Notes under the pieces: model-generated
Told to the model about the DNA's origin: nothing
Databases searched by the model: none
What the model saw: the letters and a program-made list of their open reading frames with translations, nothing else
Program-made: the position numbers and the translations under genes
Source: an uncultured Candidatus Saccharibacteria bacterium
GTDB lineage: Bacteria; Patescibacteriota; Saccharimonadia; CAILAD01; CAZGYV01
Length of the DNA stretch: 64,000 bases
Direction of reading: 5' to 3'
NCBI GenBank assembly: GCA_964530725.1
Contig: CAZGYV010000001.1
Span: 15,829-79,828, forward strand
Part shown: positions 1 to 64,000 of the stretch, piece by piece
How positions within the stretch are numbered: position 1 is the first letter of the stretch
Layout of the letters: each line of letters opens with the position of its first letter

Positions 1-384
1 AACCCAAAAAATAAACACTTTATTGAGCGGCGATGAGCTGCTGTTGGCAAACGTCAAGATCACAAGTGAAATACCGGTAGTCACGAACAGTGACCAGACT
101 ATAAGCGTGCGGTCTCTGTTTTTTAAGCGCGGCCAGATTAATAAATTATAGCTCAATCCGATAAGCGACAAAGCGATGACAGCGATATTGTCAGGCGGAA
201 AAGTACCAAAACCATGCGTCAATACAATATGAATACTAACAATGGCCACCAGCGCTACCTGGGTGATCGAAGATAAATACATCAGCCAGCGATTAAAGCG
301 GCTATCATCGCTGATGCCAGATTGCACTACGCCAGTCGGCAGCGGCGACGACTGGTTGGGTGGTTGAACGTTCTGCATCGTCAT
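1..384 (-). CDS. Partial CDS (N-terminal part, runs off window start): polytopic membrane protein of unknown function
   Basis: Minus-strand translation from ATG at 384/378 gives MTMQNVQPPNQSSP... followed by several hydrophobic helices; open to position 1. Not in supplied ORF track because truncated. Confidence 0.4.
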   Translation of the reverse strand, partial: MTMQNVQPPNQSSPLPTGVVQSGISDDSRFNRWLMYLSSITQVALVAIVSIHIVLTHGFGTFPPDNIAVIALSLIGLSYNLLIWPRLKNRDRTLIVWSLFVTTGISLVILTFANSSSSPLNKVFIFWV

Positions 385-460
385 AACTAAATTGTAGCAT
401 AAGCAAATTAGCCAGTGTTGCTTTTGAGTTTCGCCATTTGAGCTATAATTATCAACGAGT

Positions 461-1468
461 ATGCAAGCGGCAAATAAAATACCCATTACCGTCTTAACTG
501 GCTTTCTCGGCGCCGGCAAGACAACCGTGTTGAATTACATCCTTGTCAGTGGCCAGGGGCGTAAATTTGGCGCGATCGTCAACGATTTTGGTGATATTGG
601 CATAGATGGCAAGCTGGTGGAGAAAAAAACCGACAAGCAGCTCGAGCTAAGCAATGGCTGCATTTGCTGCAATCTGAACAATATGGACCTCACAGAGGCG
701 ATCGATCAGTTCACTCACCCTGCTTCACCGATGGATGAGATCTTGATAGAAGCTTCGGGCTTGGCCGCGCCCAAGGAGCTGCTGCTCACCTTGCGTGAGG
801 TGTTGAGTGAGCGAGTCGCATTGAGTGCCATCATTTGCGTCTTGGACGGCGAAAATTTCCTATCACTTGATAGTAATGAGGCTAAAATGGCTCGCGACCA
901 GATTAAATACGCTGATTTTGTACTGATCAATAAGTGCGATCTGATTGGTCAGAAAACCCGCCGCGAAATAGAGCAAATTGTCTTGGAGGCCAATCCCAAG
1001 GCGCGCCTGTTTGACATCGAGTACGGACGGGTTGATATTAATATTTTGCTCGGCAGTGGCCTGTCGAGCGCGTCAGATAAGTTACCGGATGGTACCAAGG
1101 CCGATCACGCGGCCCATCTTCACGGGCAATATCAAAGCCTTAGCTTTACTAGTGATAAACCGCTCCACCCGCTGGCCTTTCAGGAGTTTGTTAATAAAAA
1201 AATCCCCCGCCAGATCTATCGTGCCAAGGGCATAGTTGACTTGGGTGGCAAGGGCCACGATCGCAAATATATTTTTCAACTGGTGGGCGCGCGGGCTAAT
1301 CTGTCTTGGGAGGATTGGGCTGGTACAGCGCCAAAGACGGAGCTGGTATTTATTGGCCGAGATTTCGATGAGGATACGCTCAAGCGTGACCTCGAGGCTT
1401 GTGTGGACAGTGATCCGGCGAGTCAGCTTGAGGGCATGACGGTGCGCCTGCCTCGGCGTAATACTTAA
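461..1468 (+). CDS. CobW/YjiA/COG0523 family G3E P-loop GTPase (putative zinc metallochaperone)
   Basis: N-terminal Walker A GFLGAGKTT, CxCC metal motif (GCICCNL), NKCD-like guanine specificity motif (INKCDL), typical C-terminal CobW domain. Confidence 0.8.
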   Translation: MQAANKIPITVLTGFLGAGKTTVLNYILVSGQGRKFGAIVNDFGDIGIDGKLVEKKTDKQLELSNGCICCNLNNMDLTEAIDQFTHPASPMDEILIEASGLAAPKELLLTLREVLSERVALSAIICVLDGENFLSLDSNEAKMARDQIKYADFVLINKCDLIGQKTRREIEQIVLEANPKARLFDIEYGRVDINILLGSGLSSASDKLPDGTKADHAAHLHGQYQSLSFTSDKPLHPLAFQEFVNKKIPRQIYRAKGIVDLGGKGHDRKYIFQLVGARANLSWEDWAGTAPKTELVFIGRDFDEDTLKRDLEACVDSDPASQLEGMTVRLPRRNT

Positions 1469-1474
1469 GTGTTT

Positions 1475-1666
1475 TTAGCCCGAACAAAATAGTCGATTTA
1501 TTATCAACTGCTTTGATCGGTCTTGCTGCTTAGCAGGTAGCCAAGCAGCAAGAGGCGGATTGGTAGGTTGTCGTCCCTTAGCAGATGACTGCCAGTAGAG
1601 CAGCATCACCAGAGCGAGCAAGATGATCACAGCGGTGACTAGGTGGCTGTAAAAGCGTTCCTTCAT
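1475..1666 (-). CDS. Small membrane protein (63 aa), translationally coupled to cmk
   Basis: ATG at 1666 overlaps the cmk TGA stop (ATGA); AAGGAGGT 7 nt upstream; single TM helix (VTAVIILLALVMLLY). Track ORF 1475..1738 trimmed to this internal Met. Confidence 0.4.
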   Translation of the reverse strand: MKERFYSHLVTAVIILLALVMLLYWQSSAKGRQPTNPPLAAWLPAKQQDRSKQLIINRLFCSG

Positions 1667-2517
1667 CCTGTACCTCCTTGTCTTGAGAGACAGCTGTAAG
1701 TTCTCACGATTAAGCGAGTGACAGCTTCTAGCGAACAATCAGTGTTGTCAATGTAGATCTGCAGTTTGGGATTCTCATGGCATTTTCTAGCCAAATCTAC
1801 CGCCATGCGGTTGATATCTTCGGCCCGTGAGGAGCTATGACTTTCTGACCAACGGATGTTTTTCCTATTCTTGCGATCTGCCGGTCTGAGCGGCGCGACC
1901 TCTCGGGTGGCATCGAGCATATCGCGCTCGGCTATTTGAGCGACGATGGCCTGAAACGCGCCGTAGTCATCAACATCTTCACCCGATTCCATCATCCTGC
2001 GACGGGCTCGCTCGCGCGGGTCGGTATCGAGAAAGACGGCTAGCTTGAAGTCCCCGCGGTGCTCCCAGTAGCTGGATCTGCCATCGACGATTGCCACTTC
2101 TCCCCTGTCGCCGCATTGGCGCGCGAGGTGTCTGGTGCTTGCAATAACCCATGCACGCACTTCTGGCAAGCTAGAAACTAGCGAAACGTTTTTCTCGACT
2201 TCTCTACTACGAATGAACCGACTAATATCATCACTTTCGTAGTAAACGGTATCATCTCCTGCATCCATATGGACAAAGCGCCCGTACTCAAGAGCATTTT
2301 CGATAATAGCTCGTTGGGCAGCTATACTATGAGGATGATCAGATGAAGTAAGAAGCCTCTGGGTCGCTCTGCCGCCGAGTGCCGCGTAGGTGATGCCGCG
2401 ATAAAGCGCGCCGGTGTTGATGACCCAGCCATTGAGCTGCTCGGCTACCCGGCGAGCTGTCGTACTGCAGCCCGTGCCGGCCGGCCCGTCGATCACGATC
2501 ATGTTGAGCGCTGTCAT
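1663..2517 (-). CDS. cmk: Cytidylate kinase (CMP kinase), with ~40-aa insertion near C-terminus
   Basis: IVIDGPAGTGCST P-loop, NTGALYRG, IVDGRS...FLDTDPRERARRR and ERD...REVAPLRPA motifs collinear with E. coli Cmk; 284 aa vs ~225 typical. Confidence 0.75.
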   Translation of the reverse strand: MTALNMIVIDGPAGTGCSTTARRVAEQLNGWVINTGALYRGITYAALGGRATQRLLTSSDHPHSIAAQRAIIENALEYGRFVHMDAGDDTVYYESDDISRFIRSREVEKNVSLVSSLPEVRAWVIASTRHLARQCGDRGEVAIVDGRSSYWEHRGDFKLAVFLDTDPRERARRRMMESGEDVDDYGAFQAIVAQIAERDMLDATREVAPLRPADRKNRKNIRWSESHSSSRAEDINRMAVDLARKCHENPKLQIYIDNTDCSLEAVTRLIVRTYSCLSRQGGTG

Positions 2518-2756
2518 TTGTTACCCCAATCTGGAAAAGAACGAAAAACCATCTCCGCTTATAGAGATGGCCTACCTTCCATTATTATATAATTATGTGC
2601 TGATAAGTCAATGGTGAAGTGCCACGTTACGAATCGGCACCTTATCAAGAAGGATCAGCCTCCTACTATCGACTACCAGTGTGGGGTGAAACTAGCGGCA
2701 TAAACGTGCGAGCCCCCGGAGAGACCCGCAGTATTGCAGGTGTCACGGGGGCGTGA

Positions 2757-3116
2757 TTAGCCGACTATGTTGAGGTGGGCTTGGGTGTGTGGGACGCTCT
2801 CGATGGCAACGCCACGCGAGGTGAAGAAATTGTTGAGAGCACGACTGATAGCGGCGTGCAGACGTACCTCGTACAGCTCGCGGCTCTCGGTGAACCAGGC
2901 TAGAATCACCAATTCGATGTCGACTGGCAAACTCTGGCTCTCGAAAATACCGTCGGTCTTGACGGTTCTGCCGGGAAAGAGGTCCTCGCCGAGCTCATCG
3001 TTGAATACCCTGGCGACGATGGCTTCGGCTTCTGAGGCGAATTGCTCGACCGTGAGGTTGAGGTTGGCCAGGGTATCGCGCCCTGCCTGCTTGGTGTAAA
3101 TGACATGGTGCGGCAC
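2757..3116 (-). CDS. Hypothetical protein (119 aa)
   Basis: Long ORF with protein-like composition on minus strand; opposite-strand ORF 2767..3099 is Arg/Ser-rich shadow. No recognisable motif. Confidence 0.4.
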   Translation of the reverse strand: MPHHVIYTKQAGRDTLANLNLTVEQFASEAEAIVARVFNDELGEDLFPGRTVKTDGIFESQSLPVDIELVILAWFTESRELYEVRLHAAISRALNNFFTSRGVAIESVPHTQAHLNIVG

Positions 3117-3249
3117 AGTTGCCCCTTTCAGAGCGGATCTGGTTGTTAAGATGGTCTTATCGACCCCACAGCCTGCAAATTACTTTGTAAACTCTGAGGT
3201 CGACCGGGGTGCTCTATGCGCACCCCGGAGCGATCCTTACTGAATGGAG

Positions 3250-3741
3250 CTAGTTCGCGGTCGTCGGCCAGGGGTCTCCCTCGGTAAGGTGTCTGATGAG
3301 CTTGTCATGCCAGTCGTCACGAACCACGTTGATGAACGTGGTGCCGCCTCCGACGCTCTCGTTGAGGGACTCGTTGCTGGTGCAGATCACCATAATGCAA
3401 TCAAGCCAACTGGCTCCGTAGCGAGCACCGCAGACGTGCTTGGTCAGGACGGAAAATGTATTGCCGTCAAGCTGAACCGACAGGAATGCACCGGTGGCCA
3501 AGTCGGCAGTCGTGGGGTAAATGCCGGCGTGGGGCTGGGAGCGCTCCAAGACGGAGATATCCTCGTCGCTAACATCGAGAGCCTGTTGGTAGGCCTGCGC
3601 GTGGCTGACGAATCGCTGCCACATGCTGGCCTCACGGCTGGTGGTTTCGTCGATGATCGAGCGTACCGCATTTCGAAAGCCCATAGGGCTCCTTTCACTT
3701 GAAGGATCGTCATTCACCGCGGATGCGGCAAATGTGTTCAT
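3250..3741 (-). CDS. Hypothetical protein (163 aa; alternative start at Met20, coordinate 3684)
   Basis: Minus-strand ORF with balanced composition; antisense ORF 3244..3702 is Gly/Val/Ala-rich shadow. No recognisable family. Confidence 0.4.
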   Translation of the reverse strand: MNTFAASAVNDDPSSERSPMGFRNAVRSIIDETTSREASMWQRFVSHAQAYQQALDVSDEDISVLERSQPHAGIYPTTADLATGAFLSVQLDGNTFSVLTKHVCGARYGASWLDCIMVICTSNESLNESVGGGTTFINVVRDDWHDKLIRHLTEGDPWPTTAN

Positions 3742-3869
3742 TGCGCGAACCTGTAGATATTAGCACAACTATTGCTTTTTATCAAGGTTTGTGGTGTGAT
3801 TTCGTTTATTCTTCTTAGGACAATTGGCCGGGAGAAAATGCTCGAGGGCGCTGCTTGTTCCGGCATGAA

Positions 3870-3900
3870 AAAACCCGAGACTTAGACTCGGGTTTTTTCA
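3870..3900. terminator. Orphan bidirectional intrinsic terminator-like hairpin (AAAAAACCCGAG-ACTTAGAC-TCGGGTTTTTT)
   Basis: Perfect 7-bp GC stem flanked by A6 and T6 runs; sits at left edge of the AT-rich islet with no adjacent convergent gene. Confidence 0.5.
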
Positions 3901-4044
3901 TGGTGAACGTGGTTGAATCGAATTGGAACGATATCCTTATGGAGTTCAGGCGACTCCATCACCTTATCAGGGGATTATCTCTGGCATAATCCATTCGCTA
4001 CGGTGATAGAACTAGTTTATGCTTGACACATAATGCTAATGCTT

Positions 4045-4071
4045 TTGTTATAGGCTTCTGAACCCTATAAT
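4045..4071 (+). promoter_or_regulatory. Putative promoter of KAP NTPase gene (TTGTTA-15-TATAAT; additional TTGACA at 4023-4028), near-leaderless
   Basis: TATAAT at 4066-4071 only 10 nt before ATG 4082; upstream TTGTTA/TTGACA -35-like hexamers. Confidence 0.3.
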
Positions 4072-4081
4072 ACAGTGTAAT

Positions 4082-7000
4082 ATGTCTACATTACATAAAA
4101 GAGTATGGGGTAAAATCAAAAGCTACTTTGTAAGGGATGAAGCCGAGAAGCAAACACACCCCCTAAAGTCTCTCAGGCCAGCAAAGAATATTGATGGTCA
4201 CTCCGCTTATGTTGACGACATCGCTGAAGCGGTTGCAAATGATGACATTCTGAATATAGCCCTTACTGGCAGCTACGGTTCTGGTAAAAGTAGTATCCTC
4301 AGAGTCTTCAAGGATTCAACAAAGAAGAATAAAGTAGTCCAAATATCGTTCTCAAGCCTAGGGGCGAATATACAGGGTTATATCAATAAGTCTGAAGATG
4401 ATGAACACGAGAAGCTAAACAATCTCACAAACCTAATCCAAAAAGAGATAGTCAAACAGATACTCTTCAAGGAAAAGTACAAGAATATACCGTATTCAAA
4501 GTACAAGAGAGTCTCCAGCCCACGCTTGCCCCTAGTTTTTCTTAACGCATCATTAATATCTATAGTTCTGTTGGCCGTATCATTCGCAAACGGGTGGCTG
4601 GCTCAATTGTTTAAAGTTGCAGCCATTTCGGATTTCTGGTGGCAGGTAGCACTCTGTGCAGACCTATTCATTATCAGTACCTCGCTTATTGCTATCTTCG
4701 TGCTTACGCTATCTGGCAAAATACGGATAGATAAAATTGGTGCATCTTCAATATCATTATCACTCTCGGGAAGTGCAAGTTATTTTGACGAATACTTAGA
4801 TGAGATTATCTACTTCTTTGAAGCTGGACGATACAACGTGGTTATCTTTGAAGATATTGATAGGTTTGAGAGCCTTTATATTTTCGAGACCCTTCGACAG
4901 CTCAACACCATTCTGAATAACTCAGAGCAGATAAAACAACCCGTGACTTTCATCTACGCAATTAAAGACAGTATTTTCGCCAAAGAAGTTGTTGATGCTA
5001 AGAACGACCACAAAGAGCGAAGTGCAAACAGAACCAAGTTCTTTGACCTCATCATTCCTGTAGTTCCTTTCATTACTAATGTGAACTCACAAGACCACAT
5101 ACTTCAGGTTTTTGATAGCGAGTACCGAGACATCATCAGAGAGCCAGCCTCAGTAGTGGCAAAGCATATTACTGATATGCGTCTTGTGGTTAACATCTAT
5201 AACGAGTTTCTAATATTCAAGGATAAAGTTGTACTCCCCGACTCAGGCTTATCTCTGGATAAGTTATTTGCAGTTGTTGCTTACAAAAACTGGAATCTGG
5301 ATGAGTTTGAAAAAGTTAAAGATGGTGATAGTTCAATCGATAAGGTTATTGCTGCACACAGCAAATATGTTGACGATAGAATACGTACCATTAACTCTGA
5401 GATACGAAGCAAAGAAAGTGCCCTAAAGACTATCAATGCCATTGCTGAACGGTCACAGAGCTTAGGTAAGGTTCTTACCGACTATATAGCCGATGTATTG
5501 CGACAGGTGCAAGGTTCTGCTCAGTCCTATAGCCTTAACAGCACTTCTTATGACTTAGAAGATTTCACAACCGAAGATTTTTGGAGCGATATCATCAAAG
5601 GGGGTGAGACCAGTACTCTTATTGTCACCTATCGAGCATCAACTGGCTACACACAAAACCTTACACTGACGGCAGCCGACATCAGTAGTATTTGTAGCGA
5701 CAGCCTTGATAAAACCCAGTGGGATACAAAAGCAGCAGAAGCTATTGAAGACGAAATAGGAGTACTACGAGCCGAAGCTAATAAACTCCCATACCAAAGT
5801 ATCAAGGAACTCATTCAGGAATCACCAGAGTTTCTCGCTAAATTAAAGGAGCTCGATGGCGGTAAGGTTGTTGCTGACGAGGTAGGATGGCAACTCATTA
5901 AGGCTGGCTATATCGATACCGAATTCGTACACTACACCTCGCTATACTACAGCACCAGCATGAGCCTCAAAGCTCGTAGCTTCTTGCTAAATAATGTCCG
6001 ACTGAACAAACAGTCTTTGCATCACAAGTTTGAAAACGATGATGACATACAAGCACTTCTAGAAAAAATGGGCAGTACCTATCTTAATGATAAGAGCATG
6101 TACAACATCTCAATAGTTGATTACTTGCTCAGGAAGGATGACTCAAGAGTAGATAAGATAATAGCTAACTTGGCAGGCGGTGACGCTGACGACCTTCAAT
6201 TTATCAATGCATATGTGAAGGAGGGTTCTGAAGTAACCAAGTTTATCCAACAGCTTGCTGCACGATGGGATGGAATCTTTACGTATATTACAGGTGATAA
6301 CGAAATGGATGATAAAAAGAAGGGTCGTTTCATTAGCCTTGCATTAACTGCTGGTTCTGAGAGTATCAAGTATAAAACCAATCCATCCGTTAAAGGTTTT
6401 ATTGAGGCCAATAAAACAAACGTCCAGATACTTACAAACGATAACCAAGATAGCTCAGCCGTTGATGATGCTTGCCGATTGCTCATGCAGTTTGGAATTG
6501 AATTCGATACTCTTGATAATCTGAACGAGCAAGCAAAGGAAGCCGTAAAAGATTATGGTCTCTATACGGTCAATGAGCAGAACATGACATCTATCCTTGG
6601 AAGTCCAAGAGTGCCTTTGGATACAATCAAACGCACAAATGAATATGTCTACTCTCACTTGCTAGGGCATCTTGGTGAGTACGCAGACCTATTCCAGAAT
6701 CGAGCAGGCTCAGAATATGCACTTGCAGGCGAAGACGGATTTGAAGCAGTAATTGATGAGGTGTCAAAGATTTCGATGGATGACTTAGGATTAATTCTGG
6801 CTAATGCTGACCTGTCGAACTGTATCGTTCAAGATATTAATAAACTTGGTTCAGACACATGGCCTCTACTGGTTGAGAATGTCATTCTGTCCAACACTCT
6901 AAGTAACGTTCTGACATACTTTGAGCTGTCACATGCCGATGACAAGACAGTAATCAATGACCTGCTGGCTACATACCTTACTGAGGCTGAAACGGTTGTA

Positions 7001-7753
7001 CTTGATAAAGACTTTGCGGAGTATACTGCAGAAAATGTAAAGACCTTTGTTTTGGCCGTAGTAAATAGTTCAAAAATCGATGTGGAGACCACGGTTAATA
7101 TTGTCCATGATTGCTACACCGAAGACTACATTGACATATCAGATATTAAACCCCAAAACGGTAGCCTCTACGGTGCGTTGCTATCAAAGGACTGCATCGA
7201 AGATACGCAGGCGAACTTCGAGGCAATTAGAAACCTTTCTTGGGAAACGAAAAGCTCATACATAGCAAACTCCAAGAAGTTCTTAGAGTACATTGCAGCC
7301 CTCGCTCTCACTACGGACGAGCTAAACTCTATTGCTGAAGACGGCTCAATTCCTGATGCCGTTAACGAGTATATAGTCGATAACATCGTTGCTTATTCTG
7401 CTGAGTTATCTATCATGTCAGCTGCACACTTTGCCGAGTTTGCATTACGTAAGTCGAAGGTACTCAGTGCTGATTCACTTAAGGTTATTCTTGACGGAGC
7501 GGATAAGGAAACTAGCATTAAGCTCATAGGTCTAGCTTTAAATAATCTCGACTTTTCAAATATGCTCACACTCATGCCAGTTGTTGGTGGAGAGTATAAG
7601 AAGCTATCCGAGAAAAACAAACGACCATTATTTGAGAATACCGACTACAACTTAAACCTCATTGCCCGACTTAAAGAACTGGGCTTGGTGAGTAGTTATG
7701 AATTAAAAGATAATGAAACAAAAATAAAAGTAGTTATGAAGTCACGATGGTAG
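4082..7753 (+). CDS. KAP-family / YobI-like P-loop NTPase with transmembrane helices inserted in the NTPase domain (1223 aa)
   Basis: Walker A LTGSYGSGKSSIL at residues ~60-72. Two to four hydrophobic helices (LVFLNASLISIVLLAVSF..., LCADLFIISTSLIAIFVLTL) lie between Walker A and Walker B (VVIFEDIDRF). This matches the KAP NTPase architecture. The long C-terminal alpha-rich region and overall size are similar to B. subtilis YobI (~1200 aa). Confidence 0.65.
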   Translation: MSTLHKRVWGKIKSYFVRDEAEKQTHPLKSLRPAKNIDGHSAYVDDIAEAVANDDILNIALTGSYGSGKSSILRVFKDSTKKNKVVQISFSSLGANIQGYINKSEDDEHEKLNNLTNLIQKEIVKQILFKEKYKNIPYSKYKRVSSPRLPLVFLNASLISIVLLAVSFANGWLAQLFKVAAISDFWWQVALCADLFIISTSLIAIFVLTLSGKIRIDKIGASSISLSLSGSASYFDEYLDEIIYFFEAGRYNVVIFEDIDRFESLYIFETLRQLNTILNNSEQIKQPVTFIYAIKDSIFAKEVVDAKNDHKERSANRTKFFDLIIPVVPFITNVNSQDHILQVFDSEYRDIIREPASVVAKHITDMRLVVNIYNEFLIFKDKVVLPDSGLSLDKLFAVVAYKNWNLDEFEKVKDGDSSIDKVIAAHSKYVDDRIRTINSEIRSKESALKTINAIAERSQSLGKVLTDYIADVLRQVQGSAQSYSLNSTSYDLEDFTTEDFWSDIIKGGETSTLIVTYRASTGYTQNLTLTAADISSICSDSLDKTQWDTKAAEAIEDEIGVLRAEANKLPYQSIKELIQESPEFLAKLKELDGGKVVADEVGWQLIKAGYIDTEFVHYTSLYYSTSMSLKARSFLLNNVRLNKQSLHHKFENDDDIQALLEKMGSTYLNDKSMYNISIVDYLLRKDDSRVDKIIANLAGGDADDLQFINAYVKEGSEVTKFIQQLAARWDGIFTYITGDNEMDDKKKGRFISLALTAGSESIKYKTNPSVKGFIEANKTNVQILTNDNQDSSAVDDACRLLMQFGIEFDTLDNLNEQAKEAVKDYGLYTVNEQNMTSILGSPRVPLDTIKRTNEYVYSHLLGHLGEYADLFQNRAGSEYALAGEDGFEAVIDEVSKISMDDLGLILANADLSNCIVQDINKLGSDTWPLLVENVILSNTLSNVLTYFELSHADDKTVINDLLATYLTEAETVVLDKDFAEYTAENVKTFVLAVVNSSKIDVETTVNIVHDCYTEDYIDISDIKPQNGSLYGALLSKDCIEDTQANFEAIRNLSWETKSSYIANSKKFLEYIAALALTTDELNSIAEDGSIPDAVNEYIVDNIVAYSAELSIMSAAHFAEFALRKSKVLSADSLKVILDGADKETSIKLIGLALNNLDFSNMLTLMPVVGGEYKKLSEKNKRPLFENTDYNLNLIARLKELGLVSSYELKDNETKIKVVMKSRW

Positions 7754-7919
7754 ACGTGGGGTGCGGTAGGGCTCGCCAAGCGTAGCGGCACAAGTCCTGT
7801 TTAGCGGGATACTACTTTATAGCATAAGCATGCCATAAGCAAAAAACGAAAACTCCATACCTCTGCATCTGTAAATTGGCGGATTTCTAGTAGTTTTTGG
7901 CTATGACTAACTATACGTA

Positions 7920-8414
7920 TTAGTAGCTTTTAGGAATAGCCTTACAAACTTCATCAAGAAGCTCATCAGGACTCATGTTGAGGTTTTGGTTTAAGTCTTT
8001 AAACTCCATAGTTATCATCACATAGACCATAGTCTGGAAGTTATTTGGGTGTTCTAGCTTCTCTGCAACTTGGGTTGTATATGCAGTTAGTCGTAATAGT
8101 TCGTCTGGCTTTTTGAATCCAGTTCTTGCAGAGACTGTCATAAGTCGCAACTCTTCCTTACTGGCATTAGGATTCTGGCGTTTATGCATGTCATACATCT
8201 TCTTTTGCGTCTTGGCTATTGAAACAGGACTACCTGCTTTTTTGAATAGTCCACCAATCCACTTGAAGATAGCAACAACCCAAAAGAACAGACCAAACCA
8301 TACAAGGATACCCGCAAACATTGAGGGTAGTAAATGGAATATACTAGGCAGCATTAAAGCTAACCCGATAAGGAACAGTTGATAAGGCTTAATACTTTTT
8401 CTTTGCTTCGACAT
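7920..8414 (-). CDS. Small 2-TM membrane protein with cytoplasmic C-terminal domain (164 aa from Met at 8414)
   Basis: AAGGAG 6 nt upstream of ATG 8414 (MSKQRK...); track start at 8510 lacks RBS. Convergent with KAP NTPase gene. Confidence 0.45.
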   Translation of the reverse strand: MSKQRKSIKPYQLFLIGLALMLPSIFHLLPSMFAGILVWFGLFFWVVAIFKWIGGLFKKAGSPVSIAKTQKKMYDMHKRQNPNASKEELRLMTVSARTGFKKPDELLRLTAYTTQVAEKLEHPNNFQTMVYVMITMEFKDLNQNLNMSPDELLDEVCKAIPKSY

Positions 8415-8455
8415 GTTTTTCTCCTTAAAAATAAAAACGACACCACGCTTGGTGT

Positions 8456-8558
8456 CTAAACCAGTAACAGAGTTTTTAAGCCCGATTACTTCGCATGGTG
8501 CCGTTTTCAAGGCTTAAAACCACGCAAAATTACTTGCGGTACTCTATAACTGGTTTAG
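8456..8558. ncRNA. Structured intergenic element: nested inverted repeats (outer 17-bp IR 8456-8472/8542-8558, 15/17 match; inner perfect 9-bp IR 8474-8482/8511-8519)
   Basis: CTAAACCAGTAACAGAG ... CTCTATAACTGGTTTAG and TTTTAAGCC...GGCTTAAAA read directly from sequence; lies between membrane-protein gene and recombinase promoter. Confidence 0.35.
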
Positions 8559-8856
8559 ACTATTTCATTATATAACAAAAACACCCCCATGTTGCTCAAA
8601 TCACCCCTGAGCCCAAACGATATTTTGCGTTTAAAATCAAAAGTTGATGTTATGCCCATCTCGTAGATAAAAGTGCGTGTTTTGACGGTTTATTTACAGT
8701 ATGTTGGTCGATTATTTTGCTTCCAAAATTAAAAGATGAGCATAAGTCCACCTCACAAATATGAGCGAAAAAAATGAAGCAAGTTCAGCGGTATTTCCGA
8801 CCACTATGGAGTTTTTGGTTATCCACAGACACTTGTCAAAATAAACATAAAAGGTA

Positions 8857-8885
8857 TTGACTTTTTGGGCAAAGTTTGATATAAT
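8857..8885 (+). promoter_or_regulatory. Consensus sigma70-type promoter TTGACT-17 nt-TATAAT directed toward small ORF and serine recombinase
   Basis: TTGACT 8857-8862, 17-nt spacer, TATAAT 8880-8885; ~270 nt upstream of ORF 9155. Confidence 0.5.
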
Positions 8886-9154
8886 ACCAACAGTTAATGA
8901 CGTGGTACACATGTTAAATCTCTTAGCTAAATCATACACAGAACCGACACGGCGTGGTGTTTAGCTAGTTATTTGATAGTCCTATAGTCACTACTCTTGT
9001 TGGAAGCAATAAAGAGAGAGCATCAGAGTTTCGCCTTCGTGAAAATATGCCCATTCTCCTACGTTGTCCTACTAAATAATTAGTAAGATAACAGGCTGAT
9101 TTAGTACGCCCTCGGACGGGTGTTTTTTATATCTGCCAAAGAATAAGGGTTAAC

Positions 9155-9376
9155 ATGCCACGACAAAGAACATGGAGCGGTCAGATGCTCACAATATCAG
9201 ATAAACCTATCATTACCACAGGAGAAGCTCGCAAGATACTAGGCAAGGGTTACGAAGAGCTTTCAGATGAACACCTAATGGGAGTAATTGTTTCACTTTC
9301 TAAGATAGCAGACTATTTCCTGACTAGGATTAGTGTTCCAGAAAACTATAAGGTATGTGGTAAAATGGGGATATGA
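9155..9376 (+). CDS. Small hypothetical protein (73 aa) immediately upstream of, and overlapping, the recombinase (possible accessory/directionality factor - speculative)
   Basis: ATGA overlap with recombinase start (9373-9376); no recognisable motif. Confidence 0.35.
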   Translation: MPRQRTWSGQMLTISDKPIITTGEARKILGKGYEELSDEHLMGVIVSLSKIADYFLTRISVPENYKVCGKMGI

Positions 9377-10971
9377 ATACGATGGATAAAAAAGAGCCAA
9401 TCAAAGTTTATGGTTATAAGCGTGTGTCTACTGAGGAGCAAGTTGATGGGATGTCTTTACATACTCAAGAGCTTGCAATTCAAGCCTACGCAGAGCAGCA
9501 CAATCTTGAGGTGGTGCATATCTTTCATGACGATGGAATATCCGCCAAAACAGCCAAGCGCCCGCAACTTCAAGAGATGCTCGCAAAACTCACAGCCAAA
9601 GATAACGAGGTGCGTGGTGTAGTTGTTTACAATCTCAGTCGTATCTCTCGTGATTTAGAGTCATACAGTCGTGATATAGGCTATCATCTTTCGGCAAAAG
9701 GCGTTCGTCTGTACTCTACAGTTGAAAACATTGACGATACACCAGAGGGTCGTTTGATGCGTAATATTGCACTCTCTATCCACCAGTACGATAACGATAC
9801 AAAAAGTCGAACAGTTAAAGACAATATGAAACAAGTTGCTCTTGAGGGTTGGTGGCAAGGCAATATCCCCTACGGATATAGCCGTGTTAAAGTACCGATT
9901 GGCATTAAGGACAAAGACGGTAAAACTAAGGAGCGTCTCACTCTCGAACCTGATAGCAATAACGACTTGAGCGACAAGATGCGTATGATGCTAGAGCGGT
10001 TCAGTGAGGGTGATTTGAAACAGTCCGAGCTTACTGATTATGCTGAGAGTATCGGCCTATACAGCCCAAAGGGTGAACGTTTTGCACCTCAGTCAATGAA
10101 TAACATTCTAAGAAATATTACCTATGCGGGCTTTGTGTGTAATAAGATGACAGACTTTGAACCTGTAAAGGCTAAACACGTAGGTCTTATCTCGCTTGAG
10201 ACATATTTACGTAATCAGGCTGTTCTTGATGGTCGTAAGCCTGATGAGGCGATGCCTCGCTTTACTGCTAGCTACCCTCTCAAGCACTCTCTGTTATGTA
10301 TTAACTGTCATAAACCCTTAACAGGTAGTGCACCTACTGGAGGTTCTGGTAAGAGCTCACCTCGCTATCACTGCACAAGATGTACGGGTACTGGCTCAAA
10401 AGGTCTTGATAGAACGAATGAGCTATTTGAAGCATTCTTAAACGATGTTACGCCTACAGATAAGATGATTAAGCTCTTTGATGTGATTGTACGCCGTATC
10501 GCCAAAGACAAGCTCTCAAACGTGAATAAGGCTATCAGCGATGTTAGAGACGATATGACCAAGATAGACACTGATATGCAGAAAGCACTTCAGTCTATGC
10601 TCGATGGCGATATCAGTAAGCAAGAGAAAGAAGACTACCAGTCGTCATTACGTATTAAGCGACTCAACCTAGAGGACGAACTTAATAAGCTACGAGACAT
10701 ACAGAGCCTCAATGAGTCTACTATTACCTATGTTTGTAACTTTATGGACGCTCCTGCTCGTATGTGGCAAGATGCAGACGCAGAGACAAAAGTCATCTTC
10801 CAACAGATGGTTACAGAGAACGGTATTGTATTCGACCTCAAGAACGAAAAGTTTGGAACGGACGGTTTGAGTATGTTTTACAGATTGAAAGACAACAAAA
10901 AAGACCCATCAAAGGCTGATGAGTCCCTTATGGTGATCCCACGGGGAATCGAACCCCGGTTACCAGGATGA
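9373..10971 (+). CDS. Large serine recombinase (resolvase/invertase catalytic domain + recombinase domain + zinc ribbon + coiled coil)
   Basis: N-terminal YGYKRVSTEEQ (catalytic Ser), VVVYNLSRISRD, C-terminal Cys cluster CINCH...HCTRCTG, 532 aa. Last ~13 codons are antisense to tRNA-Glu 3' end. Confidence 0.85.
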   Translation: MNTMDKKEPIKVYGYKRVSTEEQVDGMSLHTQELAIQAYAEQHNLEVVHIFHDDGISAKTAKRPQLQEMLAKLTAKDNEVRGVVVYNLSRISRDLESYSRDIGYHLSAKGVRLYSTVENIDDTPEGRLMRNIALSIHQYDNDTKSRTVKDNMKQVALEGWWQGNIPYGYSRVKVPIGIKDKDGKTKERLTLEPDSNNDLSDKMRMMLERFSEGDLKQSELTDYAESIGLYSPKGERFAPQSMNNILRNITYAGFVCNKMTDFEPVKAKHVGLISLETYLRNQAVLDGRKPDEAMPRFTASYPLKHSLLCINCHKPLTGSAPTGGSGKSSPRYHCTRCTGTGSKGLDRTNELFEAFLNDVTPTDKMIKLFDVIVRRIAKDKLSNVNKAISDVRDDMTKIDTDMQKALQSMLDGDISKQEKEDYQSSLRIKRLNLEDELNKLRDIQSLNESTITYVCNFMDAPARMWQDADAETKVIFQQMVTENGIVFDLKNEKFGTDGLSMFYRLKDNKKDPSKADESLMVIPRGIEPRLPG

Positions 10972-11005
10972 GAACCTGGCGTCCTAACCGCTAGACGATG
11001 GGACC
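10931..11005 (-). tRNA. tRNA-Glu (anticodon CUC)
   Basis: GGTCCCATCGTCTAGCGGTTAGGACGCCAGGTTCTCATCCTGGTAACCGGGGTTCGATTCCCCGTGGGATCACCA: 7-bp acceptor, anticodon loop TTCTCAT, T-loop TTCGATT, encoded CCA. Confidence 0.85.
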
Positions 11006-11122
11006 ATTGTCATATTATATACATTATACCATATTTACACTACTTTTTCTAGTCCTAGGGTTCAGGCAGTTTAGGTAATAATATCTCATTGTACTTGTGC
11101 TAAAATAGTATTAAAGAAGTAT

Positions 11123-12358
11123 ATGGCAAACAAAAAACAACTCCCAAAAAGTTTTGATATCTCGGTACGGCGTCGATCGGTTAAAACGACTGATAAGAAT
11201 GACTCGAGCCTAGCCGCCAGTCAGGCTGAAGAGTCCGGCAAGGGCTTGTCGACCACGAAAAGTGATGATGACAAGCTACTCTCCTCGCCTGCTAAAAAAC
11301 GCCTATCGAAAAAAGCCAAAATCATCATAGCTGTCGTGGCCGGCGTATTTGTGGTGGTGGCCATCGTGGCGACTATCTACTTTTTAAATAAGAGTAAGCC
11401 CCAGGCAAGTCGCACTCAGACTGGTGTCAAGGTCTCGCAACCACCGGCCAAGCCACCAACCGCACCCAGCCCCTTGACTGGCGTTGAAGTTGATCCAGCC
11501 GCTGCTAAGCAGCCGGTTGTGGCTGTGGTGGTAGAGAATCTCTACCCTAGCGCTCGTCCGCAATCCGGGCTATCCGATGCTGGCGTGGTTTACGAGGCTC
11601 TAGCTGAGGGCGGCATCACCCGCTATCTGGCCTTGTTTCAAGATCACCTGGCAGCTGATATCGGTCCGGTGCGCTCTTTGCGGACTTATTTTGTCGACTG
11701 GGGCTTGGAGCACAACGCGCCAGTGGCTCATGTTGGCGGCAATGCCGACGCGCTTGATCTCATTAAGCCGCTGGGCATGAAAAACCTCGATCAGTTTCAT
11801 AATGGCAGTTATTTCCGGCGCATAAATACCCGTGCCGCGCCGCATAATGTTTATATCAAAAGCGAGCAGATGAAAAAGCTGCTGAATGATCGCGGCTTTG
11901 GCGGACCGCCAGATTTTAAGCCGTGGCCGCGCAAAGACGACACTAAGTCGCAGAGCTTAACCGCCTCGACTATTGAAGTTAATTTCTCCGGTCCGGACTA
12001 TAAAGCCCGCTTCGACTACGATCCGGCCACCAACAGCTACACTCGCTTTATTCGCAATGCGGCTGATATCGATGCTAACACTAAGGCGCCGATTAAAACT
12101 AAGAACATCATCGCGATGTATATGCCGACGCAATTCGGCGTTACTCGAATCGGCGAGTCGACTGTCGTCATGCAGACGGTCGGCAGCGGCAAGGCGGTGA
12201 TTTTCACAGATGGCGTGGCGACCGAAGCTACCTGGAAAAAAACTGACCACAAGGCACGTACTCAATTTTTAGACGCTAACGGCGCCGAGATCAAGCTCAA
12301 TCGAGGCCAAACCTGGGTGTCGGTGGTACCGGTCGGTAAAAGCGTTAGCTATAAATAA
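11123..12358 (+). CDS. DUF3048 (YerB-like) family membrane-anchored protein
   Basis: N-terminal basic tail + TM helix, Pro-rich linker, then PLTGVEVDP...RPQSGLSDAGVVYEALAEGGITRYLALFQ block typical of DUF3048. Confidence 0.65.
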   Translation: MANKKQLPKSFDISVRRRSVKTTDKNDSSLAASQAEESGKGLSTTKSDDDKLLSSPAKKRLSKKAKIIIAVVAGVFVVVAIVATIYFLNKSKPQASRTQTGVKVSQPPAKPPTAPSPLTGVEVDPAAAKQPVVAVVVENLYPSARPQSGLSDAGVVYEALAEGGITRYLALFQDHLAADIGPVRSLRTYFVDWGLEHNAPVAHVGGNADALDLIKPLGMKNLDQFHNGSYFRRINTRAAPHNVYIKSEQMKKLLNDRGFGGPPDFKPWPRKDDTKSQSLTASTIEVNFSGPDYKARFDYDPATNSYTRFIRNAADIDANTKAPIKTKNIIAMYMPTQFGVTRIGESTVVMQTVGSGKAVIFTDGVATEATWKKTDHKARTQFLDANGAEIKLNRGQTWVSVVPVGKSVSYK

Positions 12359-12787
12359 TTAATTACTGATATTGACAGTCGTGGTAGTGGAGTTGGTCAC
12401 AGCAGCGTTACCACCATTGCCTGATTGAGCTGACTGACTGGAATTATTGCTGACTGAGACATTGGTCGAGCCGTCTTCGTGCTGAACAGTCGAGCTGTGC
12501 GTCGAGGAGACGGCACCCTCACCTGTTTCGCTCTGCTCACTTTTTTGCTCGATAGTGACTACCGGGTCTTGGCTTGGTTGCTCCATTTGCGGGTTCTCCT
12601 TTGTATCCGGTAGTTTAACGGCGGGCTTGATGGTGGTCTGTGTCGCAACTAGGCTCTGCGTGGCGGCCAGACTCACTCCGCCAAGAATGGCGAGTACAAA
12701 AAATACAGCGCCAATCTTGGTCCATAGTTGATAGGTTGGATTAGAGTGAATCACTATCGAACTCCTCCCCTGAATAATATTGTACAC
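12359..12787 (-). CDS. Small membrane-anchored Ser/Thr/Asn-rich secreted protein; paralogous to C-terminal extension of SipW
   Basis: TM helix GAVFFVLAILGGVSLAA then low-complexity ending ...TNSTTTTVNISN; 3' ~30 nt share ~75% identity with 3' end of ORF 12821..13744 (TTGACAGTCGT core). Confidence 0.45.
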   Translation of the reverse strand: MYNIIQGRSSIVIHSNPTYQLWTKIGAVFFVLAILGGVSLAATQSLVATQTTIKPAVKLPDTKENPQMEQPSQDPVVTIEQKSEQSETGEGAVSSTHSSTVQHEDGSTNVSVSNNSSQSAQSGNGGNAAVTNSTTTTVNISN

Positions 12788-12820
12788 GATAAAAATTGTC
12801 TGTAAGAAATCTTGGATTGT

Positions 12821-13744
12821 TTACGGCTGAATGTTGACAGTCGTATTGGTGTTGTTCGAATTTGTCGCCTCTCCGCCGCTGCTGGTTTGCTGATTATTGT
12901 TGATAATATTGATATTATTGGTGTTTTCCTCATAAATCGAGCAGTTGTCATTAAATGTAATTTCATTAATCGAGCCCGGGCCGGTATTAGTGATTGTGGC
13001 GCTATTTTCTCCTTGCCCGCAAGGATTGTTACCGCCCTGCGAGTTGACTGATATCGTGTTGCCAATCAGGCTAGCCTGCGAAAAAAGAGCTGCCCAGCCT
13101 ACGCCGCTAGCGGCTATAAAGATGAAAAACACAAAGACGGCGCGTTTTATCAGCCCATCTATACTGGAAGGATGCTTCCTGGGGCTTGCTTGGTCGGACG
13201 GGTGGTTCTGCGGAGGTTTATTGTCGTGATCGTTTTTTTGATTTTTCGGCTCAACCTCGGGGTGCTGAAGTGATCGCCGCAGCAGCCTAATTTCATCAAA
13301 AATTATAAACGCGGCCGGTATAAAGACAAAAATGATTAGTAGCGGCCAACCTCGGGCATAGCTGAACGCTTGGCCGATTTTTGGATAATGCCAAATTACT
13401 TTACCGACAACATTGCCGCCCATGATCTCTTGATCGGCTACTTGATTTGCGTCACCCTTGGTGATGAGAGTTGGCAAGCCATTGCTTTTTATTTCGACGA
13501 CGCGGTGAGTAATGGTTTGTTTCGGATTATTGGGGTTGATATAGGTAACGACATCACCGGATTTTAGTTGCCTAATCGGCTCGCGCTTGATGACTATCAG
13601 CGAGCCTTGCGGGATGGCGGGGTCCATACTGCCGGTTAGTACCGACATGGCTTTGAGGCCGGTTACAGGCAACAGAAAGACCGCGAGTATGGCCCCGCTG
13701 ACAACACAGATCGCAGCGGCTATAATTTTGATAGCTTTGATCAT
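12821..13744 (-). CDS. sipW: Signal peptidase I, archaeal/ER type (SipW-like), with C-terminal TM + Asn/Thr-rich extension
   Basis: SVLTGSMDPAIPQGSLIVI (SGSMEP-type Ser box) and ITHRVVEI His box, N-terminal TM; 307 aa vs ~190 for SipW, extra ~120 aa contain second TM and NxT-rich tail ending TTVNIQP. Confidence 0.7.
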   Translation of the reverse strand: MIKAIKIIAAAICVVSGAILAVFLLPVTGLKAMSVLTGSMDPAIPQGSLIVIKREPIRQLKSGDVVTYINPNNPKQTITHRVVEIKSNGLPTLITKGDANQVADQEIMGGNVVGKVIWHYPKIGQAFSYARGWPLLIIFVFIPAAFIIFDEIRLLRRSLQHPEVEPKNQKNDHDNKPPQNHPSDQASPRKHPSSIDGLIKRAVFVFFIFIAASGVGWAALFSQASLIGNTISVNSQGGNNPCGQGENSATITNTGPGSINEITFNDNCSIYEENTNNINIINNNQQTSSGGEATNSNNTNTTVNIQP

Positions 13745-13796
13745 GGTTTAAATTCCGCTCATACTTTATAAATTTATTATTAAGGTTTTATTTTAT

Positions 13797-14333
13797 TTAA
13801 GGTTGTGTGCCGGTAAACACGACATCAAAATTGTCAATGGTCGCCTGCGTGCCAGTAACAGCATCAGTGTCCACCTTGATTACGAGCTTGTAATTACTTG
13901 TCACACCAGCGTTGATCGTTTCTACTGCCACATTGCTGTTAATTAGATTGGCTAGTGTTGTGGTAACGACATTGCTGTCGTCTAGCCGGTTGATTTTAAC
14001 GTGAACTTTAGCAAAGTCAGTGAAGTTCGAGTAAGTTGGCACTACTGGTACATGAGCGGTTACGCCAAGATTGACGCCGCCGTTGTTTTTGAGGTCAAAC
14101 AGGAATGGCAGAGTATCATTTCCAGGTACAACATTGGTCCAGCTATTACCTTGGGCAGTCGAACCAAAAGTGCCAGTTGTATTGATCTGCAAGTCGGCCG
14201 AAGCGGTCGACAGCGTGTTGCTCGTCAAAGTAGCAGTTGAGCCTAGGTTCGCGAAGGTCACGCCTACTACCAGCGCCATAGTAGCACCAATAGAAACGAT
14301 TGCTCGCGAGATAGCCGCGCGCTTAGTCACCAT
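13797..14333 (-). CDS. TasA/camelysin-like secreted protein with SipW-cognate-type signal peptide
   Basis: MVTKRAAISRAIVSIGATMALVVGVTFANLGSTATL... resembles TasA-family N-terminus (basic n-region, h-region, A-F-N), directly upstream of sipW. GGGGG RBS 8 nt before ATG 14333. Confidence 0.55.
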   Translation of the reverse strand: MVTKRAAISRAIVSIGATMALVVGVTFANLGSTATLTSNTLSTASADLQINTTGTFGSTAQGNSWTNVVPGNDTLPFLFDLKNNGGVNLGVTAHVPVVPTYSNFTDFAKVHVKINRLDDSNVVTTTLANLINSNVAVETINAGVTSNYKLVIKVDTDAVTGTQATIDNFDVVFTGTQP

Positions 14334-14506
14334 ACATATCACCCCCTTCCTATATAGATTAGCCTCACAAAAGCTTAAGCTTTATTATACACCTTTCACA
14401 ATAATTACAATGAATTTTTGTACAGACTTATATAAATGCTAAAAAACATACTTTGCGCTATAATTGTAGTTAGAATGATTGTTATGCTATCTCAAGGATC
14501 ACTCCC

Positions 14507-15862
14507 ATTAAAAAGCCAGCACAAACCGGCTCCACTTTAGTCGAAATTGTTATTAGTTTGAGCATCGTGTCGGTGGTTATTTTGGCTGTCTTGTCGGTGA
14601 TGGTGTTTAATATGCAGATCATATCAAGCGGCAAATCAAGAGCTCTGGCGATGGCTTTGGCAAACGAAAAATTGGAAAATCTGCGCAATATGCCCTATGA
14701 CAGCTTGGCTACAGTGCATGGTCCGATCTATCCAGGAGGCTCTATCGTTGACGACGAGGATGTGACTGTTGGCGGTATCGCCATGGTTGTGCACACCGAT
14801 ATAAGTTATAACGACGATCCATTTGATGGCAATTTTGCCGGTACTATCGCCGGTAAGCCGCAGGATTTTTATCCCTATGACTACAAGAAAGTTACCATCA
14901 CGATCTACCTGAAGTCAGGCAATCGCAAACTGGCCAATATTAGTACCGACGTGGCCGGCAAAGTAGCCGAGACAGCCACGAACACCGGCATCATCTTGAT
15001 TAAAGTAATAGACGCCAATGGCAATCCGGTCGATGGCGCTTCCGTTCACCTAACAAACCCTACTCCAAGTCCGGCAGTTAATATCACGACCACGACCGAT
15101 AATCAGGGCCAGGTATTGATTCCCAAGATGCCACCGGACAGTGGCAACGGCTATCATCTGACAGCGACGAAAGCGGGCTTTTCGACTGATCAGACCTATC
15201 CCGTTTCCGTTCAAACACCCTCTCCGACTCAGCCCGATTTTAGTGTTCAGGCTCAACAGGTCGTAACCCAGACGTTGGCTATTGATCAGCTGGCTAATAC
15301 TCTAACAGTTAAAGCTATTGATATCAGTGGTAATCCAATTAGCGGGGCTGCTGTTAATATCCATGGTCAAAAAACTATTAATTCTAGCCCGATAGTCTAT
15401 AAGTATAGTTCGGTGCAGACGACAAATGGCAGCGGCGAGATCAGCCTGACAGCTTTGGAGTGGGATTCTTATGACTTGAGTGTTAGTGGGCACAGTATTC
15501 TCGCCTCCTCCCCTTACAAGCCCTTCGCTCTCAATCCTAGCGCTAGTCTGACTGTTACATTGACACTGGACACCCCGTCGACAAGCCGACCAATTATCGA
15601 AGCGGTCACGCCGAGTAGCGCGGTCTCCGGCAGCCCTAATGTCCAAATTGATATCACCGGACAGAACTTAAATGGTGCAACCTTTTTACTGCGCAAATCG
15701 GGTAGCGCTGATATTGTAGCGGGCAACCTGTCTTCACCCGATTCCAGTACGCTTTCTGGCACTCTTGATCTATCCGGCGCGGCAGTTGGCAACTGGGACA
15801 TTGTGGTGACAAAAAGTGGCCAATCAACCACTCAGTCAGGAGGATTTAATGTCGCTAACTAA
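14507..15862 (+). CDS. Type IV prepilin-like (minor pilin/pseudopilin) protein with C-terminal Ig/carboxypeptidase-regulatory-like repeats; apparent ATT initiation codon
   Basis: In-frame upstream of the track TTG start is (ATT)KKPAQTG|STLVEIVISLSIVSVVILAV = classic short basic prepilin leader + G|xTLxE; AAGGAT 8 nt before ATT; no ATG/GTG/TTG in frame. Repeats GNPVDGASVHL / GNPISGAAVNI. Confidence 0.55.
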   Translation: MKKPAQTGSTLVEIVISLSIVSVVILAVLSVMVFNMQIISSGKSRALAMALANEKLENLRNMPYDSLATVHGPIYPGGSIVDDEDVTVGGIAMVVHTDISYNDDPFDGNFAGTIAGKPQDFYPYDYKKVTITIYLKSGNRKLANISTDVAGKVAETATNTGIILIKVIDANGNPVDGASVHLTNPTPSPAVNITTTTDNQGQVLIPKMPPDSGNGYHLTATKAGFSTDQTYPVSVQTPSPTQPDFSVQAQQVVTQTLAIDQLANTLTVKAIDISGNPISGAAVNIHGQKTINSSPIVYKYSSVQTTNGSGEISLTALEWDSYDLSVSGHSILASSPYKPFALNPSASLTVTLTLDTPSTSRPIIEAVTPSSAVSGSPNVQIDITGQNLNGATFLLRKSGSADIVAGNLSSPDSSTLSGTLDLSGAAVGNWDIVVTKSGQSTTQSGGFNVAN

Positions 15863-16454
15863 ATCGATCAACCCTTCCGCCCCGCGCGGATTGTCGCTGA
15901 TTGAGCTACTTATCGCAATGTCGATGGGGTTAGTTATCGGCATCGTGTTGACAAGCTTAATCGTTAATACCAGTCGCTCATATCGGTTCGCGCAGCTGCA
16001 ATCACAAACGGCCACCCAGATATCCACCTACTTGGAGCGCATGAGCCGGGTTTTACGCGGCTCGACTGATGTAGTTAGTGCCAGCTCGACAAGCCTAACT
16101 GTCTACGCATATTTTTCGCCGCGTGATAATGTGCCCGACAAGGTGCGTTATTTCGTGGACACCGATAATGCGCTTAAGGTGGGTGTCATCAAGGCGACGG
16201 GCAGTGCCCCCAACTACACCTATAACAGCTCCGATGAGACCGTGCAAACATTACTTTCTGACCTAAGACACGGCTCAACGCCGGTTTTTACCTACTATGA
16301 TGACAATAATAACCAGCTAACCGGCACCATTACGCCTGCTACAGTTAAGGAGATCGGCATTCGCCTGGAGCTCAACCCTGATCAGAGCATTTTAAAACAG
16401 AATGTAACGGGACAGACTAGGATAAATTTGCGCAATAGAAAGACTAACTTATGA
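15849..16454 (+). CDS. Type IV prepilin-like protein (minor pilin)
   Basis: AGGAGG 5 nt upstream of ATG 15849; MSLTKSINPSAPRG|LSLIELLIAMSMGLVIGIV prepilin cleavage/methylation motif. Track start 15816 is GTG without RBS. Confidence 0.65.
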   Translation: MSLTKSINPSAPRGLSLIELLIAMSMGLVIGIVLTSLIVNTSRSYRFAQLQSQTATQISTYLERMSRVLRGSTDVVSASSTSLTVYAYFSPRDNVPDKVRYFVDTDNALKVGVIKATGSAPNYTYNSSDETVQTLLSDLRHGSTPVFTYYDDNNNQLTGTITPATVKEIGIRLELNPDQSILKQNVTGQTRINLRNRKTNL

Positions 16455-17866
16455 AGTATCAATTAGGTCGTCTAAAAAATAACCGCCGTGGCTTCTCGAT
16501 GGTGCAAGTCATTATCACATCGGTATTCTTGATGAGTATCGCGCTTATTATGGCAACTTCAGCGGTGGTGAATTTAAAATATACCAGCTACGTAGAAAAA
16601 TCTTATGATGCCAACTCGGTTGCTGAGGCCGGTATAAATTATTATCTATGGCATTTGGCACACAACATCAGCGATTACTGTGACGGTCAGGCTTGTGGCA
16701 CGCAAGGGCCTGACGGCTACGGGCCGTTCACACATCAATACAAAGACAGTAGCGGTAAAGTAGTTGGTACTTACGAGCTATATATCAAGCCGCCGCCGGC
16801 CTATTCGAGCATGACGACAGTCAAGTCAATCGGTCGGATCAATGGCTTAAACAAATCCCGCGTCTTGCAGGCGCAGCTGGCTGTCCCATCGTTCGCGCAG
16901 TATGCTTTGCTGACCGGTACGGAGATTTGGATTGGCCCAAGCGAGCGAGTTAATGGCCCGCTGCACTCCAATGTCGGCGTCCACTTTGACGGTATCGCCG
17001 ATGGTCCGGTAACGGCTGCTAACGCGACTTACCGGCCAACTGCTCAGTTTGGCGGTGACGGGCAGATGCATAATGGTGTTTGGGGTAATGGCGGACCTCA
17101 GTCATATTGGAGCTTTCCGGTGCCGCCAGTTGACTTTAACGCTGTCACGGCGGACTTGCAAAAAATCAAAACCGACGCCCAGAGCAATGGCGTCTACCTG
17201 CCACCGACCAATCCCGGCAATCCCAGCTCAAAGCTAGGCTATTACCTAGAATTAAAATCAAACAAGTCAATTGATGTTTATCGTGTCACCCAAGAACGTT
17301 GCACTAGCCTATCGAGAACCTTCGTTGCCAACTACGCCAAGCCGGCCAATGGCTTGCTCTACGTTGAGGATAATGTCTGGGTGCAGTCTAAGTCTGGTGA
17401 TAGGTACAACGACCGCCTGACGATTGCGGCTGCCTACCTGCCCAGTAGCGCCGCGCGTGATAAATCGATTACTATCACCGGCGATATTTTATACAGTGCT
17501 AAAGACGGCACGGCCGCAATTGGCTTAATTGCTCAGAAAGACGTCAAGGTGAATAATGTAGCGCCATATAATCTAGAAATCGACGCTGCCCTGCTCGCTC
17601 AAAAAGGCCATACATTTTTTGAAAGCAGCACCCTTTCGGCCAATTGTAGCAATCAAGTCAAGGGTACGATAACTGTGCACGGCGCGATCAGCAGCTATCT
17701 ATTTTGGACCTGGACTTATGTTACGGGTGGCAACAATGTGATCGATGGCTACGCCACGACTCTCTCGACCTATGATAGTTATTTGAAGTTTAACCCGCCG
17801 CCGAGCTTTCCGACCACCGGCACTTTTTCGGTATTAAACTTTAGAGAATTACTAGAAAATCCTTGA
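16451..17866 (+). CDS. Large pseudopilin-like protein (PilX/minor pilin-like, lacks Glu5)
   Basis: MKYQLGRLKNNRRG|FSMVQVIITSVFLMSIALIMA leader + hydrophobic segment; ATGA overlap with upstream pilin. Confidence 0.55.
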   Translation: MKYQLGRLKNNRRGFSMVQVIITSVFLMSIALIMATSAVVNLKYTSYVEKSYDANSVAEAGINYYLWHLAHNISDYCDGQACGTQGPDGYGPFTHQYKDSSGKVVGTYELYIKPPPAYSSMTTVKSIGRINGLNKSRVLQAQLAVPSFAQYALLTGTEIWIGPSERVNGPLHSNVGVHFDGIADGPVTAANATYRPTAQFGGDGQMHNGVWGNGGPQSYWSFPVPPVDFNAVTADLQKIKTDAQSNGVYLPPTNPGNPSSKLGYYLELKSNKSIDVYRVTQERCTSLSRTFVANYAKPANGLLYVEDNVWVQSKSGDRYNDRLTIAAAYLPSSAARDKSITITGDILYSAKDGTAAIGLIAQKDVKVNNVAPYNLEIDAALLAQKGHTFFESSTLSANCSNQVKGTITVHGAISSYLFWTWTYVTGGNNVIDGYATTLSTYDSYLKFNPPPSFPTTGTFSVLNFRELLENP

Positions 17867-17875
17867 AATATTTGC

Positions 17876-19327
17876 CTATTTAAGCTTGGCGATGACACTG
17901 TTTAGGCGGCTGATTGTCTCATCAGTGCCAAGAACTGCGATTGTCTCAAACAGGCCTGGGGCGGCCGTCTTGCCGGTGATAGCGACTCGTATCGGGTAGA
18001 ATAGCTGGCCGGCTCCTACACCAAGCTCTTCGGCTAGTTGGCGCAAACAAGTCTCGATGGCGGTAGTGGTTTTGCTCTTGCATTCGCTTAGAGTAGCAAC
18101 GGTGCTAGATAATATATTCAACGTCCCTGGTTGGTCGCTTTTAGCGCAAACTAGCTCGATCATCTTTGATTTCACCTTCGGAGCTTTAAAGAAAAACTCC
18201 AATGCGTCGGGGCTTTGAGAAAAAGTTTTGATGCGCTCGCGCTCTAGAGCGGCTGCTCTCTTGATGTAGTCTTGGTTATGACTGGCGACATCAATATTAG
18301 CCTTTTCGAGCTGCTCAATAATTTTTTCCAAATAAGCTTGGTCGCTAATGACCTCGCGAATATAAACGCCATTCATCCAGTTAAGTCGGTCGCGGTCAAA
18401 TACTGCCGGACTTTTTTGAATTCTATCAACTGCGAATTTGCTTATTAGTTGGTCGAGTGAGTATATTTCTTGCTCGCTGCCATCGTTCCAGCCGAGGAGG
18501 GCTAAAAAGTTAATCAAAGCCTCCGGCAAGTAGCCTGCTTGCCGGTAATCCAATACATCGGTGTCGCCGCTGCGTTTAGATAATTTCTTGCCATCACTGC
18601 CATTGATGACCGGCAAATGAATCCACTCCGGTCGCTGCCAACCAAGCAAGTCATAGAGCATCGCGTGTTTGGGTGTGCTGGCGATAAATTCATCGCCGCG
18701 AATAACGTGACTAATCTTCATCTGATGATCATCGACCACGTTAGCAAAGTTGTAAGTCGGGAATCCATCGGCTTTGACAATAATAAAATCGTCAATGATG
18801 TCGTTATTAACCTTGAATTCTCCCCTGACCTCATCGCGCCAAACAGTACTGCCGGGGCCTACTTTGAGCCGGATGGGCAGATTGCCGCCTGATTGCTGAC
18901 TACTTGTCGGCTCCATCGCATGACGATAGACAAATGGCTTGCCAGCTGCAATGGCAGCTTGGCGTTTTTTGTCAAAATCTTCTGACGTAATTCGCGAATA
19001 ATATGCCTGGCCGCTATCCACCAATTGCTCGGCAATCTGCCGGTAGTTACCGAGGCGTTCGGACTGGACATAAGGGCCATGGGCGCCTTTATGGTCGCCA
19101 AGCCAATAGCCCTCGTCTGGCACGAGGCCGAGCCATTGCAGGCTGTGCTGGATTTGTTCAACTCCCGCTTCGACGAATCGTTCCCGATCGGTGTCTTCGA
19201 GGCGTAAAATAAATTCCCCGTCGTGATGACGGGCAAACAAATAGTTAAATAAGGCCGTGCGGGCAGAGCCGACGTGCATCATGCCGGTCGGGCTGGGTGC
19301 GAAACGAACTCGAACCTTTTGCTTCAT
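17876..19327 (-). CDS. gltX: Glutamyl-tRNA synthetase
   Basis: RFAPSPTGMMHVGSARTALFN (HIGH region), KLSKR (KMSKS-type) motif, 483 aa. Confidence 0.9.
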   Translation of the reverse strand: MKQKVRVRFAPSPTGMMHVGSARTALFNYLFARHHDGEFILRLEDTDRERFVEAGVEQIQHSLQWLGLVPDEGYWLGDHKGAHGPYVQSERLGNYRQIAEQLVDSGQAYYSRITSEDFDKKRQAAIAAGKPFVYRHAMEPTSSQQSGGNLPIRLKVGPGSTVWRDEVRGEFKVNNDIIDDFIIVKADGFPTYNFANVVDDHQMKISHVIRGDEFIASTPKHAMLYDLLGWQRPEWIHLPVINGSDGKKLSKRSGDTDVLDYRQAGYLPEALINFLALLGWNDGSEQEIYSLDQLISKFAVDRIQKSPAVFDRDRLNWMNGVYIREVISDQAYLEKIIEQLEKANIDVASHNQDYIKRAAALERERIKTFSQSPDALEFFFKAPKVKSKMIELVCAKSDQPGTLNILSSTVATLSECKSKTTTAIETCLRQLAEELGVGAGQLFYPIRVAITGKTAAPGLFETIAVLGTDETISRLNSVIAKLK

Positions 19328-19355
19328 TCAATTATTATAGCCGATAATAGTAATT

Positions 19356-19685
19356 TTACAGAATGCCAGTTGGCTCTATTTCCAGCCAAGTGCCGCCTTC
19401 TTTGCGAAAAAGCAGCACCTTACTGGTCGTCTCAGTTGGGTCGTAAATATTTTCAATTCGCTGGGCGCCGCCACTGCGATGGTAATGGGTTTTTTTGTCG
19501 GCAACCCGTGGCCTAGTAACGCGTTCAAACTTATATTCCGTGCCGCTGCGCTCAAAAACTACGCAAGTCACGGTCTCTTCTAGTTCGTGAGCGTCAGACA
19601 AGGCGTGTTTATCAACTTTGTGTGATAGAATACCGTATTTTTGATCAATGACGTCAAGCAGCTCTTCCCAGGCGCGGTCGCTCAT
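19356..19685 (-). CDS. Hypothetical protein (109 aa), start overlaps stop of upstream gene (ATGA)
   Basis: Coupled to 19682..22225; no recognisable motif. Confidence 0.45.
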   Translation of the reverse strand: MSDRAWEELLDVIDQKYGILSHKVDKHALSDAHELEETVTCVVFERSGTEYKFERVTRPRVADKKTHYHRSGGAQRIENIYDPTETTSKVLLFRKEGGTWLEIEPTGIL

Positions 19686-22216
19686 AAGCTCGTGGCGATC
19701 TTGATTATTTGGTCTTGAGTTAGGCCGTGCTGATTGCCCTCTAAGCGGTACCAGTTGCCATTATTAATCCAGCTAGCTTGATTGTTGCCATACATGTAAA
19801 TTGTAAGCCCTTGGGCCTGCAGAGCTAAATACTTACTGGATTTTGGCGTAACGTAGTTTTCGGCCAGAGCTTGGGAGTCCCAGTCTGTCTTGGTGGTTAC
19901 GACGTCAATTTTACGCTTGTTGTTGTCGCCTTTAAGGCTGTAGCTAACGAGCCCAGGCGAGGTTTTGATATTGCTACCTAGCTGCCAGCCGCTTGGAATA
20001 TAGCCTGGCATACTGGCATTGATACCTGCTTTGCCGGCTGCCACTTTAAACGCCAGATTAGGGTAATTTACTTGCCAGACATAGACGCCGACCAAAACTA
20101 GCCCGACGACGCTGAGCAACGCGCTGCTGGCTGTAAAGCTGTGGCCGATTTTAGCTGGCGACGTTTTGGATTTTTCGGCCGCGCGCTCATGCACTAGCTT
20201 GAGGGCTTCTTCTTCGGTCAGCGGCTTATTTTCGAAATCAACTTCTTCTTTGGGTGGCTCGACTACCGGGTAGTTAATTTGATGGCTTGGCTTGTAGGCC
20301 GCGCCAGGAGTAATGCCATCGGGTGAAGTTGGCAGTACGAATGGTGTTGAAGCCTTGGGCGCGTTGCTTGCCTGGTTCGCCGGAGCTGGTTGTTCGACAG
20401 GCTTAGCTGGAATAATGTCTAGTGATCGCAAACCGCCCGATGGACCTGATACAGGCATTGGCTGTGGACTTGGCTTTGGCTGGGCGGGCTTGAGCGCAAT
20501 TGATTCTTGAGGCTTGCCTGGCTCTGCTTGCGATTGAGGTTTTTGGTTGATAGTGTCAACCGAGCCTGTGCCAGGCTTACTGACTACCTTAGTGGATTCA
20601 AGCTGTTTAAACTCTTCGTCGCTAAATACTGGCTCATCGTCAACATCAAGCGATGCTATTTCACTGCCAATATTCTCATGTGATTCCTTGGCTTGGGTAT
20701 CAGCTGCTGTCGGACTGGGTGCGGTAGCAGCATCGAGCGCGTTGATCTTTGCTGGCTCTAATTCTTTGGTATCCTTAACGCTAGCTTGACTCGGCGAAAC
20801 ATTTTGCGCGCCCGTGATATCGGACTTGGGTTGTACTTGGGATCCAGATTGTGTTGGCGTAGTTTGCTTTGAGCTTACCGGCTTGGCCGTGCTAGTTTCG
20901 ATTATTTTCGCTAAGTCATCAAGAGCTTCCTTGGCACTTTGGGCTGCAGGCAAGCTAACTGGTTTAGTGGTGGCTACAGGCGAAGAAGCTGCAGGCATTG
21001 GCATTGGGTTGTCCGTAGGTTTAGGTGCTGTTTGTGGTCGCGAATCAATCTTAATCGGCTCGGCGGACTGAATGGGGGTGGAGCTAGCTAAGTCACTAAA
21101 GGTAGTCGACGCCGGGCCATTGTTTTTAGTTGGTACTGTTTTTGTTGCCGGGCTAGCTAGTGGTGGCGAGGAGGTTACTTCGGTTTTTGGTGTGTCACTC
21201 GCTTTCGTTTCAATAGCTTGGGCTTGCGGAGCCGTGGTGCGAAATTTATTGACGAGCTCTGATTGAGGGACGGCGGCAGCTTTTTCTAGGCGCTGTTGGC
21301 GGGAGGGCACTGTAATTTGAAAATCTCGCCGCTCCAAATGTTTAGCTTGTTCTGGTGGCTGGCTAATGTTGACTGTGCCGCTGGCTACTGGTTTAGAGTT
21401 CGGTTCGATTGACTTTTTGCCACTGGCAACCTCTTCGACGACTCGTGAGATGCGCTCGCTCGGAATTGGCTTGACTGCTTCTATCACAGCACTTTCTATT
21501 AGAGCACGGTCATCAATGGTGTTAGGGGATTTTTTAGCCGGCTCTTTTGCCACACTTTCCTGGGTATCGCCGGAAACGTCACTTCGTCGCGTTTCAATAT
21601 CTCCTATTGGTGAATGCGGAATTATTGGCACCAAGGGCTTATTATCATCCGGCACTGGCAGGTTACTGGCTAGCTCTCGCGTAGTTTTCTGAGCTAGTTT
21701 CTCGGCGATTTCTTTGACTATGCGATCGTTTTTCTTGTGGCTGGCAATGACAGCTTGATCAATATTTTTAAACGTCTCAAGTTTATCATTGAGGTTGTCA
21801 ATTTTTTGCATGTTACTAGTTTGCGTGGCTTTAGCTGGAGTAGCTATGCCGGACTTTGGCTGGACAATAGGCTTACTTATCGGTGTGACGGGCTTAGGTG
21901 GAATCGGAGCGGCTTGATGATGGACGGGGTTAACCGGCGGCTTTACGGGCGGCGGAGGCGGCGGTACCGTGGCTTTTTGCGGCAACGGAATCTCTACTTT
22001 GGACGGATTGGGTTGAGTAACTAGAGGTATATTGTGTGTCGGCTGTTGCGGCACTTTTGCCACAGGTAAAACTGATGAGACCGGCTTAGCCTCTTCTTTG
22101 ACCTCTGGACTTGGTTTTATACCACCTGGCTGCCAGGGGGTGCCGCAATTAGCACAAAAAACCTTGCCAGCAATTACAATCCTATCTTTTTCTTCGCAGT
22201 CTGGACATTGAACCAT
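19682..22216 (-). CDS. Zinc-ribbon membrane protein with ~600-aa Pro/Thr/Ser-rich disordered region and C-terminal extracytoplasmic domain
   Basis: N-terminal CPDCEE...CANCG zinc ribbon, long PxP low-complexity, TM helix LLSVVGLVLVGVYVW near C-terminus followed by ~150-aa globular domain; first ATG at 22216 (track GTG at 22225). Confidence 0.55.
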   Translation of the reverse strand: MVQCPDCEEKDRIVIAGKVFCANCGTPWQPGGIKPSPEVKEEAKPVSSVLPVAKVPQQPTHNIPLVTQPNPSKVEIPLPQKATVPPPPPPVKPPVNPVHHQAAPIPPKPVTPISKPIVQPKSGIATPAKATQTSNMQKIDNLNDKLETFKNIDQAVIASHKKNDRIVKEIAEKLAQKTTRELASNLPVPDDNKPLVPIIPHSPIGDIETRRSDVSGDTQESVAKEPAKKSPNTIDDRALIESAVIEAVKPIPSERISRVVEEVASGKKSIEPNSKPVASGTVNISQPPEQAKHLERRDFQITVPSRQQRLEKAAAVPQSELVNKFRTTAPQAQAIETKASDTPKTEVTSSPPLASPATKTVPTKNNGPASTTFSDLASSTPIQSAEPIKIDSRPQTAPKPTDNPMPMPAASSPVATTKPVSLPAAQSAKEALDDLAKIIETSTAKPVSSKQTTPTQSGSQVQPKSDITGAQNVSPSQASVKDTKELEPAKINALDAATAPSPTAADTQAKESHENIGSEIASLDVDDEPVFSDEEFKQLESTKVVSKPGTGSVDTINQKPQSQAEPGKPQESIALKPAQPKPSPQPMPVSGPSGGLRSLDIIPAKPVEQPAPANQASNAPKASTPFVLPTSPDGITPGAAYKPSHQINYPVVEPPKEEVDFENKPLTEEEALKLVHERAAEKSKTSPAKIGHSFTASSALLSVVGLVLVGVYVWQVNYPNLAFKVAAGKAGINASMPGYIPSGWQLGSNIKTSPGLVSYSLKGDNNKRKIDVVTTKTDWDSQALAENYVTPKSSKYLALQAQGLTIYMYGNNQASWINNGNWYRLEGNQHGLTQDQIIKIATSL

Positions 22217-22274
22217 ATGAAACACGCTTATGTATGCACTTTTATTATAGAAGGAAAAGTTGTAAGCGTAAAGA

Positions 22275-23117
22275 TTATTTTTGCCGCTTGGCTGCTAAAT
22301 AAACCAGCCAAATAAATCGCGGTATAGCAAACATGCGAGTGATTCGTCTAGGCTGGATCATAAACCGCCATAGCCACTCCAATCCACTCCGGCGCATAAA
22401 AACCGGCGCTCTTTTGATACTACCGCCGAGTTGGTCATAATCAAAGCTGCCGCCCTCACCTATCATGATTCGAGCTAGTCCCGCGTCTTTGTGTTGGAAA
22501 ATAAATTTTTCTTGAATCGGGAAACCGCGAGCGACGAAGAGAATATCGAGTTTCGACTCAGCTACTTTCTTGATAATATTTTCTTCTTCGGCCTTATCGA
22601 AAAATCCTGGCCAGACATCAATTAAATTTAACCGCGGAAAAATTTGCCCTAAAGCTTGCGCAACAGCTGGCGTTCGCTCGGGTTTGCCAGTGATGATGCC
22701 AACGCGCCATTTTTTGTCGCTAGCCAGCGCGAGCAGCTTTTTTGTCACGTCCACACCCGCGCCGCGCTCAACGATAATTTGTTCGCGCCATTTTTTATTT
22801 TGTATGTCAATCAAAAGACTCTTAATTAAGCTAAAGATTGTTTTTTTCGTCTTCGGCGCACCATACAAAAAGCTAGCCGCCCACTGCAGTGAGACGCCAT
22901 CCGCTAGGCATAAATCAGCTTGATTGATGATATGCGCTAGGCCATGGTTGTCACTGGCAGCCGTCATGAATTCGACATAGGGCTTAATTACATAGATAGT
23001 TTTTTTATTATTAGACTGCAAGTGGTTTTCAAAATATTCAAAAGTATCGCGGACAGTCATCAGGTCGCACTCGATCCCTAAAATATTGACCTTGTCGTAT
23101 TTATTTTGCTTTGACAT
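22275..23117 (-). CDS. tagA: WecB/TagA/CpsF family glycosyltransferase (N-acetylmannosaminyltransferase-like)
   Basis: C-terminal RAPVFMRRSGLEWLWRFMIQPRR motif and overall ~280 aa size characteristic of the family. Confidence 0.7.
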   Translation of the reverse strand: MSKQNKYDKVNILGIECDLMTVRDTFEYFENHLQSNNKKTIYVIKPYVEFMTAASDNHGLAHIINQADLCLADGVSLQWAASFLYGAPKTKKTIFSLIKSLLIDIQNKKWREQIIVERGAGVDVTKKLLALASDKKWRVGIITGKPERTPAVAQALGQIFPRLNLIDVWPGFFDKAEEENIIKKVAESKLDILFVARGFPIQEKFIFQHKDAGLARIMIGEGGSFDYDQLGGSIKRAPVFMRRSGLEWLWRFMIQPRRITRMFAIPRFIWLVYLAAKRQK

Positions 23118-24237
23118 CTTGGCTCGCTACTCGTTCACAATGTTTTTTCAGCTCTTTAGCAAATATTTTTTGGTCGAATTTTTTCGCTTGTTTGACGAAA
23201 ACTTTTTTATCAAACGCAATGCCCTCAGCTTTTTCAATCGCCCAATTTAGGGCCTCAGCTGTCGCATTGTCAAAAAATACACCGGTTTTCATGTCAATAA
23301 CAGTCTCTCGAACACCACCTTCATTCAAGGCAATTACGGGCGTACCGGCAGCCATCGCTTCGACCGGCGTAATACCGAAATCTTCCACGCCTGGAAAAAT
23401 AAAGCTCTTAGCAAGGCGCAATAACTCAACTTTGCGAGACTGGCTGACACGGCCGACAAAAGATATATTTGGGGCTTTTTTTGCTAACTCGCGTAGCCTT
23501 AGCTCGTCCGGGCCACTGCCGGCGATGACGAGCGGCTTTTTATTGTGAGCAAAAGCTTCGATTGCCAGCTCAATATTTTTGTACTGGCTTAAAACTGACA
23601 ATATTAAGTAAAAATCTTGCTTGATAGTTTTGTATTGGCCATCAAAAAGTTCGGTCGCGACTGGCGGATAGACCACTACCGCTTCGCGCCGGTAGTATTT
23701 TTTTATTCTGCCGGCGATGTACTTGCTATTAGCAATAAATAAATCAACATTCTTCGAGGCCCGATAGTCCCATAGCCGCAGGTCCGACACTAGTTTGCTA
23801 ACAAAATATTTACCAATCGGACCGAGCTTAAAGCGACCGACCGATTGCGTATCAAGATATTTTGGCCAACTGTCCCAAAGCATGCGCGCCGGACTGTGGC
23901 AGTAGCAAACGTGCTTGGTGTTTTTACCGACATTAACGTTCTTAACCCAAGCGGTTGAGCTGGAAATTACCAAATCGTAGCTGCTTAAATCGATTCTATT
24001 GACGGCTCGCTTAATAAACGGCAGTAGTAGTTTAGGCTGTCGCTTCAAAAAGTCAGGTAGGTTTTGCAAGCTACTCGTCCTAACCCGCCGGCCGCCTAAA
24101 AAGTTACCAAATTTCTGATAATCACAAATTAGCGCGTACAGATCTGCTTCGGGGTAAATTTGCGCTAGTTCAAAAAAAACTGCCTCCGCACCGCCTATCT
24201 TGGTATTTAGCCAGTCATGGATGATAGCTACCTTCAT
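23101..24237 (-). CDS. Glycosyltransferase family 4 (GT-B, retaining)
   Basis: EDFGITPVEAMAAGTPVIALNEGG (E-x7-E region), N-terminal KVAIIHDWL. Confidence 0.8.
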   Translation of the reverse strand: MKVAIIHDWLNTKIGGAEAVFFELAQIYPEADLYALICDYQKFGNFLGGRRVRTSSLQNLPDFLKRQPKLLLPFIKRAVNRIDLSSYDLVISSSTAWVKNVNVGKNTKHVCYCHSPARMLWDSWPKYLDTQSVGRFKLGPIGKYFVSKLVSDLRLWDYRASKNVDLFIANSKYIAGRIKKYYRREAVVVYPPVATELFDGQYKTIKQDFYLILSVLSQYKNIELAIEAFAHNKKPLVIAGSGPDELRLRELAKKAPNISFVGRVSQSRKVELLRLAKSFIFPGVEDFGITPVEAMAAGTPVIALNEGGVRETVIDMKTGVFFDNATAEALNWAIEKAEGIAFDKKVFVKQAKKFDQKIFAKELKKHCERVASQDVKAK

Positions 24238-25523
24238 GCCCGCCTGCCATGGTGAATGCCCAAGATCGCAAATAGCACGATCGCTAGCGTACTGTCGCTA
24301 AAACTATGCAAAAACATGTTGGTTGAAGCCAGGCCAACTATACTGGCGAATAAACTAATGCTAGCCAGATTTTGGCTGCTTAGGCCCTCGCGTAGCAACG
24401 AAATCGCATTAAATCCTAAAAAGGCCAGGAACAGTATTAAGCCAACCAGCCCAATCTCGATCGCGATCTGCAAGTACCAGTTCTCGGTAATGAGTGATTT
24501 AGCGGCGTAATAACTCGCCGGACCGGCGGCGCCCAGCCCCTTGCCTAAGGGGTTTTCGACTACTGTGGCGACTCCGCCCTCGAGTGACTTAAGCCTAATC
24601 TGGTCAGAACCTTTGAGCGTGTTATCGCTGCAGCTGCCGTGCAATAAGTAATATTGGACGATGTTATTGGGGTTGCAGAAATTGCGGCTTGTCACAAATA
24701 GCAAGCCTCCAGTCAGGGCTATCACGACAGCAATGATTATTTTTGGCCGCCAAGATTTCTTAACGCCTAAAAATACAGTTACAAGGATGGCCAAGGCCGC
24801 TCCCAGCCAAGCGCTACGTGAATAGGTCAAATACAAACCGGTAATTAAAGTAGCTAAAATCATGGCTTTTTTCGTATCAAATTTATCGACTAATCGCCCC
24901 GTCACCAAAGTTATTGGTAATATCAGATAGGCACCGAGCTGGTTTGGCCCTCCGAGGGAGGAAAAAGCCCGTCTTACCATGGTGGCGGAATCGACATATT
25001 GAGCCGGTATAATGGTGGTTTCGTTGTAGCCAAGTGTCCTTAACATTTCAGGCGTGATCGCGAAGCTTTGTAAAATAGCTAGTAGGGCCACGATTAAGGC
25101 CGGCCAGACCACCAAATTATATACTTTTTGATCATTGAATCTTGAAGCGACGACCTGTGCCACCACGAATATTACTAGTGGCATTAAGTCTGTTTTGATA
25201 CCAAAAATAAAGGCTGTCAGCGAGCCGAACCTTATCAGGCTGACAGCTAGTGCCAGGACAATGATAGCTGCCACTAGGTAATTGACGCGGTCGAGCTTTG
25301 GCCTATTGCCTGGGTGTTTAAAGATGTAGAAGGCGCCCACCGCGGCTATTACTAGAGCCACTATCTCCTTCCAGGCCTGCCAGACAGGACCCATGCGCGA
25401 AAGACTGCCCAGGTAAGTCGTAAAGAAAGCATGAAAAGGCATCAGAGCTATCAAAACGACTAAGCCGCCGTAGATGATTTGTTCGGCGGATATTTTTTTT
25501 GTCATGATTGATCTAATTTTCAT
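24234..25523 (-). CDS. O-antigen ligase/polymerase (Wzy_C) family membrane protein
   Basis: ~12 TM helices with central periplasmic loop containing TYSRSAWLGAALA motif typical of O-antigen ligase-like proteins. Confidence 0.6.
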   Translation of the reverse strand: MKIRSIMTKKISAEQIIYGGLVVLIALMPFHAFFTTYLGSLSRMGPVWQAWKEIVALVIAAVGAFYIFKHPGNRPKLDRVNYLVAAIIVLALAVSLIRFGSLTAFIFGIKTDLMPLVIFVVAQVVASRFNDQKVYNLVVWPALIVALLAILQSFAITPEMLRTLGYNETTIIPAQYVDSATMVRRAFSSLGGPNQLGAYLILPITLVTGRLVDKFDTKKAMILATLITGLYLTYSRSAWLGAALAILVTVFLGVKKSWRPKIIIAVVIALTGGLLFVTSRNFCNPNNIVQYYLLHGSCSDNTLKGSDQIRLKSLEGGVATVVENPLGKGLGAAGPASYYAAKSLITENWYLQIAIEIGLVGLILFLAFLGFNAISLLREGLSSQNLASISLFASIVGLASTNMFLHSFSDSTLAIVLFAILGIHHGRRA

Positions 25524-26533
25524 CGGTTTGAGATAACGCTGCGCATGTATTCGTCTAGGTTTTCCAGGGCGATGCCGGTACCCTTGGCCACGCAGAGCAG
25601 CGGCTCCTCGGCCACATAAGCCGGTACACCAGTCACCTTGGTCATCAGTTTGTCGATGTTGCGCAGCAAGCTACCGCCACCTGTCATCACCATGCCGCGG
25701 TCAATAATGTCGCTTGAGAGCTCAGGCGGAGTCTGCTCTAAGACCACCTTGACGGCCATGATGATCTCATCTAGCCGATCGTTGATCGCCTCGGTCACCT
25801 CGGATGAATCAAGGCTGACTGTCTTGGGAAGACCGGCAATCATATCGCGGCCGCGAATTTGCATTTGCATCGGCTTATCAAGCGGCATGGCCGAGCCAAT
25901 TTTAATTTTAATCTCCTCGGCTGTCTGATCGCCGATTACGAGGCCGTACTTGCGGCGAATATAGTCGCTAATGGCCTGATCTATCTTGTTGCCACCCACC
26001 CGCACGCTATTTTGAGCCACAATCCCGCCCAGCGAGATAATTGCTACTTCGGTCGTGCCGCCACCGATATCAACGATTAAGTTGCCTGCTGGAGCGGCGA
26101 TTGGCACGTTGGCGCCGATCGCGGCGGCCAGTGGCTCGCGAATAATGTGAGCCTTTTTAGCACCAGCGGCCATAGCCGCATCGATGACAGCCCTTCTCTC
26201 GGTGGAGGTGACACCGGCCGGTATGCTGATCATTAACTCCGGCCTACTTAAGCGAAAGCTGCCCGACACTTTGTTAATAAAATGCTTCAACATGGCTTGG
26301 GTGATACGGTAATCAGCAATCACGCCGTCGCGCAGCGGCCGGTTGGCAGTAATAATATCAGGTGTGCGACCGAGCATTTCTTTAGCTTCATTGCCAATCG
26401 CTACAATCCGATTATCATCGACACTAATAGCCACCACGCTCGGCTCATTAGCTACAATCCCTTTTTTCGGCAAGTAAACCAAAATATGAGCGGTTCCTAG
26501 GTCAATTGCGATTTGTTTTTTGAACATCGACAT
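25520..26533 (-). CDS. mreB: Rod shape-determining actin homologue MreB/Mbl paralogue
   Basis: IAIDLGTAHILVY, VDIGGGTTEVAI, MVMTGGGSLLRNIDKL actin-fold motifs. Confidence 0.85.
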   Translation of the reverse strand: MSMFKKQIAIDLGTAHILVYLPKKGIVANEPSVVAISVDDNRIVAIGNEAKEMLGRTPDIITANRPLRDGVIADYRITQAMLKHFINKVSGSFRLSRPELMISIPAGVTSTERRAVIDAAMAAGAKKAHIIREPLAAAIGANVPIAAPAGNLIVDIGGGTTEVAIISLGGIVAQNSVRVGGNKIDQAISDYIRRKYGLVIGDQTAEEIKIKIGSAMPLDKPMQMQIRGRDMIAGLPKTVSLDSSEVTEAINDRLDEIIMAVKVVLEQTPPELSSDIIDRGMVMTGGGSLLRNIDKLMTKVTGVPAYVAEEPLLCVAKGTGIALENLDEYMRSVISNR

Positions 26534-26570
26534 TACTAAATATTACCAATTTATTGCTGTTTTCTCTATC

Positions 26571-27842
26571 TTAAACTAAGACTGGCGCACTTTCGCGGTA
26601 CATATTAGCGCCCAGTAAGCGCAATCTCTCGTCGAAGTTCTCATAGCCTCGATCGACGTGCTCAACTCGGTCGATGATAGTTTTGCCCTCAGCGATCATG
26701 GCGGCGATCAAAATAGTGGCCCCGGCTCTGATGTCAAAGCTAATTAGCTCAGCACCAAATAATGGCGTCGGGCCAGATATTACGCCAGTATGAGCGTCTT
26801 TGATAGCGACATGCGCCCCCATGCGCTGCAATTCAAACAAGTATTGCAATCTACCCTCGTACAGAGTCTCAAAAATCTCCGAACTGCCGTTGGCTTGAGT
26901 TAGCAAAACAGCTAGTGGTGCCTGTAAGTCACTAGGGAAGTTGGGATAAGGCTGGACTTTAATTTTAACTGGTCGCAACGGCCCCTTTTTGGGCTTGATG
27001 TGGATAGTTTTGCTATCTGGCAGGTTAAAATTAACACCAATTTCAGCAAATTTTGTCAATAAAGCGTCGTGATCATCGGCTATAAAATCGTCAATCACTA
27101 CATCGCCGTCACTAGCCGCGGCGGCAATCGCTAGCGTGCCGGCTTCAAGCTGATCTGGGCAAATTGTCCACTCGCCGCCACGCAGCTTTTTCACGCCTTC
27201 AATCGTCAGAACGTGACTGCCAATACCGGATATTTTAGCGCCGATATGATTGAGAAAATTGCACAAATCTACGATATGAGGCTCGGTTGCCGCCATCCGC
27301 AGTTCGGTTGTGCCGCTGGCGAGTACTGCTGCCATAATAATGTTTTCAGTGGCTGTGACCGAGAGATCGTCCAGTACCACGCGGCTAGCTTTTGGTGCGC
27401 CCAGTAGTGCAACCAAGCCTTCCTTGTGCGTCACTTTTACCCCCAGCGCTTCGAAGGCATGAAAGTGAGTATCAAGCGGACGAGCACCGATAATATCACC
27501 CCCTGGCTCGGCTACTTTTATCTTGTGTAGTCGACCAATTGCCGCTCCCATTATCAAGACTGAAGCTCGCAGCTTGGAGGTTAGCTTGCGGTCGATTGTG
27601 GAGGCTGATACTGAGCGAGCCGTGATGTTCAACATGCCATTCTCATAGGCGATGTCGGCCCCTAGTTCCTTTAATATATCAACCATCACCCAAACATCGG
27701 TGATTTCTGGAACATTTTTTAAGTATACTGGTCGCTCGGATAATAAGCAGGCGGCAATAATCGGCAGAGCCGCATTTTTACTGCCTGCCACCCTAATTCG
27801 TCCCTCGAGCCGAGTTGGCCCCTCGACGATTAATTTAGCCAT
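26571..27842 (-). CDS. murA: UDP-N-acetylglucosamine 1-carboxyvinyltransferase
   Basis: MAKLIVEGPTRLEGRIRVAGSKNAALPII..., conserved EPSP-synthase fold length 423 aa. Confidence 0.9.
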   Translation of the reverse strand: MAKLIVEGPTRLEGRIRVAGSKNAALPIIAACLLSERPVYLKNVPEITDVWVMVDILKELGADIAYENGMLNITARSVSASTIDRKLTSKLRASVLIMGAAIGRLHKIKVAEPGGDIIGARPLDTHFHAFEALGVKVTHKEGLVALLGAPKASRVVLDDLSVTATENIIMAAVLASGTTELRMAATEPHIVDLCNFLNHIGAKISGIGSHVLTIEGVKKLRGGEWTICPDQLEAGTLAIAAAASDGDVVIDDFIADDHDALLTKFAEIGVNFNLPDSKTIHIKPKKGPLRPVKIKVQPYPNFPSDLQAPLAVLLTQANGSSEIFETLYEGRLQYLFELQRMGAHVAIKDAHTGVISGPTPLFGAELISFDIRAGATILIAAMIAEGKTIIDRVEHVDRGYENFDERLRLLGANMYRESAPVLV

Positions 27843-27918
27843 ATTTTCGTATCAATACCTATGTTTATTTAATGTTGTGTTAACAAATATCTTACAAATC
27901 ATTATAATCTAATGAAGT

Positions 27919-29316
27919 ATGATTTCAAAGCAAACAAGGACGGCACTAGTCTATATCGCCAGTATTATCGCGACGGTCTTGGGCACTATAATTTTAGTCG
28001 CTTTAGCTCGTGGCTATAGCTACGATTTTTTTAGCGGCCAAATCAAAGAGACCGGCCTCGTTATTATTAATTCGCAGCCCTCGGGAGCTTCCATCACTCT
28101 CAATGGCGCTTCCACCAAGCATAAGACGCCATTCCGCCTAGTAAATGCCGAGCCAGGCAATTTAACAGTTGGCCTCAAGAGAGATGAATACCGTGATTGG
28201 CAAAGACAGCTCGTAGTCGAAGCGCAGGAGGTTAGCTTTGCCGACCGCGCGCTGTTAATACCTAAAACTATCCTCTATGACAACTTGTACGGCGACTTTC
28301 GCGCGACATCTGTTGTCCAGTCCAATGATAATCGCCGAGTCGCTTTTGTGACTACTTCGCCCACTCTATCGATCTGGGTATCGGACAATGAGAAGCCGCC
28401 GGTAAGGATATACCAGCCGCCGACACCGACCACGCCAGAAGAAACCGTTACCGCTATCAGCGACCTGCAGCTATCGGCCAATAACGGCAATCAATTACTT
28501 TTTAAGACTACGAGTAATGCCAAGACTCACTTTTTTACTACTCCAACCACTGGCAATCAGATAGCTACCGATATAAATGCTAGCTTTGCGATCGGCGGTG
28601 GCACGCTGACGTTCAATCCTGCCAACGATCGAGAGCTCTTCTGGCTGTACGAGGGCAAGTTGCGCAAGCTCAATCTTGACTCAAAGGCAACCGGCAGCGT
28701 AATGGCTGAAAACATCGCCTACATGAAGATCAAAAGTGATCGAATTTTCTACATCTCAGCCCTCACCCCGACCAACTTAAGTCATGAATTGTGGGGTATG
28801 GATCTGAACGGTGTGCGTAAAATTAAAATTTTAAGCTCAGTCGTTGATAGTCCGGAGTATAAACTCGATTTTGCTCGTGTTCAAAGCCAGGATTACTTGA
28901 TGCTGCTAGCCTCGAAAGACAAGACGGCGGTGCTGTACAGTAATATTTACGACAAGCCTGTTAGCTCGGTTCTTAGCAAAGACGCGACCGATTTTACTTT
29001 TTCGCCCAATGGTACGTATCTGGTCATCAATCATGCCCAGACGGTCAAGGCGTACAACTTGGAGCTGACCGATCGCTTTAATCACAAAACTAGCCTCGCT
29101 GGCCTCACCAGCTGGCGTTGGCTTGATGACTATCATTTGCTTGTCATTACCAATGGTCAGCTGCGGATCATGGACTTTGATGGTCAAAATGACCAGCTTA
29201 TTAGCTCACCGGCCGATCAGGTTGCAACAGTACTGCCAAATAACAACGTCGAGTCAATCAACTACCTGGTGGCTGGACAGGTCAAAAAACTCTACCTTAC
29301 GCTTGAGAAAAAATAG
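27919..29316 (+). CDS. Membrane-anchored PEGA-domain protein with C-terminal beta-rich (propeller-like) region
   Basis: N-terminal TM, then SQPSGASITLNGASTKHKTPFRL...GLKRDEYRDWQRQLVV (PEGA-like). Confidence 0.5.
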   Translation: MISKQTRTALVYIASIIATVLGTIILVALARGYSYDFFSGQIKETGLVIINSQPSGASITLNGASTKHKTPFRLVNAEPGNLTVGLKRDEYRDWQRQLVVEAQEVSFADRALLIPKTILYDNLYGDFRATSVVQSNDNRRVAFVTTSPTLSIWVSDNEKPPVRIYQPPTPTTPEETVTAISDLQLSANNGNQLLFKTTSNAKTHFFTTPTTGNQIATDINASFAIGGGTLTFNPANDRELFWLYEGKLRKLNLDSKATGSVMAENIAYMKIKSDRIFYISALTPTNLSHELWGMDLNGVRKIKILSSVVDSPEYKLDFARVQSQDYLMLLASKDKTAVLYSNIYDKPVSSVLSKDATDFTFSPNGTYLVINHAQTVKAYNLELTDRFNHKTSLAGLTSWRWLDDYHLLVITNGQLRIMDFDGQNDQLISSPADQVATVLPNNNVESINYLVAGQVKKLYLTLEKK

Positions 29317-30441
29317 CTAGCTAACTTCTGGCAGCCGCGGCCGGCTGTCGTTTTTTGGTGTACTCTGCGGACTGGCCGGGTCATTTGCATCTTCACCCGG
29401 TGTGAAAAAGGCAATAATTTTACCAAAGAATGTTCGAATTTGCTCGCCAAAGCTCGGTACTTGACCGGGCAGACTGACTGATTCTACTGCCTTACTGTCG
29501 GTTAGCTGCGGCTGAACCTTAGCCGAGGGCAGCGGCTCGATCTGTTTGGCCACGACTATCAATCGCTTCCAACTGGTGCCCGGTGGCGTACAGGTGATAA
29601 GAGTTAGGGTTGGTTCGCTGGTCTGATTTAGTACCGATAAATCATTTGGCAGCACTACTTTTGTTTCGGTCACTTCGTAGACATATTTTTTGGAAGAATA
29701 ATTGATCTGCACTTTGTCGCCGACAGCCATTTTATCGAGCAAGGCAAAGACGAACTTGTAGTTACCCGGCTCCCACCAGTCATTGCTAGAGTGCCCGACA
29801 ATCACCACGTTGCCGACTTCTCCAGGGACGGCGGTACCGGCATAGTGCACGACACCGTTTTGAAGGGCTTTTTGAATATTACTCTCCTGCTGGCTTGGCT
29901 CCATGACGAGTGGCGCGCTGGAGTTGATTTTGGGAATTGTGACGATATTTTCGGGGGGCACGATTTCCACAGGTGTTGGCGTAGTGTTAACTTCTTGCGC
30001 TTCGGTCGGTAGGTTGACGCTCTCGCTGACCTGCGGTGGATTGAAGAGGTAGTTAATCTGCGAGATGATCATCGGCGCGTTAAATACCAGCGCGAATACG
30101 ACAAAGCTAGCCAGGCCAATGCTAATAAACTTGAGCCGGCTTTTGGTGAAAATCTTTTTAAGCTTCAGTCTGTCCGCTATTACCCCCAAGCGAGTACTAA
30201 TAGGATGATTTCTTATGTGATATGTCACTCGGTGGCGCATGCGTTCGGGTATCTTACTAGGCTCGGGAACGTCCGCTGATAGTGGCATGGGCTCGGCTTT
30301 TTTTGGTGGTGGCGGCGGTGGCGGAGCTATCTGAGTCCCGCGACCAAACAAAATAGCCTGGGCTTCCAATTCAGCCTTGGTTGGTTTATGCTTGTGAGAA
30401 GCCGATCCGTCGGTCTCGTGACTAGGATGTATTGTAGACAT
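29317..30441 (-). CDS. Sortase (class A/E-like transpeptidase) with cytoplasmic poly-Pro tail and TM anchor
   Basis: GNVVIVGHSS (His), TLITCTP (TLxTC catalytic Cys) motifs; first ATG with sensible context at 30441 (track start 30534 lies in promoter-like AT-rich region). Confidence 0.75.
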   Translation of the reverse strand: MSTIHPSHETDGSASHKHKPTKAELEAQAILFGRGTQIAPPPPPPPKKAEPMPLSADVPEPSKIPERMRHRVTYHIRNHPISTRLGVIADRLKLKKIFTKSRLKFISIGLASFVVFALVFNAPMIISQINYLFNPPQVSESVNLPTEAQEVNTTPTPVEIVPPENIVTIPKINSSAPLVMEPSQQESNIQKALQNGVVHYAGTAVPGEVGNVVIVGHSSNDWWEPGNYKFVFALLDKMAVGDKVQINYSSKKYVYEVTETKVVLPNDLSVLNQTSEPTLTLITCTPPGTSWKRLIVVAKQIEPLPSAKVQPQLTDSKAVESVSLPGQVPSFGEQIRTFFGKIIAFFTPGEDANDPASPQSTPKNDSRPRLPEVS

Positions 30442-30504
30442 AATTATACTTTTACAACTCTGATATAATCTATTATAATACAGGAGTTTTGTTAGAACTT
30501 CCAA

Positions 30505-30591
30505 GCCAGAGTGGTGGAATTGGTATACACGCACGACTCAAAATCGTGTGGAGGCAACTCCTTGTGGGTTCGAGTCCCACCTCTGGCACCA
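30505..30591 (+). tRNA. tRNA-Leu (anticodon CAA), long variable arm
   Basis: GCCAGAGTGGTGGAATTGGTATACACGCACGACTCAAAATCGTG...GTGGGTTCGAGTCCCACCTCTGGCACCA; anticodon loop CTCAAAA. Confidence 0.85.
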
Positions 30592-30627
30592 ACCAAAGTC
30601 CCACGTTAGTGGGGTTTTTGAATATGC

Positions 30628-31476
30628 CTATCCTAACTCCGCCAAAGTACTTTTCAAATTGACCAATGTCTCAGGTGTTTGCAAAGATTGCCTAAAAATA
30701 TAGCTAGCGGTCATAGCTTTGGGCAAAAATTGATCAATATCATTATCATATTGGGCCACTAAGCCCGCCAGTAGGCCGATCAAATAGCCACGGCAATGAT
30801 CAATATCTTCCATCTCAAGGCTGGTAACACCGACTTTATCACCATCTTCGCTGACGATAATATTGTTATTGTCATAAATTACAAAACCTGCCCTTAAACT
30901 GGTTCGCAGAGTATTGATGATATCTATAATGTTAAATATGCCCCGATCCGGCTTGATATCAACGCCGATTTTCAAGTGATTAGCAAGCGTGATAAGCCCC
31001 TTCGTGCTTAAACAGAAAATCGCTTGAGTGTCACTAAAAATGGTCGGATTAATTGATACGACCGACAATGCTTCATCACTCACTAAAATTACGGCTTTAG
31101 CGTCAGTCAACATGTACTCTAGCGCCATTTGGGTCGAGGCACTTTCGGCCAGGCCGGGTGCTAAAACAAGCAAATTGCAGTTCGCACCAGCGTCTTGCAA
31201 AGAGCTTACTTTAAGCATTTTATTTTTATCAAGTTCTATATAGGCAGCGACAGGTAGCCCATGGGTAAACTCGGCAATTTGCGCCGGCACGATCAATTCC
31301 GTTGTTGCGCCAAGAGCACCAGCTGCTTGATAGCAATCACTTAGGGTTTTTAGGCCTTTCACACTACCACCCACGATTGTCAGCCGCGGCCGCAACACTG
31401 GATTGATCGGTCGATTAAACAACACGTCCCCGAATAATAATTCGTCTTTTTGTCGTATGATGGCGGGAGTTGACAC
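30628..31476 (-). CDS. YjeF C-terminal domain protein: ADP-dependent (S)-NAD(P)H-hydrate dehydratase-like carbohydrate kinase
   Basis: LVLAPGLAES..., VILVSDEALS..., DHCRGYLIGLLAGLVAQ matching YjeF_C G-x-GD-x-L-x-G motif region. Confidence 0.5.
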   Translation of the reverse strand: MSTPAIIRQKDELLFGDVLFNRPINPVLRPRLTIVGGSVKGLKTLSDCYQAAGALGATTELIVPAQIAEFTHGLPVAAYIELDKNKMLKVSSLQDAGANCNLLVLAPGLAESASTQMALEYMLTDAKAVILVSDEALSVVSINPTIFSDTQAIFCLSTKGLITLANHLKIGVDIKPDRGIFNIIDIINTLRTSLRAGFVIYDNNNIIVSEDGDKVGVTSLEMEDIDHCRGYLIGLLAGLVAQYDNDIDQFLPKAMTASYIFRQSLQTPETLVNLKSTLAELG

Positions 31477-31488
31477 GAGTTTTAAAAT

Positions 31489-31887
31489 TTAAGATTTAAT
31501 GTAGAGCTGATTTAGCTCAGGCGGTAAAACACGCGCTAGTTTGATTTTGGAGTGAGGGTCTGCCACCGTTTTCACTGCCCTAAAGTAGGCTTTGAGCAAG
31601 TTAGTAACCTCAGTATTATCCGTTAGCTGAAGACTGATTTTAAGCCTTTCAACAATGGTAGCATGGCGGTAGCGCGGCTGGAGACCACCTAAGCGTACGA
31701 AAAACTTTTGCCGGCTGGGTTGCAAGTAGCCAGGAAGTATGGCAAACAAACGCTCCGAGCGCTTGGCTTCAATCGTGGCATCGAGCGCGCTGGTGACGGC
31801 TCGCGTGGCACGCTCGGCATCACTATTGCTTAATAGATTGGCGTGCTGCTTGACAAGTGCTAAAAAATAATCTGGAATAGGCTTCAT
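31489..31887 (-). CDS. Hypothetical protein (132 aa)
   Basis: ORF only. Confidence 0.4.
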   Translation of the reverse strand: MKPIPDYFLALVKQHANLLSNSDAERATRAVTSALDATIEAKRSERLFAILPGYLQPSRQKFFVRLGGLQPRYRHATIVERLKISLQLTDNTEVTNLLKAYFRAVKTVADPHSKIKLARVLPPELNQLYIKS

Positions 31888-31926
31888 AATTGCCTACTCT
31901 ACCATAAAAAGCTGGTTTTTACCAGA

Positions 31927-32181
31927 TTAATCCTTGTCGAAATTCTGCTTGAGAGAACGGACTTTATTTTCAGCCGTCTTCAGATAAGCTTGCAAGTCTT
32001 TGGCGATCTTGACCCCGCGCTCATATTTGGCAATTGCCTGATCAATGTCAACATCGCTACCCTGCAAGTACTGCGCGATTGACTCGAGCTCTACCATCTG
32101 CGCGCCAAAATCAAAATCGGAGCTGTGTTTGGTCGGTGCTTTGTTTGCGATTGCTTCTTTTTTGTGAGCTGGCTCTGGCAC
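31927..32181 (-). CDS. xseB: Exodeoxyribonuclease VII small subunit
   Basis: FDFGAQMVELESIAQYLQGSDVDIDQAIAKYERGVKIAKDLQ matches XseB. GTG at 32181 preceded by AAGAGGA (5-nt spacing), embedded in the 3' end of xseA; gives 85 aa. Confidence 0.65.
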   Translation of the reverse strand: MPEPAHKKEAIANKAPTKHSSDFDFGAQMVELESIAQYLQGSDVDIDQAIAKYERGVKIAKDLQAYLKTAENKVRSLKQNFDKD

Positions 32182-33385
32182 TGTTTTCCTCTTTAATCCG
32201 AGCGAGTCGGGCTTTCCCTTGGTGTAATTGTAGCACAACTACGCTATTTGTTTTTATCTGGTTGGCTGAAGTCACCGTCTTGCCGTCTACTGTCGCCAAA
32301 CTATAACCGCGCGCCAATACGGCCTTAGGGTTCAAATCGTCCAAGATTTGCCGCAAAACCTCGACTCTATCAATTTGTCTCTGGAGGTGTTTTTCCATAC
32401 CATAGTGGCTCAACTCAATTATGCGAGTGAGTTTAGATTTGACGTCATGGTAGAGGCCAGCAAAATGATGGTTAATTTGCTCGATTCGCGTTTCCAGTCG
32501 CGCCAACAGCTCCATCACACGCTGATTGGAATTGGCGTGTAAATTGTTGATGGCGATGATTTGCTGGTGCTTATCGGGTACCAGCCGACGGGCAGCATCG
32601 GTCGGTGTGGCAGCCCGCACATCGGCTACCAGCTCGGCTAGGCTAACATCATCTTCATGGCCAATACCAACAACGCAAGCTATCTTGGAGCCATAGACAG
32701 CTCGCACCACGTCCTCATGATTAAAAGCCTGCAGGTCTTCGGCGCTACCGCCGCCGCGTATCAAGACTAAGGCGTCATAGTCATCGCTACTTTGATTGAA
32801 ATAATTGATCGCCCGCACGATTTGCCTTGGCGCCTCTAAGCCTTGGACTTGCACCTGAGCTTGGTCAATAACAAGCCCACCCCAGCGATCATTGATTATA
32901 GTGATAAAGTCATTAAAAGCCGCCGCCTGGCGCGACGTAATAAGGGCTACACGACGCGGATATGGTGGCAGCACTCGTTTACGATCGGGCGCGAACAAAC
33001 CTTCGCGCTCAAATTGGGCTTTCAAAAGGTCAAAAGCTCGCTTGACCGCACCCTCTCCCGATAGCTCGATTTCTTTAACGGTCAGGCTAAATTTACCCCA
33101 CTTGGTCAGATTTGGCGTGGCGACTACCCGCACCAGCATGCCATCTTCAAGAGCCACCTTCAAGTTGTATACCGTCATAAAGCAGCCGATGGTAGACGTT
33201 TCATCCTTCAGGTCAAAAAACACCCATTTACCTTGATTCACTTTAAAGCTGGCAATCTCCCCTTCGATTACGACCGAGGGATAAGCGAACTCCAGCGTCT
33301 GATTGAGGAGCGCATGAAATTGACTGACTGTTAATATTTCATTTTCCACGGTGGCTCTTCTTCGCGGGCTGGTTATTTTCATCAA
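32111..33385 (-). CDS. xseA: Exodeoxyribonuclease VII large subunit
   Basis: N-terminal OB-fold ILTVSQFHALLNQTLE...VVIEGEISNFK, central catalytic region, 424 aa. Confidence 0.85.
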   Translation of the reverse strand: MMKITSPRRRATVENEILTVSQFHALLNQTLEFAYPSVVIEGEIASFKVNQGKWVFFDLKDETSTIGCFMTVYNLKVALEDGMLVRVVATPNLTKWGKFSLTVKEIELSGEGAVKRAFDLLKAQFEREGLFAPDRKRVLPPYPRRVALITSRQAAAFNDFITIINDRWGGLVIDQAQVQVQGLEAPRQIVRAINYFNQSSDDYDALVLIRGGGSAEDLQAFNHEDVVRAVYGSKIACVVGIGHEDDVSLAELVADVRAATPTDAARRLVPDKHQQIIAINNLHANSNQRVMELLARLETRIEQINHHFAGLYHDVKSKLTRIIELSHYGMEKHLQRQIDRVEVLRQILDDLNPKAVLARGYSLATVDGKTVTSANQIKTNSVVVLQLHQGKARLARIKEENSARASSQKRSNRKQSTDQTQLRF

Positions 33386-34370
33386 TCATGGTTCTTTTGT
33401 AATAATAAAGCCCGAGCGGCACATAGAGCCACAGGGCGATCAAGCGGTAAACCGTCACCACCGACAAGCTTAGGGCGAATGGCTGGCCCAATGCCACAAA
33501 GGTTGCCACCATTGTCGCCTCATAGACCCCAATGCCGCCAGTGAAAATTGAAGCCAGTGAAAACACTAGCGCTAGAATATAGCCGGCAATCACTAGCCCT
33601 GGATTGACCGCTGTGCCAAAGGCCAGAAAAATAACGTAGATCGAGAAGATTTCAAATATAAAATAAGCTAATATCGACATAATTGGCCCTTTTAAGCGTA
33701 AGTGGTTCTTGCTGATGTAGTCCAGGGCACCGTAAAACTCATCGACAAATTTCTCGACGTTCTTGATCGACAAAGTACTATGTTTAAACCGGGTCATGAT
33801 AGCATTAATCGGCCGGGTCGACCAGACAAGTAGTTTTTTGGTCAAATCACGCGAAAACAACAATACTGCGGCCATGACGCCAATGATTATCACGACAATT
33901 AAAAATATTAAGACAATCTTAAAGCTAATCGCGGCTACTTGATCGGATAAAAAAAGCAGCAAAAAGGCCAAGCCAGCAAAAAATAAAAAGCAGAAGAAGC
34001 TTATTGGATACCAAAATATCTGCGCGATCGTGACAGTGTGGCTATCGAGCTTATCTTCCAGCTCGCGTGACATATACGACACCCCTGATATACCGCCGCT
34101 TGGGAAAACCGTATTAACGAAATTCATCCCCATCACGACCGGAAAAAGTCGTTTGTGTTCGACATCGTGATTAAAAATTTTAAAAAAACTCTGAAAATAT
34201 TTTGTATTTGCCCAATAGCTGAGGTAGCGAACGATTAAAATCGTGCTTAGTATCCAAATATTCATGTTCTGGATTAGATTTTGCAGGTTCGCAAAGTTGT
34301 CGATATTGCGTGCGAATAAAACGCCAATCACCACAATAGCGATAAAAAACAAAAAATGGCGGGCTTTCAT
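33339..34370 (-). CDS. UPF0104/flippase-like (LPG-synthase TM region family) membrane protein
   Basis: ~8 TM helices; 3' end overlaps xseA start by 47 nt. Confidence 0.5.
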   Translation of the reverse strand: MKARHFLFFIAIVVIGVLFARNIDNFANLQNLIQNMNIWILSTILIVRYLSYWANTKYFQSFFKIFNHDVEHKRLFPVVMGMNFVNTVFPSGGISGVSYMSRELEDKLDSHTVTIAQIFWYPISFFCFLFFAGLAFLLLFLSDQVAAISFKIVLIFLIVVIIIGVMAAVLLFSRDLTKKLLVWSTRPINAIMTRFKHSTLSIKNVEKFVDEFYGALDYISKNHLRLKGPIMSILAYFIFEIFSIYVIFLAFGTAVNPGLVIAGYILALVFSLASIFTGGIGVYEATMVATFVALGQPFALSLSVVTVYRLIALWLYVPLGLYYYKRTMIDENNQPAKKSHRGK

Positions 34371-34443
34371 GGTTATTATTCTATCCCATATCGTCTCGCA
34401 GGACTAATAAATGAATTACCGTTTTTGAGGTATACTTTTAGTT

Positions 34444-35610
34444 ATGAAGATTGCGATTTTAGGACGTGTTGGCGAGCTGTGTCGGGCTGAACTCGAAAGC
34501 TTGTCGAGTTCAGAGTGCGAGCATCTGACTGATAATATCAGCCTGATTGGTGATCGTCAGGAGCTGGATATTGCCTACTTGGGCGGAGTAGTCAAGCTCG
34601 CGCAAGTTATTTATGACGGAGAACAGACTAGCGCCAATGACATACAAGATACCGTGACAAACTTTTTACGCCAAAAAAATCTTACCCATAAAGTTTCTTT
34701 TGGCCTCAGCCTATATGGGGACGTGCGAGCGCTTCAAAAGCAATCCTCGTCCAAACTTGGTATTAATATCAAAAAGCACTTAGTCAAAAATGGCATGTCA
34801 GCTCGTTTCGTGCCGGCCAAAAATCGGCAGTTTTTATCAGCCGCTCAAGTTTTGTTTAACAATCTCGCCGGTCAAGACGACAAAGGCTTTGACTTTGTCT
34901 GCCTGTTATTTAAAAAGCGCCTGATCATCGGCACTACAATGGCAGTACAAGATATCCTAAGCTATAGTAAGCGTGACTACGAGCGCCCTTGCCGCGATAT
35001 GGTCGTCGGCATGCTGCCACCGAAACTCGCGCAAATTTTGATTAATCTCGCTCGCCCCAACCCCGGCCAAGTAGTTTGTGATCCCTTTTGCGGTAGCGGC
35101 GTCGTCTTACAGGAAGCTTTGCTGGCTGGTCACCAGGTATGCGGCAGCGATATTAGCTCCAAAATGATAGATTGTAGTCAAAAAAATCTAACTTGGTTGG
35201 CAGAAAATTATCAAATTAACCAACCTTTTAAATTATCAGTTCAGGATGCAACTCAATTGACTGATTTACCACCGAATTGCGTTATCGTAAGTGAAGGTTA
35301 TCTTGGGGAGCCTCTCGACAAGTTGCCGGCCTCGAAAACTCACCAAGCGCAAATCAATAAGCTAGAAGCTTTGTACTTAAGTTTTCTTGGTAATTTAGCG
35401 AAGCTAGCAAACTCACCTGAGCGGATCGCTATTTGCCTGCCTGTTTGGCAATCGGATGGCAATATTATCACTCTTAATATCATTGACCAAATTGTTAAAA
35501 TGGGGTATACTTTAGAACAGTTTGCTGGTGCCGACAGCAAAAAAATGATCTATTTGCGACCCAAGCAAATTGTCGGCCGCCAGGTATTAGCGCTAAAAAG
35601 AAAGGTCTAG
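34444..35610 (+). CDS. Class I SAM-dependent RNA (guanine-N2-like) methyltransferase with N-terminal THUMP-like region
   Basis: DPFCGSGVVLQEA motif (RlmL/Trm11-type), LPVW..DG catalytic-like region. Confidence 0.55.
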   Translation: MKIAILGRVGELCRAELESLSSSECEHLTDNISLIGDRQELDIAYLGGVVKLAQVIYDGEQTSANDIQDTVTNFLRQKNLTHKVSFGLSLYGDVRALQKQSSSKLGINIKKHLVKNGMSARFVPAKNRQFLSAAQVLFNNLAGQDDKGFDFVCLLFKKRLIIGTTMAVQDILSYSKRDYERPCRDMVVGMLPPKLAQILINLARPNPGQVVCDPFCGSGVVLQEALLAGHQVCGSDISSKMIDCSQKNLTWLAENYQINQPFKLSVQDATQLTDLPPNCVIVSEGYLGEPLDKLPASKTHQAQINKLEALYLSFLGNLAKLANSPERIAICLPVWQSDGNIITLNIIDQIVKMGYTLEQFAGADSKKMIYLRPKQIVGRQVLALKRKV

Positions 35611-35614
35611 TTAA

Positions 35615-35887
35615 GTGTCAAAGACAAAAGCTGGTGGTTCCACAAAAAACGGCCGCGATTCACAATCCAAACGACTGGGCGTGAAGCTTTTTGGCGGTCA
35701 AATGGTCAAGCCAGGAGACATTATTGTGCGTCAACGCGGCACCAAATTCGAACCCGGTAAGAATACTGGCCTTGGCGTTGACCACACTATCTACGCCCAA
35801 ACTGCCGGTCAAGTAGTTTTCTCGAAAACTCAAAAAACGCTGTTCACCGGATCGGTTAAGCGCAAAACCCTAGTTAGCGTTGAATAA
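35615..35887 (+). CDS. rpmA: 50S ribosomal protein L27
   Basis: [44 protein letters not shown] - near-universal bL27 signature. Confidence 0.9.
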
Positions 35888-35890
35888 TAA

Positions 35891-36304
35891 TTAACTCGGC
35901 TGGTCTTTTGACTCGCCTGCTGTCTGGCCTTGAGTACCTAGTAGACGGCGGATTTTGGTTACAACTTCACCAATCGTAGTCTGCGATTTTACGCAGTATT
36001 CATTCGCGCCTAGAGCCATCGCTTTGGCAACGTCTTTTTCCTGCGACAAGGCTGATAAGACAATAATTTTTATGTGCTTCACCCCGTCAGTGTTGCGCAA
36101 AATATCAAGCGTGTCGTAGCCGGAAATCCGTGGCATCATGATATCAAGTAAAATTAAATCTGGCTTGTGCTCAGCAGTTTTGGCAAGCGCGTCCTCGCCA
36201 TTCGAGCACCAAAACACGTCAAAGCCCTCGGCCTCAAGCCTGGTTTGATAGGCCGAAGCTAGTTCTTGATCATCTTCAACAATTAATATTCTATGCTTTA
36301 CCAC
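35891..36304 (-). CDS. Stand-alone response-regulator receiver domain protein (CheY-like)
   Basis: ILIVEDD...(D)LILLDIMMP (phospho-acceptor Asp)...VLSAL...KS motifs; 137 aa. Confidence 0.7.
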   Translation of the reverse strand: MVKHRILIVEDDQELASAYQTRLEAEGFDVFWCSNGEDALAKTAEHKPDLILLDIMMPRISGYDTLDILRNTDGVKHIKIIVLSALSQEKDVAKAMALGANEYCVKSQTTIGEVVTKIRRLLGTQGQTAGESKDQPS

Positions 36305-37946
36305 CTCTTACTCCTTTACGGTTAATGATAGTAGCCTGCTGGGACTTGGCAAAATGTTTGGCAGCGCCGATAAAATCTCTAAAAAGCGGATGCGGACGGT
36401 TGGGTCGCGACAAAAATTCTGGATGGAACTGGCTGGCGATATAAAATGGATGATCTAGTAATTCGACTATTTCAACTAGCTTTTCATCCGGCGAAAGCCC
36501 GCTTAAAACCAAGCCGCATGCCCCAAGTTGCTCTCTATAGCTATTATTGAACTCGAAACGATGCCGATGCCGTTCGATGATTTTGGTCTTACCATAGGCC
36601 AAGAAAGCCCGAGAATTTTTACTTAAAACTGCCGGATAATCACCTAGGCGCATCGTGCCGCCGAGGTCAACATCAACCTGGTCGGCCATTATGTCGATAA
36701 CCGGGTACTTCGTATCAGGATCAAGTTCGGTCGAATGCGCACCCGATAGGCCAGCGACATTGCGGGCAAATTCAATCACTGCGATCTGCATGCCCAAGCA
36801 CAACCCAAGATAAGGTACTTTATTCTCGCGGCTATACTGGGCGGCTACAATCTTGCCTTCCGTACCACGATTACCGAACCCACCAGGAACTACCACGCCG
36901 TCCACGTCAGCCAGCTCGTCAGTTGAAACCTCAAGCTTCTCAGCATTAATCCACTTAATCTCAACCTGCAGGTTATGATACCAGCCGGCCGCTCGAATCG
37001 CTTCGCAAACACTCATATAAGTGTCCTCGTGGCTCAAATATTTGGCAATAACAGCAATCTTAATCGAGTCTTGGCTGTTTTTTATGCGATCAACCAGGCC
37101 GTACCAATCACTCAGCTTAGCCGTTCGCTTAGGCAACTCCAGCGTTTTTACGATATAGTCGCCGATACCACTCTCTTCCATGCGCAACGGCACCTCGTAG
37201 ACTGTCTTGGCTGTCGGCAGAGATACGATCGCTTCATTGTCAACATCGCAATACATGCTTAGTTTTTCAATCGCCGATTTAGACAGCTCATGATCGCTGC
37301 GCACGCACAAGACGTCGGCTTGGATGCCTACTTCGCGCAAATCACGGACGCTGTTTTGAGCTGGCTTTGTCTTCAGCTCCTTGCTCGCGCCCAGGTATGG
37401 TACGAAGACGAGATGGACATACAGAACGTTAGCGGTCCCGACGCGGCGCTTGAACTGTCGGATCGCCTCCATATTGGCCATCGACTCGTAGTCGCCGACC
37501 GTGCCACCGATTTCGACGATGTGAATTTGACTGTTTTTGCCGGCCTCAATAATTTTACGTTGAATTTCGTTGGTGATATGAGGAATTATCTGCACCGTCT
37601 TACCCAGAAACTTACCTTTGCGCTCAGCCGCGAATACACTGGCAAAAACCTCACCGTTCATGGTTGAGCTAGCTTTGGTCAACTCTCTATCGATAAAACG
37701 CTCGTAGTGTCCCAAGTCAAGATCAGTCTCACCGCCGTCTTTGGTCACGAAGACCTCACCGTGTTCTGCCGGGTTAAGCGTGCCGGCATCCGTGTTCAAG
37801 TACGGATCGCATTTTTGCATGCTGACAACAAATCCTCGCGCTCCGAGAATTTTACCGAGTGAAGCTGCCGTTATGCCTTTGCCGAGACCCGACATCACGC
37901 CGCCAGTCACGAAAATATACTTGGTTTTTCCTAGTTCATCCACCAT
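36291..37946 (-). CDS. pyrG: CTP synthase
   Basis: KYIFVTGGVMSGLGKGI, glutamine amidotransferase GLCLGMQ (Cys) and HPEF motifs. Confidence 0.9.
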   Translation of the reverse strand: MVDELGKTKYIFVTGGVMSGLGKGITAASLGKILGARGFVVSMQKCDPYLNTDAGTLNPAEHGEVFVTKDGGETDLDLGHYERFIDRELTKASSTMNGEVFASVFAAERKGKFLGKTVQIIPHITNEIQRKIIEAGKNSQIHIVEIGGTVGDYESMANMEAIRQFKRRVGTANVLYVHLVFVPYLGASKELKTKPAQNSVRDLREVGIQADVLCVRSDHELSKSAIEKLSMYCDVDNEAIVSLPTAKTVYEVPLRMEESGIGDYIVKTLELPKRTAKLSDWYGLVDRIKNSQDSIKIAVIAKYLSHEDTYMSVCEAIRAAGWYHNLQVEIKWINAEKLEVSTDELADVDGVVVPGGFGNRGTEGKIVAAQYSRENKVPYLGLCLGMQIAVIEFARNVAGLSGAHSTELDPDTKYPVIDIMADQVDVDLGGTMRLGDYPAVLSKNSRAFLAYGKTKIIERHRHRFEFNNSYREQLGACGLVLSGLSPDEKLVEIVELLDHPFYIASQFHPEFLSRPNRPHPLFRDFIGAAKHFAKSQQATIINRKGVRGGKA

Positions 37947-38000
37947 CTACGAAAACCTCTGTTTAAACCATAATAACCCTTATGATTTATAGCAGTCAAA

Positions 38001-39218
38001 TTATATTTTAGATTTGATCACTTCTAGAGCCCGATCGAGCTGCGGGTCACGACCGGCATTGTAGTCTTGGTCCGATTGTTTGACCTCGACATCTGGCTTA
38101 ACACCTTCTTTTGAGATATTAACGCCTTTTGGTGTATACCAGTGCGCGACAGTTATCTTGACAGCCGTACCGCCCGACAAGTCGAAAAGTTGTTGCACGC
38201 TGCCTTTACCAAAAGTCTTCTCACCTACCAATGTAGCCCGATTGTTATCACGCAGAGCGCCAGCCATAATCTCCGACGCCGAAGCACTGCCGCCGTTAAT
38301 TAGCACCACGACGGGTAAATTAGTCATCGAGCCACCTGGAATAGCTCGGTGGACGATACTATTTTCTTTGCGCGAACGTTGCTCAACGACCACGCCGTCA
38401 CTTAAGAATTCACTGGTGACATCAACTGCGCCCTGCAGATAACCACCTGGATTATTGCGTAAATCTACCACCACACCGCGGGCGCCCTGACGCATTAGCT
38501 CTCTCGCCGCCCCATCAACTCGCTCGACCGTGTCGTCGCCAAAGCGGCTGATTTTAATTAAGCCGATATTACCAGTCTTTAGCTCGGATTTCACACTCTC
38601 GACGGTGATCTCATCGCGAGTTATTTTATATTCCTTGGGGTCGCTACTACCTCGAATAATCGTTAGTTTTACCTCGGTGCCTTTTTCGCCGCGAATTTTT
38701 GACACCGCCACGTCGAGCGACATGGCCGAGGTTTCTTCGTCATTGACAGCCACGATAATATCACCGGCCTGAACGCCAGCTTTGGCCGCCGGCGCATTGT
38801 CAATCGGTGCGATCACAGTTAATTTATCGTTTTTAATGCCAACTTCGATACCAACACCCTTGAAGTTGCCCTTAAGATCGCTGGAGAGCTCTTGGGATTG
38901 CTCGGCCGACAAGAAAGCTGTGTAGGGGTCGCCCAATGATGCTACCATGCCCGCGATCGCGCCTTCGACCTGTTTGTCACTACTAATATCACCGTCAAAA
39001 TGCTTGTGCAGCAGCCCGTTGACCTTCCAGTACTCACTCATGTCATGCTTACTTTTAGTTGAATTAGTGCCAAGAGCACCAATGCTAATATTGGGGTTTA
39101 ACTTGCTAAACAAAAATCCCAACGCGAAAGTTACTATTCCAACGACAATAATTTGCGCTAAATGATTATTTTTCGGCCGCCCGTGATTGGGCGTCTGATT
39201 TGTGGCATTATCCTTCAT
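38001..39218 (-). CDS. ctpA: Carboxyl-terminal processing protease (S41 family, PDZ-containing)
   Basis: PDZ region + GGSASASEIMAGAL (Ser box) and TFGKGSVQ (Lys box). Confidence 0.8.
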   Translation of the reverse strand: MKDNATNQTPNHGRPKNNHLAQIIVVGIVTFALGFLFSKLNPNISIGALGTNSTKSKHDMSEYWKVNGLLHKHFDGDISSDKQVEGAIAGMVASLGDPYTAFLSAEQSQELSSDLKGNFKGVGIEVGIKNDKLTVIAPIDNAPAAKAGVQAGDIIVAVNDEETSAMSLDVAVSKIRGEKGTEVKLTIIRGSSDPKEYKITRDEITVESVKSELKTGNIGLIKISRFGDDTVERVDGAARELMRQGARGVVVDLRNNPGGYLQGAVDVTSEFLSDGVVVEQRSRKENSIVHRAIPGGSMTNLPVVVLINGGSASASEIMAGALRDNNRATLVGEKTFGKGSVQQLFDLSGGTAVKITVAHWYTPKGVNISKEGVKPDVEVKQSDQDYNAGRDPQLDRALEVIKSKI

Positions 39219-39252
39219 AAGTGTAAATAAATGTCAGCAATAAACCTTAAAG

Positions 39253-40362
39253 TTAGTGAATGAAAGTCACAGCCGAGGTTGGCCAATCACTTTCGCTGTA
39301 GTGTCCCGTCATATCGGCGTTATATTCTGATACATGGACAGTGGCACCATTATTTTTAATTGATTCGACAATCATCACGTGGCCATACCGCCCGCCGCCA
39401 TAGACCGCGATCGCGCCAACTTCGGGCGAGCTGTCCACCCGGTAGCCAAAATTGCGCGCCCAATTCGGCCAGGTCTTGGCATCGGCCGGCCCCATTCTAC
39501 CCCAGGCCGGAATAGGCCGACCAATATTGGCCCGCCGCCAAGCCGCGTAGCTGGTACATTCGCGGTAGTAGAAGCCCCACGGGTCAGCTCCGCTATCTTG
39601 CACCAAGTGAGCCCACGGATAGCCGCCGGTACCACCATAGACGTTATTACTTGACCGAGCGGCAATGGCAGCTGCTTGCTGAGCTTTCAGTTTCGCGACA
39701 TCAGCCTTGTCGGATGAGACCAGTTGCTGGTAAGCCGCTTCTTCGCCTTGGGTTTTTGATAGTATACTCTGCTGTTCGTCTCGCTGTCGGTCAATATTAT
39801 CGACCTGGGCTTTTTGCTGAAAAGCTAGGATATCAAGCTTATGCTTTTTCTCATCAAGCTCGCGTTTAAGCTGATCAATTTTGACTAGATTTTCATTAAC
39901 CTTCTGCCTGATAGCAGACAGGTACTCTTGTTTGGAAACATAATCGCTCAAATTATCACTCGAAGCCAATAGCTCGAGCGTGCTGATATTGCCCTGCTTG
40001 TACATGACGACCATGTTTTCTTTGAGGATCTTTTTCTGCTTCTCCAGATCCTCGTTGGCTTTTTTGAGTTGCTCATTAGTCTGGGCTATCTGCAATTTTG
40101 TCACGTTTAGCTCAGCCTGAGCGGAATTAATCTGCCCCTGCAAGACGGCCAACTTATTGTGCAAAGTATTGGCCTCGGCTTGTTTTTGATTGACGGCCGT
40201 CTGATTTTGGTTAATCTTTTCATTAAGAGCGTTGATTTTATCATCGTACTCATCGGCCAAAACCACGCTTGGGACCAAGCCCAATACCAAAACCAAGCAA
40301 CAAATACTTGCTAAAATTTTTGTTTTAAATTGAATTTTAATTAGACCCTCCGGCTTTGTCAT
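39253..40362 (-). CDS. PcsB-like secreted peptidoglycan hydrolase: coiled-coil + C-terminal CHAP domain
   Basis: Signal/TM, ~200-aa heptad coiled coil, CHAP domain with Cys (YRECTSYAAW) and His (YGHVMIVE); immediately downstream of ftsX. Confidence 0.7.
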   Translation of the reverse strand: MTKPEGLIKIQFKTKILASICCLVLVLGLVPSVVLADEYDDKINALNEKINQNQTAVNQKQAEANTLHNKLAVLQGQINSAQAELNVTKLQIAQTNEQLKKANEDLEKQKKILKENMVVMYKQGNISTLELLASSDNLSDYVSKQEYLSAIRQKVNENLVKIDQLKRELDEKKHKLDILAFQQKAQVDNIDRQRDEQQSILSKTQGEEAAYQQLVSSDKADVAKLKAQQAAAIAARSSNNVYGGTGGYPWAHLVQDSGADPWGFYYRECTSYAAWRRANIGRPIPAWGRMGPADAKTWPNWARNFGYRVDSSPEVGAIAVYGGGRYGHVMIVESIKNNGATVHVSEYNADMTGHYSESDWPTSAVTFIH

Positions 40363-40393
40363 TAGTACTAATTATAACACACCCAATCAAGTC

Positions 40394-41305
40394 CTAAAGC
40401 TTCAGATAGCGCGAGATCGCCAGCCAACTCGATATCACGCCTATCAATATACCGAGGCCAAATTCCGCCCCGACGACCAGCAGTAAACGTTGTGAAAAAA
40501 AGTTGATTACTTCGGGCGCGTTAAAGTAACTGACAAAGAATGGCCCCATCCAGCGAATAATCGGCAGTGATATCAAGACCGAAATGGTGGCTCCCAGTAC
40601 GCCATAGAGCGATCCCTCGACGATAAATGGCCCGCGGATAAACCAGTTGGTCGCGCCGACTAGCTTCATAATTTCAATCTCTTCGCGGCGGGTAAAAATC
40701 GCCATACGGATAGTATTGAAGATTATCAACAGCGAAATTACCAGGAAGGCTGTCGAGATAATAGTGCCGGCCTTGGCCACGCCATTGCTGATTTTGATGA
40801 TTTTCTCGTAGATTTTCTTGCGCGTGTCACTATCATCGTAGCTGGTAGACTTAATTATCTTCGAGTAGTCAGGTGCTTTGATAATATTGTTTATCTGATC
40901 GAGCTGACCGGCGTCCTTGGTCTTGACCTCGAGTGAGGCGGGTAGCGGATTGCCGATATCGGGCACTTTCTCGGTCAAGCTTTTACTGTCTTTGCTGATC
41001 GACTCGAAGCGCTTGAGAGCATCGGCCTTTGACACGTAGGTGACCGACTTAACATTATCAAGCGCGACTAGCTTAGCTTGCAGCTCCTTAATCTGATCGG
41101 TCGTGGCCTCGTCTTGTAAGAAAATGGCCAAATCGATTTTTTCCTTCACGGCTGTTAGCTGGGTGTGCAAAAACATGGCCGAAAAAGCGAAAAATGTCAC
41201 GATGACGAGCGTCACTACCATGATGGCGGTAGCGGCCGTCGATAACCAGGCATTGCGGAAGAGATTGCGAAAACCAGTCTTGAAAATTCGCCACAACGTT
41301 GTCAT
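40394..41305 (-). CDS. ftsX: Cell division ABC transporter permease-like protein FtsX
   Basis: N-terminal TM, large extracellular loop, C-terminal 3 TM; follows ftsE. Confidence 0.8.
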   Translation of the reverse strand: MTTLWRIFKTGFRNLFRNAWLSTAATAIMVVTLVIVTFFAFSAMFLHTQLTAVKEKIDLAIFLQDEATTDQIKELQAKLVALDNVKSVTYVSKADALKRFESISKDSKSLTEKVPDIGNPLPASLEVKTKDAGQLDQINNIIKAPDYSKIIKSTSYDDSDTRKKIYEKIIKISNGVAKAGTIISTAFLVISLLIIFNTIRMAIFTRREEIEIMKLVGATNWFIRGPFIVEGSLYGVLGATISVLISLPIIRWMGPFFVSYFNAPEVINFFSQRLLLVVGAEFGLGILIGVISSWLAISRYLKL

Positions 41306-41456
41306 AAAAACACCCCTCTAGAAATAGTCGACCCAAACTGCATCATTTGCGGCAAGTTCAAGGAAAGAACGAGCAGCACAATGAGGCGTACGCAACGGTA
41401 CGATGAACGAGCAGCGCAGTTCTTGACACAGAAATTGCCCAAAGAATTAAGCCCCA

Positions 41457-42155
41457 TCACAGCACGAACCTCCCGACCTTCTCGTCTTTAATAATCCGCC
41501 CACGGTTAATTGTCACGACTCGTTTTTTGAGGGCGTTGACGATTTCTTTGTTGTGCGTCGTCAGCAGGACGGTGGTGCCGAATTTGTTGATCTTAAGCAA
41601 TAACTCAATAATATCCCAAGCGTTTTTGGGATCAAGGTTACCGGTCGGCTCATCAGCGATTAGAATCTTGGGATTGCGCACCAAAGCTCGAGCGATGGCA
41701 GTACGCTGTTTCTCGCCGCCCGATATTTCACCCGGGTAATTGTTGGCTTTTTCTGATAAACCGACCAATTGCAGTATTTTCGGCACTGCTCGCTTAATCT
41801 CAGACGTTTTGACCCCCGATACTTCGAGCGCGAAAGCCACATTTTCATAAACCGTTAGATTGGGCAGCAGCTTAAAATCCTGAAAAACCACCCCAATACG
41901 CCGCCGCAGATGCGGAATATTTGCCTTATCGATAGTGTCATAATCAACGCTGCCGACAATAATTTTACCCGAAGTCGGCACTTCTTCCTTAATAAGTAAA
42001 CGAATCAGCGTCGATTTACCGGCCCCAGAGGCGCCAACAATCGTCACAAACTCTTTTGGGCTGATATGTAAAGATATCCCAGAAAGCGCCACTGTCTTAT
42101 TGGGATACATAACTGTAACACGATCTAATAAAATCACTCTACTATTGTAACGCAA
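41457..42155 (-). CDS. ftsE: Cell division ATP-binding protein FtsE
   Basis: GASGAGKST Walker A, LSGGEKQR ABC signature, ILIADEPTGNLD Walker B. Confidence 0.9.
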   Translation of the reverse strand: MRYNSRVILLDRVTVMYPNKTVALSGISLHISPKEFVTIVGASGAGKSTLIRLLIKEEVPTSGKIIVGSVDYDTIDKANIPHLRRRIGVVFQDFKLLPNLTVYENVAFALEVSGVKTSEIKRAVPKILQLVGLSEKANNYPGEISGGEKQRTAIARALVRNPKILIADEPTGNLDPKNAWDIIELLLKINKFGTTVLLTTHNKEIVNALKKRVVTINRGRIIKDEKVGRFVL

Positions 42156-42214
42156 ACTTAGCCGTAATTTAATAGCCGCTTGGTTTTTTTTCGAGCTATT
42201 TCGAGGTTACCAGT

Positions 42215-43297
42215 CTATCTGGCTAGTTCCTTATTCAAATAGGCTTCGATAAACGGCTCGATCGCGCCATTCAAAACAGCGGCAACGTCCGAAGTTTCGC
42301 AGTCAGTGCGATGATCTTTGACCTTGGTGTACGGTTGCATCGTATAGCTGCGAATTTGCCGGCCCCAATCAGCACTCTTTAATTGGCCGCGGATCTGCGA
42401 GATATCAGCCAGGTTTTGCTCACGGGCATAGTCGCTCAGGCGCGAAGCCAAGATCGAGAGCGCTTTTTGCTTGTTTTTGAGCTGGCTGCGCTCGTTTTGA
42501 ATCGAAACTGTTATGCCGGTCGGCAAATGAGTCAGGCGCACGGCCGAATCAGTCGTATTAACGCTTTGGCCGCCATGTCCGCCAGCCCGATAGGTATCGA
42601 CGCGCAAATCCTTGTCGTCGATTGTGATCTCTGTTGGCGGAATCTCCGGCACGATATCGATAAGAGCAAATGAAGTCTGGCGCAAATTATCAGCGTTAAA
42701 AGGTGATAATCGCACTAAGCGGTGAACGCCCTTTTCGCTTTTGAGCTTGCCGTAGGCGAATTGGCCGGCTATCTCAAGAGTGGCGCTTTTTATACCAGCT
42801 TCCTCGCCGTAAGACACATCCACCAGCTCTGCCGATAAGCCGCTTTTTTCGCAGTACTTAACATACATCTCCATTAACATTTGCGCCCAGTCCTGAGCAT
42901 CAGTACCGCCGACACCGGCTGATATTTGCATGATAGCTGGTGATTTGTCATAAGTACCGGACAGCCTTAGATCAACTAGCATCGCCTTCACGTTTGCTTC
43001 TAGCGCTTCGGCTTGCTGCCGAAATTCCTCCTCCTGATCCGCCTCTGATATTTTCGCCAGTTCAAGGGTCGTCACTAGATCGTTTTCAATATCGCGCCAA
43101 GCCGCGACCGATTTCTTAATATCACTCGCTTCACGACTGATTTTTTCAGCTGCTTCACGATCACTCCAGAGACCTGCGGCAGCCATCTTTTCTTCTAGGG
43201 CTACCAACCTGGCCTCGTCGCCGGCGATATTAAGCGATTCGATCGCCCGGCGCACTTCTTCGAGTAATTTATTTAGTTTATCAATAACTGTTTTCAT
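42215..43297 (-). CDS. prfB: Peptide chain release factor 2 (contiguous ORF, no programmed frameshift)
   Basis: SPF tripeptide (RF2-specific) and GGQ motif (RAGGHGGQSVN). Confidence 0.85.
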   Translation of the reverse strand: MKTVIDKLNKLLEEVRRAIESLNIAGDEARLVALEEKMAAAGLWSDREAAEKISREASDIKKSVAAWRDIENDLVTTLELAKISEADQEEEFRQQAEALEANVKAMLVDLRLSGTYDKSPAIMQISAGVGGTDAQDWAQMLMEMYVKYCEKSGLSAELVDVSYGEEAGIKSATLEIAGQFAYGKLKSEKGVHRLVRLSPFNADNLRQTSFALIDIVPEIPPTEITIDDKDLRVDTYRAGGHGGQSVNTTDSAVRLTHLPTGITVSIQNERSQLKNKQKALSILASRLSDYAREQNLADISQIRGQLKSADWGRQIRSYTMQPYTKVKDHRTDCETSDVAAVLNGAIEPFIEAYLNKELAR

Positions 43298-43337
43298 TAG
43301 CTTTAATTATAACTTATTTAAGTGAATAGACGTTTAC

Positions 43338-43374
43338 CAAACAAAAGACCCCGCTTGTATTTTAAGCGAGGTCA
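43338..43374 (-). terminator. Rho-independent terminator downstream of surface-protein gene
   Basis: GACCTCGCTTAAAATACAAGCGGGGTC hairpin followed by TCTTTTGTTT on minus strand. Confidence 0.55.
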
Positions 43375-43399
43375 AATGTTTTTAAGTTTTAAGTTTTAT

Positions 43400-44620
43400 T
43401 TATTTTTTCCAGCTGCGCAGGGCGTCTTTGAGGGCTTTTTTACCTTTCAGGTAAGTGTAGCCAACGTAGCTTAGACCGCTCATGCCCAGTACTCCGGCAC
43501 CGGCACTCTCAATACCAGTTTGTGGTATTTCGCCGCCGCCAGCAATCACTGGTGCGCTTGGCGTTGGGGTGATTACTTCACCAGGTGTTACAGGTGTTGG
43601 GGTTGGTGTAGGTGTAATCGATGGCGTGACTGTTGGAGTTGGAGTCGGGGTAATAGTTGGGGTTGGCGTAGGAGTCACGCTTGGAGTGGTGGTAGGAGTT
43701 GGTGTAGGCGTAACTTTCGGCTTTTTAACCTTGACGATCGCCTTGTCACAACCCTTTTGGTTGTCATTGGCAGTGAAGCAAGCTTCGTTGTCAATGTAGG
43801 TGCCACCTGGTGTGTTACCATCAACGTTGACAGTAATAGTAACGTCTTTGATTTGATTTGGAGCCACATCAGGGTAGTTGAAGTTAATTACCCGAGTGGG
43901 GTCGCCATTGGCGAGCTTCACTTCGGCTGGCAGCGGGTCGGTCATCTTAATACCGGTTAGCGCGCCAGTACCAACGTTGGTCATATAGACAACGTACTTC
44001 AGCTTGTCGCCAGCTTCGACTTCCAAGGCAGTTTCCTTGGTGTCGGCAGCGTAAGCGGTGTTGGCATCTTTACTGAGGTTGATAACACGCTTATAAATCT
44101 GGCCAAAAGGCTTGTTCATCGGCTTGATGGGGTTACCGCAAGACTTGATGATCGCCCAGTGGAAAGTACCACCTTCCATGCTAACAAAAGCTGGCAAGGA
44201 ATTGGAGTTAAACGATACGGCTGGCGGACGCATCCACAGCGAACCGTCTTTGGTCGAGTTCTGCAAGAACTCACGGCCGGAGCTAAAAACTCCAGTACCT
44301 ACTTGAGCACCGTTCACCCAGACAGAGCCGTCTTTGCGAACTTCGCCCTCGACGGTGTTCGGACTCATAATGCCGGCTTCGGTGATACCGCGGCCTTCAT
44401 TGTAATAAATCTGCTTGAGGTTGGCCGATGAATTCGCACCATCGCCACCATTAATTTTACTGATTAATTCTTGCTTATCAGCCGCGCCACATTTCATCAC
44501 AGCATTGCTGTCACAGTCGCGGGCAGCGTCAACTTTAACTAGTGGCAAGACTATCGAAGCCACCAGTAGCAAAGCGCTAACAATACCAATCAATTTGGTA
44601 CTAATTTTGCCTTTCTTCAT
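43400..44620 (-). CDS. Sortase-substrate-like surface protein: signal peptide, globular domain, (Thr-Pro)n stalk, C-terminal IPQTG-TM-KKALKDALRSWKK sorting signal
   Basis: C-terminal IPQTG + hydrophobic helix + basic tail = LPXTG-type cell-wall sorting signal; TPTPTPT repeats. Confidence 0.7.
   Translation of the reverse strand: MKKGKISTKLIGIVSALLLVASIVLPLVKVDAARDCDSNAVMKCGAADKQELISKINGGDGANSSANLKQIYYNEGRGITEAGIMSPNTVEGEVRKDGSVWVNGAQVGTGVFSSGREFLQNSTKDGSLWMRPPAVSFNSNSLPAFVSMEGGTFHWAIIKSCGNPIKPMNKPFGQIYKRVINLSKDANTAYAADTKETALEVEAGDKLKYVVYMTNVGTGALTGIKMTDPLPAEVKLANGDPTRVINFNYPDVAPNQIKDVTITVNVDGNTPGGTYIDNEACFTANDNQKGCDKAIVKVKKPKVTPTPTPTTTPSVTPTPTPTITPTPTPTVTPSITPTPTPTPVTPGEVITPTPSAPVIAGGGEIPQTGIESAGAGVLGMSGLSYVGYTYLKGKKALKDALRSWKK
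43590..43715. repeat. Imperfect tandem DNA repeats (GGTGTTGGGGTTGGTGTAGG-like) encoding the (Thr-Pro)n stalk
   Basis: Visible periodic GGNGTNGG units; coding low-complexity, not CRISPR. Confidence 0.6.
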
Positions 44621-44791
44621 ATATTCTCCTACTCACCCTCGACTTTATTATTTAACGTAACTATTATTCTACAAGACAAAAGCATTTTTGTCAATACTTT
44701 TTTGTTATGTTTAAGGTTTGAGTTTTTACGTATCCGGTTCTATTAACTACTTTTTAATTAATAGAATTAGAGACGTGAAAATGGTTGGGGT

Positions 44792-44840
44792 GGGGACCCC
44801 CTTCTAGTCGTTTTTTGATAAACGCTAGAAGAGGGTCCCC
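44792..44840. terminator. GC-rich 18-bp-stem hairpin without U-tract at left boundary of high-GC block (actinobacterial-style terminator or boundary element)
   Basis: GGGGACCCCCTTCTAGTCG-TTTTTTGATAAA-CGCTAGAAGAGGGTCCCC. Confidence 0.4.
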
Positions 44841-44865
44841 TTGAACTTGTCAGAGGTGGTCTTGG

Positions 44866-45780
44866 CTAGTCGCCAAAACCGCCAATGTTTGTCGAGCCGT
44901 CGATGCCACCGGCCCCATCAGGGGCTTGGCCGGTTTGGCCGTGCCCCGCGTCGGGGTTGCCGGTGGCCTTGGTGCCACCGCCGGCGATTGAGCCACCACC
45001 ACCATTGCCACCACTAGGTGGCGGACTGGTTGGCGGAGGACTCGTCGGGGGCGGTGGGTTGTTCGGTGGAGGCGGTTGAGCGATTGGCGGCTGAGCTACC
45101 GTACCGCCGCCGCCAGCGTTGGCTGGAGGTACCGGTGAGGCTGGGCCAGCCTGAGTGGCTGGATTGCCTTGCGGTGCTGATGCAGGGTCTGCCTGCGGCT
45201 CGCCGGCCGGAGCCGAACCAGTTGCCTGACTCTGTGCCGCGTCCGCCGCCGGCTCGCCTACTACTGACGTAGCGGCTTCCGAGCTGACAGCCGATGGCGC
45301 ATCCTGGACAACAGCTGCCGGAGTCTCGGTGGGAGCCGGTGTGACCACCGTATCTCCTCTCAAGCTCCAGTTAACCACCGCACCAGCTACCAGCAGCGCG
45401 ACTGCCAGCAAACTGACACCCACGCGGCGACGGAACTGAGACCAGTCCCGCCGATCAGTCTCGGGCACCGTCTTGGGACGGGCCTTGACTGGTCGCACCA
45501 GCGTCAGGGGCTTGACCTTGGTCGCTGGCTCTGGGATTTCCGGTAGCAGCGAGACAACGTCTACGATCACGACATCCGAAAGGATGTGCGTGGTCGTCGC
45601 TGGCGGGCTAGCTGACTCGATGACAGCCAGCGCCATACTGGTCGTCGGCGAAGCTTCCTCTTCCTTGGTCGAACCGTAGAGCACCGGCAGCGCTGTGCTG
45701 TCGGGCTTGAGGAACGATTGCAGATCGAAGACCTGCGCTTCCGCTTCCTCGAACTTCGTGGCCGTCAGTGTCTCTGCCAC
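44866..45780 (-). CDS. High-GC-block protein A: N-terminal cytoplasmic region, single TM, Pro/Ala/Gly-rich tail ending GSTNIGGFGD
   Basis: GTG 45780 with AAGGAGG 5 nt upstream, overlapping TAG stop of upstream ORF (TAGTG). TM helix VGVSLLAVALLVAGAVV; PPPTSPPPTSPPPSGGNGGGG. Confidence 0.5.
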   Translation of the reverse strand: MAETLTATKFEEAEAQVFDLQSFLKPDSTALPVLYGSTKEEEASPTTSMALAVIESASPPATTTHILSDVVIVDVVSLLPEIPEPATKVKPLTLVRPVKARPKTVPETDRRDWSQFRRRVGVSLLAVALLVAGAVVNWSLRGDTVVTPAPTETPAAVVQDAPSAVSSEAATSVVGEPAADAAQSQATGSAPAGEPQADPASAPQGNPATQAGPASPVPPANAGGGGTVAQPPIAQPPPPNNPPPPTSPPPTSPPPSGGNGGGGSIAGGGTKATGNPDAGHGQTGQAPDGAGGIDGSTNIGGFGD

Positions 45781-46082
45781 TATCCCCTCCTTCTCGTTTG
45801 GCGGCAACCAGACTTCTCGGCCCGACGCATGCTGCGCGCGAGTTTGGGATCTCGCATCAACATTCGCCGGGTGTCGGCCATGGCTTCACTCTCCCAGTGC
45901 TCTTGGCGCAACACGTCAAAGTGCTGGGTGATCTTGGCCTGACGTTCCTTGGCGGCCTTGGCGCGCTTGCTCTTTCGACGAGCCTTTTTCAGCCAGCGAG
46001 CGGCGTGAACCGCTACGACATAGCTGAAGATTAGCCCGAGTAATACGGCAGCAATCCAGAATTGAGCCGAGTTTTCACTCAT
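45780..46082 (-). CDS. High-GC-block small membrane protein (101 aa) with Arg/Lys-rich C-terminal tail
   Basis: ATG 46082 one nt after TGA of upstream ORF (TGAGATG); TM FWIAAVLLGLIFSYVVAV; tail KKARRKSKRAKAAKERQAK. Confidence 0.45.
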   Translation of the reverse strand: MSENSAQFWIAAVLLGLIFSYVVAVHAARWLKKARRKSKRAKAAKERQAKITQHFDVLRQEHWESEAMADTRRMLMRDPKLARSMRRAEKSGCRQTRRRG

Positions 46083-46083
46083 C

Positions 46084-46593
46084 TCAACCCCCAAAGCTGC
46101 CGACGTTGGTCGATGTCCCCATCTGGCCATTGCCAGATGGGCCCTGGCGAGCGCCGCCGTAATTGGCGGTCTCGCCGTGTTGGGCGTCCGAGACGTGCTG
46201 CGAGCCCTTGCTCGAAGCGCCACCCGACGAACTACCACCAGGTCCTTGCTTGGGAGTGGACGACGATTTGCCACCTCCTCCACCTGGGGCCGGTGATTCA
46301 CCACTACCGTCTCCACCACTGCCGCCACCTGGTGGTGGCTCGGCTTCTGGAGGGGGTGCCGGCGGCAGTGTGGTCGGTGACACTGTTGTTGTAGGCGGCG
46401 TGGTCGTTGTTGTCGGAGCTACCGTTGTGGTGGTGGCTTCGGTCGATGACGGCGGTGCCGCGTCGCTTGCCGACATGGGGCGGACTGCCACCATCGCCAG
46501 CACCGTAATCCCAACGATCGCGGTCGTAACGATGAGAGCGATATTACGTACCCTCATCGGGTCAATGAAGCGCAAGGGTTGCAAGCGAGCCAT
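46084..46593 (-). CDS. High-GC-block protein B: short N-term, single TM, Thr/Pro-rich then Gly-rich tail ending GTSTNVGSFGG (paralogue of protein A C-terminus)
   Basis: TM IALIVTTAIVGITVLAMVAV; TTTTVAPTTTTTPPTTTVSPTT; C-terminal motif shared with 44866..45780. Confidence 0.5.
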   Translation of the reverse strand: MARLQPLRFIDPMRVRNIALIVTTAIVGITVLAMVAVRPMSASDAAPPSSTEATTTTVAPTTTTTPPTTTVSPTTLPPAPPPEAEPPPGGGSGGDGSGESPAPGGGGGKSSSTPKQGPGGSSSGGASSKGSQHVSDAQHGETANYGGARQGPSGNGQMGTSTNVGSFGG

Positions 46594-46779
46594 TGCTTGC
46601 CCTTTCTACTAGACAATATGTTGACAAGTTTCACTGCTTTTAAGGGATTTAAAAGCAGATTCAAGCCGTCAAGCAGTATTATACTCCTATCAAAGAATGA
46701 TTGGGTGACCCCTCCCATCTCAGGTAGTGAGACGAGAGGGGTCACAGTTGGACATGGACATGGGACAAGTTAGGTTTGC

Positions 46780-47400
46780 CTAGGCAACCTGGCTGCTGGG
46801 TGGAGCGAGCTGCTCCGTCGGCCGGTCGACCTCCTGGTCAGATGAGTCGGCTACCCAGCGGCGAAGACGGATAACCGTCTTCTGTAGCTGGGCGGCTAAC
46901 GCCAAACCGAGCAGCCCACCGGCCATCACCACCCCGAGGTAGATCCCCCAGGGAACGGCAAAGTCACGTTCAGTGGCAGCCTCGATGCTGTGCTCGAAGC
47001 TTCCAGCCAGCAGCCAGAACCCAAGCCAGGAGAGAACCGCACCGCCAATGATGAACAGTGCCATCAAGGCACCGCCAACACCTTCGCGGCCAATTTCGGC
47101 CTCACCGGTGATGCGGCTGAGTGCGATCTGCTCGATCCAGTTTCGCAACTGCACCAAGTAGTCGCTGACGCCGTGGATCTGTTGGTTGACCCCGGCAAGC
47201 CCCTTGGTGGTGTTCTCGTGCTGCCACATGAAGGCATCCCGGGTGGCCGGATCGGCTACCGCGTCGAACGGACTGGCTTGGGCCTGTGGCTGATTGGTGT
47301 CGTCGGCAGCACTTCCGCCACCTTCAGCACCATTCCAGCCGGTCCTCGCCTGCTCCTGGCCGTCGAGGACAGAGTCAACAAAGTCTGGTGTTATCTGCAT
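46780..47400 (-). CDS. High-GC-block membrane protein (206 aa; soluble N-terminal half, 3 predicted TM helices in C-terminal half)
   Basis: AAGGAGG 6 nt upstream of ATG 47400; helices ALMALFIIGGAVLSWLGFWLL, WGIYLGVVMAGGLLGLALAA. Confidence 0.5.
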   Translation of the reverse strand: MQITPDFVDSVLDGQEQARTGWNGAEGGGSAADDTNQPQAQASPFDAVADPATRDAFMWQHENTTKGLAGVNQQIHGVSDYLVQLRNWIEQIALSRITGEAEIGREGVGGALMALFIIGGAVLSWLGFWLLAGSFEHSIEAATERDFAVPWGIYLGVVMAGGLLGLALAAQLQKTVIRLRRWVADSSDQEVDRPTEQLAPPSSQVA

Positions 47401-47414
47401 GATTTCCTCCTTAA

Positions 47415-47981
47415 CTACATGCCCAGATCGGCAGCGACCCTTTTGATCGTCACTCGAGCATCCTCAGGCGACAAGCCGACGTTGGCCAAGCAGGCGTAAG
47501 CCAGCCTGACTGCTCGACTGTTGGCCTCATCCTCCGCACCATCGCGAAAACGTCGAATGGCCGCCTTGGCGGCAGACTCCTCGTTTTTCGCTATCTCGCG
47601 CTGCCGCTCGCTAATGTCGAGCAAGCGCTCAAGCTCAGCAATCCGAGCTTGCAGGAGACTCAACTCCTGCTTCATGTCACCGAGCAGACGACTGTCTTGC
47701 TCGAGAAGCTTGCGTTGCTTCTCAACGTGACCCTCCAGCTTTTTGGTGTAGTCGCGCCATTTGGTATCGATGGGCTGACGCTCCTCAAGGGGGTTGTCAG
47801 GCACAGGCTGCGGAGGCTCAGGCGGAGTCACCACCTCAATCTGGTCGGTGATCTCCTCTGACTCCACTGGCACCTCTACCGGCGGAACGTATTCAGCCGA
47901 CTGCTCTTCAGCAGCTCGGGCTTCGGCCTCAGCGGCTGCTTCAGCTGCGATGGCGTCCAACTCGTCCATGTCAAAATTCAT
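47415..47981 (-). CDS. High-GC-block acidic coiled-coil protein (189 aa from ATG 47981)
   Basis: GGGAG 5 nt upstream of ATG 47981 (MNFDMDELD...); Glu/Ala-rich N-term, heptad region KQRKLLEQDSRLLGDMKQELSLLQARIAELERLLD. Confidence 0.45.
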   Translation of the reverse strand: MNFDMDELDAIAAEAAAEAEARAAEEQSAEYVPPVEVPVESEEITDQIEVVTPPEPPQPVPDNPLEERQPIDTKWRDYTKKLEGHVEKQRKLLEQDSRLLGDMKQELSLLQARIAELERLLDISERQREIAKNEESAAKAAIRRFRDGAEDEANSRAVRLAYACLANVGLSPEDARVTIKRVAADLGM

Positions 47982-48137
47982 TTTCGCTCCCAATGTAAGG
48001 AACTTCTCTTGAAGCTTTTGCCTCAGAGTCAGCCAAGGATTTTGAAAAATCCTCAAGCTGATTACTAACGCAAAATGCTAGGGCAAGGGATCGGGCACTC
48101 GATATGAGCACCCGATCCCTCACTTACCCCTCCAACT

Positions 48138-49118
48138 CTACTCGCGCACAGTCTGCCGAATGGCCGTTTTCACCAGTCTGATGGCGGCGGTTGGCGTCAC
48201 TCGCCACTTTTCGACAAACACCGGATAGTGCTCGTCGATGAGACAACGGTAACCATCTTGTCGCTCCTGGGCGTGGCGCTCGGGGTCGTCATGCAGCTTG
48301 TGCAGATCGGCCCAGAGACCCTCAGTCGCGCGGGCAACATCACGACACTCGTCGTGCATTAACGCCCATGACAGCGGCTGCGGGCCAACCTTTCGCTTGC
48401 CACGGCGCTGGCTGCGCTTGGAGTCAGGATTAGGCAAGGTCGCCCGCCCGTCGATCAGAGCATTGAGCCTACCACGATCACGTGGCGGCATAGCCTGACC
48501 GCAGAGTGCGCAGTTTGGCACAGCCAGCCAGAGCATCGAAAGATACTTCTCCAGTCGCTCCTGAGTCCGCCGCGAAATGCGGTAAAACCGAAGCTCCGGA
48601 TTGGTTGCTCGTTGCTCAGGTGTCAGCAGTGCCCGCTCCTGATACCACTCGAATGAAACGCGAATCTCTTCGCGCGGATCGAGCAGATCGCGGTAGGCGA
48701 AGTTTCGCCCCCGCTGCTCGACTTCCTCTGGTATCCAGCCCGGGCCAGCCGTCTGTAGCACACTGATAGCCTCGGATAGCTTATCGACCAGCCTGTGGTC
48801 GACATCGCGTGGCTCGGGCGCTACTTGGAAGCGCCAACGCCACTCAGCCTCACGGCTGGTGAACGTCGGCTGCGGTCGAACGATCTCGGTCGAGGTGCTC
48901 GTCACGACCTTTCCCTCCTGATCATTCGCGATCTCGGCTTGGTTTTCCAGTGCCTGCCGCAGCAACGCTGCCTCGCTTGATATCAGCATCGAGTTGTCAC
49001 GCAGATCGCGCTTGACACCAGCCGACGGAGCGAGCTTGAGCAGCTCCTTCGGCGTAATGCCGAGGTCATCGGCTACCTTGTCGAGTCGCCGACGGACCGC
49101 AACTTGAGGATTACCCAT
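48138..49118 (-). CDS. High-GC-block protein (326 aa) with N-terminal HeH/IF2-N/Rho-N-like helix-extension-helix motif and internal CxxC
   Basis: AAGGAG 8 nt upstream of ATG 49118; RLDKVADDLGITPKELLKLA motif; CALCGQ pair; otherwise no known family. Confidence 0.5.
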   Translation of the reverse strand: MGNPQVAVRRRLDKVADDLGITPKELLKLAPSAGVKRDLRDNSMLISSEAALLRQALENQAEIANDQEGKVVTSTSTEIVRPQPTFTSREAEWRWRFQVAPEPRDVDHRLVDKLSEAISVLQTAGPGWIPEEVEQRGRNFAYRDLLDPREEIRVSFEWYQERALLTPEQRATNPELRFYRISRRTQERLEKYLSMLWLAVPNCALCGQAMPPRDRGRLNALIDGRATLPNPDSKRSQRRGKRKVGPQPLSWALMHDECRDVARATEGLWADLHKLHDDPERHAQERQDGYRCLIDEHYPVFVEKWRVTPTAAIRLVKTAIRQTVRE

Positions 49119-49490
49119 TTATTTTCTCCTTATCTGGAGTTGATTCACCTGGGGGCCGGTGACGCCAAAAATTTAACGCCACAACGGGCACCGCAAGATG
49201 CCTCTATTCCATCGGAGAAAATCTGAAGAAAATCGGAAATCCGACTTGATTAAAGGGCAGAATGCTGCCGTCAATTAAGAAATAACAGCACGATTCCACC
49301 CTTCACTCTCGTCAAAATATTCCTGAGTGATATTTGAGTAGTTTTGGAGTATATTAATTTGCTAGCGTTTGTCACTCAATAACTTAGGTGAAAACGCCGA
49401 TGTTTTAATCTACTATATTTATCAATATTTGTCAAGTGTTTCTAGGGTTGTTATGTTTAGCTAAATCAGCAGCAGTGCTGCTCGCCAAAA

Positions 49491-50810
49491 CTACAACTCG
49501 CAAGCGGCTCGAAAAGCGTCGCCGCGCTGAGCGTAACCTGTGAACATATCAAAGCTGGCACAGGCTGGTGATAACAGCACCACATCGCCCGCTTGAGCGG
49601 CCTGACGCGACAGACGGACGGCCTGCTTGAGACCATCGGCTTGCTGAAAATGATGATAATTAGCCACCGCCAGGCACTTAGCAATTCTAGCTGCCATCTC
49701 GCCCATTAAAACGACTTGCTTGACATTTGACTTGGCTATGGCCGCGGCTAGCTGGGTGAAATCATGGCCCTTGTCCGAGCCGCCCAAGATTAGTATTTTT
49801 GGCTCATCGAGCGACTCGATCGCCGCGATGGCAGTGGCCGGATTGGTTGAAATTGAATCGTCGATATAGCGCACGCCAGCACTCGTTGCCACGACCTCCA
49901 GACGATGCGGCAGCGGCTTGAAGCTTTTAACGGCTCTGATAATCACCTCCTTGTCGCCGACTATCTCCCAAGTAGCAGCGATCGCAGCAGCCACATTTTG
50001 CAGGTTATGGCGGCCAAGCAAGGGGATGTCACTAACAGCGACAATCGGCTCGGCACCATACCAGATCCAACCCGCCCGCTCACTGACGCCATTTGGCAAA
50101 TAAAGCTGATTACTAAAGGGCAGCCGGCTCTCGGCCCGCGAAAACTGCACGGCGGCCTTACTAATCTCGTTGTCATCACAATAAATGGCTTTGTCAGCCG
50201 GACCTTGGTGGGCGAAAATCTGCTTTTTCGCCGCGACATACTCCTCCATATCGGCATGCGCGTCCATATGATCTTCGACGATCATTAGCATGACGGCGAT
50301 ATGCGGGCTTTTCTGAAGATCTTGGAGCTGAAAACTTGACAGCTCAAAAACCACGTAATCATCCTTCTCGATCTTGGGCAGTACATCGAGAGCTGGCTTG
50401 CCAATATTACCGACTAACCAGACCTTTTTACCAGCCGCTTCCAATATGACGGCAATTAGGCTCGATGTCGTACCCTTGCCTTTGGTACCGGTCACGCCAA
50501 TTATCTGAGCCGGACAATGATCGAAAAATTCTTGCGTCAAAGAGCTTAAGTGAGTCTTGACCTTGAGCATCGTTGGCAAAATATTGGCCGTGCGATAGAC
50601 CCGATCATAGCCCTTAAAATCTAAGCCGGCAAAGCCATTGATCGAGCCAACATTAATCGCTTCGACAGCCTTGGGCAAATGATTGATTGGCGAGCTCGCG
50701 GCGGTTTTGTTGTTTGTGTAGTAAAAAATAGTAACCTGAGACGTGCGAGCGCGAAAGTACTTGACCAGACTCTCACCCTCTATGCCATAGCCAAGAACCG
50801 CTATTTTCAT
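49491..50810 (-). CDS. murD: UDP-N-acetylmuramoylalanine--D-glutamate ligase
   Basis: N-terminal Rossmann-like IAVLGYGIEG, Mur-ligase P-loop GVTGTKGKGTT, 439 aa; ATGA overlap with secA. Confidence 0.75.
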   Translation of the reverse strand: MKIAVLGYGIEGESLVKYFRARTSQVTIFYYTNNKTAASSPINHLPKAVEAINVGSINGFAGLDFKGYDRVYRTANILPTMLKVKTHLSSLTQEFFDHCPAQIIGVTGTKGKGTTSSLIAVILEAAGKKVWLVGNIGKPALDVLPKIEKDDYVVFELSSFQLQDLQKSPHIAVMLMIVEDHMDAHADMEEYVAAKKQIFAHQGPADKAIYCDDNEISKAAVQFSRAESRLPFSNQLYLPNGVSERAGWIWYGAEPIVAVSDIPLLGRHNLQNVAAAIAATWEIVGDKEVIIRAVKSFKPLPHRLEVVATSAGVRYIDDSISTNPATAIAAIESLDEPKILILGGSDKGHDFTQLAAAIAKSNVKQVVLMGEMAARIAKCLAVANYHHFQQADGLKQAVRLSRQAAQAGDVVLLSPACASFDMFTGYAQRGDAFRAACEL

Positions 50811-53407
50811 CGTCGCTTTTTCTTCTTTGCCTTTTTACTTTTTTTGGCGGCGCGGACTGGCTTAGACGGACCGCGTTGAGTAGTACGAGTGCGAGCATTG
50901 GTCTTGCCGCTTTGTTCAGCCTCGGCCTCGTTAGCCGAAGACGAAGCAATGGCCGTTTTAGCGCCCTTGGTAATGTCTGTCTCGATTGGCGGCGGGGCGG
51001 ACTCGATATTAATCGCGACTTTGAAAATCGTCGAGGCGATCTCGGCGTTAATGCTACGCTCAAGCCGGCGAAACATAGTAAAAGCCTCGGCCTTATACTC
51101 GACTAGCGGGTCACGCTGGCCGTAGCCACGCAGGCCAATACCAGCCCGCAAGTGGTCCATCGCTTCTAGGTGATACAGCCAGGCGCTATCAATCACCTTC
51201 AAGCAAACTAATCGCTCCATGATCCGGACGCCCTCTTCGCCAAACTGCGCTTCTCGATCTTGATAAACCTTGTCAGCTATTCGCATCAGATCGTCCACGA
51301 CGTCGGCGGCGAGCTTTGACTTAGTAGTTTTTGCCCAACCTTCAGGTACAGGAATAATGTTATTAGCCGCTTCGCCAATCTTGTCGATTGCCACGTCGCC
51401 GGTTTTTTCATTCACATTAGCAGTGTAAATAGCACTAAATTCATCTTTGATGAGTCCAGTAATTTCTTGCTTGAGAGTTTTGTTGTCAAGTACGTTACGG
51501 CGCCGAACATAGATAATTTCACGGTGTGAATTCATAACGTCATCGTATTCGACTAAGTGTTTGCGAATATCAAAATTATGACCCTCGACCTTTTTCTGGG
51601 CCGCCTCGAGTGATCGCGTGATCATAGCGTTCTCAATCGGCATATCCTCTGGTAGCTTGAGGGTGTTCATGACAGACGCTATCCGCTCCGAGCCGAATAT
51701 CCGCATCAGATCATCATCTAAGCTAACGAAAAACTGGCTTGAACCCGGGTCACCCTGACGGCCGGCTCGACCGCGCAACTGGTTGTCAATGCGGCGCGAT
51801 TCGTGGCGCTCGGTACCAAGGACGTGCAGGCCACCGAGCTTATCAACACCTTCACCCAATACAATGTCCGTACCACGACCAGCAATATTGGTCGCTAGCG
51901 TAACGGCCCCGCGTTGGCCAGCCGAGGCGATAATATCTGCTTCTTGCTCGTTATTCTTAGCATTCAAAATCTGGTGCGGAATTTTAGCGCTTTTGAGCAT
52001 GCGACTTAAAAGCTCGTTTTTCTCAATGCTGACAGTTCCTATCAGTACTGGCTGACCGATTTGATGACGATGACCAACTTCGCCCACGACAGCTTCGAAT
52101 TTAGCCTGCTCGGTCTTATAGATGCGATCTTTGAGATCGTCACGCACCATCGGCATGTGGGTTGGGATCGAGGTCACCTCAAGCTTATAAATCTTGGAAA
52201 ATTCCTCGGCTTCGGTAGCGGCCGTGCCAGTCATGCCAGCAAGTTTGTCGTATAAGCGGAATAGATTTTGAAAAGTCACTGTCGCTAGGGTCTGGCTTTC
52301 CTGCTGGATCGGTACAGCTTCCTTGGCCTCAATCGCCTGGTGTAAACCCTCGCTATAACGGCGGCCAGGTAGTAAACGGCCGGTAAATTCATCGACGATT
52401 ATGATTTCGCCATCGGGATTAACAACATAGTCGCGGTCGCGCTTAAAAATTGCCTCGGCCTTGAGGGCCGCTTCGATATGATGCACTTCTTCTAGTCGGC
52501 CAGCTTCGTAAACATTATCGACGCCCAGAGCCTTCTCGATCGCCGCGATACCGTCATCGGTCAAGCTGACGGCTTTTTGCTTTTCGTCGAGCGTGTAATC
52601 TGTCTCATGTTTAAGATTTTGGGCGATCTTAGCAAAAGCGTAGTAGCGGTCGGTCGATTTGGCATGTGGCTGGGAAATAATCAACGGCGTCCGCGCTTCA
52701 TCGATCAAAATCGAGTCAACCTCATCGACAATGGCAAAATTCAACGGTCGCTGCGTCACCTGCGCCAGATCCTGCACCATGTTGTCGCGCAAATAATCAA
52801 AACCGTATTCGTTGTTCGTACCATAAGTAATATCAGCCGCGTAAGCCTGCTGACGAGTAACCGGGCGCAGATGCCGCAAGCGCTCGTCGCCATGGCTCTC
52901 ATCAGCATACTCCGGGTCATAAATAAGGCTTTGATCGTGAATGATCACGCCAGTTGATAGACCAAGAAAATGGTATATCTGTGCCATCCAACCAGCATCA
53001 CGGCGAGCTAAGTAATCGTTGACAGTGATCACATGTACACCTTTGCCAGTTAGGGCGTTAAGGTAGACCGGTGCGGTTGCTACCAGCGTTTTTCCCTCAC
53101 CAGTGCGCATTTCGGCAATTTTGCCCTGGTGCAAGACCATGCCGCCGATCAACTGGACATCAAAATGGCGCATGCCAAGCACACGGCGGCTGGCTTCGCG
53201 CGCAACAGCAAAAGCCTCGGGCAAGATGTCATCAAGACTTTTGCCTTTGTCTAGGGCAGCTTTAAAATCATCGGTTTTAGCCGCCAGCAGCTTATCGGAA
53301 AGCTTTTTTAAGTCTCCTTCGTAAGAATTAATTTGCTCGGCGACCACGCGATCTTTTTTAATCTCGCGCGCGTTCGAATCACCAAAAATACTAGTCAAAA
53401 TCGACAT
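50807..53407 (-). CDS. secA: Preprotein translocase ATPase SecA
   Basis: DEAD-motor motifs (MRTGEGKTL, DEVDSILIDEARTPLIIS), 866 aa, basic C-terminal tail. Confidence 0.9.
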   Translation of the reverse strand: MSILTSIFGDSNAREIKKDRVVAEQINSYEGDLKKLSDKLLAAKTDDFKAALDKGKSLDDILPEAFAVAREASRRVLGMRHFDVQLIGGMVLHQGKIAEMRTGEGKTLVATAPVYLNALTGKGVHVITVNDYLARRDAGWMAQIYHFLGLSTGVIIHDQSLIYDPEYADESHGDERLRHLRPVTRQQAYAADITYGTNNEYGFDYLRDNMVQDLAQVTQRPLNFAIVDEVDSILIDEARTPLIISQPHAKSTDRYYAFAKIAQNLKHETDYTLDEKQKAVSLTDDGIAAIEKALGVDNVYEAGRLEEVHHIEAALKAEAIFKRDRDYVVNPDGEIIIVDEFTGRLLPGRRYSEGLHQAIEAKEAVPIQQESQTLATVTFQNLFRLYDKLAGMTGTAATEAEEFSKIYKLEVTSIPTHMPMVRDDLKDRIYKTEQAKFEAVVGEVGHRHQIGQPVLIGTVSIEKNELLSRMLKSAKIPHQILNAKNNEQEADIIASAGQRGAVTLATNIAGRGTDIVLGEGVDKLGGLHVLGTERHESRRIDNQLRGRAGRQGDPGSSQFFVSLDDDLMRIFGSERIASVMNTLKLPEDMPIENAMITRSLEAAQKKVEGHNFDIRKHLVEYDDVMNSHREIIYVRRRNVLDNKTLKQEITGLIKDEFSAIYTANVNEKTGDVAIDKIGEAANNIIPVPEGWAKTTKSKLAADVVDDLMRIADKVYQDREAQFGEEGVRIMERLVCLKVIDSAWLYHLEAMDHLRAGIGLRGYGQRDPLVEYKAEAFTMFRRLERSINAEIASTIFKVAINIESAPPPIETDITKGAKTAIASSSANEAEAEQSGKTNARTRTTQRGPSKPVRAAKKSKKAKKKKRR

Positions 53408-53480
53408 TAAATATCTTCTCTTTCTTTTCTAATTCTGTAAAATTATAGCTCAGATTAGCTCAATCAGTCGAGGATAAGTA

Positions 53481-53849
53481 TTACTCATCATCCGACACCT
53501 GAGTGCGCTTAGCCAGCCACTCCTTAACCCGTGAGCGCTTAACACCGTGCTTATCCTTGTACTTACGGATTTGCAGCTTGAGTTTCTCCTCGACAATATC
53601 AACACCAGCATAGGGGTTGAGCGTAGCCGTATCGGCCACTATATCCGGTCCTGGCACCTCGAGATAGGCTTTGACTTTGTATTTATTGTCTTCTTTGCCG
53701 GAAGGGTCACGAAAAATCTCTACTCGCATCGCTTTGGCCTTATGCTGTCGAGGTAAATAGCGGTCGAGCCGACCGAGTTTACGCTCGACATAGGCTTCTA
53801 GGTCCGCATCAATTTCATATTGGCGGCTGGATAATTGAACTTTTATCAT
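53481..53849 (-). CDS. hpf: Ribosome hibernation-promoting factor / RaiA family (short form)
   Basis: MIKVQLSSRQYEIDADLEAYVERKLGRLDRY... typical sigma-54 modulation protein fold signature; 122 aa. Confidence 0.8.
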   Translation of the reverse strand: MIKVQLSSRQYEIDADLEAYVERKLGRLDRYLPRQHKAKAMRVEIFRDPSGKEDNKYKVKAYLEVPGPDIVADTATLNPYAGVDIVEEKLKLQIRKYKDKHGVKRSRVKEWLAKRTQVSDDE

Positions 53850-53859
53850 CTCTTCCTCC

Positions 53860-55086
53860 TTATAGATTATTTGACCCGTAGTATTTTTGCAGCGCTTGCG
53901 GAATTTTTATTTCGCCAGCTTTTGTTTGGTGGTTTTCGAGCAGAGCGATAGTGGTTCGGCTGGATGTGACGGCCGTGCCATTGAGCGTGTGCGCATAGGC
54001 CAGCTTACCATCTTCATCGCGGTAGCGAATGTTGAGGCGCCTTGCCTGATAGTCAGTACAGTCAGAGCAGCTGGTCAGCTCACGATAACTATTGTCGGCT
54101 GGCGACCAATATTCGATATCGTACTTTTCGTAAGCTGGTGCGCTCAAATCTCCAGCCGCGATTCTTACCACTCGATAAGGAATTTCTAATTGTTGGCAGA
54201 TTTCCTCCTCAAGCTGCTTGATTTTAGCAAGCATTTCGGCTGATTGGCTAGGGCCACAAAAAATATACATTTCAAGCTTGTCGAACTGGTGAACCCGGTA
54301 CAGCCCTTTTGAGAACTTGCCGTAAGCCCCGGCTTCCTTGCGATAGCAGGGTGATAGAGCCGCCAGCAGCTTGGGTGCACTCAAATCAATCGTTTCTCCG
54401 GCAAACATGCCAGTTAGGGGGATTTCGGCCGTAGCGATCAAGTGTAAGTTCTCACCCTCAATCTTATATATTTGATCTTCATCGCCGCGTGGCGAGAAAC
54501 CAGTACCCTCGGCGATCTGCTCGGTAACCATATGTGGCACCGACACCATGGTAAACCCAGCCGCCCGCAACATATCCATCGCCAAGCTATTGACCGCCCA
54601 GCTTAGGCGCACCAGCTTGTCTAGGCCGTAGTAAAACTTACTGCCCGCCACTCGAGCACCGGCTTCAAAGTCAAAAAGGCCGAGCTTTTGTGATAAAGTG
54701 ACGTGATCAAGGGGTTCAAAATCGAACTTTGGCTTTTCGCCACTAGTTTTGTCTTGGCGATTATTTTTTTCATCACCATCTGGCGTATTTGAGGCGATTA
54801 AATTCGGTACTTGAGCTAAGAGTTGCTGATAATCCTCTACCGCCCGCTGATAATTCTTGCTAGCCACCTCATAGGCGGCTTTGATTTTTTGCATTTTTTC
54901 AAGCTCTTGAGCAGTCGGCTTGCCATCTAGCTTAAGCTTGGCACGTAAATCTTCTGATTTTTGCTGCAGCTCAATACGTTCTTTGTCGAGGCCGAATAGC
55001 TTGTCTAAGTCTATTTTTAGGCCGCGGCGCTTGATACTATCCTTGACCTCATCTGGATGTTCCCGAATATATCGAATATCTAACAT
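53860..55086 (-). CDS. serS: Seryl-tRNA synthetase
   Basis: N-terminal coiled-coil arm (MLDIRYIREHPDEVK...), class II motifs 2/3 (FRKEAGAYGK, GSGLA-like), 408 aa. Confidence 0.9.
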   Translation of the reverse strand: MLDIRYIREHPDEVKDSIKRRGLKIDLDKLFGLDKERIELQQKSEDLRAKLKLDGKPTAQELEKMQKIKAAYEVASKNYQRAVEDYQQLLAQVPNLIASNTPDGDEKNNRQDKTSGEKPKFDFEPLDHVTLSQKLGLFDFEAGARVAGSKFYYGLDKLVRLSWAVNSLAMDMLRAAGFTMVSVPHMVTEQIAEGTGFSPRGDEDQIYKIEGENLHLIATAEIPLTGMFAGETIDLSAPKLLAALSPCYRKEAGAYGKFSKGLYRVHQFDKLEMYIFCGPSQSAEMLAKIKQLEEEICQQLEIPYRVVRIAAGDLSAPAYEKYDIEYWSPADNSYRELTSCSDCTDYQARRLNIRYRDEDGKLAYAHTLNGTAVTSSRTTIALLENHQTKAGEIKIPQALQKYYGSNNL

Positions 55087-55126
55087 GATTCTATTATACG
55101 CTCATTCTCTACCCATGAGCAAAAGC

Positions 55127-56698
55127 TTATGCTTGGCGCTTAAGCCGATTAATAACGAAATTTTGCTCCAAATTACTCAAAAAATAACCGATTTTGGGCC
55201 CAACCGCCTGACCTAGAAATAGCTGATAGAGCAGCGCGAAAGCTTCAGCTGGCTTAATCTGAGCCTCGATGGCACCGGCATAAACGCTATCGTGAATGGC
55301 TTGAGCAGTGAAGTCGCTCTTGGTAAGCGTAGTGGCCAATTCGTCCAAGAACCGTGCTTGGGTCTTGGACAATTCGATTACTGGACAATCTTTTTGCAGC
55401 TCAAATTTAATATTGTCAGGCGCGTATTTATCGAGCCAATTAGCCACAAAATCTAGCTCGCGCTCGATTACTGGCCAGTCCTTTTCTACTGTCGCCCCAA
55501 AACCACTACGGCGCAGTATCTCACGCAGCTGGTCTTGATTGTCACGAGCGGTTTGAGCAGCGAAGACGAGGTGATTAAACGGCACACCCGAAACGGTCCG
55601 AACCGCCGCGCCACCAAGGTCGCGAGAGAACAGCAGCGCCTCTGCAAATTCCGGCTTAGGGCTAGCATCAACTTGCCCCTCAACCACAGAATATTCTTCC
55701 AGTAAGTTATAGAGTCCACGGTGCAGGTCAAAATCAAGCTGCTTCTCGGGCCGAGACTTGATCACAAAATAGCGCAGTACTTCCGCGGGCATGACCTCCA
55801 AGACCTGGGCGGGCGTATATAGATTACCCTTGCTAGAGCTCATTTTCTTGGTGTCACCTTTGAGATGAATATTGCCATATTGCGCCCCAGGCACGGGAGG
55901 CTCGAAGCCAAAAACCTCACGGGCAATTCGCGCGCCCGTATCATAACTGCCACCAGCCGCACCATGCTCCTGATGCGAAAAGGGCTCCACCATCACACCC
56001 AGAACCTGCCAGCGAACCGGCCACTCTAAGCGCCAATTCATCTTGACACCCCCTTTAGTATAATCAACCTCATTGATAGTACGGGCCGATTTGTCCCAGC
56101 TCGACAACTGACCCTGCTCAAATTGCCCGCCAGCCGTCATCACCTGTAGCGGCGTCCAATCCGCCTCCAGCTGGCGATTGCTAATGCTTTCTAGAATTGT
56201 CCGCACCGAGTCGATTTTCTCTAGAACTTGCTCGATGGCAGACGTCATCTGGCCAGATAAATATAACTCTGAATTACGCACCACTCGGGTTGGCGCAATA
56301 CCCATCTGCCTGGCGTAGTCTTCGAAATTAGCATAAAAATGTTCAGCGTAGCTGACATGGCAATTGCCTTCTGGATCGGGCACTTTAAAAAGTGGCCAGC
56401 CAACGTATTTTTCATACTCTGGCGGTAAAAAATCATAGCGCCGGCGTAGCGGATCGAAGTCATCAATCACATGCACATGTTCGACCGTGCGACCATCTTG
56501 ACGTAGCCGCCAGCAGATCGCCTCAGCTGTCAGAATTTCGCGAAAATGACCAATATGGTAGTGCGCCGAGGGCGAGATACCGGAACTAACAATAATCTTG
56601 CCGTCAGGATGTCGCTTGGCAATATCGGCCGTCGCTATATCGAGCCAAAATTTCGATTGCGTTTTGTCTGCTTGATTCATTTTTTTATTATATACCAT
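55127..56698 (-). CDS. lysK: Lysyl-tRNA synthetase, class I (archaeal-type LysK)
   Basis: SGISPSAHYHIGHFREILTAEAI (HIGH-type), KMSSSKGN (KMSKS), ~523 aa. Confidence 0.75.
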   Translation of the reverse strand: MVYNKKMNQADKTQSKFWLDIATADIAKRHPDGKIIVSSGISPSAHYHIGHFREILTAEAICWRLRQDGRTVEHVHVIDDFDPLRRRYDFLPPEYEKYVGWPLFKVPDPEGNCHVSYAEHFYANFEDYARQMGIAPTRVVRNSELYLSGQMTSAIEQVLEKIDSVRTILESISNRQLEADWTPLQVMTAGGQFEQGQLSSWDKSARTINEVDYTKGGVKMNWRLEWPVRWQVLGVMVEPFSHQEHGAAGGSYDTGARIAREVFGFEPPVPGAQYGNIHLKGDTKKMSSSKGNLYTPAQVLEVMPAEVLRYFVIKSRPEKQLDFDLHRGLYNLLEEYSVVEGQVDASPKPEFAEALLFSRDLGGAAVRTVSGVPFNHLVFAAQTARDNQDQLREILRRSGFGATVEKDWPVIERELDFVANWLDKYAPDNIKFELQKDCPVIELSKTQARFLDELATTLTKSDFTAQAIHDSVYAGAIEAQIKPAEAFALLYQLFLGQAVGPKIGYFLSNLEQNFVINRLKRQA

Positions 56699-56703
56699 GA
56701 CAG

Positions 56704-56740
56704 ATCAAAAACCCGGCTTTTTATCACCGGGCTTTTTAAA
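56704..56740. terminator. Bidirectional intrinsic terminator between greA and lysK
   Basis: CCCGG-CTTTTTATCA-CCGGG hairpin flanked by A5 (5') and T5 (3'). Confidence 0.5.
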
Positions 56741-56757
56741 GTCTCAACTTATATTTT

Positions 56758-57225
56758 CTACTTGATCTTAATGATTTTGTACACTACTGTGCCGGTTGGG
56801 ATTTCAACTTCTATTTGCTCACCAGGCTTCTTACCGAGTAGCGCGCGGCCAATCGGTGATTCGTTGGAGATCTTGCCCGACTCCAAATCGGCTTCAGTTG
56901 ACCCTACAATCTGAAACTGTTGAGTGCCATCCTCCAGCTCGACATGCACAGTCGAGCCGACCGCAACGACGTCGCCAGTACCACTTTCCTCGATGATTTT
57001 AGCGTTTTTTAGGATATTTTCTATCTCGCTAATTCTGCCCTCAATAAAAGCCTGGCGATCTTTAGCATCATCCCAGCTCGCGTTCTCGCTCAAATCACCA
57101 AATTCGCGAGCTTCTTTAAGAGCCTTGGCGACCTCTTTGCGCTTATTCTTGACTAAGTCATCAAGCTCTTCGCGCAACTTATCCGCGCCTTCTGGCGTTA
57201 AATAAAATTCTTTTTTCTTGTTCAT
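56758..57225 (-). CDS. greA: Transcription elongation factor GreA
   Basis: N-terminal coiled-coil with EFGDLSENA (acidic tip), C-terminal FKBP-like domain; GGGAGGA 8 nt upstream of ATG 57225. Confidence 0.85.
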   Translation of the reverse strand: MNKKKEFYLTPEGADKLREELDDLVKNKRKEVAKALKEAREFGDLSENASWDDAKDRQAFIEGRISEIENILKNAKIIEESGTGDVVAVGSTVHVELEDGTQQFQIVGSTEADLESGKISNESPIGRALLGKKPGEQIEVEIPTGTVVYKIIKIK

Positions 57226-57413
57226 TTCACCCATCCTCCCCATCGCTCGCGAGATATATAATCACGACCGATCATTGAAAATTGATTAAAGTAAAAAAGG
57301 CTTTTTTACGGCCCGTACGTACGTTGGAATTGTGTTTAGTCAGTCTTTGAGAATTAAATACAGAATCATTCTCGCACCAACATTATAAGCTGTCAAGTCA
57401 CGCTTCTGATCTG

Positions 57414-59387
57414 CTAATTCGGCCGGCCGCCAAAATACCATTTCAAGCTGTTGCGCACCACCGGAGCCGCGAAATCTGCTCCTTCGCCAGAGTTTTCAAC
57501 CAATACCACCATGACGACTTTCGGGTTATCAGCTGGCGCGTAGGCCGTAAACCAGGCGTGCGGCTTAGTTCGCGGATTCTTACCATCAAAACCCTCCGAG
57601 CTTGTCTCGGCCGTACCAGTCTTACCAGCCACCGATACTGGTACTTCGCCCTTGAATTTGCAGCAAGCCGTACCTTCCTCGATCGCCCCACGCATGCCCT
57701 GCTGGACCACCCGCAAATACTCGGATTTCACAACATCCTTATCGACTATCTCCGGCTTAATCTGACGTATTACCTTGCCATCGGGCGAAACCACCTCTTT
57801 GGCCAAATGCGGCTTGTAGATGGTGCCACCGTTCGCAATCGCACTGGTCGCTATTAACATTTGGAGTGGCGTGGCTCGTAAATCGCCCTGACCAATTGAT
57901 AGGTTATAGGTATCGCCAACGAACCAGCTTTCCTTGGTGCGAGCTTTTTTTGTCTCTGGACTTGGCACCGAGCCAGCTGATTCGTCTGCTATATCGAGGC
58001 CGGTTTTACGGCCAAAGCCAAATTTATGATAATAATTCAAAAGCTTTGTAATGCCTAGGCCGCGAAACTGCTCAAAGCCGCCGCCGACCATGTAGTAAAA
58101 GATATCTGAGCTCCAAGCTATAGCTCGTACCACATTGACAACCCCCAGCCCCTCCGGCTTCCAGCCTTTAAAGGTATAAACAATCGAGGGATTGTACTGG
58201 TTCTTGACTTCCAACTTGCCCCTATCGACTACCGTTGTCGATGGACTAACTACACCTTCCTGCAGCGCCGCCGCCGAGACGATCGGCTTAATCACTGAGC
58301 CGACCGGATAACCGCCAATGGTGGCCTTGTTAAACAATGGCTTATTCGGGTCATTGAGAAGCTTTTGGTAATCTGCTTGGCTAATACCGGCCGCAAAGAG
58401 ATTATTGTCATAGCTTGGATAGTTAACTGCCGCCAGTATCTGGCCATTACTCGGATCCATCGCCACCGCCACGCCGCGGCCAGAGCCAGCCCGATCAACC
58501 TCAGCTTTGAGATATTGAGCGACTTTCTTCTCAAAGCCATTATCAACGCTCAATACCAGACTGTTGCCTGGCTTAGCGTCAGCCGAGGCCAGAGAACGAA
58601 CTTGGCGGCCGCTAGCGTCAACTTCTACCTGCTCGCTACCATCCATGCCTTTAAGGTCCTGCTCGTAAGCCTTCTCGAGGCCATTTTTACCAATATTGTC
58701 AGTCGGCTGATAATCAGGGTGGCGCTTAACCTCTTCGGCCGAAATACGGCCAATGTAGCCAATAAAATGCGATAACAAGCCGCCATCCAGATATTCACGC
58801 GAAGGATTGGTGTCGATCGAAAAGCCGATTACCTGGCGTGATTTTTCATCAAGCGCCAAAGCCTTGTCGCGCTCTACCTTGTCAGTGATTAAAATCGGCT
58901 GCGGGTAATCGAGCCCTTTGCTCTCGGCTATTTTTTTAATCTCGTCCTCGCTGCGATTGATTAACTTGGCAACCACGCCATAGGCCGCAGTCCGCTCTTC
59001 GGCCTTATTTGCCAGCTGACTCGGGACGACTACTAGATCAAAATTTGCCACATTACGAGTCAATAGCTCGTTATTACGATCATAAATCGCTCCGCGCGGC
59101 GCCCTGATCACCTTCTGCCTAATGCGATTGTCATTAGCCAGCAAAGCATTGCGCTGACCATTGACAACTTGGAGGTCAAACAACCGCCCTATTAGCACCA
59201 AGACGACGACACCGATGACAGCGACTAAGTATTTCAGATAACCCCCACCCAGCGGCTCTTCTATCTGGCCGCCTTCGCTGCCGGCCAAAATAGCCGTCGA
59301 CCAATTTTCGCTAGCACGAACCTTCTCCTCCTTCTTAGAGGTTTTATAGCTATAAGCGTCTTCCTTAAAATTGCCAAAAAGACTCAT
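57414..59387 (-). CDS. mrdA: Penicillin-binding protein 2 (elongasome transpeptidase)
   Basis: N-terminal TM + dimerisation domain, transpeptidase SxxK (GSVIKP), SxN, KTG(T) (AGKTGTAE). Confidence 0.85.
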   Translation of the reverse strand: MSLFGNFKEDAYSYKTSKKEEKVRASENWSTAILAGSEGGQIEEPLGGGYLKYLVAVIGVVVLVLIGRLFDLQVVNGQRNALLANDNRIRQKVIRAPRGAIYDRNNELLTRNVANFDLVVVPSQLANKAEERTAAYGVVAKLINRSEDEIKKIAESKGLDYPQPILITDKVERDKALALDEKSRQVIGFSIDTNPSREYLDGGLLSHFIGYIGRISAEEVKRHPDYQPTDNIGKNGLEKAYEQDLKGMDGSEQVEVDASGRQVRSLASADAKPGNSLVLSVDNGFEKKVAQYLKAEVDRAGSGRGVAVAMDPSNGQILAAVNYPSYDNNLFAAGISQADYQKLLNDPNKPLFNKATIGGYPVGSVIKPIVSAAALQEGVVSPSTTVVDRGKLEVKNQYNPSIVYTFKGWKPEGLGVVNVVRAIAWSSDIFYYMVGGGFEQFRGLGITKLLNYYHKFGFGRKTGLDIADESAGSVPSPETKKARTKESWFVGDTYNLSIGQGDLRATPLQMLIATSAIANGGTIYKPHLAKEVVSPDGKVIRQIKPEIVDKDVVKSEYLRVVQQGMRGAIEEGTACCKFKGEVPVSVAGKTGTAETSSEGFDGKNPRTKPHAWFTAYAPADNPKVVMVVLVENSGEGADFAAPVVRNSLKWYFGGRPN

Positions 59388-59899
59388 TTTAACTTACCCA
59401 GTTTATAGGTGTGGCTAGTCTTATTGCGGCCGGTGATAGTATAGATCACCCCAAAAGCCACAAAGGCCAGTACTACATTATATAACACTTCAATACCCAA
59501 AAACTTAAGCGAGTACAAGTCAAGAGACTGATTAGGAGTCCCAATCAAGCCCAGCGACATCACAATCGAATAAAAAACCGTGCCGAAGCCGATTACAATT
59601 AGCGCATAAGTATTGCGCGCCGGTGATTCGCCGAGGGAAAGAATAATTTTGATAATGATCACCAATAAAACATAAAAAGCCATATTGATACCAAAATCAT
59701 TACCACTGTATAGATCGAGAATGAAGCCGCCGCCAAGAGCTAGCCATACAAGGCTCGAATAATCCCAAAATAAACTGGCTACGACCAAATAAACCAATAA
59801 AAAGTTAGGCGTTACCCTGTTTTGACCGACCAAGCTAAGCGCTGACGCTTGAGCGAACACGGCCGCGAGCATTAAGCCGATTTGCCAGACGCGGCGCAT
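59384..59899 (-). CDS. mreD: Rod shape-determining protein MreD
   Basis: Small polytopic membrane protein directly after mreC, overlapping mrdA start. Confidence 0.65.
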   Translation of the reverse strand: MRRVWQIGLMLAAVFAQASALSLVGQNRVTPNFLLVYLVVASLFWDYSSLVWLALGGGFILDLYSGNDFGINMAFYVLLVIIIKIILSLGESPARNTYALIVIGFGTVFYSIVMSLGLIGTPNQSLDLYSLKFLGIEVLYNVVLAFVAFGVIYTITGRNKTSHTYKLGKLK

Positions 59900-60693
59900 T
59901 ACTTCTGCCCCAACACCACAAAAACAATCTCAAGCTTGGATGTATTCACGAGCGGGCGTAAATGGGCCGTTTGGAACAAGGCATTGTCACTGCGATCGAC
60001 AGCCTCGACTTGACCGATCAAGATACCGCGCGGAATGATATCCGAGCCGGCCGTAATCACAGTCTCGCCAGGCCTGATCGATTCGCTTTGGGCGATTTTT
60101 TCCATCTCATAACCTTCACCAAGCTGTCCCTTGACAACACCGCTGGCTCTGCCCTCCTGACCAAGCCCTAAAATTCTAAACTCAGGGTCATCAATTAAAA
60201 ATATTTTGGCGCTGTAATCATTCACCTCCTCAACCTCACCGACAAGAACGCCACCAGAGACGGCCGCCATGCCCTTTTTGATATTACTCGAGGCACCCCG
60301 ATCGATCGTTAGATACTTGCGCACATTGTCAGGATTGTAGCCAACCACCCTGGTTGGCACTAGGTCGAGCGACAAGCGAGCGTTGAAGCCGACTTGCTTG
60401 CGCAAAATATCGTTTTCTTTCGATATTTCCTGCATATCTGACAACTGTTTTTTGAGCTCCAGCACCTCAGCTTCGAGCTGCTTATTTTTATTACCAAGAC
60501 TTGTCAGCGAGCCAAACAATCCAACCGTGTCGCTAATATTACGAGCCGAGGCCGTGAAAAACCGACCAACCGGGCTAAAAGCCTGGTCGAATACTATGCG
60601 CAACGGCCACAAAAGCCCAGTGAGTTGCAACACGACGATAATAATACCGACGGACAACACCGTAATAGTAGTAAAGCGAATTTTCCTCTTCAT
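59899..60693 (-). CDS. mreC: Rod shape-determining protein MreC
   Basis: N-terminal TM, coiled coil, C-terminal beta domains; between mreB and mreD. Confidence 0.8.
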   Translation of the reverse strand: MKRKIRFTTITVLSVGIIIVVLQLTGLLWPLRIVFDQAFSPVGRFFTASARNISDTVGLFGSLTSLGNKNKQLEAEVLELKKQLSDMQEISKENDILRKQVGFNARLSLDLVPTRVVGYNPDNVRKYLTIDRGASSNIKKGMAAVSGGVLVGEVEEVNDYSAKIFLIDDPEFRILGLGQEGRASGVVKGQLGEGYEMEKIAQSESIRPGETVITAGSDIIPRGILIGQVEAVDRSDNALFQTAHLRPLVNTSKLEIVFVVLGQK

Positions 60694-60895
60694 GCAACCT
60701 TATTTTACCATTTATTGAGATGGGTTTGTGATAGAATTCTGATCTTAGATTCTTTATAAGAAAAATAATACCGAGACGCATTTATAAGAATGGAGTTCAA
60801 GGAAGAAATGAGAATCGTAGAGAGGCGTAGTTTGCACTACGTCGAGCGAGACTCGCAATTTCTGACGCAGAAGTACGTCTTAAAAATGTGTCGAT

Positions 60896-61948
60896 CTACC
60901 GCGGTGTTTTTTCATATTGGGTGGAGACCAGCACATCCTTCAAACTATCAATATCCTCCAAGACCAGCCCCGTACCCCGTACCACCGCAGTCAATGGATC
61001 CTCGGCAATATGAATGGGCATCTTGGTTTGTTGATTTAGTAGTTTGTCTAGTCCGCGCAGCAAAGCCCCACCGCCAGCCAAATAAATGCCCTTGTCCATG
61101 ATGTCAGCGATCAGCTCAGGCGGCGTTTCCTCGAGAGTATTTTTAACCGCGTCGACGATCGAGCGCACGCTTTTGGCTAACGCCTGACGTACCTGATCGG
61201 ACGTAATAATGATTTCCTTTGGCAGGCCGGTTACGATGTCACGACCGCGGATCGGTGCCTCGATTTCCTCATCGATCTTACAGGCTGAGCCGACATTGAT
61301 TTTAATAGCTTCTGCCGTACGCTCACCTACCTGAAGATTGAATTTCTCCTTAGCATAGTTGATGATATCCTCGGTCAGTTCATCACCAGCAATGCGAATC
61401 GAGCGACTGGCCACGATCCCGCCCAAGCTAATCACCGCCACTTCACTGGTGCCGCCACCAATATCAACTATCATCGAGCCGGCGGCCTCATGCACCGGCA
61501 GGCGACTGCCGACTGCTGCTGCCATCGGCTCCTCGATCAGGAAAGCTTGGCGCGCGCCGGCGTTAGTAGTAGCGTCTTCGACCGCTCTTTTTTCGACTTC
61601 GGTCACTCCCGAAGGAATACCAATCACGACCCGCGGGCGGGGAAAAAAGGCGAAGCTCTCTTTGTGAACCTTCTCAATAAAATACTTAAGCATTTGCTCG
61701 GTGATTTCAAAATCACTAACAACGCCGTCGACCAAAGGCCTCGAAGCGACAATGTAAGCCGGCGTCTTACCGACCATCGTCTTGGCCTCCTCGCCGATCG
61801 CTAAAATCTGCTTCGTCTTAGTATTGATCGCGACCACACTGGGCTCGTTGATAATTATCCCCTTACCACGAACATAGACCAAGGTGTTTGCCGTACCCAG
61901 GTCTATGCCAATGTCGTGCGAAAATCTTCCTAGAATTTTTTTTAACAT
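60896..61948 (-). CDS. mreB: Rod shape-determining protein MreB
   Basis: IGIDLGTANTLVYV, VDIGGGTSEVAVI, YLAGGGALLRGLDKLL. Confidence 0.9.
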   Translation of the reverse strand: MLKKILGRFSHDIGIDLGTANTLVYVRGKGIIINEPSVVAINTKTKQILAIGEEAKTMVGKTPAYIVASRPLVDGVVSDFEITEQMLKYFIEKVHKESFAFFPRPRVVIGIPSGVTEVEKRAVEDATTNAGARQAFLIEEPMAAAVGSRLPVHEAAGSMIVDIGGGTSEVAVISLGGIVASRSIRIAGDELTEDIINYAKEKFNLQVGERTAEAIKINVGSACKIDEEIEAPIRGRDIVTGLPKEIIITSDQVRQALAKSVRSIVDAVKNTLEETPPELIADIMDKGIYLAGGGALLRGLDKLLNQQTKMPIHIAEDPLTAVVRGTGLVLEDIDSLKDVLVSTQYEKTPR

Positions 61949-62011
61949 AGGCCCCGCTATTTACCTAAGTTTAACAATATTATTAGCATTGCCGCAAGAT
62001 TAGATTGGTAC

Positions 62012-62749
62012 TTAACTGTTCAAAAGTACAAAAAAAGCAATGGAATTGTTGAGCGTGTGCAGTATAATTCCTGGCCCAATCGAACGAAACCTAATATACA
62101 TAATCGACAGAATAACACCCAGTATGAATGTATAGATACCAACATTGACTTGCATGTGCATGGCGCCGAATAGCGCGCTGGAGAGAATAACACCAGCGAA
62201 ATTACCCCATTTAGCACTAAAAGGCGGCAACAAAAAACCGCGAAAATAAACTTCTTCAATAAATGGCGCGATCAATACCGATACGATGAAGCTGCCTATC
62301 AAGCCTGCTCCCCTGCGACCAAGCTCGAAACCACTTTTCTGTGTCTCATTAAGGTTAATCTGCGGCAGCAGCACACTCACCAGCAGATAAACTACAAAAA
62401 GTACGGCTACAAAAAGTACAAATAGCGTAAGAATCGTTAAGAGCGCCCGCCAAACATTGAACCGGCGTAAACCAAAATCAGCTAGCTTAAGTTTGTAACG
62501 ACGCTTTACCCCAAAAAGCAAGCCTACTTCGATTGCAATACTCATGACAATCCTCGTCAGAGCCGAGGCGACGCCATCACCTAATATAAACTTCGATACA
62601 GTAGACGGCAAAATCCCCAGCTTAGCCATCCCAATCGTCGAGAGTAAAATCATTAGCGGAATAATCACCGTCAAGGCCACCACTACAAATGCCGCCGAAG
62701 CGGACCAGCTAGTGCCGGCAAACGAGCTTTTTTTCAACCAGCCGATCAT
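62012..62749 (-). CDS. CPBP family intramembrane glutamic endopeptidase (CAAX protease/Abi-like)
   Basis: FIEEVYFRGFL (EExxxR) and FGAMHM (FxxxH) motifs in TM helices. Confidence 0.7.
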   Translation of the reverse strand: MIGWLKKSSFAGTSWSASAAFVVVALTVIIPLMILLSTIGMAKLGILPSTVSKFILGDGVASALTRIVMSIAIEVGLLFGVKRRYKLKLADFGLRRFNVWRALLTILTLFVLFVAVLFVVYLLVSVLLPQINLNETQKSGFELGRRGAGLIGSFIVSVLIAPFIEEVYFRGFLLPPFSAKWGNFAGVILSSALFGAMHMQVNVGIYTFILGVILSIMYIRFRSIGPGIILHTLNNSIAFFVLLNS

Positions 62750-63831
62750 CGCAAACGCGTAATATCAGTCACCGATACGATTATCATCAGAAGGATTAGA
62801 GCAGCAAAGCCGGCAATATGAACGAGATTCTCGACCCGCCCACTCACTTTTAAGCCCATCTTGTCCAGTACCACGATTAGCAAACGTCCGCCATCGAGAG
62901 CTGGAATGGGCAAAGCATTGATAATAGCAAGCGATAGTGAAATCGAAGCGACCAGAGCTATCAGGTAGCGCCAACCAAATTTAAACACTTCCCCGAAAAT
63001 TGCCGTAATGCCAATCGGGCCAGTCACGCCCTCACTGACTTTGGCGTGCAAAAACAAATTAGTTATAAGCCCGCCAAAAGCTGCCAAGGTCGCCCAAGTC
63101 ATTTGGCCTATCATCACAGCCGCAGCCAAGGGCGCGGCCCACCAATCGTAGCGGTAAAGCTGCTCGGGCATTGTCGCGACGCCGAATATGCCATTGCCAC
63201 TATCTTGCCCCGGCAGGCGCACAATTACGTCACGCTGGCGCTGATCACTCTCAACCACGAACCGAACTTCAGACCCAGCATGAGACTTTGTGAAATTACG
63301 AAATCCTTCGACCGTCGTGACCGCCTCGCCATTGGCAGACAATATCCAATCACCAGTCTTAAGACCAGCTTGTTGCGCCAAGGAATCTTTACTGACCTGC
63401 AATACCATCAAGTGATTTGGCCCCATGGCGTGTGGCTGGACTGGGCCGAAAGCCGGCATCGAGCCGGTAATAAGCGGCGGCATGCCAGTGGCTACTAGTA
63501 GTGTCACCAGTAAATAAGCGAAAATTAAGTTCATTGTCACGCCGGCTAGAAGAATCTTTGTCTTCACCCAGGCCCGCTGACCACTAAAACTATCCTTTGA
63601 TTTGTCGTCACCGGTTTCACCTTTGATTTTGACAAAACCGCCTAGCGGCAAAGCGTTTACGCTGTACAAAACGCCGTTCTTCTTCTTGCCCCACAGGCGC
63701 GGCGGGAAGCCGACACCAAATTCATCGACTCTCACGCCATTACGCCGAGCAACTACAAAATGACCCCATTCGTGAATCACTACTAAAAAGGTAAAAACTA
63801 AAAGAACCGCCAAAATCGTAAGTATAATCAT
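62746..63831 (-). CDS. rseP: RIP zinc metalloprotease RseP (site-2 protease) with PDZ domain
   Basis: HEWGHFVVAR (HExxH), PDZ region, C-terminal LDGG motif (ALDGGRLL). Confidence 0.85.
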   Translation of the reverse strand: MIILTILAVLLVFTFLVVIHEWGHFVVARRNGVRVDEFGVGFPPRLWGKKKNGVLYSVNALPLGGFVKIKGETGDDKSKDSFSGQRAWVKTKILLAGVTMNLIFAYLLVTLLVATGMPPLITGSMPAFGPVQPHAMGPNHLMVLQVSKDSLAQQAGLKTGDWILSANGEAVTTVEGFRNFTKSHAGSEVRFVVESDQRQRDVIVRLPGQDSGNGIFGVATMPEQLYRYDWWAAPLAAAVMIGQMTWATLAAFGGLITNLFLHAKVSEGVTGPIGITAIFGEVFKFGWRYLIALVASISLSLAIINALPIPALDGGRLLIVVLDKMGLKVSGRVENLVHIAGFAALILLMIIVSVTDITRLR

Positions 63832-63891
63832 GTGTCTATTTTAGCATAAATGCTAAAAATTAATTTTTACCCATGGCGAGCGAATTTGCCC

Positions 63892-64000
63892 TTACGCCCC
63901 GAAACGGCGCTTGCGCTTCTTGTATTCTGCCACCACTCCATCGAGCGTCTTTTCGTCAAATTCAGGCCACGATTTATCGATAAACATCAGCTCGGCATAA
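63892..64000 (-). CDS. uppS: Partial CDS (C-terminal end): undecaprenyl-diphosphate synthase-like (cis-prenyltransferase)
   Basis: C-terminus ...SWPEFDEKTLDGVVAEYKKRKRRFGA* matches UppS tail (LWPDF...RERRFGG); classical uppS-(cdsA)-rseP neighbourhood. Confidence 0.55.
   Translation of the reverse strand, partial: YAELMFIDKSWPEFDEKTLDGVVAEYKKRKRRFGA

Follow-up and report, generated by a model that had tools for sequence, protein, structure and literature searches.

An intact prepilin frame behind a displaced start codon in a Candidatus Saccharibacteria minor-pilin operon, and its possible translation from AUU

Three pilin-like genes lie one behind the other on the forward strand of the window, by which we mean the whole 64,000-nt stretch of DNA that was analysed and whose relatives carry the label Candidatus Saccharibacteria (Table 1). 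The products of the second and third genes have cleavage-site contexts of …PRG/LSLIELL (gene at 15849) and …RRG/FSMVQVI (gene at 16451), where the slash marks the prepilin peptidase site. The same three-gene order, ending against gltX, is present at every orthologous locus. Given this conserved order and the prepilin features, the first gene (hereafter pilin 1) heads a minor-pilin operon. PilB, PilC and PilD were absent among the 24 proteins scanned, which came from 12.8-26.5 kb and 33.3-45.8 kb of the window.

Table 1. Features at the pilin operon, in window coordinates
Feature	Position	Strand	Basis or remark
Zero-difference tract between lineages, 377 nt	14172..14548		Includes the frameshift
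TATAAT, -10 box of the pilin operon promoter	14459..14464	+	Invariant in the window, L001, L003, L101 and L102
Second ATG, in phase with that at 14484	14475..14477	+	
Ancestral ATG, now out of frame	14484..14486	+	Aligned with the ATG of P0002, P0003, P0004 and P0007
Short out-of-frame ORF, MLSQGSLPLKSQHKPAPL then stop (18 codons)	14484..14540	+	Translation; stop TAG 14538-40
TCTC, inferred TC duplication (+2 frameshift, codon 3)	14490..14493	+	2-nt gap in MAFFT alignment with L001
AAGGA(T), SD-like	14494..14499	+	8 nt 5' of ATT; 11 nt 5' of the A5 run
ATT, candidate AUU initiation codon giving leader (M)KKPAQTG	14507..14509	+	Pilin frame, 3' of the SD-like motif
Prepilin ORF: PilV/GspI-like minor pilin with CarboxypepD_reg and Ig-like C-terminal domains	14507..15862	+	
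A5G run (TTA AAA AGC in the ATG frame), possible −1 slip site	14510..14515	+	Frame arithmetic
Prepilin peptidase site, Gly-1/Ser+1…Glu+5 (GGC TCC ACT TTA GTC GAA)	14528..14545	+	
Second minor pilin, MSLTKSINPSAPRG/LSLIELLIAM	15849..16454	+	Own SD, CAGGAGG; 14-nt overlap with the first gene
Third pilin-like gene, MKYQLGRLKNNRRG/FSMVQVIIT	16451..17866	+	

By searching 5.8 billion proteins, we found 118 relatives of pilin 1, most of them 440-480 aa long. In 81 of 120 family proteins (the 118 matches plus two more members of the cluster of P0001), the N-terminus reads M, a short basic leader and then G/(F/S)T(L)(I/V)E at the same place, so the leader of pilin 1 is not a chance resemblance. This leader, (I)KKPAQTG/S (14507-14530), has the short basic form of a class III signal peptide, the orthologues share its layout, and Glu+5 is followed by a hydrophobic helix of ~20 residues (STLVEIVISLSIVSVVILAVLSVMVF). 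The Pfam family N_methyl (PF07963) scored 20.9 bits on pilin 1 against a gathering cut-off of 21.2, and many orthologues carry a precomputed match to it; in the body of the protein, Pfam domains of the CarboxypepD_reg, SpaA-type and Ig-like kinds were found. The NCBIfam equivalog cut-offs were missed for both gspI (27.3 vs 44.35) and pilV (22.2 vs 52.2), where only the N-terminal 55 residues align, and ComGE gave a weak match confined to the N-terminus. Judged by these profiles, pilin 1 probably works like a minor pilin, yet stands outside the PilV and GspI equivalogs.

The frame that encodes pilin 1 (14474-15862) opens after a TAG at 14471-73 and reads NDCYAISRITPIKKPAQTG/STLVEIVISLSIVSVV. 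It contains an intact type IV prepilin N-terminus, …IKKPAQTG/STLVEIVISL…, in which Gly-1 is GGC 14528-30, Ser+1 lies at 14531 and Glu+5 is GAA 14543-45. No canonical in-frame start (ATG, GTG or TTG) precedes TTG 14558; in-frame near-cognate codons include ATC 14489, ATC 14498 and the ATT at 14507-09. An earlier note on this DNA had described the leader with its Gly-1 and Glu+5 upstream of the TTG, the lack of canonical starts back to the stop at 14471, and AAGGAT 8 nt 5' of the ATT, and our analysis confirms all of these. Its argument that a start at the TTG would cost the protein its prepilin N-terminus also holds, as this N-terminus is homologous across the family. However, it had called the ATT the only possible initiator, which was too narrow given the two ATC codons. 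It had also made its reading depend on orthologues, which would speak against it if they lacked the leader and started at the TTG; the orthologues keep the leader. Public gene calls for the identical protein begin at TTG 14582 (ENA, 426 aa) or ATG 14651 (NCBI, 403 aa), and all are shorter than the orthologues (457-460 aa). Among the other long ORFs of the window, none had a convincing conserved N-terminal extension lacking a start codon, which leaves pilin 1 as the sole example in the window.

Two ATG codons upstream, at 14475 and 14484, lie in the +1 frame relative to the pilin and both lead to the TAG at 14538-40; read from 14475, the out-of-frame ORF is MIVMLSQGSLPLKSQHKPAPL followed by the stop, 21 codons in all. 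We aligned the closest orthologues at the DNA level, namely P0002 (80%), P0003 (72%), P0004 (63%) and P0007 (58%). Their ATG falls on ATG 14484 of the window, so the ancestral start codon is retained together with its promoter, but directly behind ATG CTA the window carries two additional bases. Relative to the orthologues the frame is disrupted by a +2 insertion after codon 2-3, as expected of a pseudogene, and the lost start was caused by this frameshift, most simply a duplication of TC to TCTC in codon 3. When a single TC is removed, the sequence becomes ATG CTA TCA AGG ATC ACT CCC ATT AAA AAG… and encodes MLSRITPIKKPAQTG/STLVE. The repaired leader has 15 residues, equal in length to that of P0002 (MLPNKNPIRHSPPIG), begins with the same MLSR as L101 (MLSRKLFAPRG) and resembles the leader of L102 (MALSRR start; MALSRRIPSPLG; TCA CGC AGG ATC CCT). 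It follows that ATT and AAGGAT are ancestral coding sequence. ATT 14507 is an internal Ile codon that did not evolve for a new start (its counterpart in L001 is ATC, within 'NPI'), and AAGGAT is made up of ancestral Ser-Arg-Ile codons (TCA AGG ATC) rather than a purpose-built ribosome-binding site. The prepilin frame itself, including the leader, Gly-1, Glu+5 and the 450-residue body, is untouched by the duplication.

Two other accounts of the lesion were rejected. A deletion from A6 to A5 was set aside because the DNA alignment is far better with a gap right after ATG CTA, and because the TC repair yields the MLSR start found in orthologues as well as a leader exactly as long as that of P0002. 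Phase variation was discarded because slipped-strand switching needs a longer repeat than (TC)2. The earlier note makes no mention of the TC duplication, the out-of-frame upstream ORF or a possible −1 slip at the A5 run.

Four assemblies agree over the 5' end at every base: the window (an NCBI MAG), L015 (Logan SRR8893623), L009 (ENA ERZ27258524) and L010 (Logan SRR30303814). L009 and L010 equal one another and differ from the window by 407 differences in ~7,280 positions (94.4% identity). The comparison is thus between two lineages 5.6% apart, the only two in the collection by neighbouring-gene clusters. On this evidence, the frameshift is a genuine allele in two diverged lineages and not an assembly error. 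An assembly or sequencing artefact might be suspected of a short repeat in MAG-derived sequence, but the agreeing assemblies come from different pipelines, the two haplotypes can be told apart close by (at 14549 and 14554), and TCTC is not an error-prone homopolymer, so that we find this explanation scarcely credible. Among the options raised in the earlier note, an ATG mis-sequenced as ATT does not survive, as the ATT is the ancestral Ile codon, the real ATG lies at 14484 and the four assemblies agree; AUU initiation and nascent inactivation are both still viable.

To describe how the gene has evolved, codon changes were counted between the two lineages (vs L009). Pilin 1 shows 46 synonymous and only 2 non-synonymous changes (V15I, N264S), and no further lesion was found in its ORF in either lineage. 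With a dS of 0.156, a dN of 0.002 and a dN/dS of 0.0125, it is the most constrained of the three pilins, the corresponding values being 0.431, 0.027 and 0.062 for pilin 2 and 0.273, 0.008 and 0.029 for pilin 3. The tract of zero difference that includes the frameshift is the longest identical run in the 7.3-kb comparison, and runs of ≥377 nt occurred in 0 of 20,000 simulations (maximum 301). It is enclosed by a 1.1-kb block of low divergence (13571-14681, 12 differences). Because the intergenic region is not conserved relative to L001, the tract probably indicates recent shared ancestry by recombination rather than functional constraint. By its dN/dS, the gene was of importance for nearly the whole divergence of the lineages, but this value cannot show selection after the duplication, as the frameshift sits within a tract of zero divergence and is perhaps very recent. 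Still, the assemblies show an allele that was able to establish itself in two genetic backgrounds.

The distance from TATAAT to the orthologous ATG is always 17-19 nt (window, L001, L003, L101 and L102), and we infer that transcription of the pilin operon starts near 14471. Many window genes have TATAAT 6-11 nt 5' of their ATG, a proximity that indicates mRNAs that are probably leaderless or have very short leaders. A Shine-Dalgarno (SD) motif is found in 9 of 37 window genes vs 10% expected by chance, and the AAGGA of pilin 1 is weaker than the SDs of the other window genes. The Saccharibacteria orthologues of pilin 1 belong to the short-leader, SD-less class and all start at ATG. The 5'-proximal AUGs at 14475 and 14484 should, on this pattern, still load ribosomes and yield a peptide of 18-21 residues. 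A consensus promoter scan called nothing at the pilin operon, the −35 box being absent though TATAAT is conserved. An Rfam search of the whole window returned only two tRNAs and nothing near the pilin start, two 'terminator-like' hairpins fell within coding sequence and were not significant, and folding found no start-occluding structure at the start of pilin 1 (z = +1.05).

Our preferred reading, to which we assign a probability of roughly 0.45, is that this is a hypomorphic allele translated from AUU 14507 with the help of AAGGA upstream. A small fraction of ribosomes would start at this AUU by way of the pre-existing AAGGA and produce (M)KKPAQTG/STLVE…. The prepilin peptidase would then cut before Ser+1 and release a mature pilin identical to the ancestral one. 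Only the amount of pilin would fall, which may be tolerable for a low-copy tip or priming pilin. AUU initiation and −1 slippage (see below) would lead to one and the same mature protein, since the peptidase discards whatever precedes Ser+1, and the two routes are not mutually exclusive.

Several observations are consistent with AUU initiation. The gene has two features of non-AUG genes, as it lacks an upstream in-frame canonical start and carries the SD-like AAGGA (14494-98) at a functional spacing. Translation from 14507 would give a basic leader of 8 residues, a type shared by many orthologues; SD sites are used in the window genome, and a spacing of 8 nt is workable. The ORF is intact in both lineages, dN/dS between them is low, and the start region is unstructured. 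Measurements in E. coli put initiation from AUA, AUC and AUU at ~1-2% of that from AUG, with infC and pcnB the only confirmed AUU genes (10.1101/063800). By contrast, other observations argue against this reading. Both AAGGAT and ATT are ancestral codons, so nothing has specially evolved for AUU use, and AAGGA is much weaker than the GGAGGGG of the clade with ATC, ATT or ATA (AUH) starts that is described below. The close Saccharibacteria orthologues use ATG without an SD; AUU is not conserved as a start among them, their ATG lying 7 codons upstream with the ATT position internal. The retained 5'-proximal AUGs should capture ribosomes, and their ORF is translated across the AUU. Moreover, given the zero-divergence tract, the lesion may be of very recent origin and may have reached both lineages through recombination.

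It is also possible, though we consider it less likely, that the gene is a young null allele, either a nascent pseudogene or an adaptive loss, in which the duplication abolished prepilin synthesis and the ORF is intact only because too little time has elapsed. Such an allele would have moved by homologous recombination, hitch-hiking with the neighbouring secreted-protein gene or favoured as a useful loss. Consistent with this, the gene is frameshifted relative to every orthologue, the 377-nt tract and the 1.1-kb block mark recent shared ancestry of exactly the segment that holds the lesion, and both the putative SD and the AUU derive from ancestral codons. In Nanosynbacter lyticus TM7x, deletion of several T4P-2 minor pilins had no detectable phenotype (PMC11623550). 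However, a deleterious null allele would not be expected to become the consensus in two backgrounds, across three or four samples; neither lineage has acquired a second lesion; and no pilin of the three is under stronger constraint.

Ribosomes might instead begin at AUG 14484 (or 14475) and regain the pilin frame by a −1 shift, with tRNA-Lys slipping on A_AAA (14510-13) to give MLSQGSLPLKKPAQTG/STLVE… and the internal AAGGA acting as in dnaX. This route would exploit an efficient, conserved AUG. The ATG frame is offset by plus one from that of the pilin, its ORF is open past the A5 run, the SD-like element lies 11 nt before the run (10 nt in dnaX), and the leader sequence is unimportant as it is cleaved off. 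Yet we regard such slippage as improbable. The site has no X XXY YYZ heptamer (CCA TTA AAA AGC; A UUA AAA or A_AAA_AGC), so that only single-tRNA slippage is possible, with tRNA-Lys moving from one AAA to the AAA a base earlier, and no downstream stimulatory structure was found on folding 14516-14600 (z = −0.78; 39 of 200 shuffles at least as stable). The A-run is also absent in orthologues (L001: ATCAGGCAT), which have a single frame there, and nothing indicates a programmed site. A final alternative, an N-terminally truncated protein from TTG 14558, TTG 14582 or ATG 14651 that lacks the cleavage site and Glu+5, seems very improbable. These are the only canonical in-frame starts, a hydrophobic stretch would remain in the product, and re-initiation is conceivable at TTG 14558, 18 nt downstream of the short ORF's stop. 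However, no SD precedes any of the three, the product could not be cut by the prepilin peptidase or enter the pilus, and the lost residues (STLVEIVIS…) are the family's most conserved part.

Starts of the kind proposed in our preferred reading, AUU initiation, recur in a distant part of the pilin family. For ~25 family members, gene calls begin inside or after the FTLVE motif, and we examined the DNA first of three such members and later of 80 metagenome loci. Of these, at least eight distinct ones (L017, L018, L019/20, L028, L030, L032, L033 and L066) have an intact leader and G/FTL(I/V)E but no ATG, GTG or TTG back to the preceding stop. In each of these eight, GGAGGGG (or GGAGGG) is followed by one codon and then by ATC, ATT or ATA, as in CCG GAG GGG AAT ATC (L017), TCG GAG GGG ATT ATC (L018) and GGA GGG AAT ATC (L066). 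Altogether, ~17 distinct loci show the SD-codon-AUH arrangement, and the tallies in the de-duplicated table are ATC 10, ATA 5 and ATT 4, including a few loci outside the arrangement (e.g., L068 and L089). The homologous position is occupied by GTG in L035 and L047 and by TTG in L045, and this position is therefore the start. Other SD-led genes at the same loci start at ATG, GTG or TTG. At L025, ATA also seems to be the start codon of a neighbouring gene whose orthologues carry ATG there. We found no description in the literature of AUC or AUU starts in pilins or in Patescibacteria.

Across an entire clade, then, the pilin family appears to work from a weak start codon. Because a distant clade of the same family routinely uses SD-AUH starts, weak AUH initiation is compatible with pilin 1 function. 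A broader proposal, which we offer tentatively, is that a Patescibacteria minor-pilin family is deliberately started at AUC, AUU or AUA behind a strong SD, throttling a tip or priming pilin, and that the window holds an independent and recent conversion to AUU. Such a conversion would be viable because the leader is cleaved, so that any start 5' of Gly-1 would lead to the same mature protein.

By itself, the locus offers a frameshift allele whose consequence is uncertain. Added interest comes from leader cleavage, which makes rescue plausible, and from the conserved SD-AUH starts of the same family elsewhere in Patescibacteria, which are testable. For annotation, pilin 1 and ~25 relatives are called from inside or after the class III signal peptide, so that genuine pilins are wrongly listed as 'carboxypeptidase regulatory-like' proteins with no signal peptide. 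If true, clade-wide SD-AUH starts in one specific gene would be a further natural example, after infC and pcnB, of protein dosage set at the start codon, and this in organisms with a scarcely explored translation. In Saccharibacteria, attachment to the host is mediated by type IV pili. An allele that silences or throttles a candidate tip pilin and has crossed lineages by recombination could have been under selection through interactions with hosts or phages. More generally, prepilin genes may be unusually tolerant of start-site rearrangement through their cleaved leaders.

The programmed −1 frameshift of dnaX takes place on A AAA AAG, with an SD 10 nt upstream and a 3' hairpin. Like dnaX, the window has an A-rich run 11 nt after an SD-like element and needs a −1 shift; unlike dnaX, its site has no heptamer, 3' structure or conservation. 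In gene content, the window pilins resemble the PilV/W/X sets of TM7x, which also form a three-gene minor-pilin cluster with large accessory C-terminal domains (PMC11623550). The TM7x proteins, as well as the type IV minor pilins and T2SS pseudopilins PilV, GspI and ComGE, share the class III signal peptide and Glu+5 with the window gene. However, the Saccharibacteria subgroup of the window differs in having Ser rather than Phe at +1, and the window gene lacks a canonical start.

With respect to the start codon, infC and pcnB of E. coli are like the window gene in having no canonical start but an AUU after an SD element, and a low initiation rate is expected in each case. The AUU of infC is conserved and serves IF3 autoregulation, whereas that of the window, a candidate start, is an ancestral internal Ile codon exposed by a recent frameshift. 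The GTC start of sigR in Streptomyces (PMC5472188) is likewise non-canonical and serves to limit how much of one particular protein is made, although the codon is different and sigR has a regulatory role with experimental proof. A further parallel is the 'FTLVEILVD' clade of uncultured Patescibacteria (the eight loci listed above and others), which belongs to the same family, has its gene first before two further pilins and, like the window, has no canonical start before an intact prepilin leader but an AUH behind an SD. Only that clade combines a strong SD (GGAGGGG, 3-6 nt spacing) with many loci and no leftover out-of-frame ATG. By contrast, the window case arose independently, through a 2-bp duplication, among relatives that start this gene at an ATG with no SD.

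A distant clade of the minor-pilin family to which pilin 1 of the window belongs, with the mature N-terminus FTL(I/V)E(I/V)(L/M)(I/V)D, contains genes that have no canonical start codon and carry in its place a conserved GGAGGGG, one further codon, and ATC, ATT, or ATA. Relatives have GTG or TTG at the position of this triplet, the genes neighboring the distant-clade pilins have canonical starts, and gene callers truncate the pilins that lack one. In metagenome locus L025, the membrane-protein gene directly upstream of the pilin has a start that reads GGGGGAATAA ATA CTT TTT GCA ACT CAT (ILFATH…), and its orthologues in L017 (MLLGTH) and L019 (MLFTAH) have ATG at the matching position. Because this ATA is likely a second such start in the L025 lineage, initiation at AUA, AUC, or AUU may be lineage-wide rather than confined to the pilin.

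Coordinates of the features discussed, in the numbering of the window or of each metagenome locus
Feature	Sequence	Positions	Strand
GGAGGGG-codon-ATC/ATT/ATA	L017	1422-1436	
Same	L018	1446-1460	
Same	L019	1399-1412	
Same	L028	1778-1790	
Same	L030	2458-2472	
Same	L032	802-816	
Same	L033	2456-2470	
Same	L066	2452-2466	
Same	L025, L036, L039, L041, L042, L029, L063, L076		
Membrane-protein gene start	L025	1949-1975	
TATAAT/TAAAAT box close to ATG (examples)	Window	440-463, 4062-4084, 19328-19345, 27898-27921, 40363-40380, 43298-43315, 55087-55103	
Ser at +1 of pilin 1	Window	14531	
Large serine recombinase ORF and the tRNA gene it overlaps	Window	9373-11005	
tRNA gene	Window	10934-11005	Opposite to recombinase ORF
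Region compared with L009	Window	11583-18864	
Zero-difference tracts with L009	Window	14172-14548, 13791-14036, 13572-13781, 12609-12792	
178-aa protein and S26 signal peptidase genes	Window	12821-14342	−

For many genes of the window, the ATG lies just 6–11 nt behind a TATAAT or TAAAAT box and no Shine-Dalgarno sequence precedes it; such a sequence is present in only 9 of 37 genes. This combination suggests that leaderless or near-leaderless mRNAs are widespread in this Saccharibacterium.

The residue at +1 after prepilin cleavage is Ser, not Phe, in pilin 1 and its orthologues P0002–P0007 (G↓STLVE, G↓STFIE), a trait of the Saccharibacteria subgroup to which these proteins belong. In more distant relatives the cleavage site reads G↓FTL(I/V)E, with Ala at −1 in a few of them (KKRA↓FTLVE).

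Compared with L009, the second lineage carrying the frameshift allele, the window shows mosaic divergence: zero-difference tracts are interleaved with stretches that differ by 5–13%, and neighboring genes differ in dS, with values spanning ~0.04–0.43. Such a pattern is the signature of frequent short-tract homologous recombination. Elsewhere in the window, the 532-aa recombinase ORF extends 38 nt into the tRNA gene, possibly marking an element integrated at a tRNA.

The low-divergence block that holds the frameshift also contains the gene for the 178-aa protein, which is divergent from the pilin operon. The 178-aa protein has a strong Shine-Dalgarno sequence (GGAAGGGGGTGA) at its gene, a hydrophobic signal-like segment at its N-terminus, and no match in Pfam or NCBIfam. 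The adjoining S26 signal peptidase has a long Pro/Asn-rich tail, and the arrangement of the pair is reminiscent of SipW and its substrate.

What the first reader, a model, noticed from the sequence alone, without database searches (positions are those of the whole stretch)
44866..46593. Paralogous single-pass proteins sharing an extreme C-terminal G[ST]STN[IV]G[GS]FG[DG] motif
ORF 46593->46084 ends ...QMGTSTNVGSFGG* and ORF 45780->44866 ends ...GIDGSTNIGGFGD*. Both share the same architecture: cytoplasmic N-terminus, one TM helix, Thr/Pro- or Pro/Ala-rich spacer, Gly-rich segment, and a conserved terminal decapeptide with no following TM segment. This does not match LPXTG, PEP-CTERM, GlyGly-CTERM or T7SS YxxxD/E signals. 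It could be a previously undescribed C-terminal sorting or recognition tag, or a ligand-binding tip. The two genes flank a 101-aa TM protein with a poly-basic tail and are translationally coupled (TGAgATG and TAGTG overlaps).
Basis: seen in the sequence. Interest (0 to 1): 0.65.

Follow-up and report, generated by a model that had tools for sequence, protein, structure and literature searches.

The report
Lineage-restricted membrane proteins sharing a tail
Two neighbouring genes encode real, membrane-anchored, mostly disordered proteins that share a conserved glycine-rich C-terminal module of about 45 residues, but the module was found only in one narrow bacterial lineage and has none of the hallmarks of a protein-sorting signal.

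Summary
The ORFs, their endings, the single TM helices and the TGAgATG / TAGTG junctions are as described. Small corrections: the in-register shared terminus is STN[IV]G[GS]FG[GD], which is 9 residues, and the middle protein is 100 aa.

- **Similarity is real.** It exceeds composition-matched chance (p about 3e-4 to 5e-5) and extends about 45 residues upstream (DAxHG…PxGxG…).
- **The frames are coding.** In a syntenic relative (about 75% nt identity), 22 consecutive A-tail codons carry only synonymous changes. The tails are the slowest-evolving part of both proteins.
- **The terminus is not fixed.** In that relative it reads …GSIGGN* and …SSTVGGFGD*.
- **No sorting-signal features.** No TM helix or basic cluster follows the motif, and no cognate enzyme was identified nearby (a sortase lies about 15 kb away, an S41 Ctp protease about 6 kb away).
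- **No family match or wider carriers.** No curated family matches, and no other carriers were found, though those searches had low sensitivity.

The genes form a hairpin-delimited operon inside a 4.3-kb GC-rich cluster of six orphan genes. The cluster appears vertically inherited and lies next to a strain-variable cassette.

Best reading: N-in/C-out stalk proteins displaying a constrained C-terminal interaction module. A general sorting tag is not supported. Interest is modest.

The parts
46084..46593 (-). Gene A, 169 aa. Short basic N-terminus (4 Arg), one TM helix (res 18-38), Thr/Pro stalk (about 46-88), Gly/Ser-rich segment (about 89-125), conserved C-terminal module (126-169).
   Evidence: Coding frame confirmed by the substitution pattern against L005.
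46087..46218 (-). A tail module (res 126-169): ...SSKGSQHVSDAQHGETANYGGARQGPSGNGQMGTSTNVGSFGG.
   Evidence: 38 of 44 residues are identical to the L005 orthologue. 22 consecutive codons carry only synonymous changes. dN is 0.079, against 0.33 in the rest of A.
45780..46082 (-). Small 100-aa membrane protein. N-terminal TM helix (res 10-28), then a polybasic tail predicted to be cytoplasmic. Start lies 1 nt after A's stop; its stop overlaps B's GTG.
   Evidence: Only the first roughly 30 residues are conserved in L005, where the ORF stops after 33 aa. Weak, uninformative PHROG 30768 hit at 1.9e-4.
44866..45780 (-). Gene B, 304 aa. About 118-aa N-terminal region predicted to be cytoplasmic, one TM helix (res 120-138), Ala/Pro-rich stalk, poly-Pro and Gly-rich segment, conserved C-terminal module.
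44869..45030 (-). B tail module (res 251-304): ...PPPSGGNGGGGSIAGGGTKATGNPDAGHGQTGQAPDGAGGIDGSTNIGGFGD.
   Evidence: Aligns with the A tail. dN is 0.174, the lowest within B.
46705..46745 (-). Strong RNA hairpin after gene 3 and upstream of A; the likely terminator that makes A-small-B a separate transcription unit.
   Evidence: I1; -36.3 kcal/mol, z = -4.8. A similar hairpin is seen at the same place in L005.
44792..44840 (-). Strong RNA hairpin directly after B's stop; the likely operon terminator.
   Evidence: -38.2 kcal/mol, z = -6.8.
48138..49118 (-). Cluster gene 1, 326 aa, Arg-rich soluble protein with no family match. First gene of the GC-rich cluster, followed by its own hairpin (48086-48120).
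47415..47981 (-). Cluster gene 2, 188 aa, acidic protein that looks coiled-coil. Its C-terminal two-thirds lie in the strain-variable cassette.
46780..47400 (-). Cluster gene 3, 206 aa, two TM helices (112-130 and 152-170). Lies entirely within the strain-variable cassette.

Best explanation
**What A and B are**
- A and B are genuine protein-coding genes. They are co-transcribed with a tiny membrane protein as one hairpin-delimited operon.
- The operon lies inside a 4.3-kb GC-rich cluster of six orphan genes, seen so far in only three closely related lineages.
- Both are bitopic membrane proteins. The positive-inside rule predicts N-in/C-out (inferred).
- Outside the membrane, each has a long low-complexity stalk (Thr/Pro in A, Ala/Pro in B), a flexible Gly-rich segment, and a module of about 45 residues.
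- The module reads [ST]K-x5-DAxHG ... PxGxG ... S[ST][NT][VI]G[GS][FI]G[GD], ending 0-1 residue before the stop.

**What is shown**
- The module is the only demonstrably homologous part of A and B.
- It is also the part of each protein under the strongest purifying selection.

**Most likely mechanism (inferred)**
- The N-terminal helix anchors the protein in the membrane.
- The stalk spans the Gram-positive-type wall.
- The C-terminal module is displayed at the tip as a short interaction peptide.
- Its partner could be the other paralogue, a wall component, or another cell.
- It is not a cleavable sorting signal.
For: **Real genes in the stated frames**
- dN/dS is 0.19-0.29, with third-position-dominated substitutions.

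**Tails homologous beyond composition**
-.

**Tails most constrained**
- dN is 0.079 for the A tail and 0.174 for the B tail, against 0.33-0.68 elsewhere in the same proteins.

**Position of the motif**
- The relaxed motif occurs only in A/B orthologues.
- It always lies 0-1 residue from the stop, in six-frame translations of the window and all loci.

**Topology**
- Arg clusters lie on the N-terminal side of each TM helix, and there is a single TM helix.

**Operon structure**
- Hairpins sit before A and after B.
- Start and stop codons are coupled.

**Envelope context**
- The adjacent DUF11 protein uses a PT-repeat stalk plus an IPQTG sortase signal.
- The window also encodes a sortase, a TagA/WecG-family enzyme and FtsEX with a CHAP-domain hydrolase. 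These indicate a walled monoderm in which PT stalks span the wall.

**No tripartite sorting architecture**
- Compared with the definition in PMC3237569.
Against: - Nothing was tested experimentally. Topology, surface exposure and any binding partner are inferred.
- The strict C-terminal position, kept across about 25% nucleotide divergence, would also fit recognition of a free C-terminus by an enzyme.
- Only three lineages are available, so the conservation statistics rest on one orthologous comparison.
- Structure prediction of the neighbouring proteins failed (pLDDT 48 and 51), so the cluster gives no functional context.
- A could be a secreted protein if its N-terminal helix is cleaved as a signal peptide. 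However, -3/-1 are M/A here and T/T in the orthologue, which are poor signal-peptidase sites.
Confidence: 0.45

Rival explanations
1. The tail is a new C-terminal sorting, processing or attachment signal. A dedicated protease or transpeptidase, or a PDZ-type C-terminal processing protease, would recognise it.
For: - The motif sits 0-1 residue from the stop in all four known proteins.
- It is under purifying selection.
- Two otherwise dissimilar proteins share only this region, which is how sorting domains usually present (PMC3237569).
- An S41 Ctp-type protease with PDZ domains lies about 6 kb away (38001-39218).
Against: - No TM helix or basic cluster follows the motif.
- Only two carriers are known per genome segment.
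- No candidate enzyme lies in the cluster, and none of the six proteins hits any family.
- The terminal residues vary (FGG, IGGN, FGD) and end in G, N or D. From general knowledge, these are poor PDZ/Ctp ligands.
- Conservation spans about 45 residues rather than one short cleavage motif.
- No further carriers in 1.84 billion representative proteins, GTDB representative genomes, IMG/VR, or phages and plasmids. These searches have low sensitivity.
Confidence: 0.12
2. The cluster is the remnant of a mobile or phage-derived module, for example a lysis, superinfection-exclusion or spread cassette. A, B and the small TM protein would be its membrane effectors.
For: - GC is about 60% against about 48% in the flanks, and GC3 is 0.61-0.72 against 0.51-0.58.
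- All six genes are orphans.
- The small TM protein gives weak holin-like and PHROG hits (PF07332 E = 0.045, phrog_30768 E = 1.9e-4).
- A highly diverged allelic cassette lies next door.
Against: - There is no integrase, no flanking repeats and no adjacent tRNA.
- The cluster sits at the same locus (murD | cluster | DUF11-prfB) in a relative with about 75% nt identity. Its divergence there (68-72%) is similar to the flanks, which indicates vertical inheritance.
- No hits in phage, plasmid or IMG/VR collections.
- No endolysin or other phage gene is present.
Confidence: 0.13
3. The shared ending is a by-product of Gly/Ser/Thr-rich low-complexity sequence and has no specific function.
For: - Both proteins are strongly biased (G, P, T, S, A).
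- The only outside hit of the tail profile is a repetitive low-complexity SecA extension.
Against: - Composition-preserving shuffles rarely reach the observed score.
- The tails are the slowest-evolving part of each protein, while the truly low-complexity stalks diverge and carry indels.
Confidence: 0.05
4. A and/or B are precursors of a released Gly-rich peptide, bacteriocin-like or RiPP-like, cut from a membrane-tethered pro-form.
For: The Gly/Ser/Thr/Asn-rich C-terminus superficially recalls Gly-rich microcins (from memory, not tested).
Against: - No modification, export or immunity genes are recognisable within the cluster or its flanks.
- The precursors are long, with an N-terminal TM anchor.
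- There is no double-glycine leader.
Confidence: 0.04

Closest known systems
Tripartite C-terminal sorting signals (LPXTG/sortase, PEP-CTERM/exosortase, GlyGly-CTERM/rhombosortase, MYXO-CTERM/myxosortase)
   Same: A short homology region at the extreme C-terminus, shared by proteins that are otherwise dissimilar.
   Different: - Those signals are motif + TM helix + basic cluster.
- They occur in many proteins per genome and are co-distributed with a sorting enzyme (PMC3237569).
- Here no TM helix or basic cluster follows, only two carriers are known, and no enzyme partner was found.
- The neighbouring DUF11 protein (43400-44620) carries a textbook IPQTG + TM + KK signal for contrast.
Sortase-anchored wall proteins with Pro/Thr-repeat wall-spanning stalks (for example the adjacent DUF11 protein)
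   Same: Pro/Thr-rich low-complexity spacer of a length suited to crossing a Gram-positive-type wall; predicted surface display.
   Different: - Polarity is inverted. A and B are anchored by an N-terminal TM helix, and the functional end is the free C-terminus.
- There is no folded passenger domain, only a module of about 45 residues.
Actinobacterial-type bitopic proteins with a cytoplasmic N-domain, one TM helix and a Pro/Ala-rich ectodomain, such as membrane anti-sigma factors (comparison from memory)
   Same: B has the same overall layout: about 118 cytoplasmic residues, a TM helix, and a Pro/Ala-rich extracytoplasmic region.
   Different: - No anti-sigma (zf-HC2/RskA-type) domain was detected.
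- No sigma-factor gene is adjacent.
- Those families are not known to carry a conserved C-terminal tip.
Substrates of C-terminal processing (Ctp/Tsp, S41) proteases, recognised through a PDZ domain
   Same: Recognition would depend on a free, conserved C-terminus, and an S41/PDZ protease is encoded about 6 kb away.
   Different: - The tails end in G, D or N and are not fixed.
- The protease sits in a conserved ftsEX-CHAP-ctp housekeeping block, not in the cluster.
- No link was tested.

Membership tests
LPXTG / sortase sorting signal | LPXTG-like motif near the C-terminus | tested here: not met
   The last 60 residues of A and B contain no LPXTG-like motif. The neighbouring protein has IPQTG.
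LPXTG / PEP-CTERM / GlyGly-CTERM / MYXO-CTERM (tripartite signals) | Hydrophobic TM helix after the motif, followed by a basic cluster at the terminus (PMC3237569) | tested here: not met
   Hydropathy scan finds only the N-proximal TM helix in A and B. The proteins end ...GSFGG and ...GGFGD.
Tripartite sorting signals | Many carriers per genome, co-distributed with a dedicated sorting enzyme | tested here: inconclusive
   - Two carriers in the 64-kb window.
- A sortase is present, but its motif is absent from A and B.
- The whole genome and phylogenetic profiling were not available.
T9SS C-terminal domain (Por secretion tail) | A C-terminal domain detectable by Pfam/TIGRFAM models | tested here: not met
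   No Pfam or NCBIfam hit for A or B, even at E <= 10 or 0.1. The conserved region is about 45 Gly-rich residues.
RTX / type I secretion substrates | Tandem GGxGxDxUx nonapeptide repeats upstream of an uncleaved C-terminal signal | tested here: not met
   No HemolysinCabind hit. The tail cannot be put in register with the nonapeptide on reading.
Phage holins (for the small TM protein) | Significant match to a holin family, with an endolysin nearby | tested here: not met
   - PF07332 scores E = 0.045, 14 bits against a cutoff of 28.
- PHROG 30768 is of unknown function.
- No endolysin lies in the cluster.
- The polybasic tail is absent in the L005 orthologue.
Integrated mobile element / prophage remnant | Integrase or recombinase, flanking direct repeats or a tRNA target, and relatives in phage or plasmid collections | tested here: not met
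   The locus is syntenic in a relative at 75% nt identity.
Anti-phage defence systems (PADLOC) | Significant match to a defence-system protein model | tested here: not met
   Only coiled-coil-type noise at E >= 0.009.

The most novel reading that the evidence does not exclude
The roughly 45-residue Gly-rich C-terminal module is a lineage-specific recognition tag. It would be read by a so-far unrecognised processing or attachment machinery, or used as a tethered ligand in cell-cell contact by this walled, possibly epibiotic bacterium. The adjacent hypervariable g2-g3 cassette would form the polymorphic specificity part of the same system.
Probability: 0.1. Interest if true: 0.7.

Novelty: new variant of a known kind. 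Interest (0 to 1): 0.3.

Why it matters
- If the module is an exposed interaction tip, it would be a minimal way for a small-genome, walled bacterium to display a conserved peptide beyond its wall without a folded domain or sortase. That is potentially relevant to attachment or envelope organisation in an uncultured lineage.
- As it stands, this is a narrowly distributed orphan family, and it does not open a general sorting pathway.
- The neighbouring strain-variable cassette, with alleles about 55% identical in protein inside otherwise 100% identical DNA, may be the more informative handle on what the whole cluster does.

Tried and rejected
**Homologue searches**
- Full-length B returned only itself. 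The candidate list was saturated by low-complexity words.
- The word-indexed search with the tail alignment found nothing.
- An exhaustive hmmsearch of the 2-tail profile against 1.84 billion representatives found only B and P0009.
- P0009 is a SecA with about 8 internal repeats of RFGTSTGAGRFGDSPRERRTPDGAA. I reject it as repeat-inflated low-complexity resemblance, because the match is not terminal.
- Caveat 1: A-type proteins looked up by exact sequence are absent from that protein collection, and no A-type tail appeared among the profile hits. Protein-level negatives are therefore weak.

**DNA regex for the motif plus stop**
- It gave 0 hits in IMG/VR.
- It gave 1 hit in 185,579 GTDB representative genomes. 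That hit is an internal stretch of a Rieske-type (CxH...CPCH) protein, read through TGG.
- Caveat 2: this regex would also miss the L005 orthologues.

**Locus searches with genes 1 and 3 and with A**
- No confirmed relatives in GTDB representatives, JGI metagenomes or IMG/VR.

**tblastn against phages and plasmids**
- Gene 1, gene 3 and the A tail gave nothing; blastn of the A-B region against phages also gave nothing.

**Family libraries and PDB sequences**
- Pfam, NCBIfam, PHROGs, PADLOC and PDB sequence searches gave nothing significant.

**Structure prediction**
- AlphaFold2 gave pLDDT 48 for gene 1 (single sequence) and 51 for gene 3 (three sequences).
- Both are too poor for fold search, so none was run.

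**Other checks**
- Flanking att-like repeats: none credible.
- Sample accessions in the literature: none found.
- The organism could not be identified with the tools left.
Full report
**1. The observation**

On the minus strand, ORF A (46593->46084, 169 aa) ends ...QMGTSTNVGSFGG*. ORF B (45780->44866, GTG start 5 nt behind GAAGGAGGGG, 304 aa) ends ...GIDGSTNIGGFGD*. Between them is a 100-aa ORF (46082->45780) with an N-terminal TM helix and a polybasic tail. The junctions are TGAgATG and TAGTG.

Hydropathy scanning finds one TM segment in each protein: A res 18-36, B res 120-138, small protein res 10-28. No hydrophobic segment follows either tail.

Arg clusters precede the TM helices of A and B, which predicts N-in/C-out. 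The small protein has its basic tail after the helix, which predicts N-out/C-in. These topologies are inferences from the positive-inside rule.

Two small corrections:
- The in-register shared terminus is STN[IV]G[GS]FG[GD]. Its back-translated pattern plus a stop codon matches exactly twice in the window and never in shuffles.

**2. Is the similarity more than chance?**

Yes.
- BLASTP with compositional adjustment aligns 33 residues (DAQHGET…STNVGSFG with DAGHGQT…STNIGGFG) at E = 4e-4.
- The 45-aa tails score 67, against 36.4 +/- 5.8 for shuffles that keep composition (6 of 20000 reach it). For the 60-aa tails, 1 of 20000 reaches the observed score.
- Six in-register identities in the last nine residues are reached by 28 of 200000 shuffles.
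- The four-sequence alignment with the orthologues gives the shared core [ST]K-x5-DAxHG … PxGxG … S[ST][NT][VI]G[GS][FI]G[GD].

The homologous unit is therefore a module of about 45 residues, not a decapeptide. No similarity was detected between A and B outside it.

**3. Are the frames right?**

Yes. A syntenic locus from another lineage (L005/L006, Logan SRR29931265/4) carries orthologues of all the cluster genes. Its flanks are about 75% nt identical to the window, with MurD 73% and PrfB 75% aa identical.
- In A's last 44 codons there are 22 nt differences, 15 of them at codon position 3.
- They cause 6 aa changes in A's frame, against 10-19 in the other five frames.
- Twenty-two consecutive codons (YGGARQGPSGNGQMGTSTNVGS) carry only synonymous changes.
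- Gene-wide dN/dS is 0.19 for A and 0.29 for B.

Some assemblies' gene callers pick an overlapping 179/182-aa frame (45780..46328) instead of A, on DNA 100% identical to the window (L012). The substitution pattern shows that A is the real gene.

**4. What evolves and what is kept**

Within each protein the tail has the lowest dN. In A it is 0.079, against 0.33 for the N-terminus/TM helix and the stalk. In B it is 0.174, against 0.33-0.68 elsewhere. The stalks carry indels.

The very end is not invariant:
- The orthologue of A ends …TSTNVGSIGGN*, with F->I and one extra residue.
- The orthologue of B ends …GGSSTVGGFGD*, with TN->ST.

The small ORF keeps only its TM part in L005, where it stops after 33 aa. 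The polybasic tail is therefore dispensable or lineage-specific.

**5. Context**

A-small-B is bounded by strong hairpins at 46705-46745 (-36 kcal/mol, z = -4.8) and 44792-44840 (-38 kcal/mol, z = -6.8). Another hairpin follows gene 1. The likely units are gene 1 | genes 2-3 | A-small-B.

All six genes lie in a 4.3-kb stretch (about 44850-49150) of about 60% GC, in a genome of about 48% GC. GC3 is 0.61-0.72, against 0.51-0.58 in the flanks. None of the six proteins matches Pfam, NCBIfam, PHROGs (apart from one weak hit to a family of unknown function), PADLOC or PDB sequences.

There is no integrase, tRNA or flanking repeat. The cluster occupies the same place (secA-murD | cluster | DUF11-prfB-ftsEX) in the relative at 75% identity. 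Its divergence there is 68-72% nt, and the same elevated GC is present. It is therefore a vertically inherited, lineage-specific cluster rather than a recent insertion.

The window also encodes a sortase, a TagA/WecG-family enzyme, MreB, an MprF-like protein and FtsEX with a CHAP hydrolase. The gene next to B is a DUF11 protein with a PT-repeat stalk and an IPQTG + TM + KK signal. This organism has a Gram-positive-type wall and uses classical sortase sorting. I could not identify the taxon.

**6. Distribution of the tail**

| Search | Result |
|---|---|
| Exhaustive hmmsearch, 2-tail profile, 1.84 billion representatives | B itself, plus a SecA whose repeated internal unit RFGTSTGAGRFGD… resembles the motif; rejected as repeat-inflated low complexity |
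| DNA regex for motif + stop, IMG/VR | No hit |
| DNA regex for motif + stop, 185,579 GTDB representative genomes | One hit, an internal stretch of a Rieske-type protein |
| Locus searches with genes 1 and 3 and with A; tblastn against phages and plasmids | Nothing |
| Relaxed motif, six-frame translations of the window and all fetched loci | A/B orthologues only, always 0-1 residue from the stop |

Two caveats limit the negatives:
- A-type proteins looked up by exact sequence are missing from the big protein collection.
- My strict regex would not have matched the L005 orthologues.

These searches exclude a widespread exact motif. They do not exclude a diverged family.

**7. Mechanism**

Shown:
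- Two co-transcribed membrane proteins exist.
- They share a homologous, selectively constrained C-terminal module.
- No TM helix or basic cluster follows the module.
- No family match was found.

Inferred:
- The proteins are N-in/C-out.
- The stalks cross the wall.
- The module is displayed as an interaction tip.

I prefer this reading (0.45) over a sorting or processing tag (0.12). Known tags are tripartite, occur in many proteins per genome, and come with a cognate enzyme (PMC3237569). None of these features is seen here. Conservation is also spread over 45 residues, with a variable last position.

The other rivals are:
- a mobile or phage-derived membrane cassette (0.13);
- a meaningless low-complexity resemblance (0.05, largely refuted);
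- a released Gly-rich peptide precursor (0.04).

**8. Side finding**

Contigs from sister strains (L009, L001, L011) are 98-100% identical to the window on both sides of a cassette of about 1 kb (46800-47800). The cassette covers the C-terminal two-thirds of gene 2 and all of gene 3. Inside it, identity drops to 52-74% nt, with sharp boundaries.

| Gene 3 protein comparison | Identity |
|---|---|
| Window vs sister strain | 54.6% |
| Window vs the distant species | 57.1% |
| Sister strain vs the distant species | 42.5% |

Between the alleles, dS is about 0.7 to above 1.7 and dN/dS is about 0.2-0.6. This looks like an old allelic cassette exchanged by recombination. It hints that the cluster is under some diversity-maintaining pressure. 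Recombination-associated GC-biased gene conversion could also contribute to the GC excess, though that is speculation.

**9. Verdict**

The module is a constrained, lineage-restricted feature with no known relatives. The sorting-tag interpretation is not supported, but it cannot be strictly excluded. Interest is modest (0.3).

Noticed in passing
window 46800-47800 (gene 2 C-terminal part + gene 3), compared with L009, L001, L003, L011: Strain-variable cassette. Identity is 52-74% nt inside DNA that is 98-100% identical on both sides, with sharp boundaries. The within-species gene-3 alleles (54.6% aa) are as diverged as those between species (57.1% and 42.5%). dS between alleles is about 0.7 to above 1.7. 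This looks like an old allelic cassette swapped by recombination.
   Followed up: partly
window 44850-49150: A 4.3-kb stretch of about 60% GC in a genome of about 48% GC, holding six orphan genes. Elevated GC3 is also present in the orthologous cluster of a relative at 75% identity. There are no mobility genes or flanking repeats.
   Followed up: yes
window 4000-11005: Low-GC (about 0.40) segment. It holds a 1223-aa YobI-like P-loop NTPase (4082-7753, PF20693 at 6.9e-101) and a large serine recombinase (9373-10971) whose 3' end overlaps tRNA-Glu(ctc) at 10931-11005. Probably an integrated mobile or defence island.
   Followed up: no
window 45780-46328 (-), overlapping the 3' half of A in another frame: A 182-aa alternative ORF, the small-protein frame extended upstream. 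Some assemblies call it instead of A on identical DNA (L012, L002). The substitution pattern shows that A's frame is the selected one.
   Followed up: yes
L005 6543-6644 (orthologue of the small ORF): The small TM protein is cut to 33 aa (MSENSAQFWVAAIILGLIYGYLLLACTPPRKRR*) in the related species. The whole polybasic tail region is deleted, and B's start is no longer overlapped.
   Followed up: partly
P0009 (1210-aa SecA from the representative library), residues about 1040-1190: A SecA with a C-terminal extension of about 8 tandem repeats, RFGTSTGAGRFGDSPRERRTPDGAA. The unit resembles the B tail (PDGAGGIDGSTNIGGFGD) at 10 of 20 positions. Judged coincidental low complexity.
   Followed up: partly
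window 19682-22225 (-): An 847-aa protein with no Pfam hit. It has an N-terminal Cys-rich zinc-ribbon-like motif, about 650 residues of Pro/Ala/Ser/Lys-rich low complexity, one TM helix and a C-terminal domain of about 150 aa. It lies in a stretch of strong strand-composition skew.
   Followed up: no
protein collection behind search for homologous proteins / search of protein representatives: The A-type proteins (window/L001 and L005) looked up by exact sequence are not in the 15-billion-protein collection, although they are called genes on indexed contigs. Negative protein searches for such low-complexity proteins are therefore weak.
   Followed up: partly
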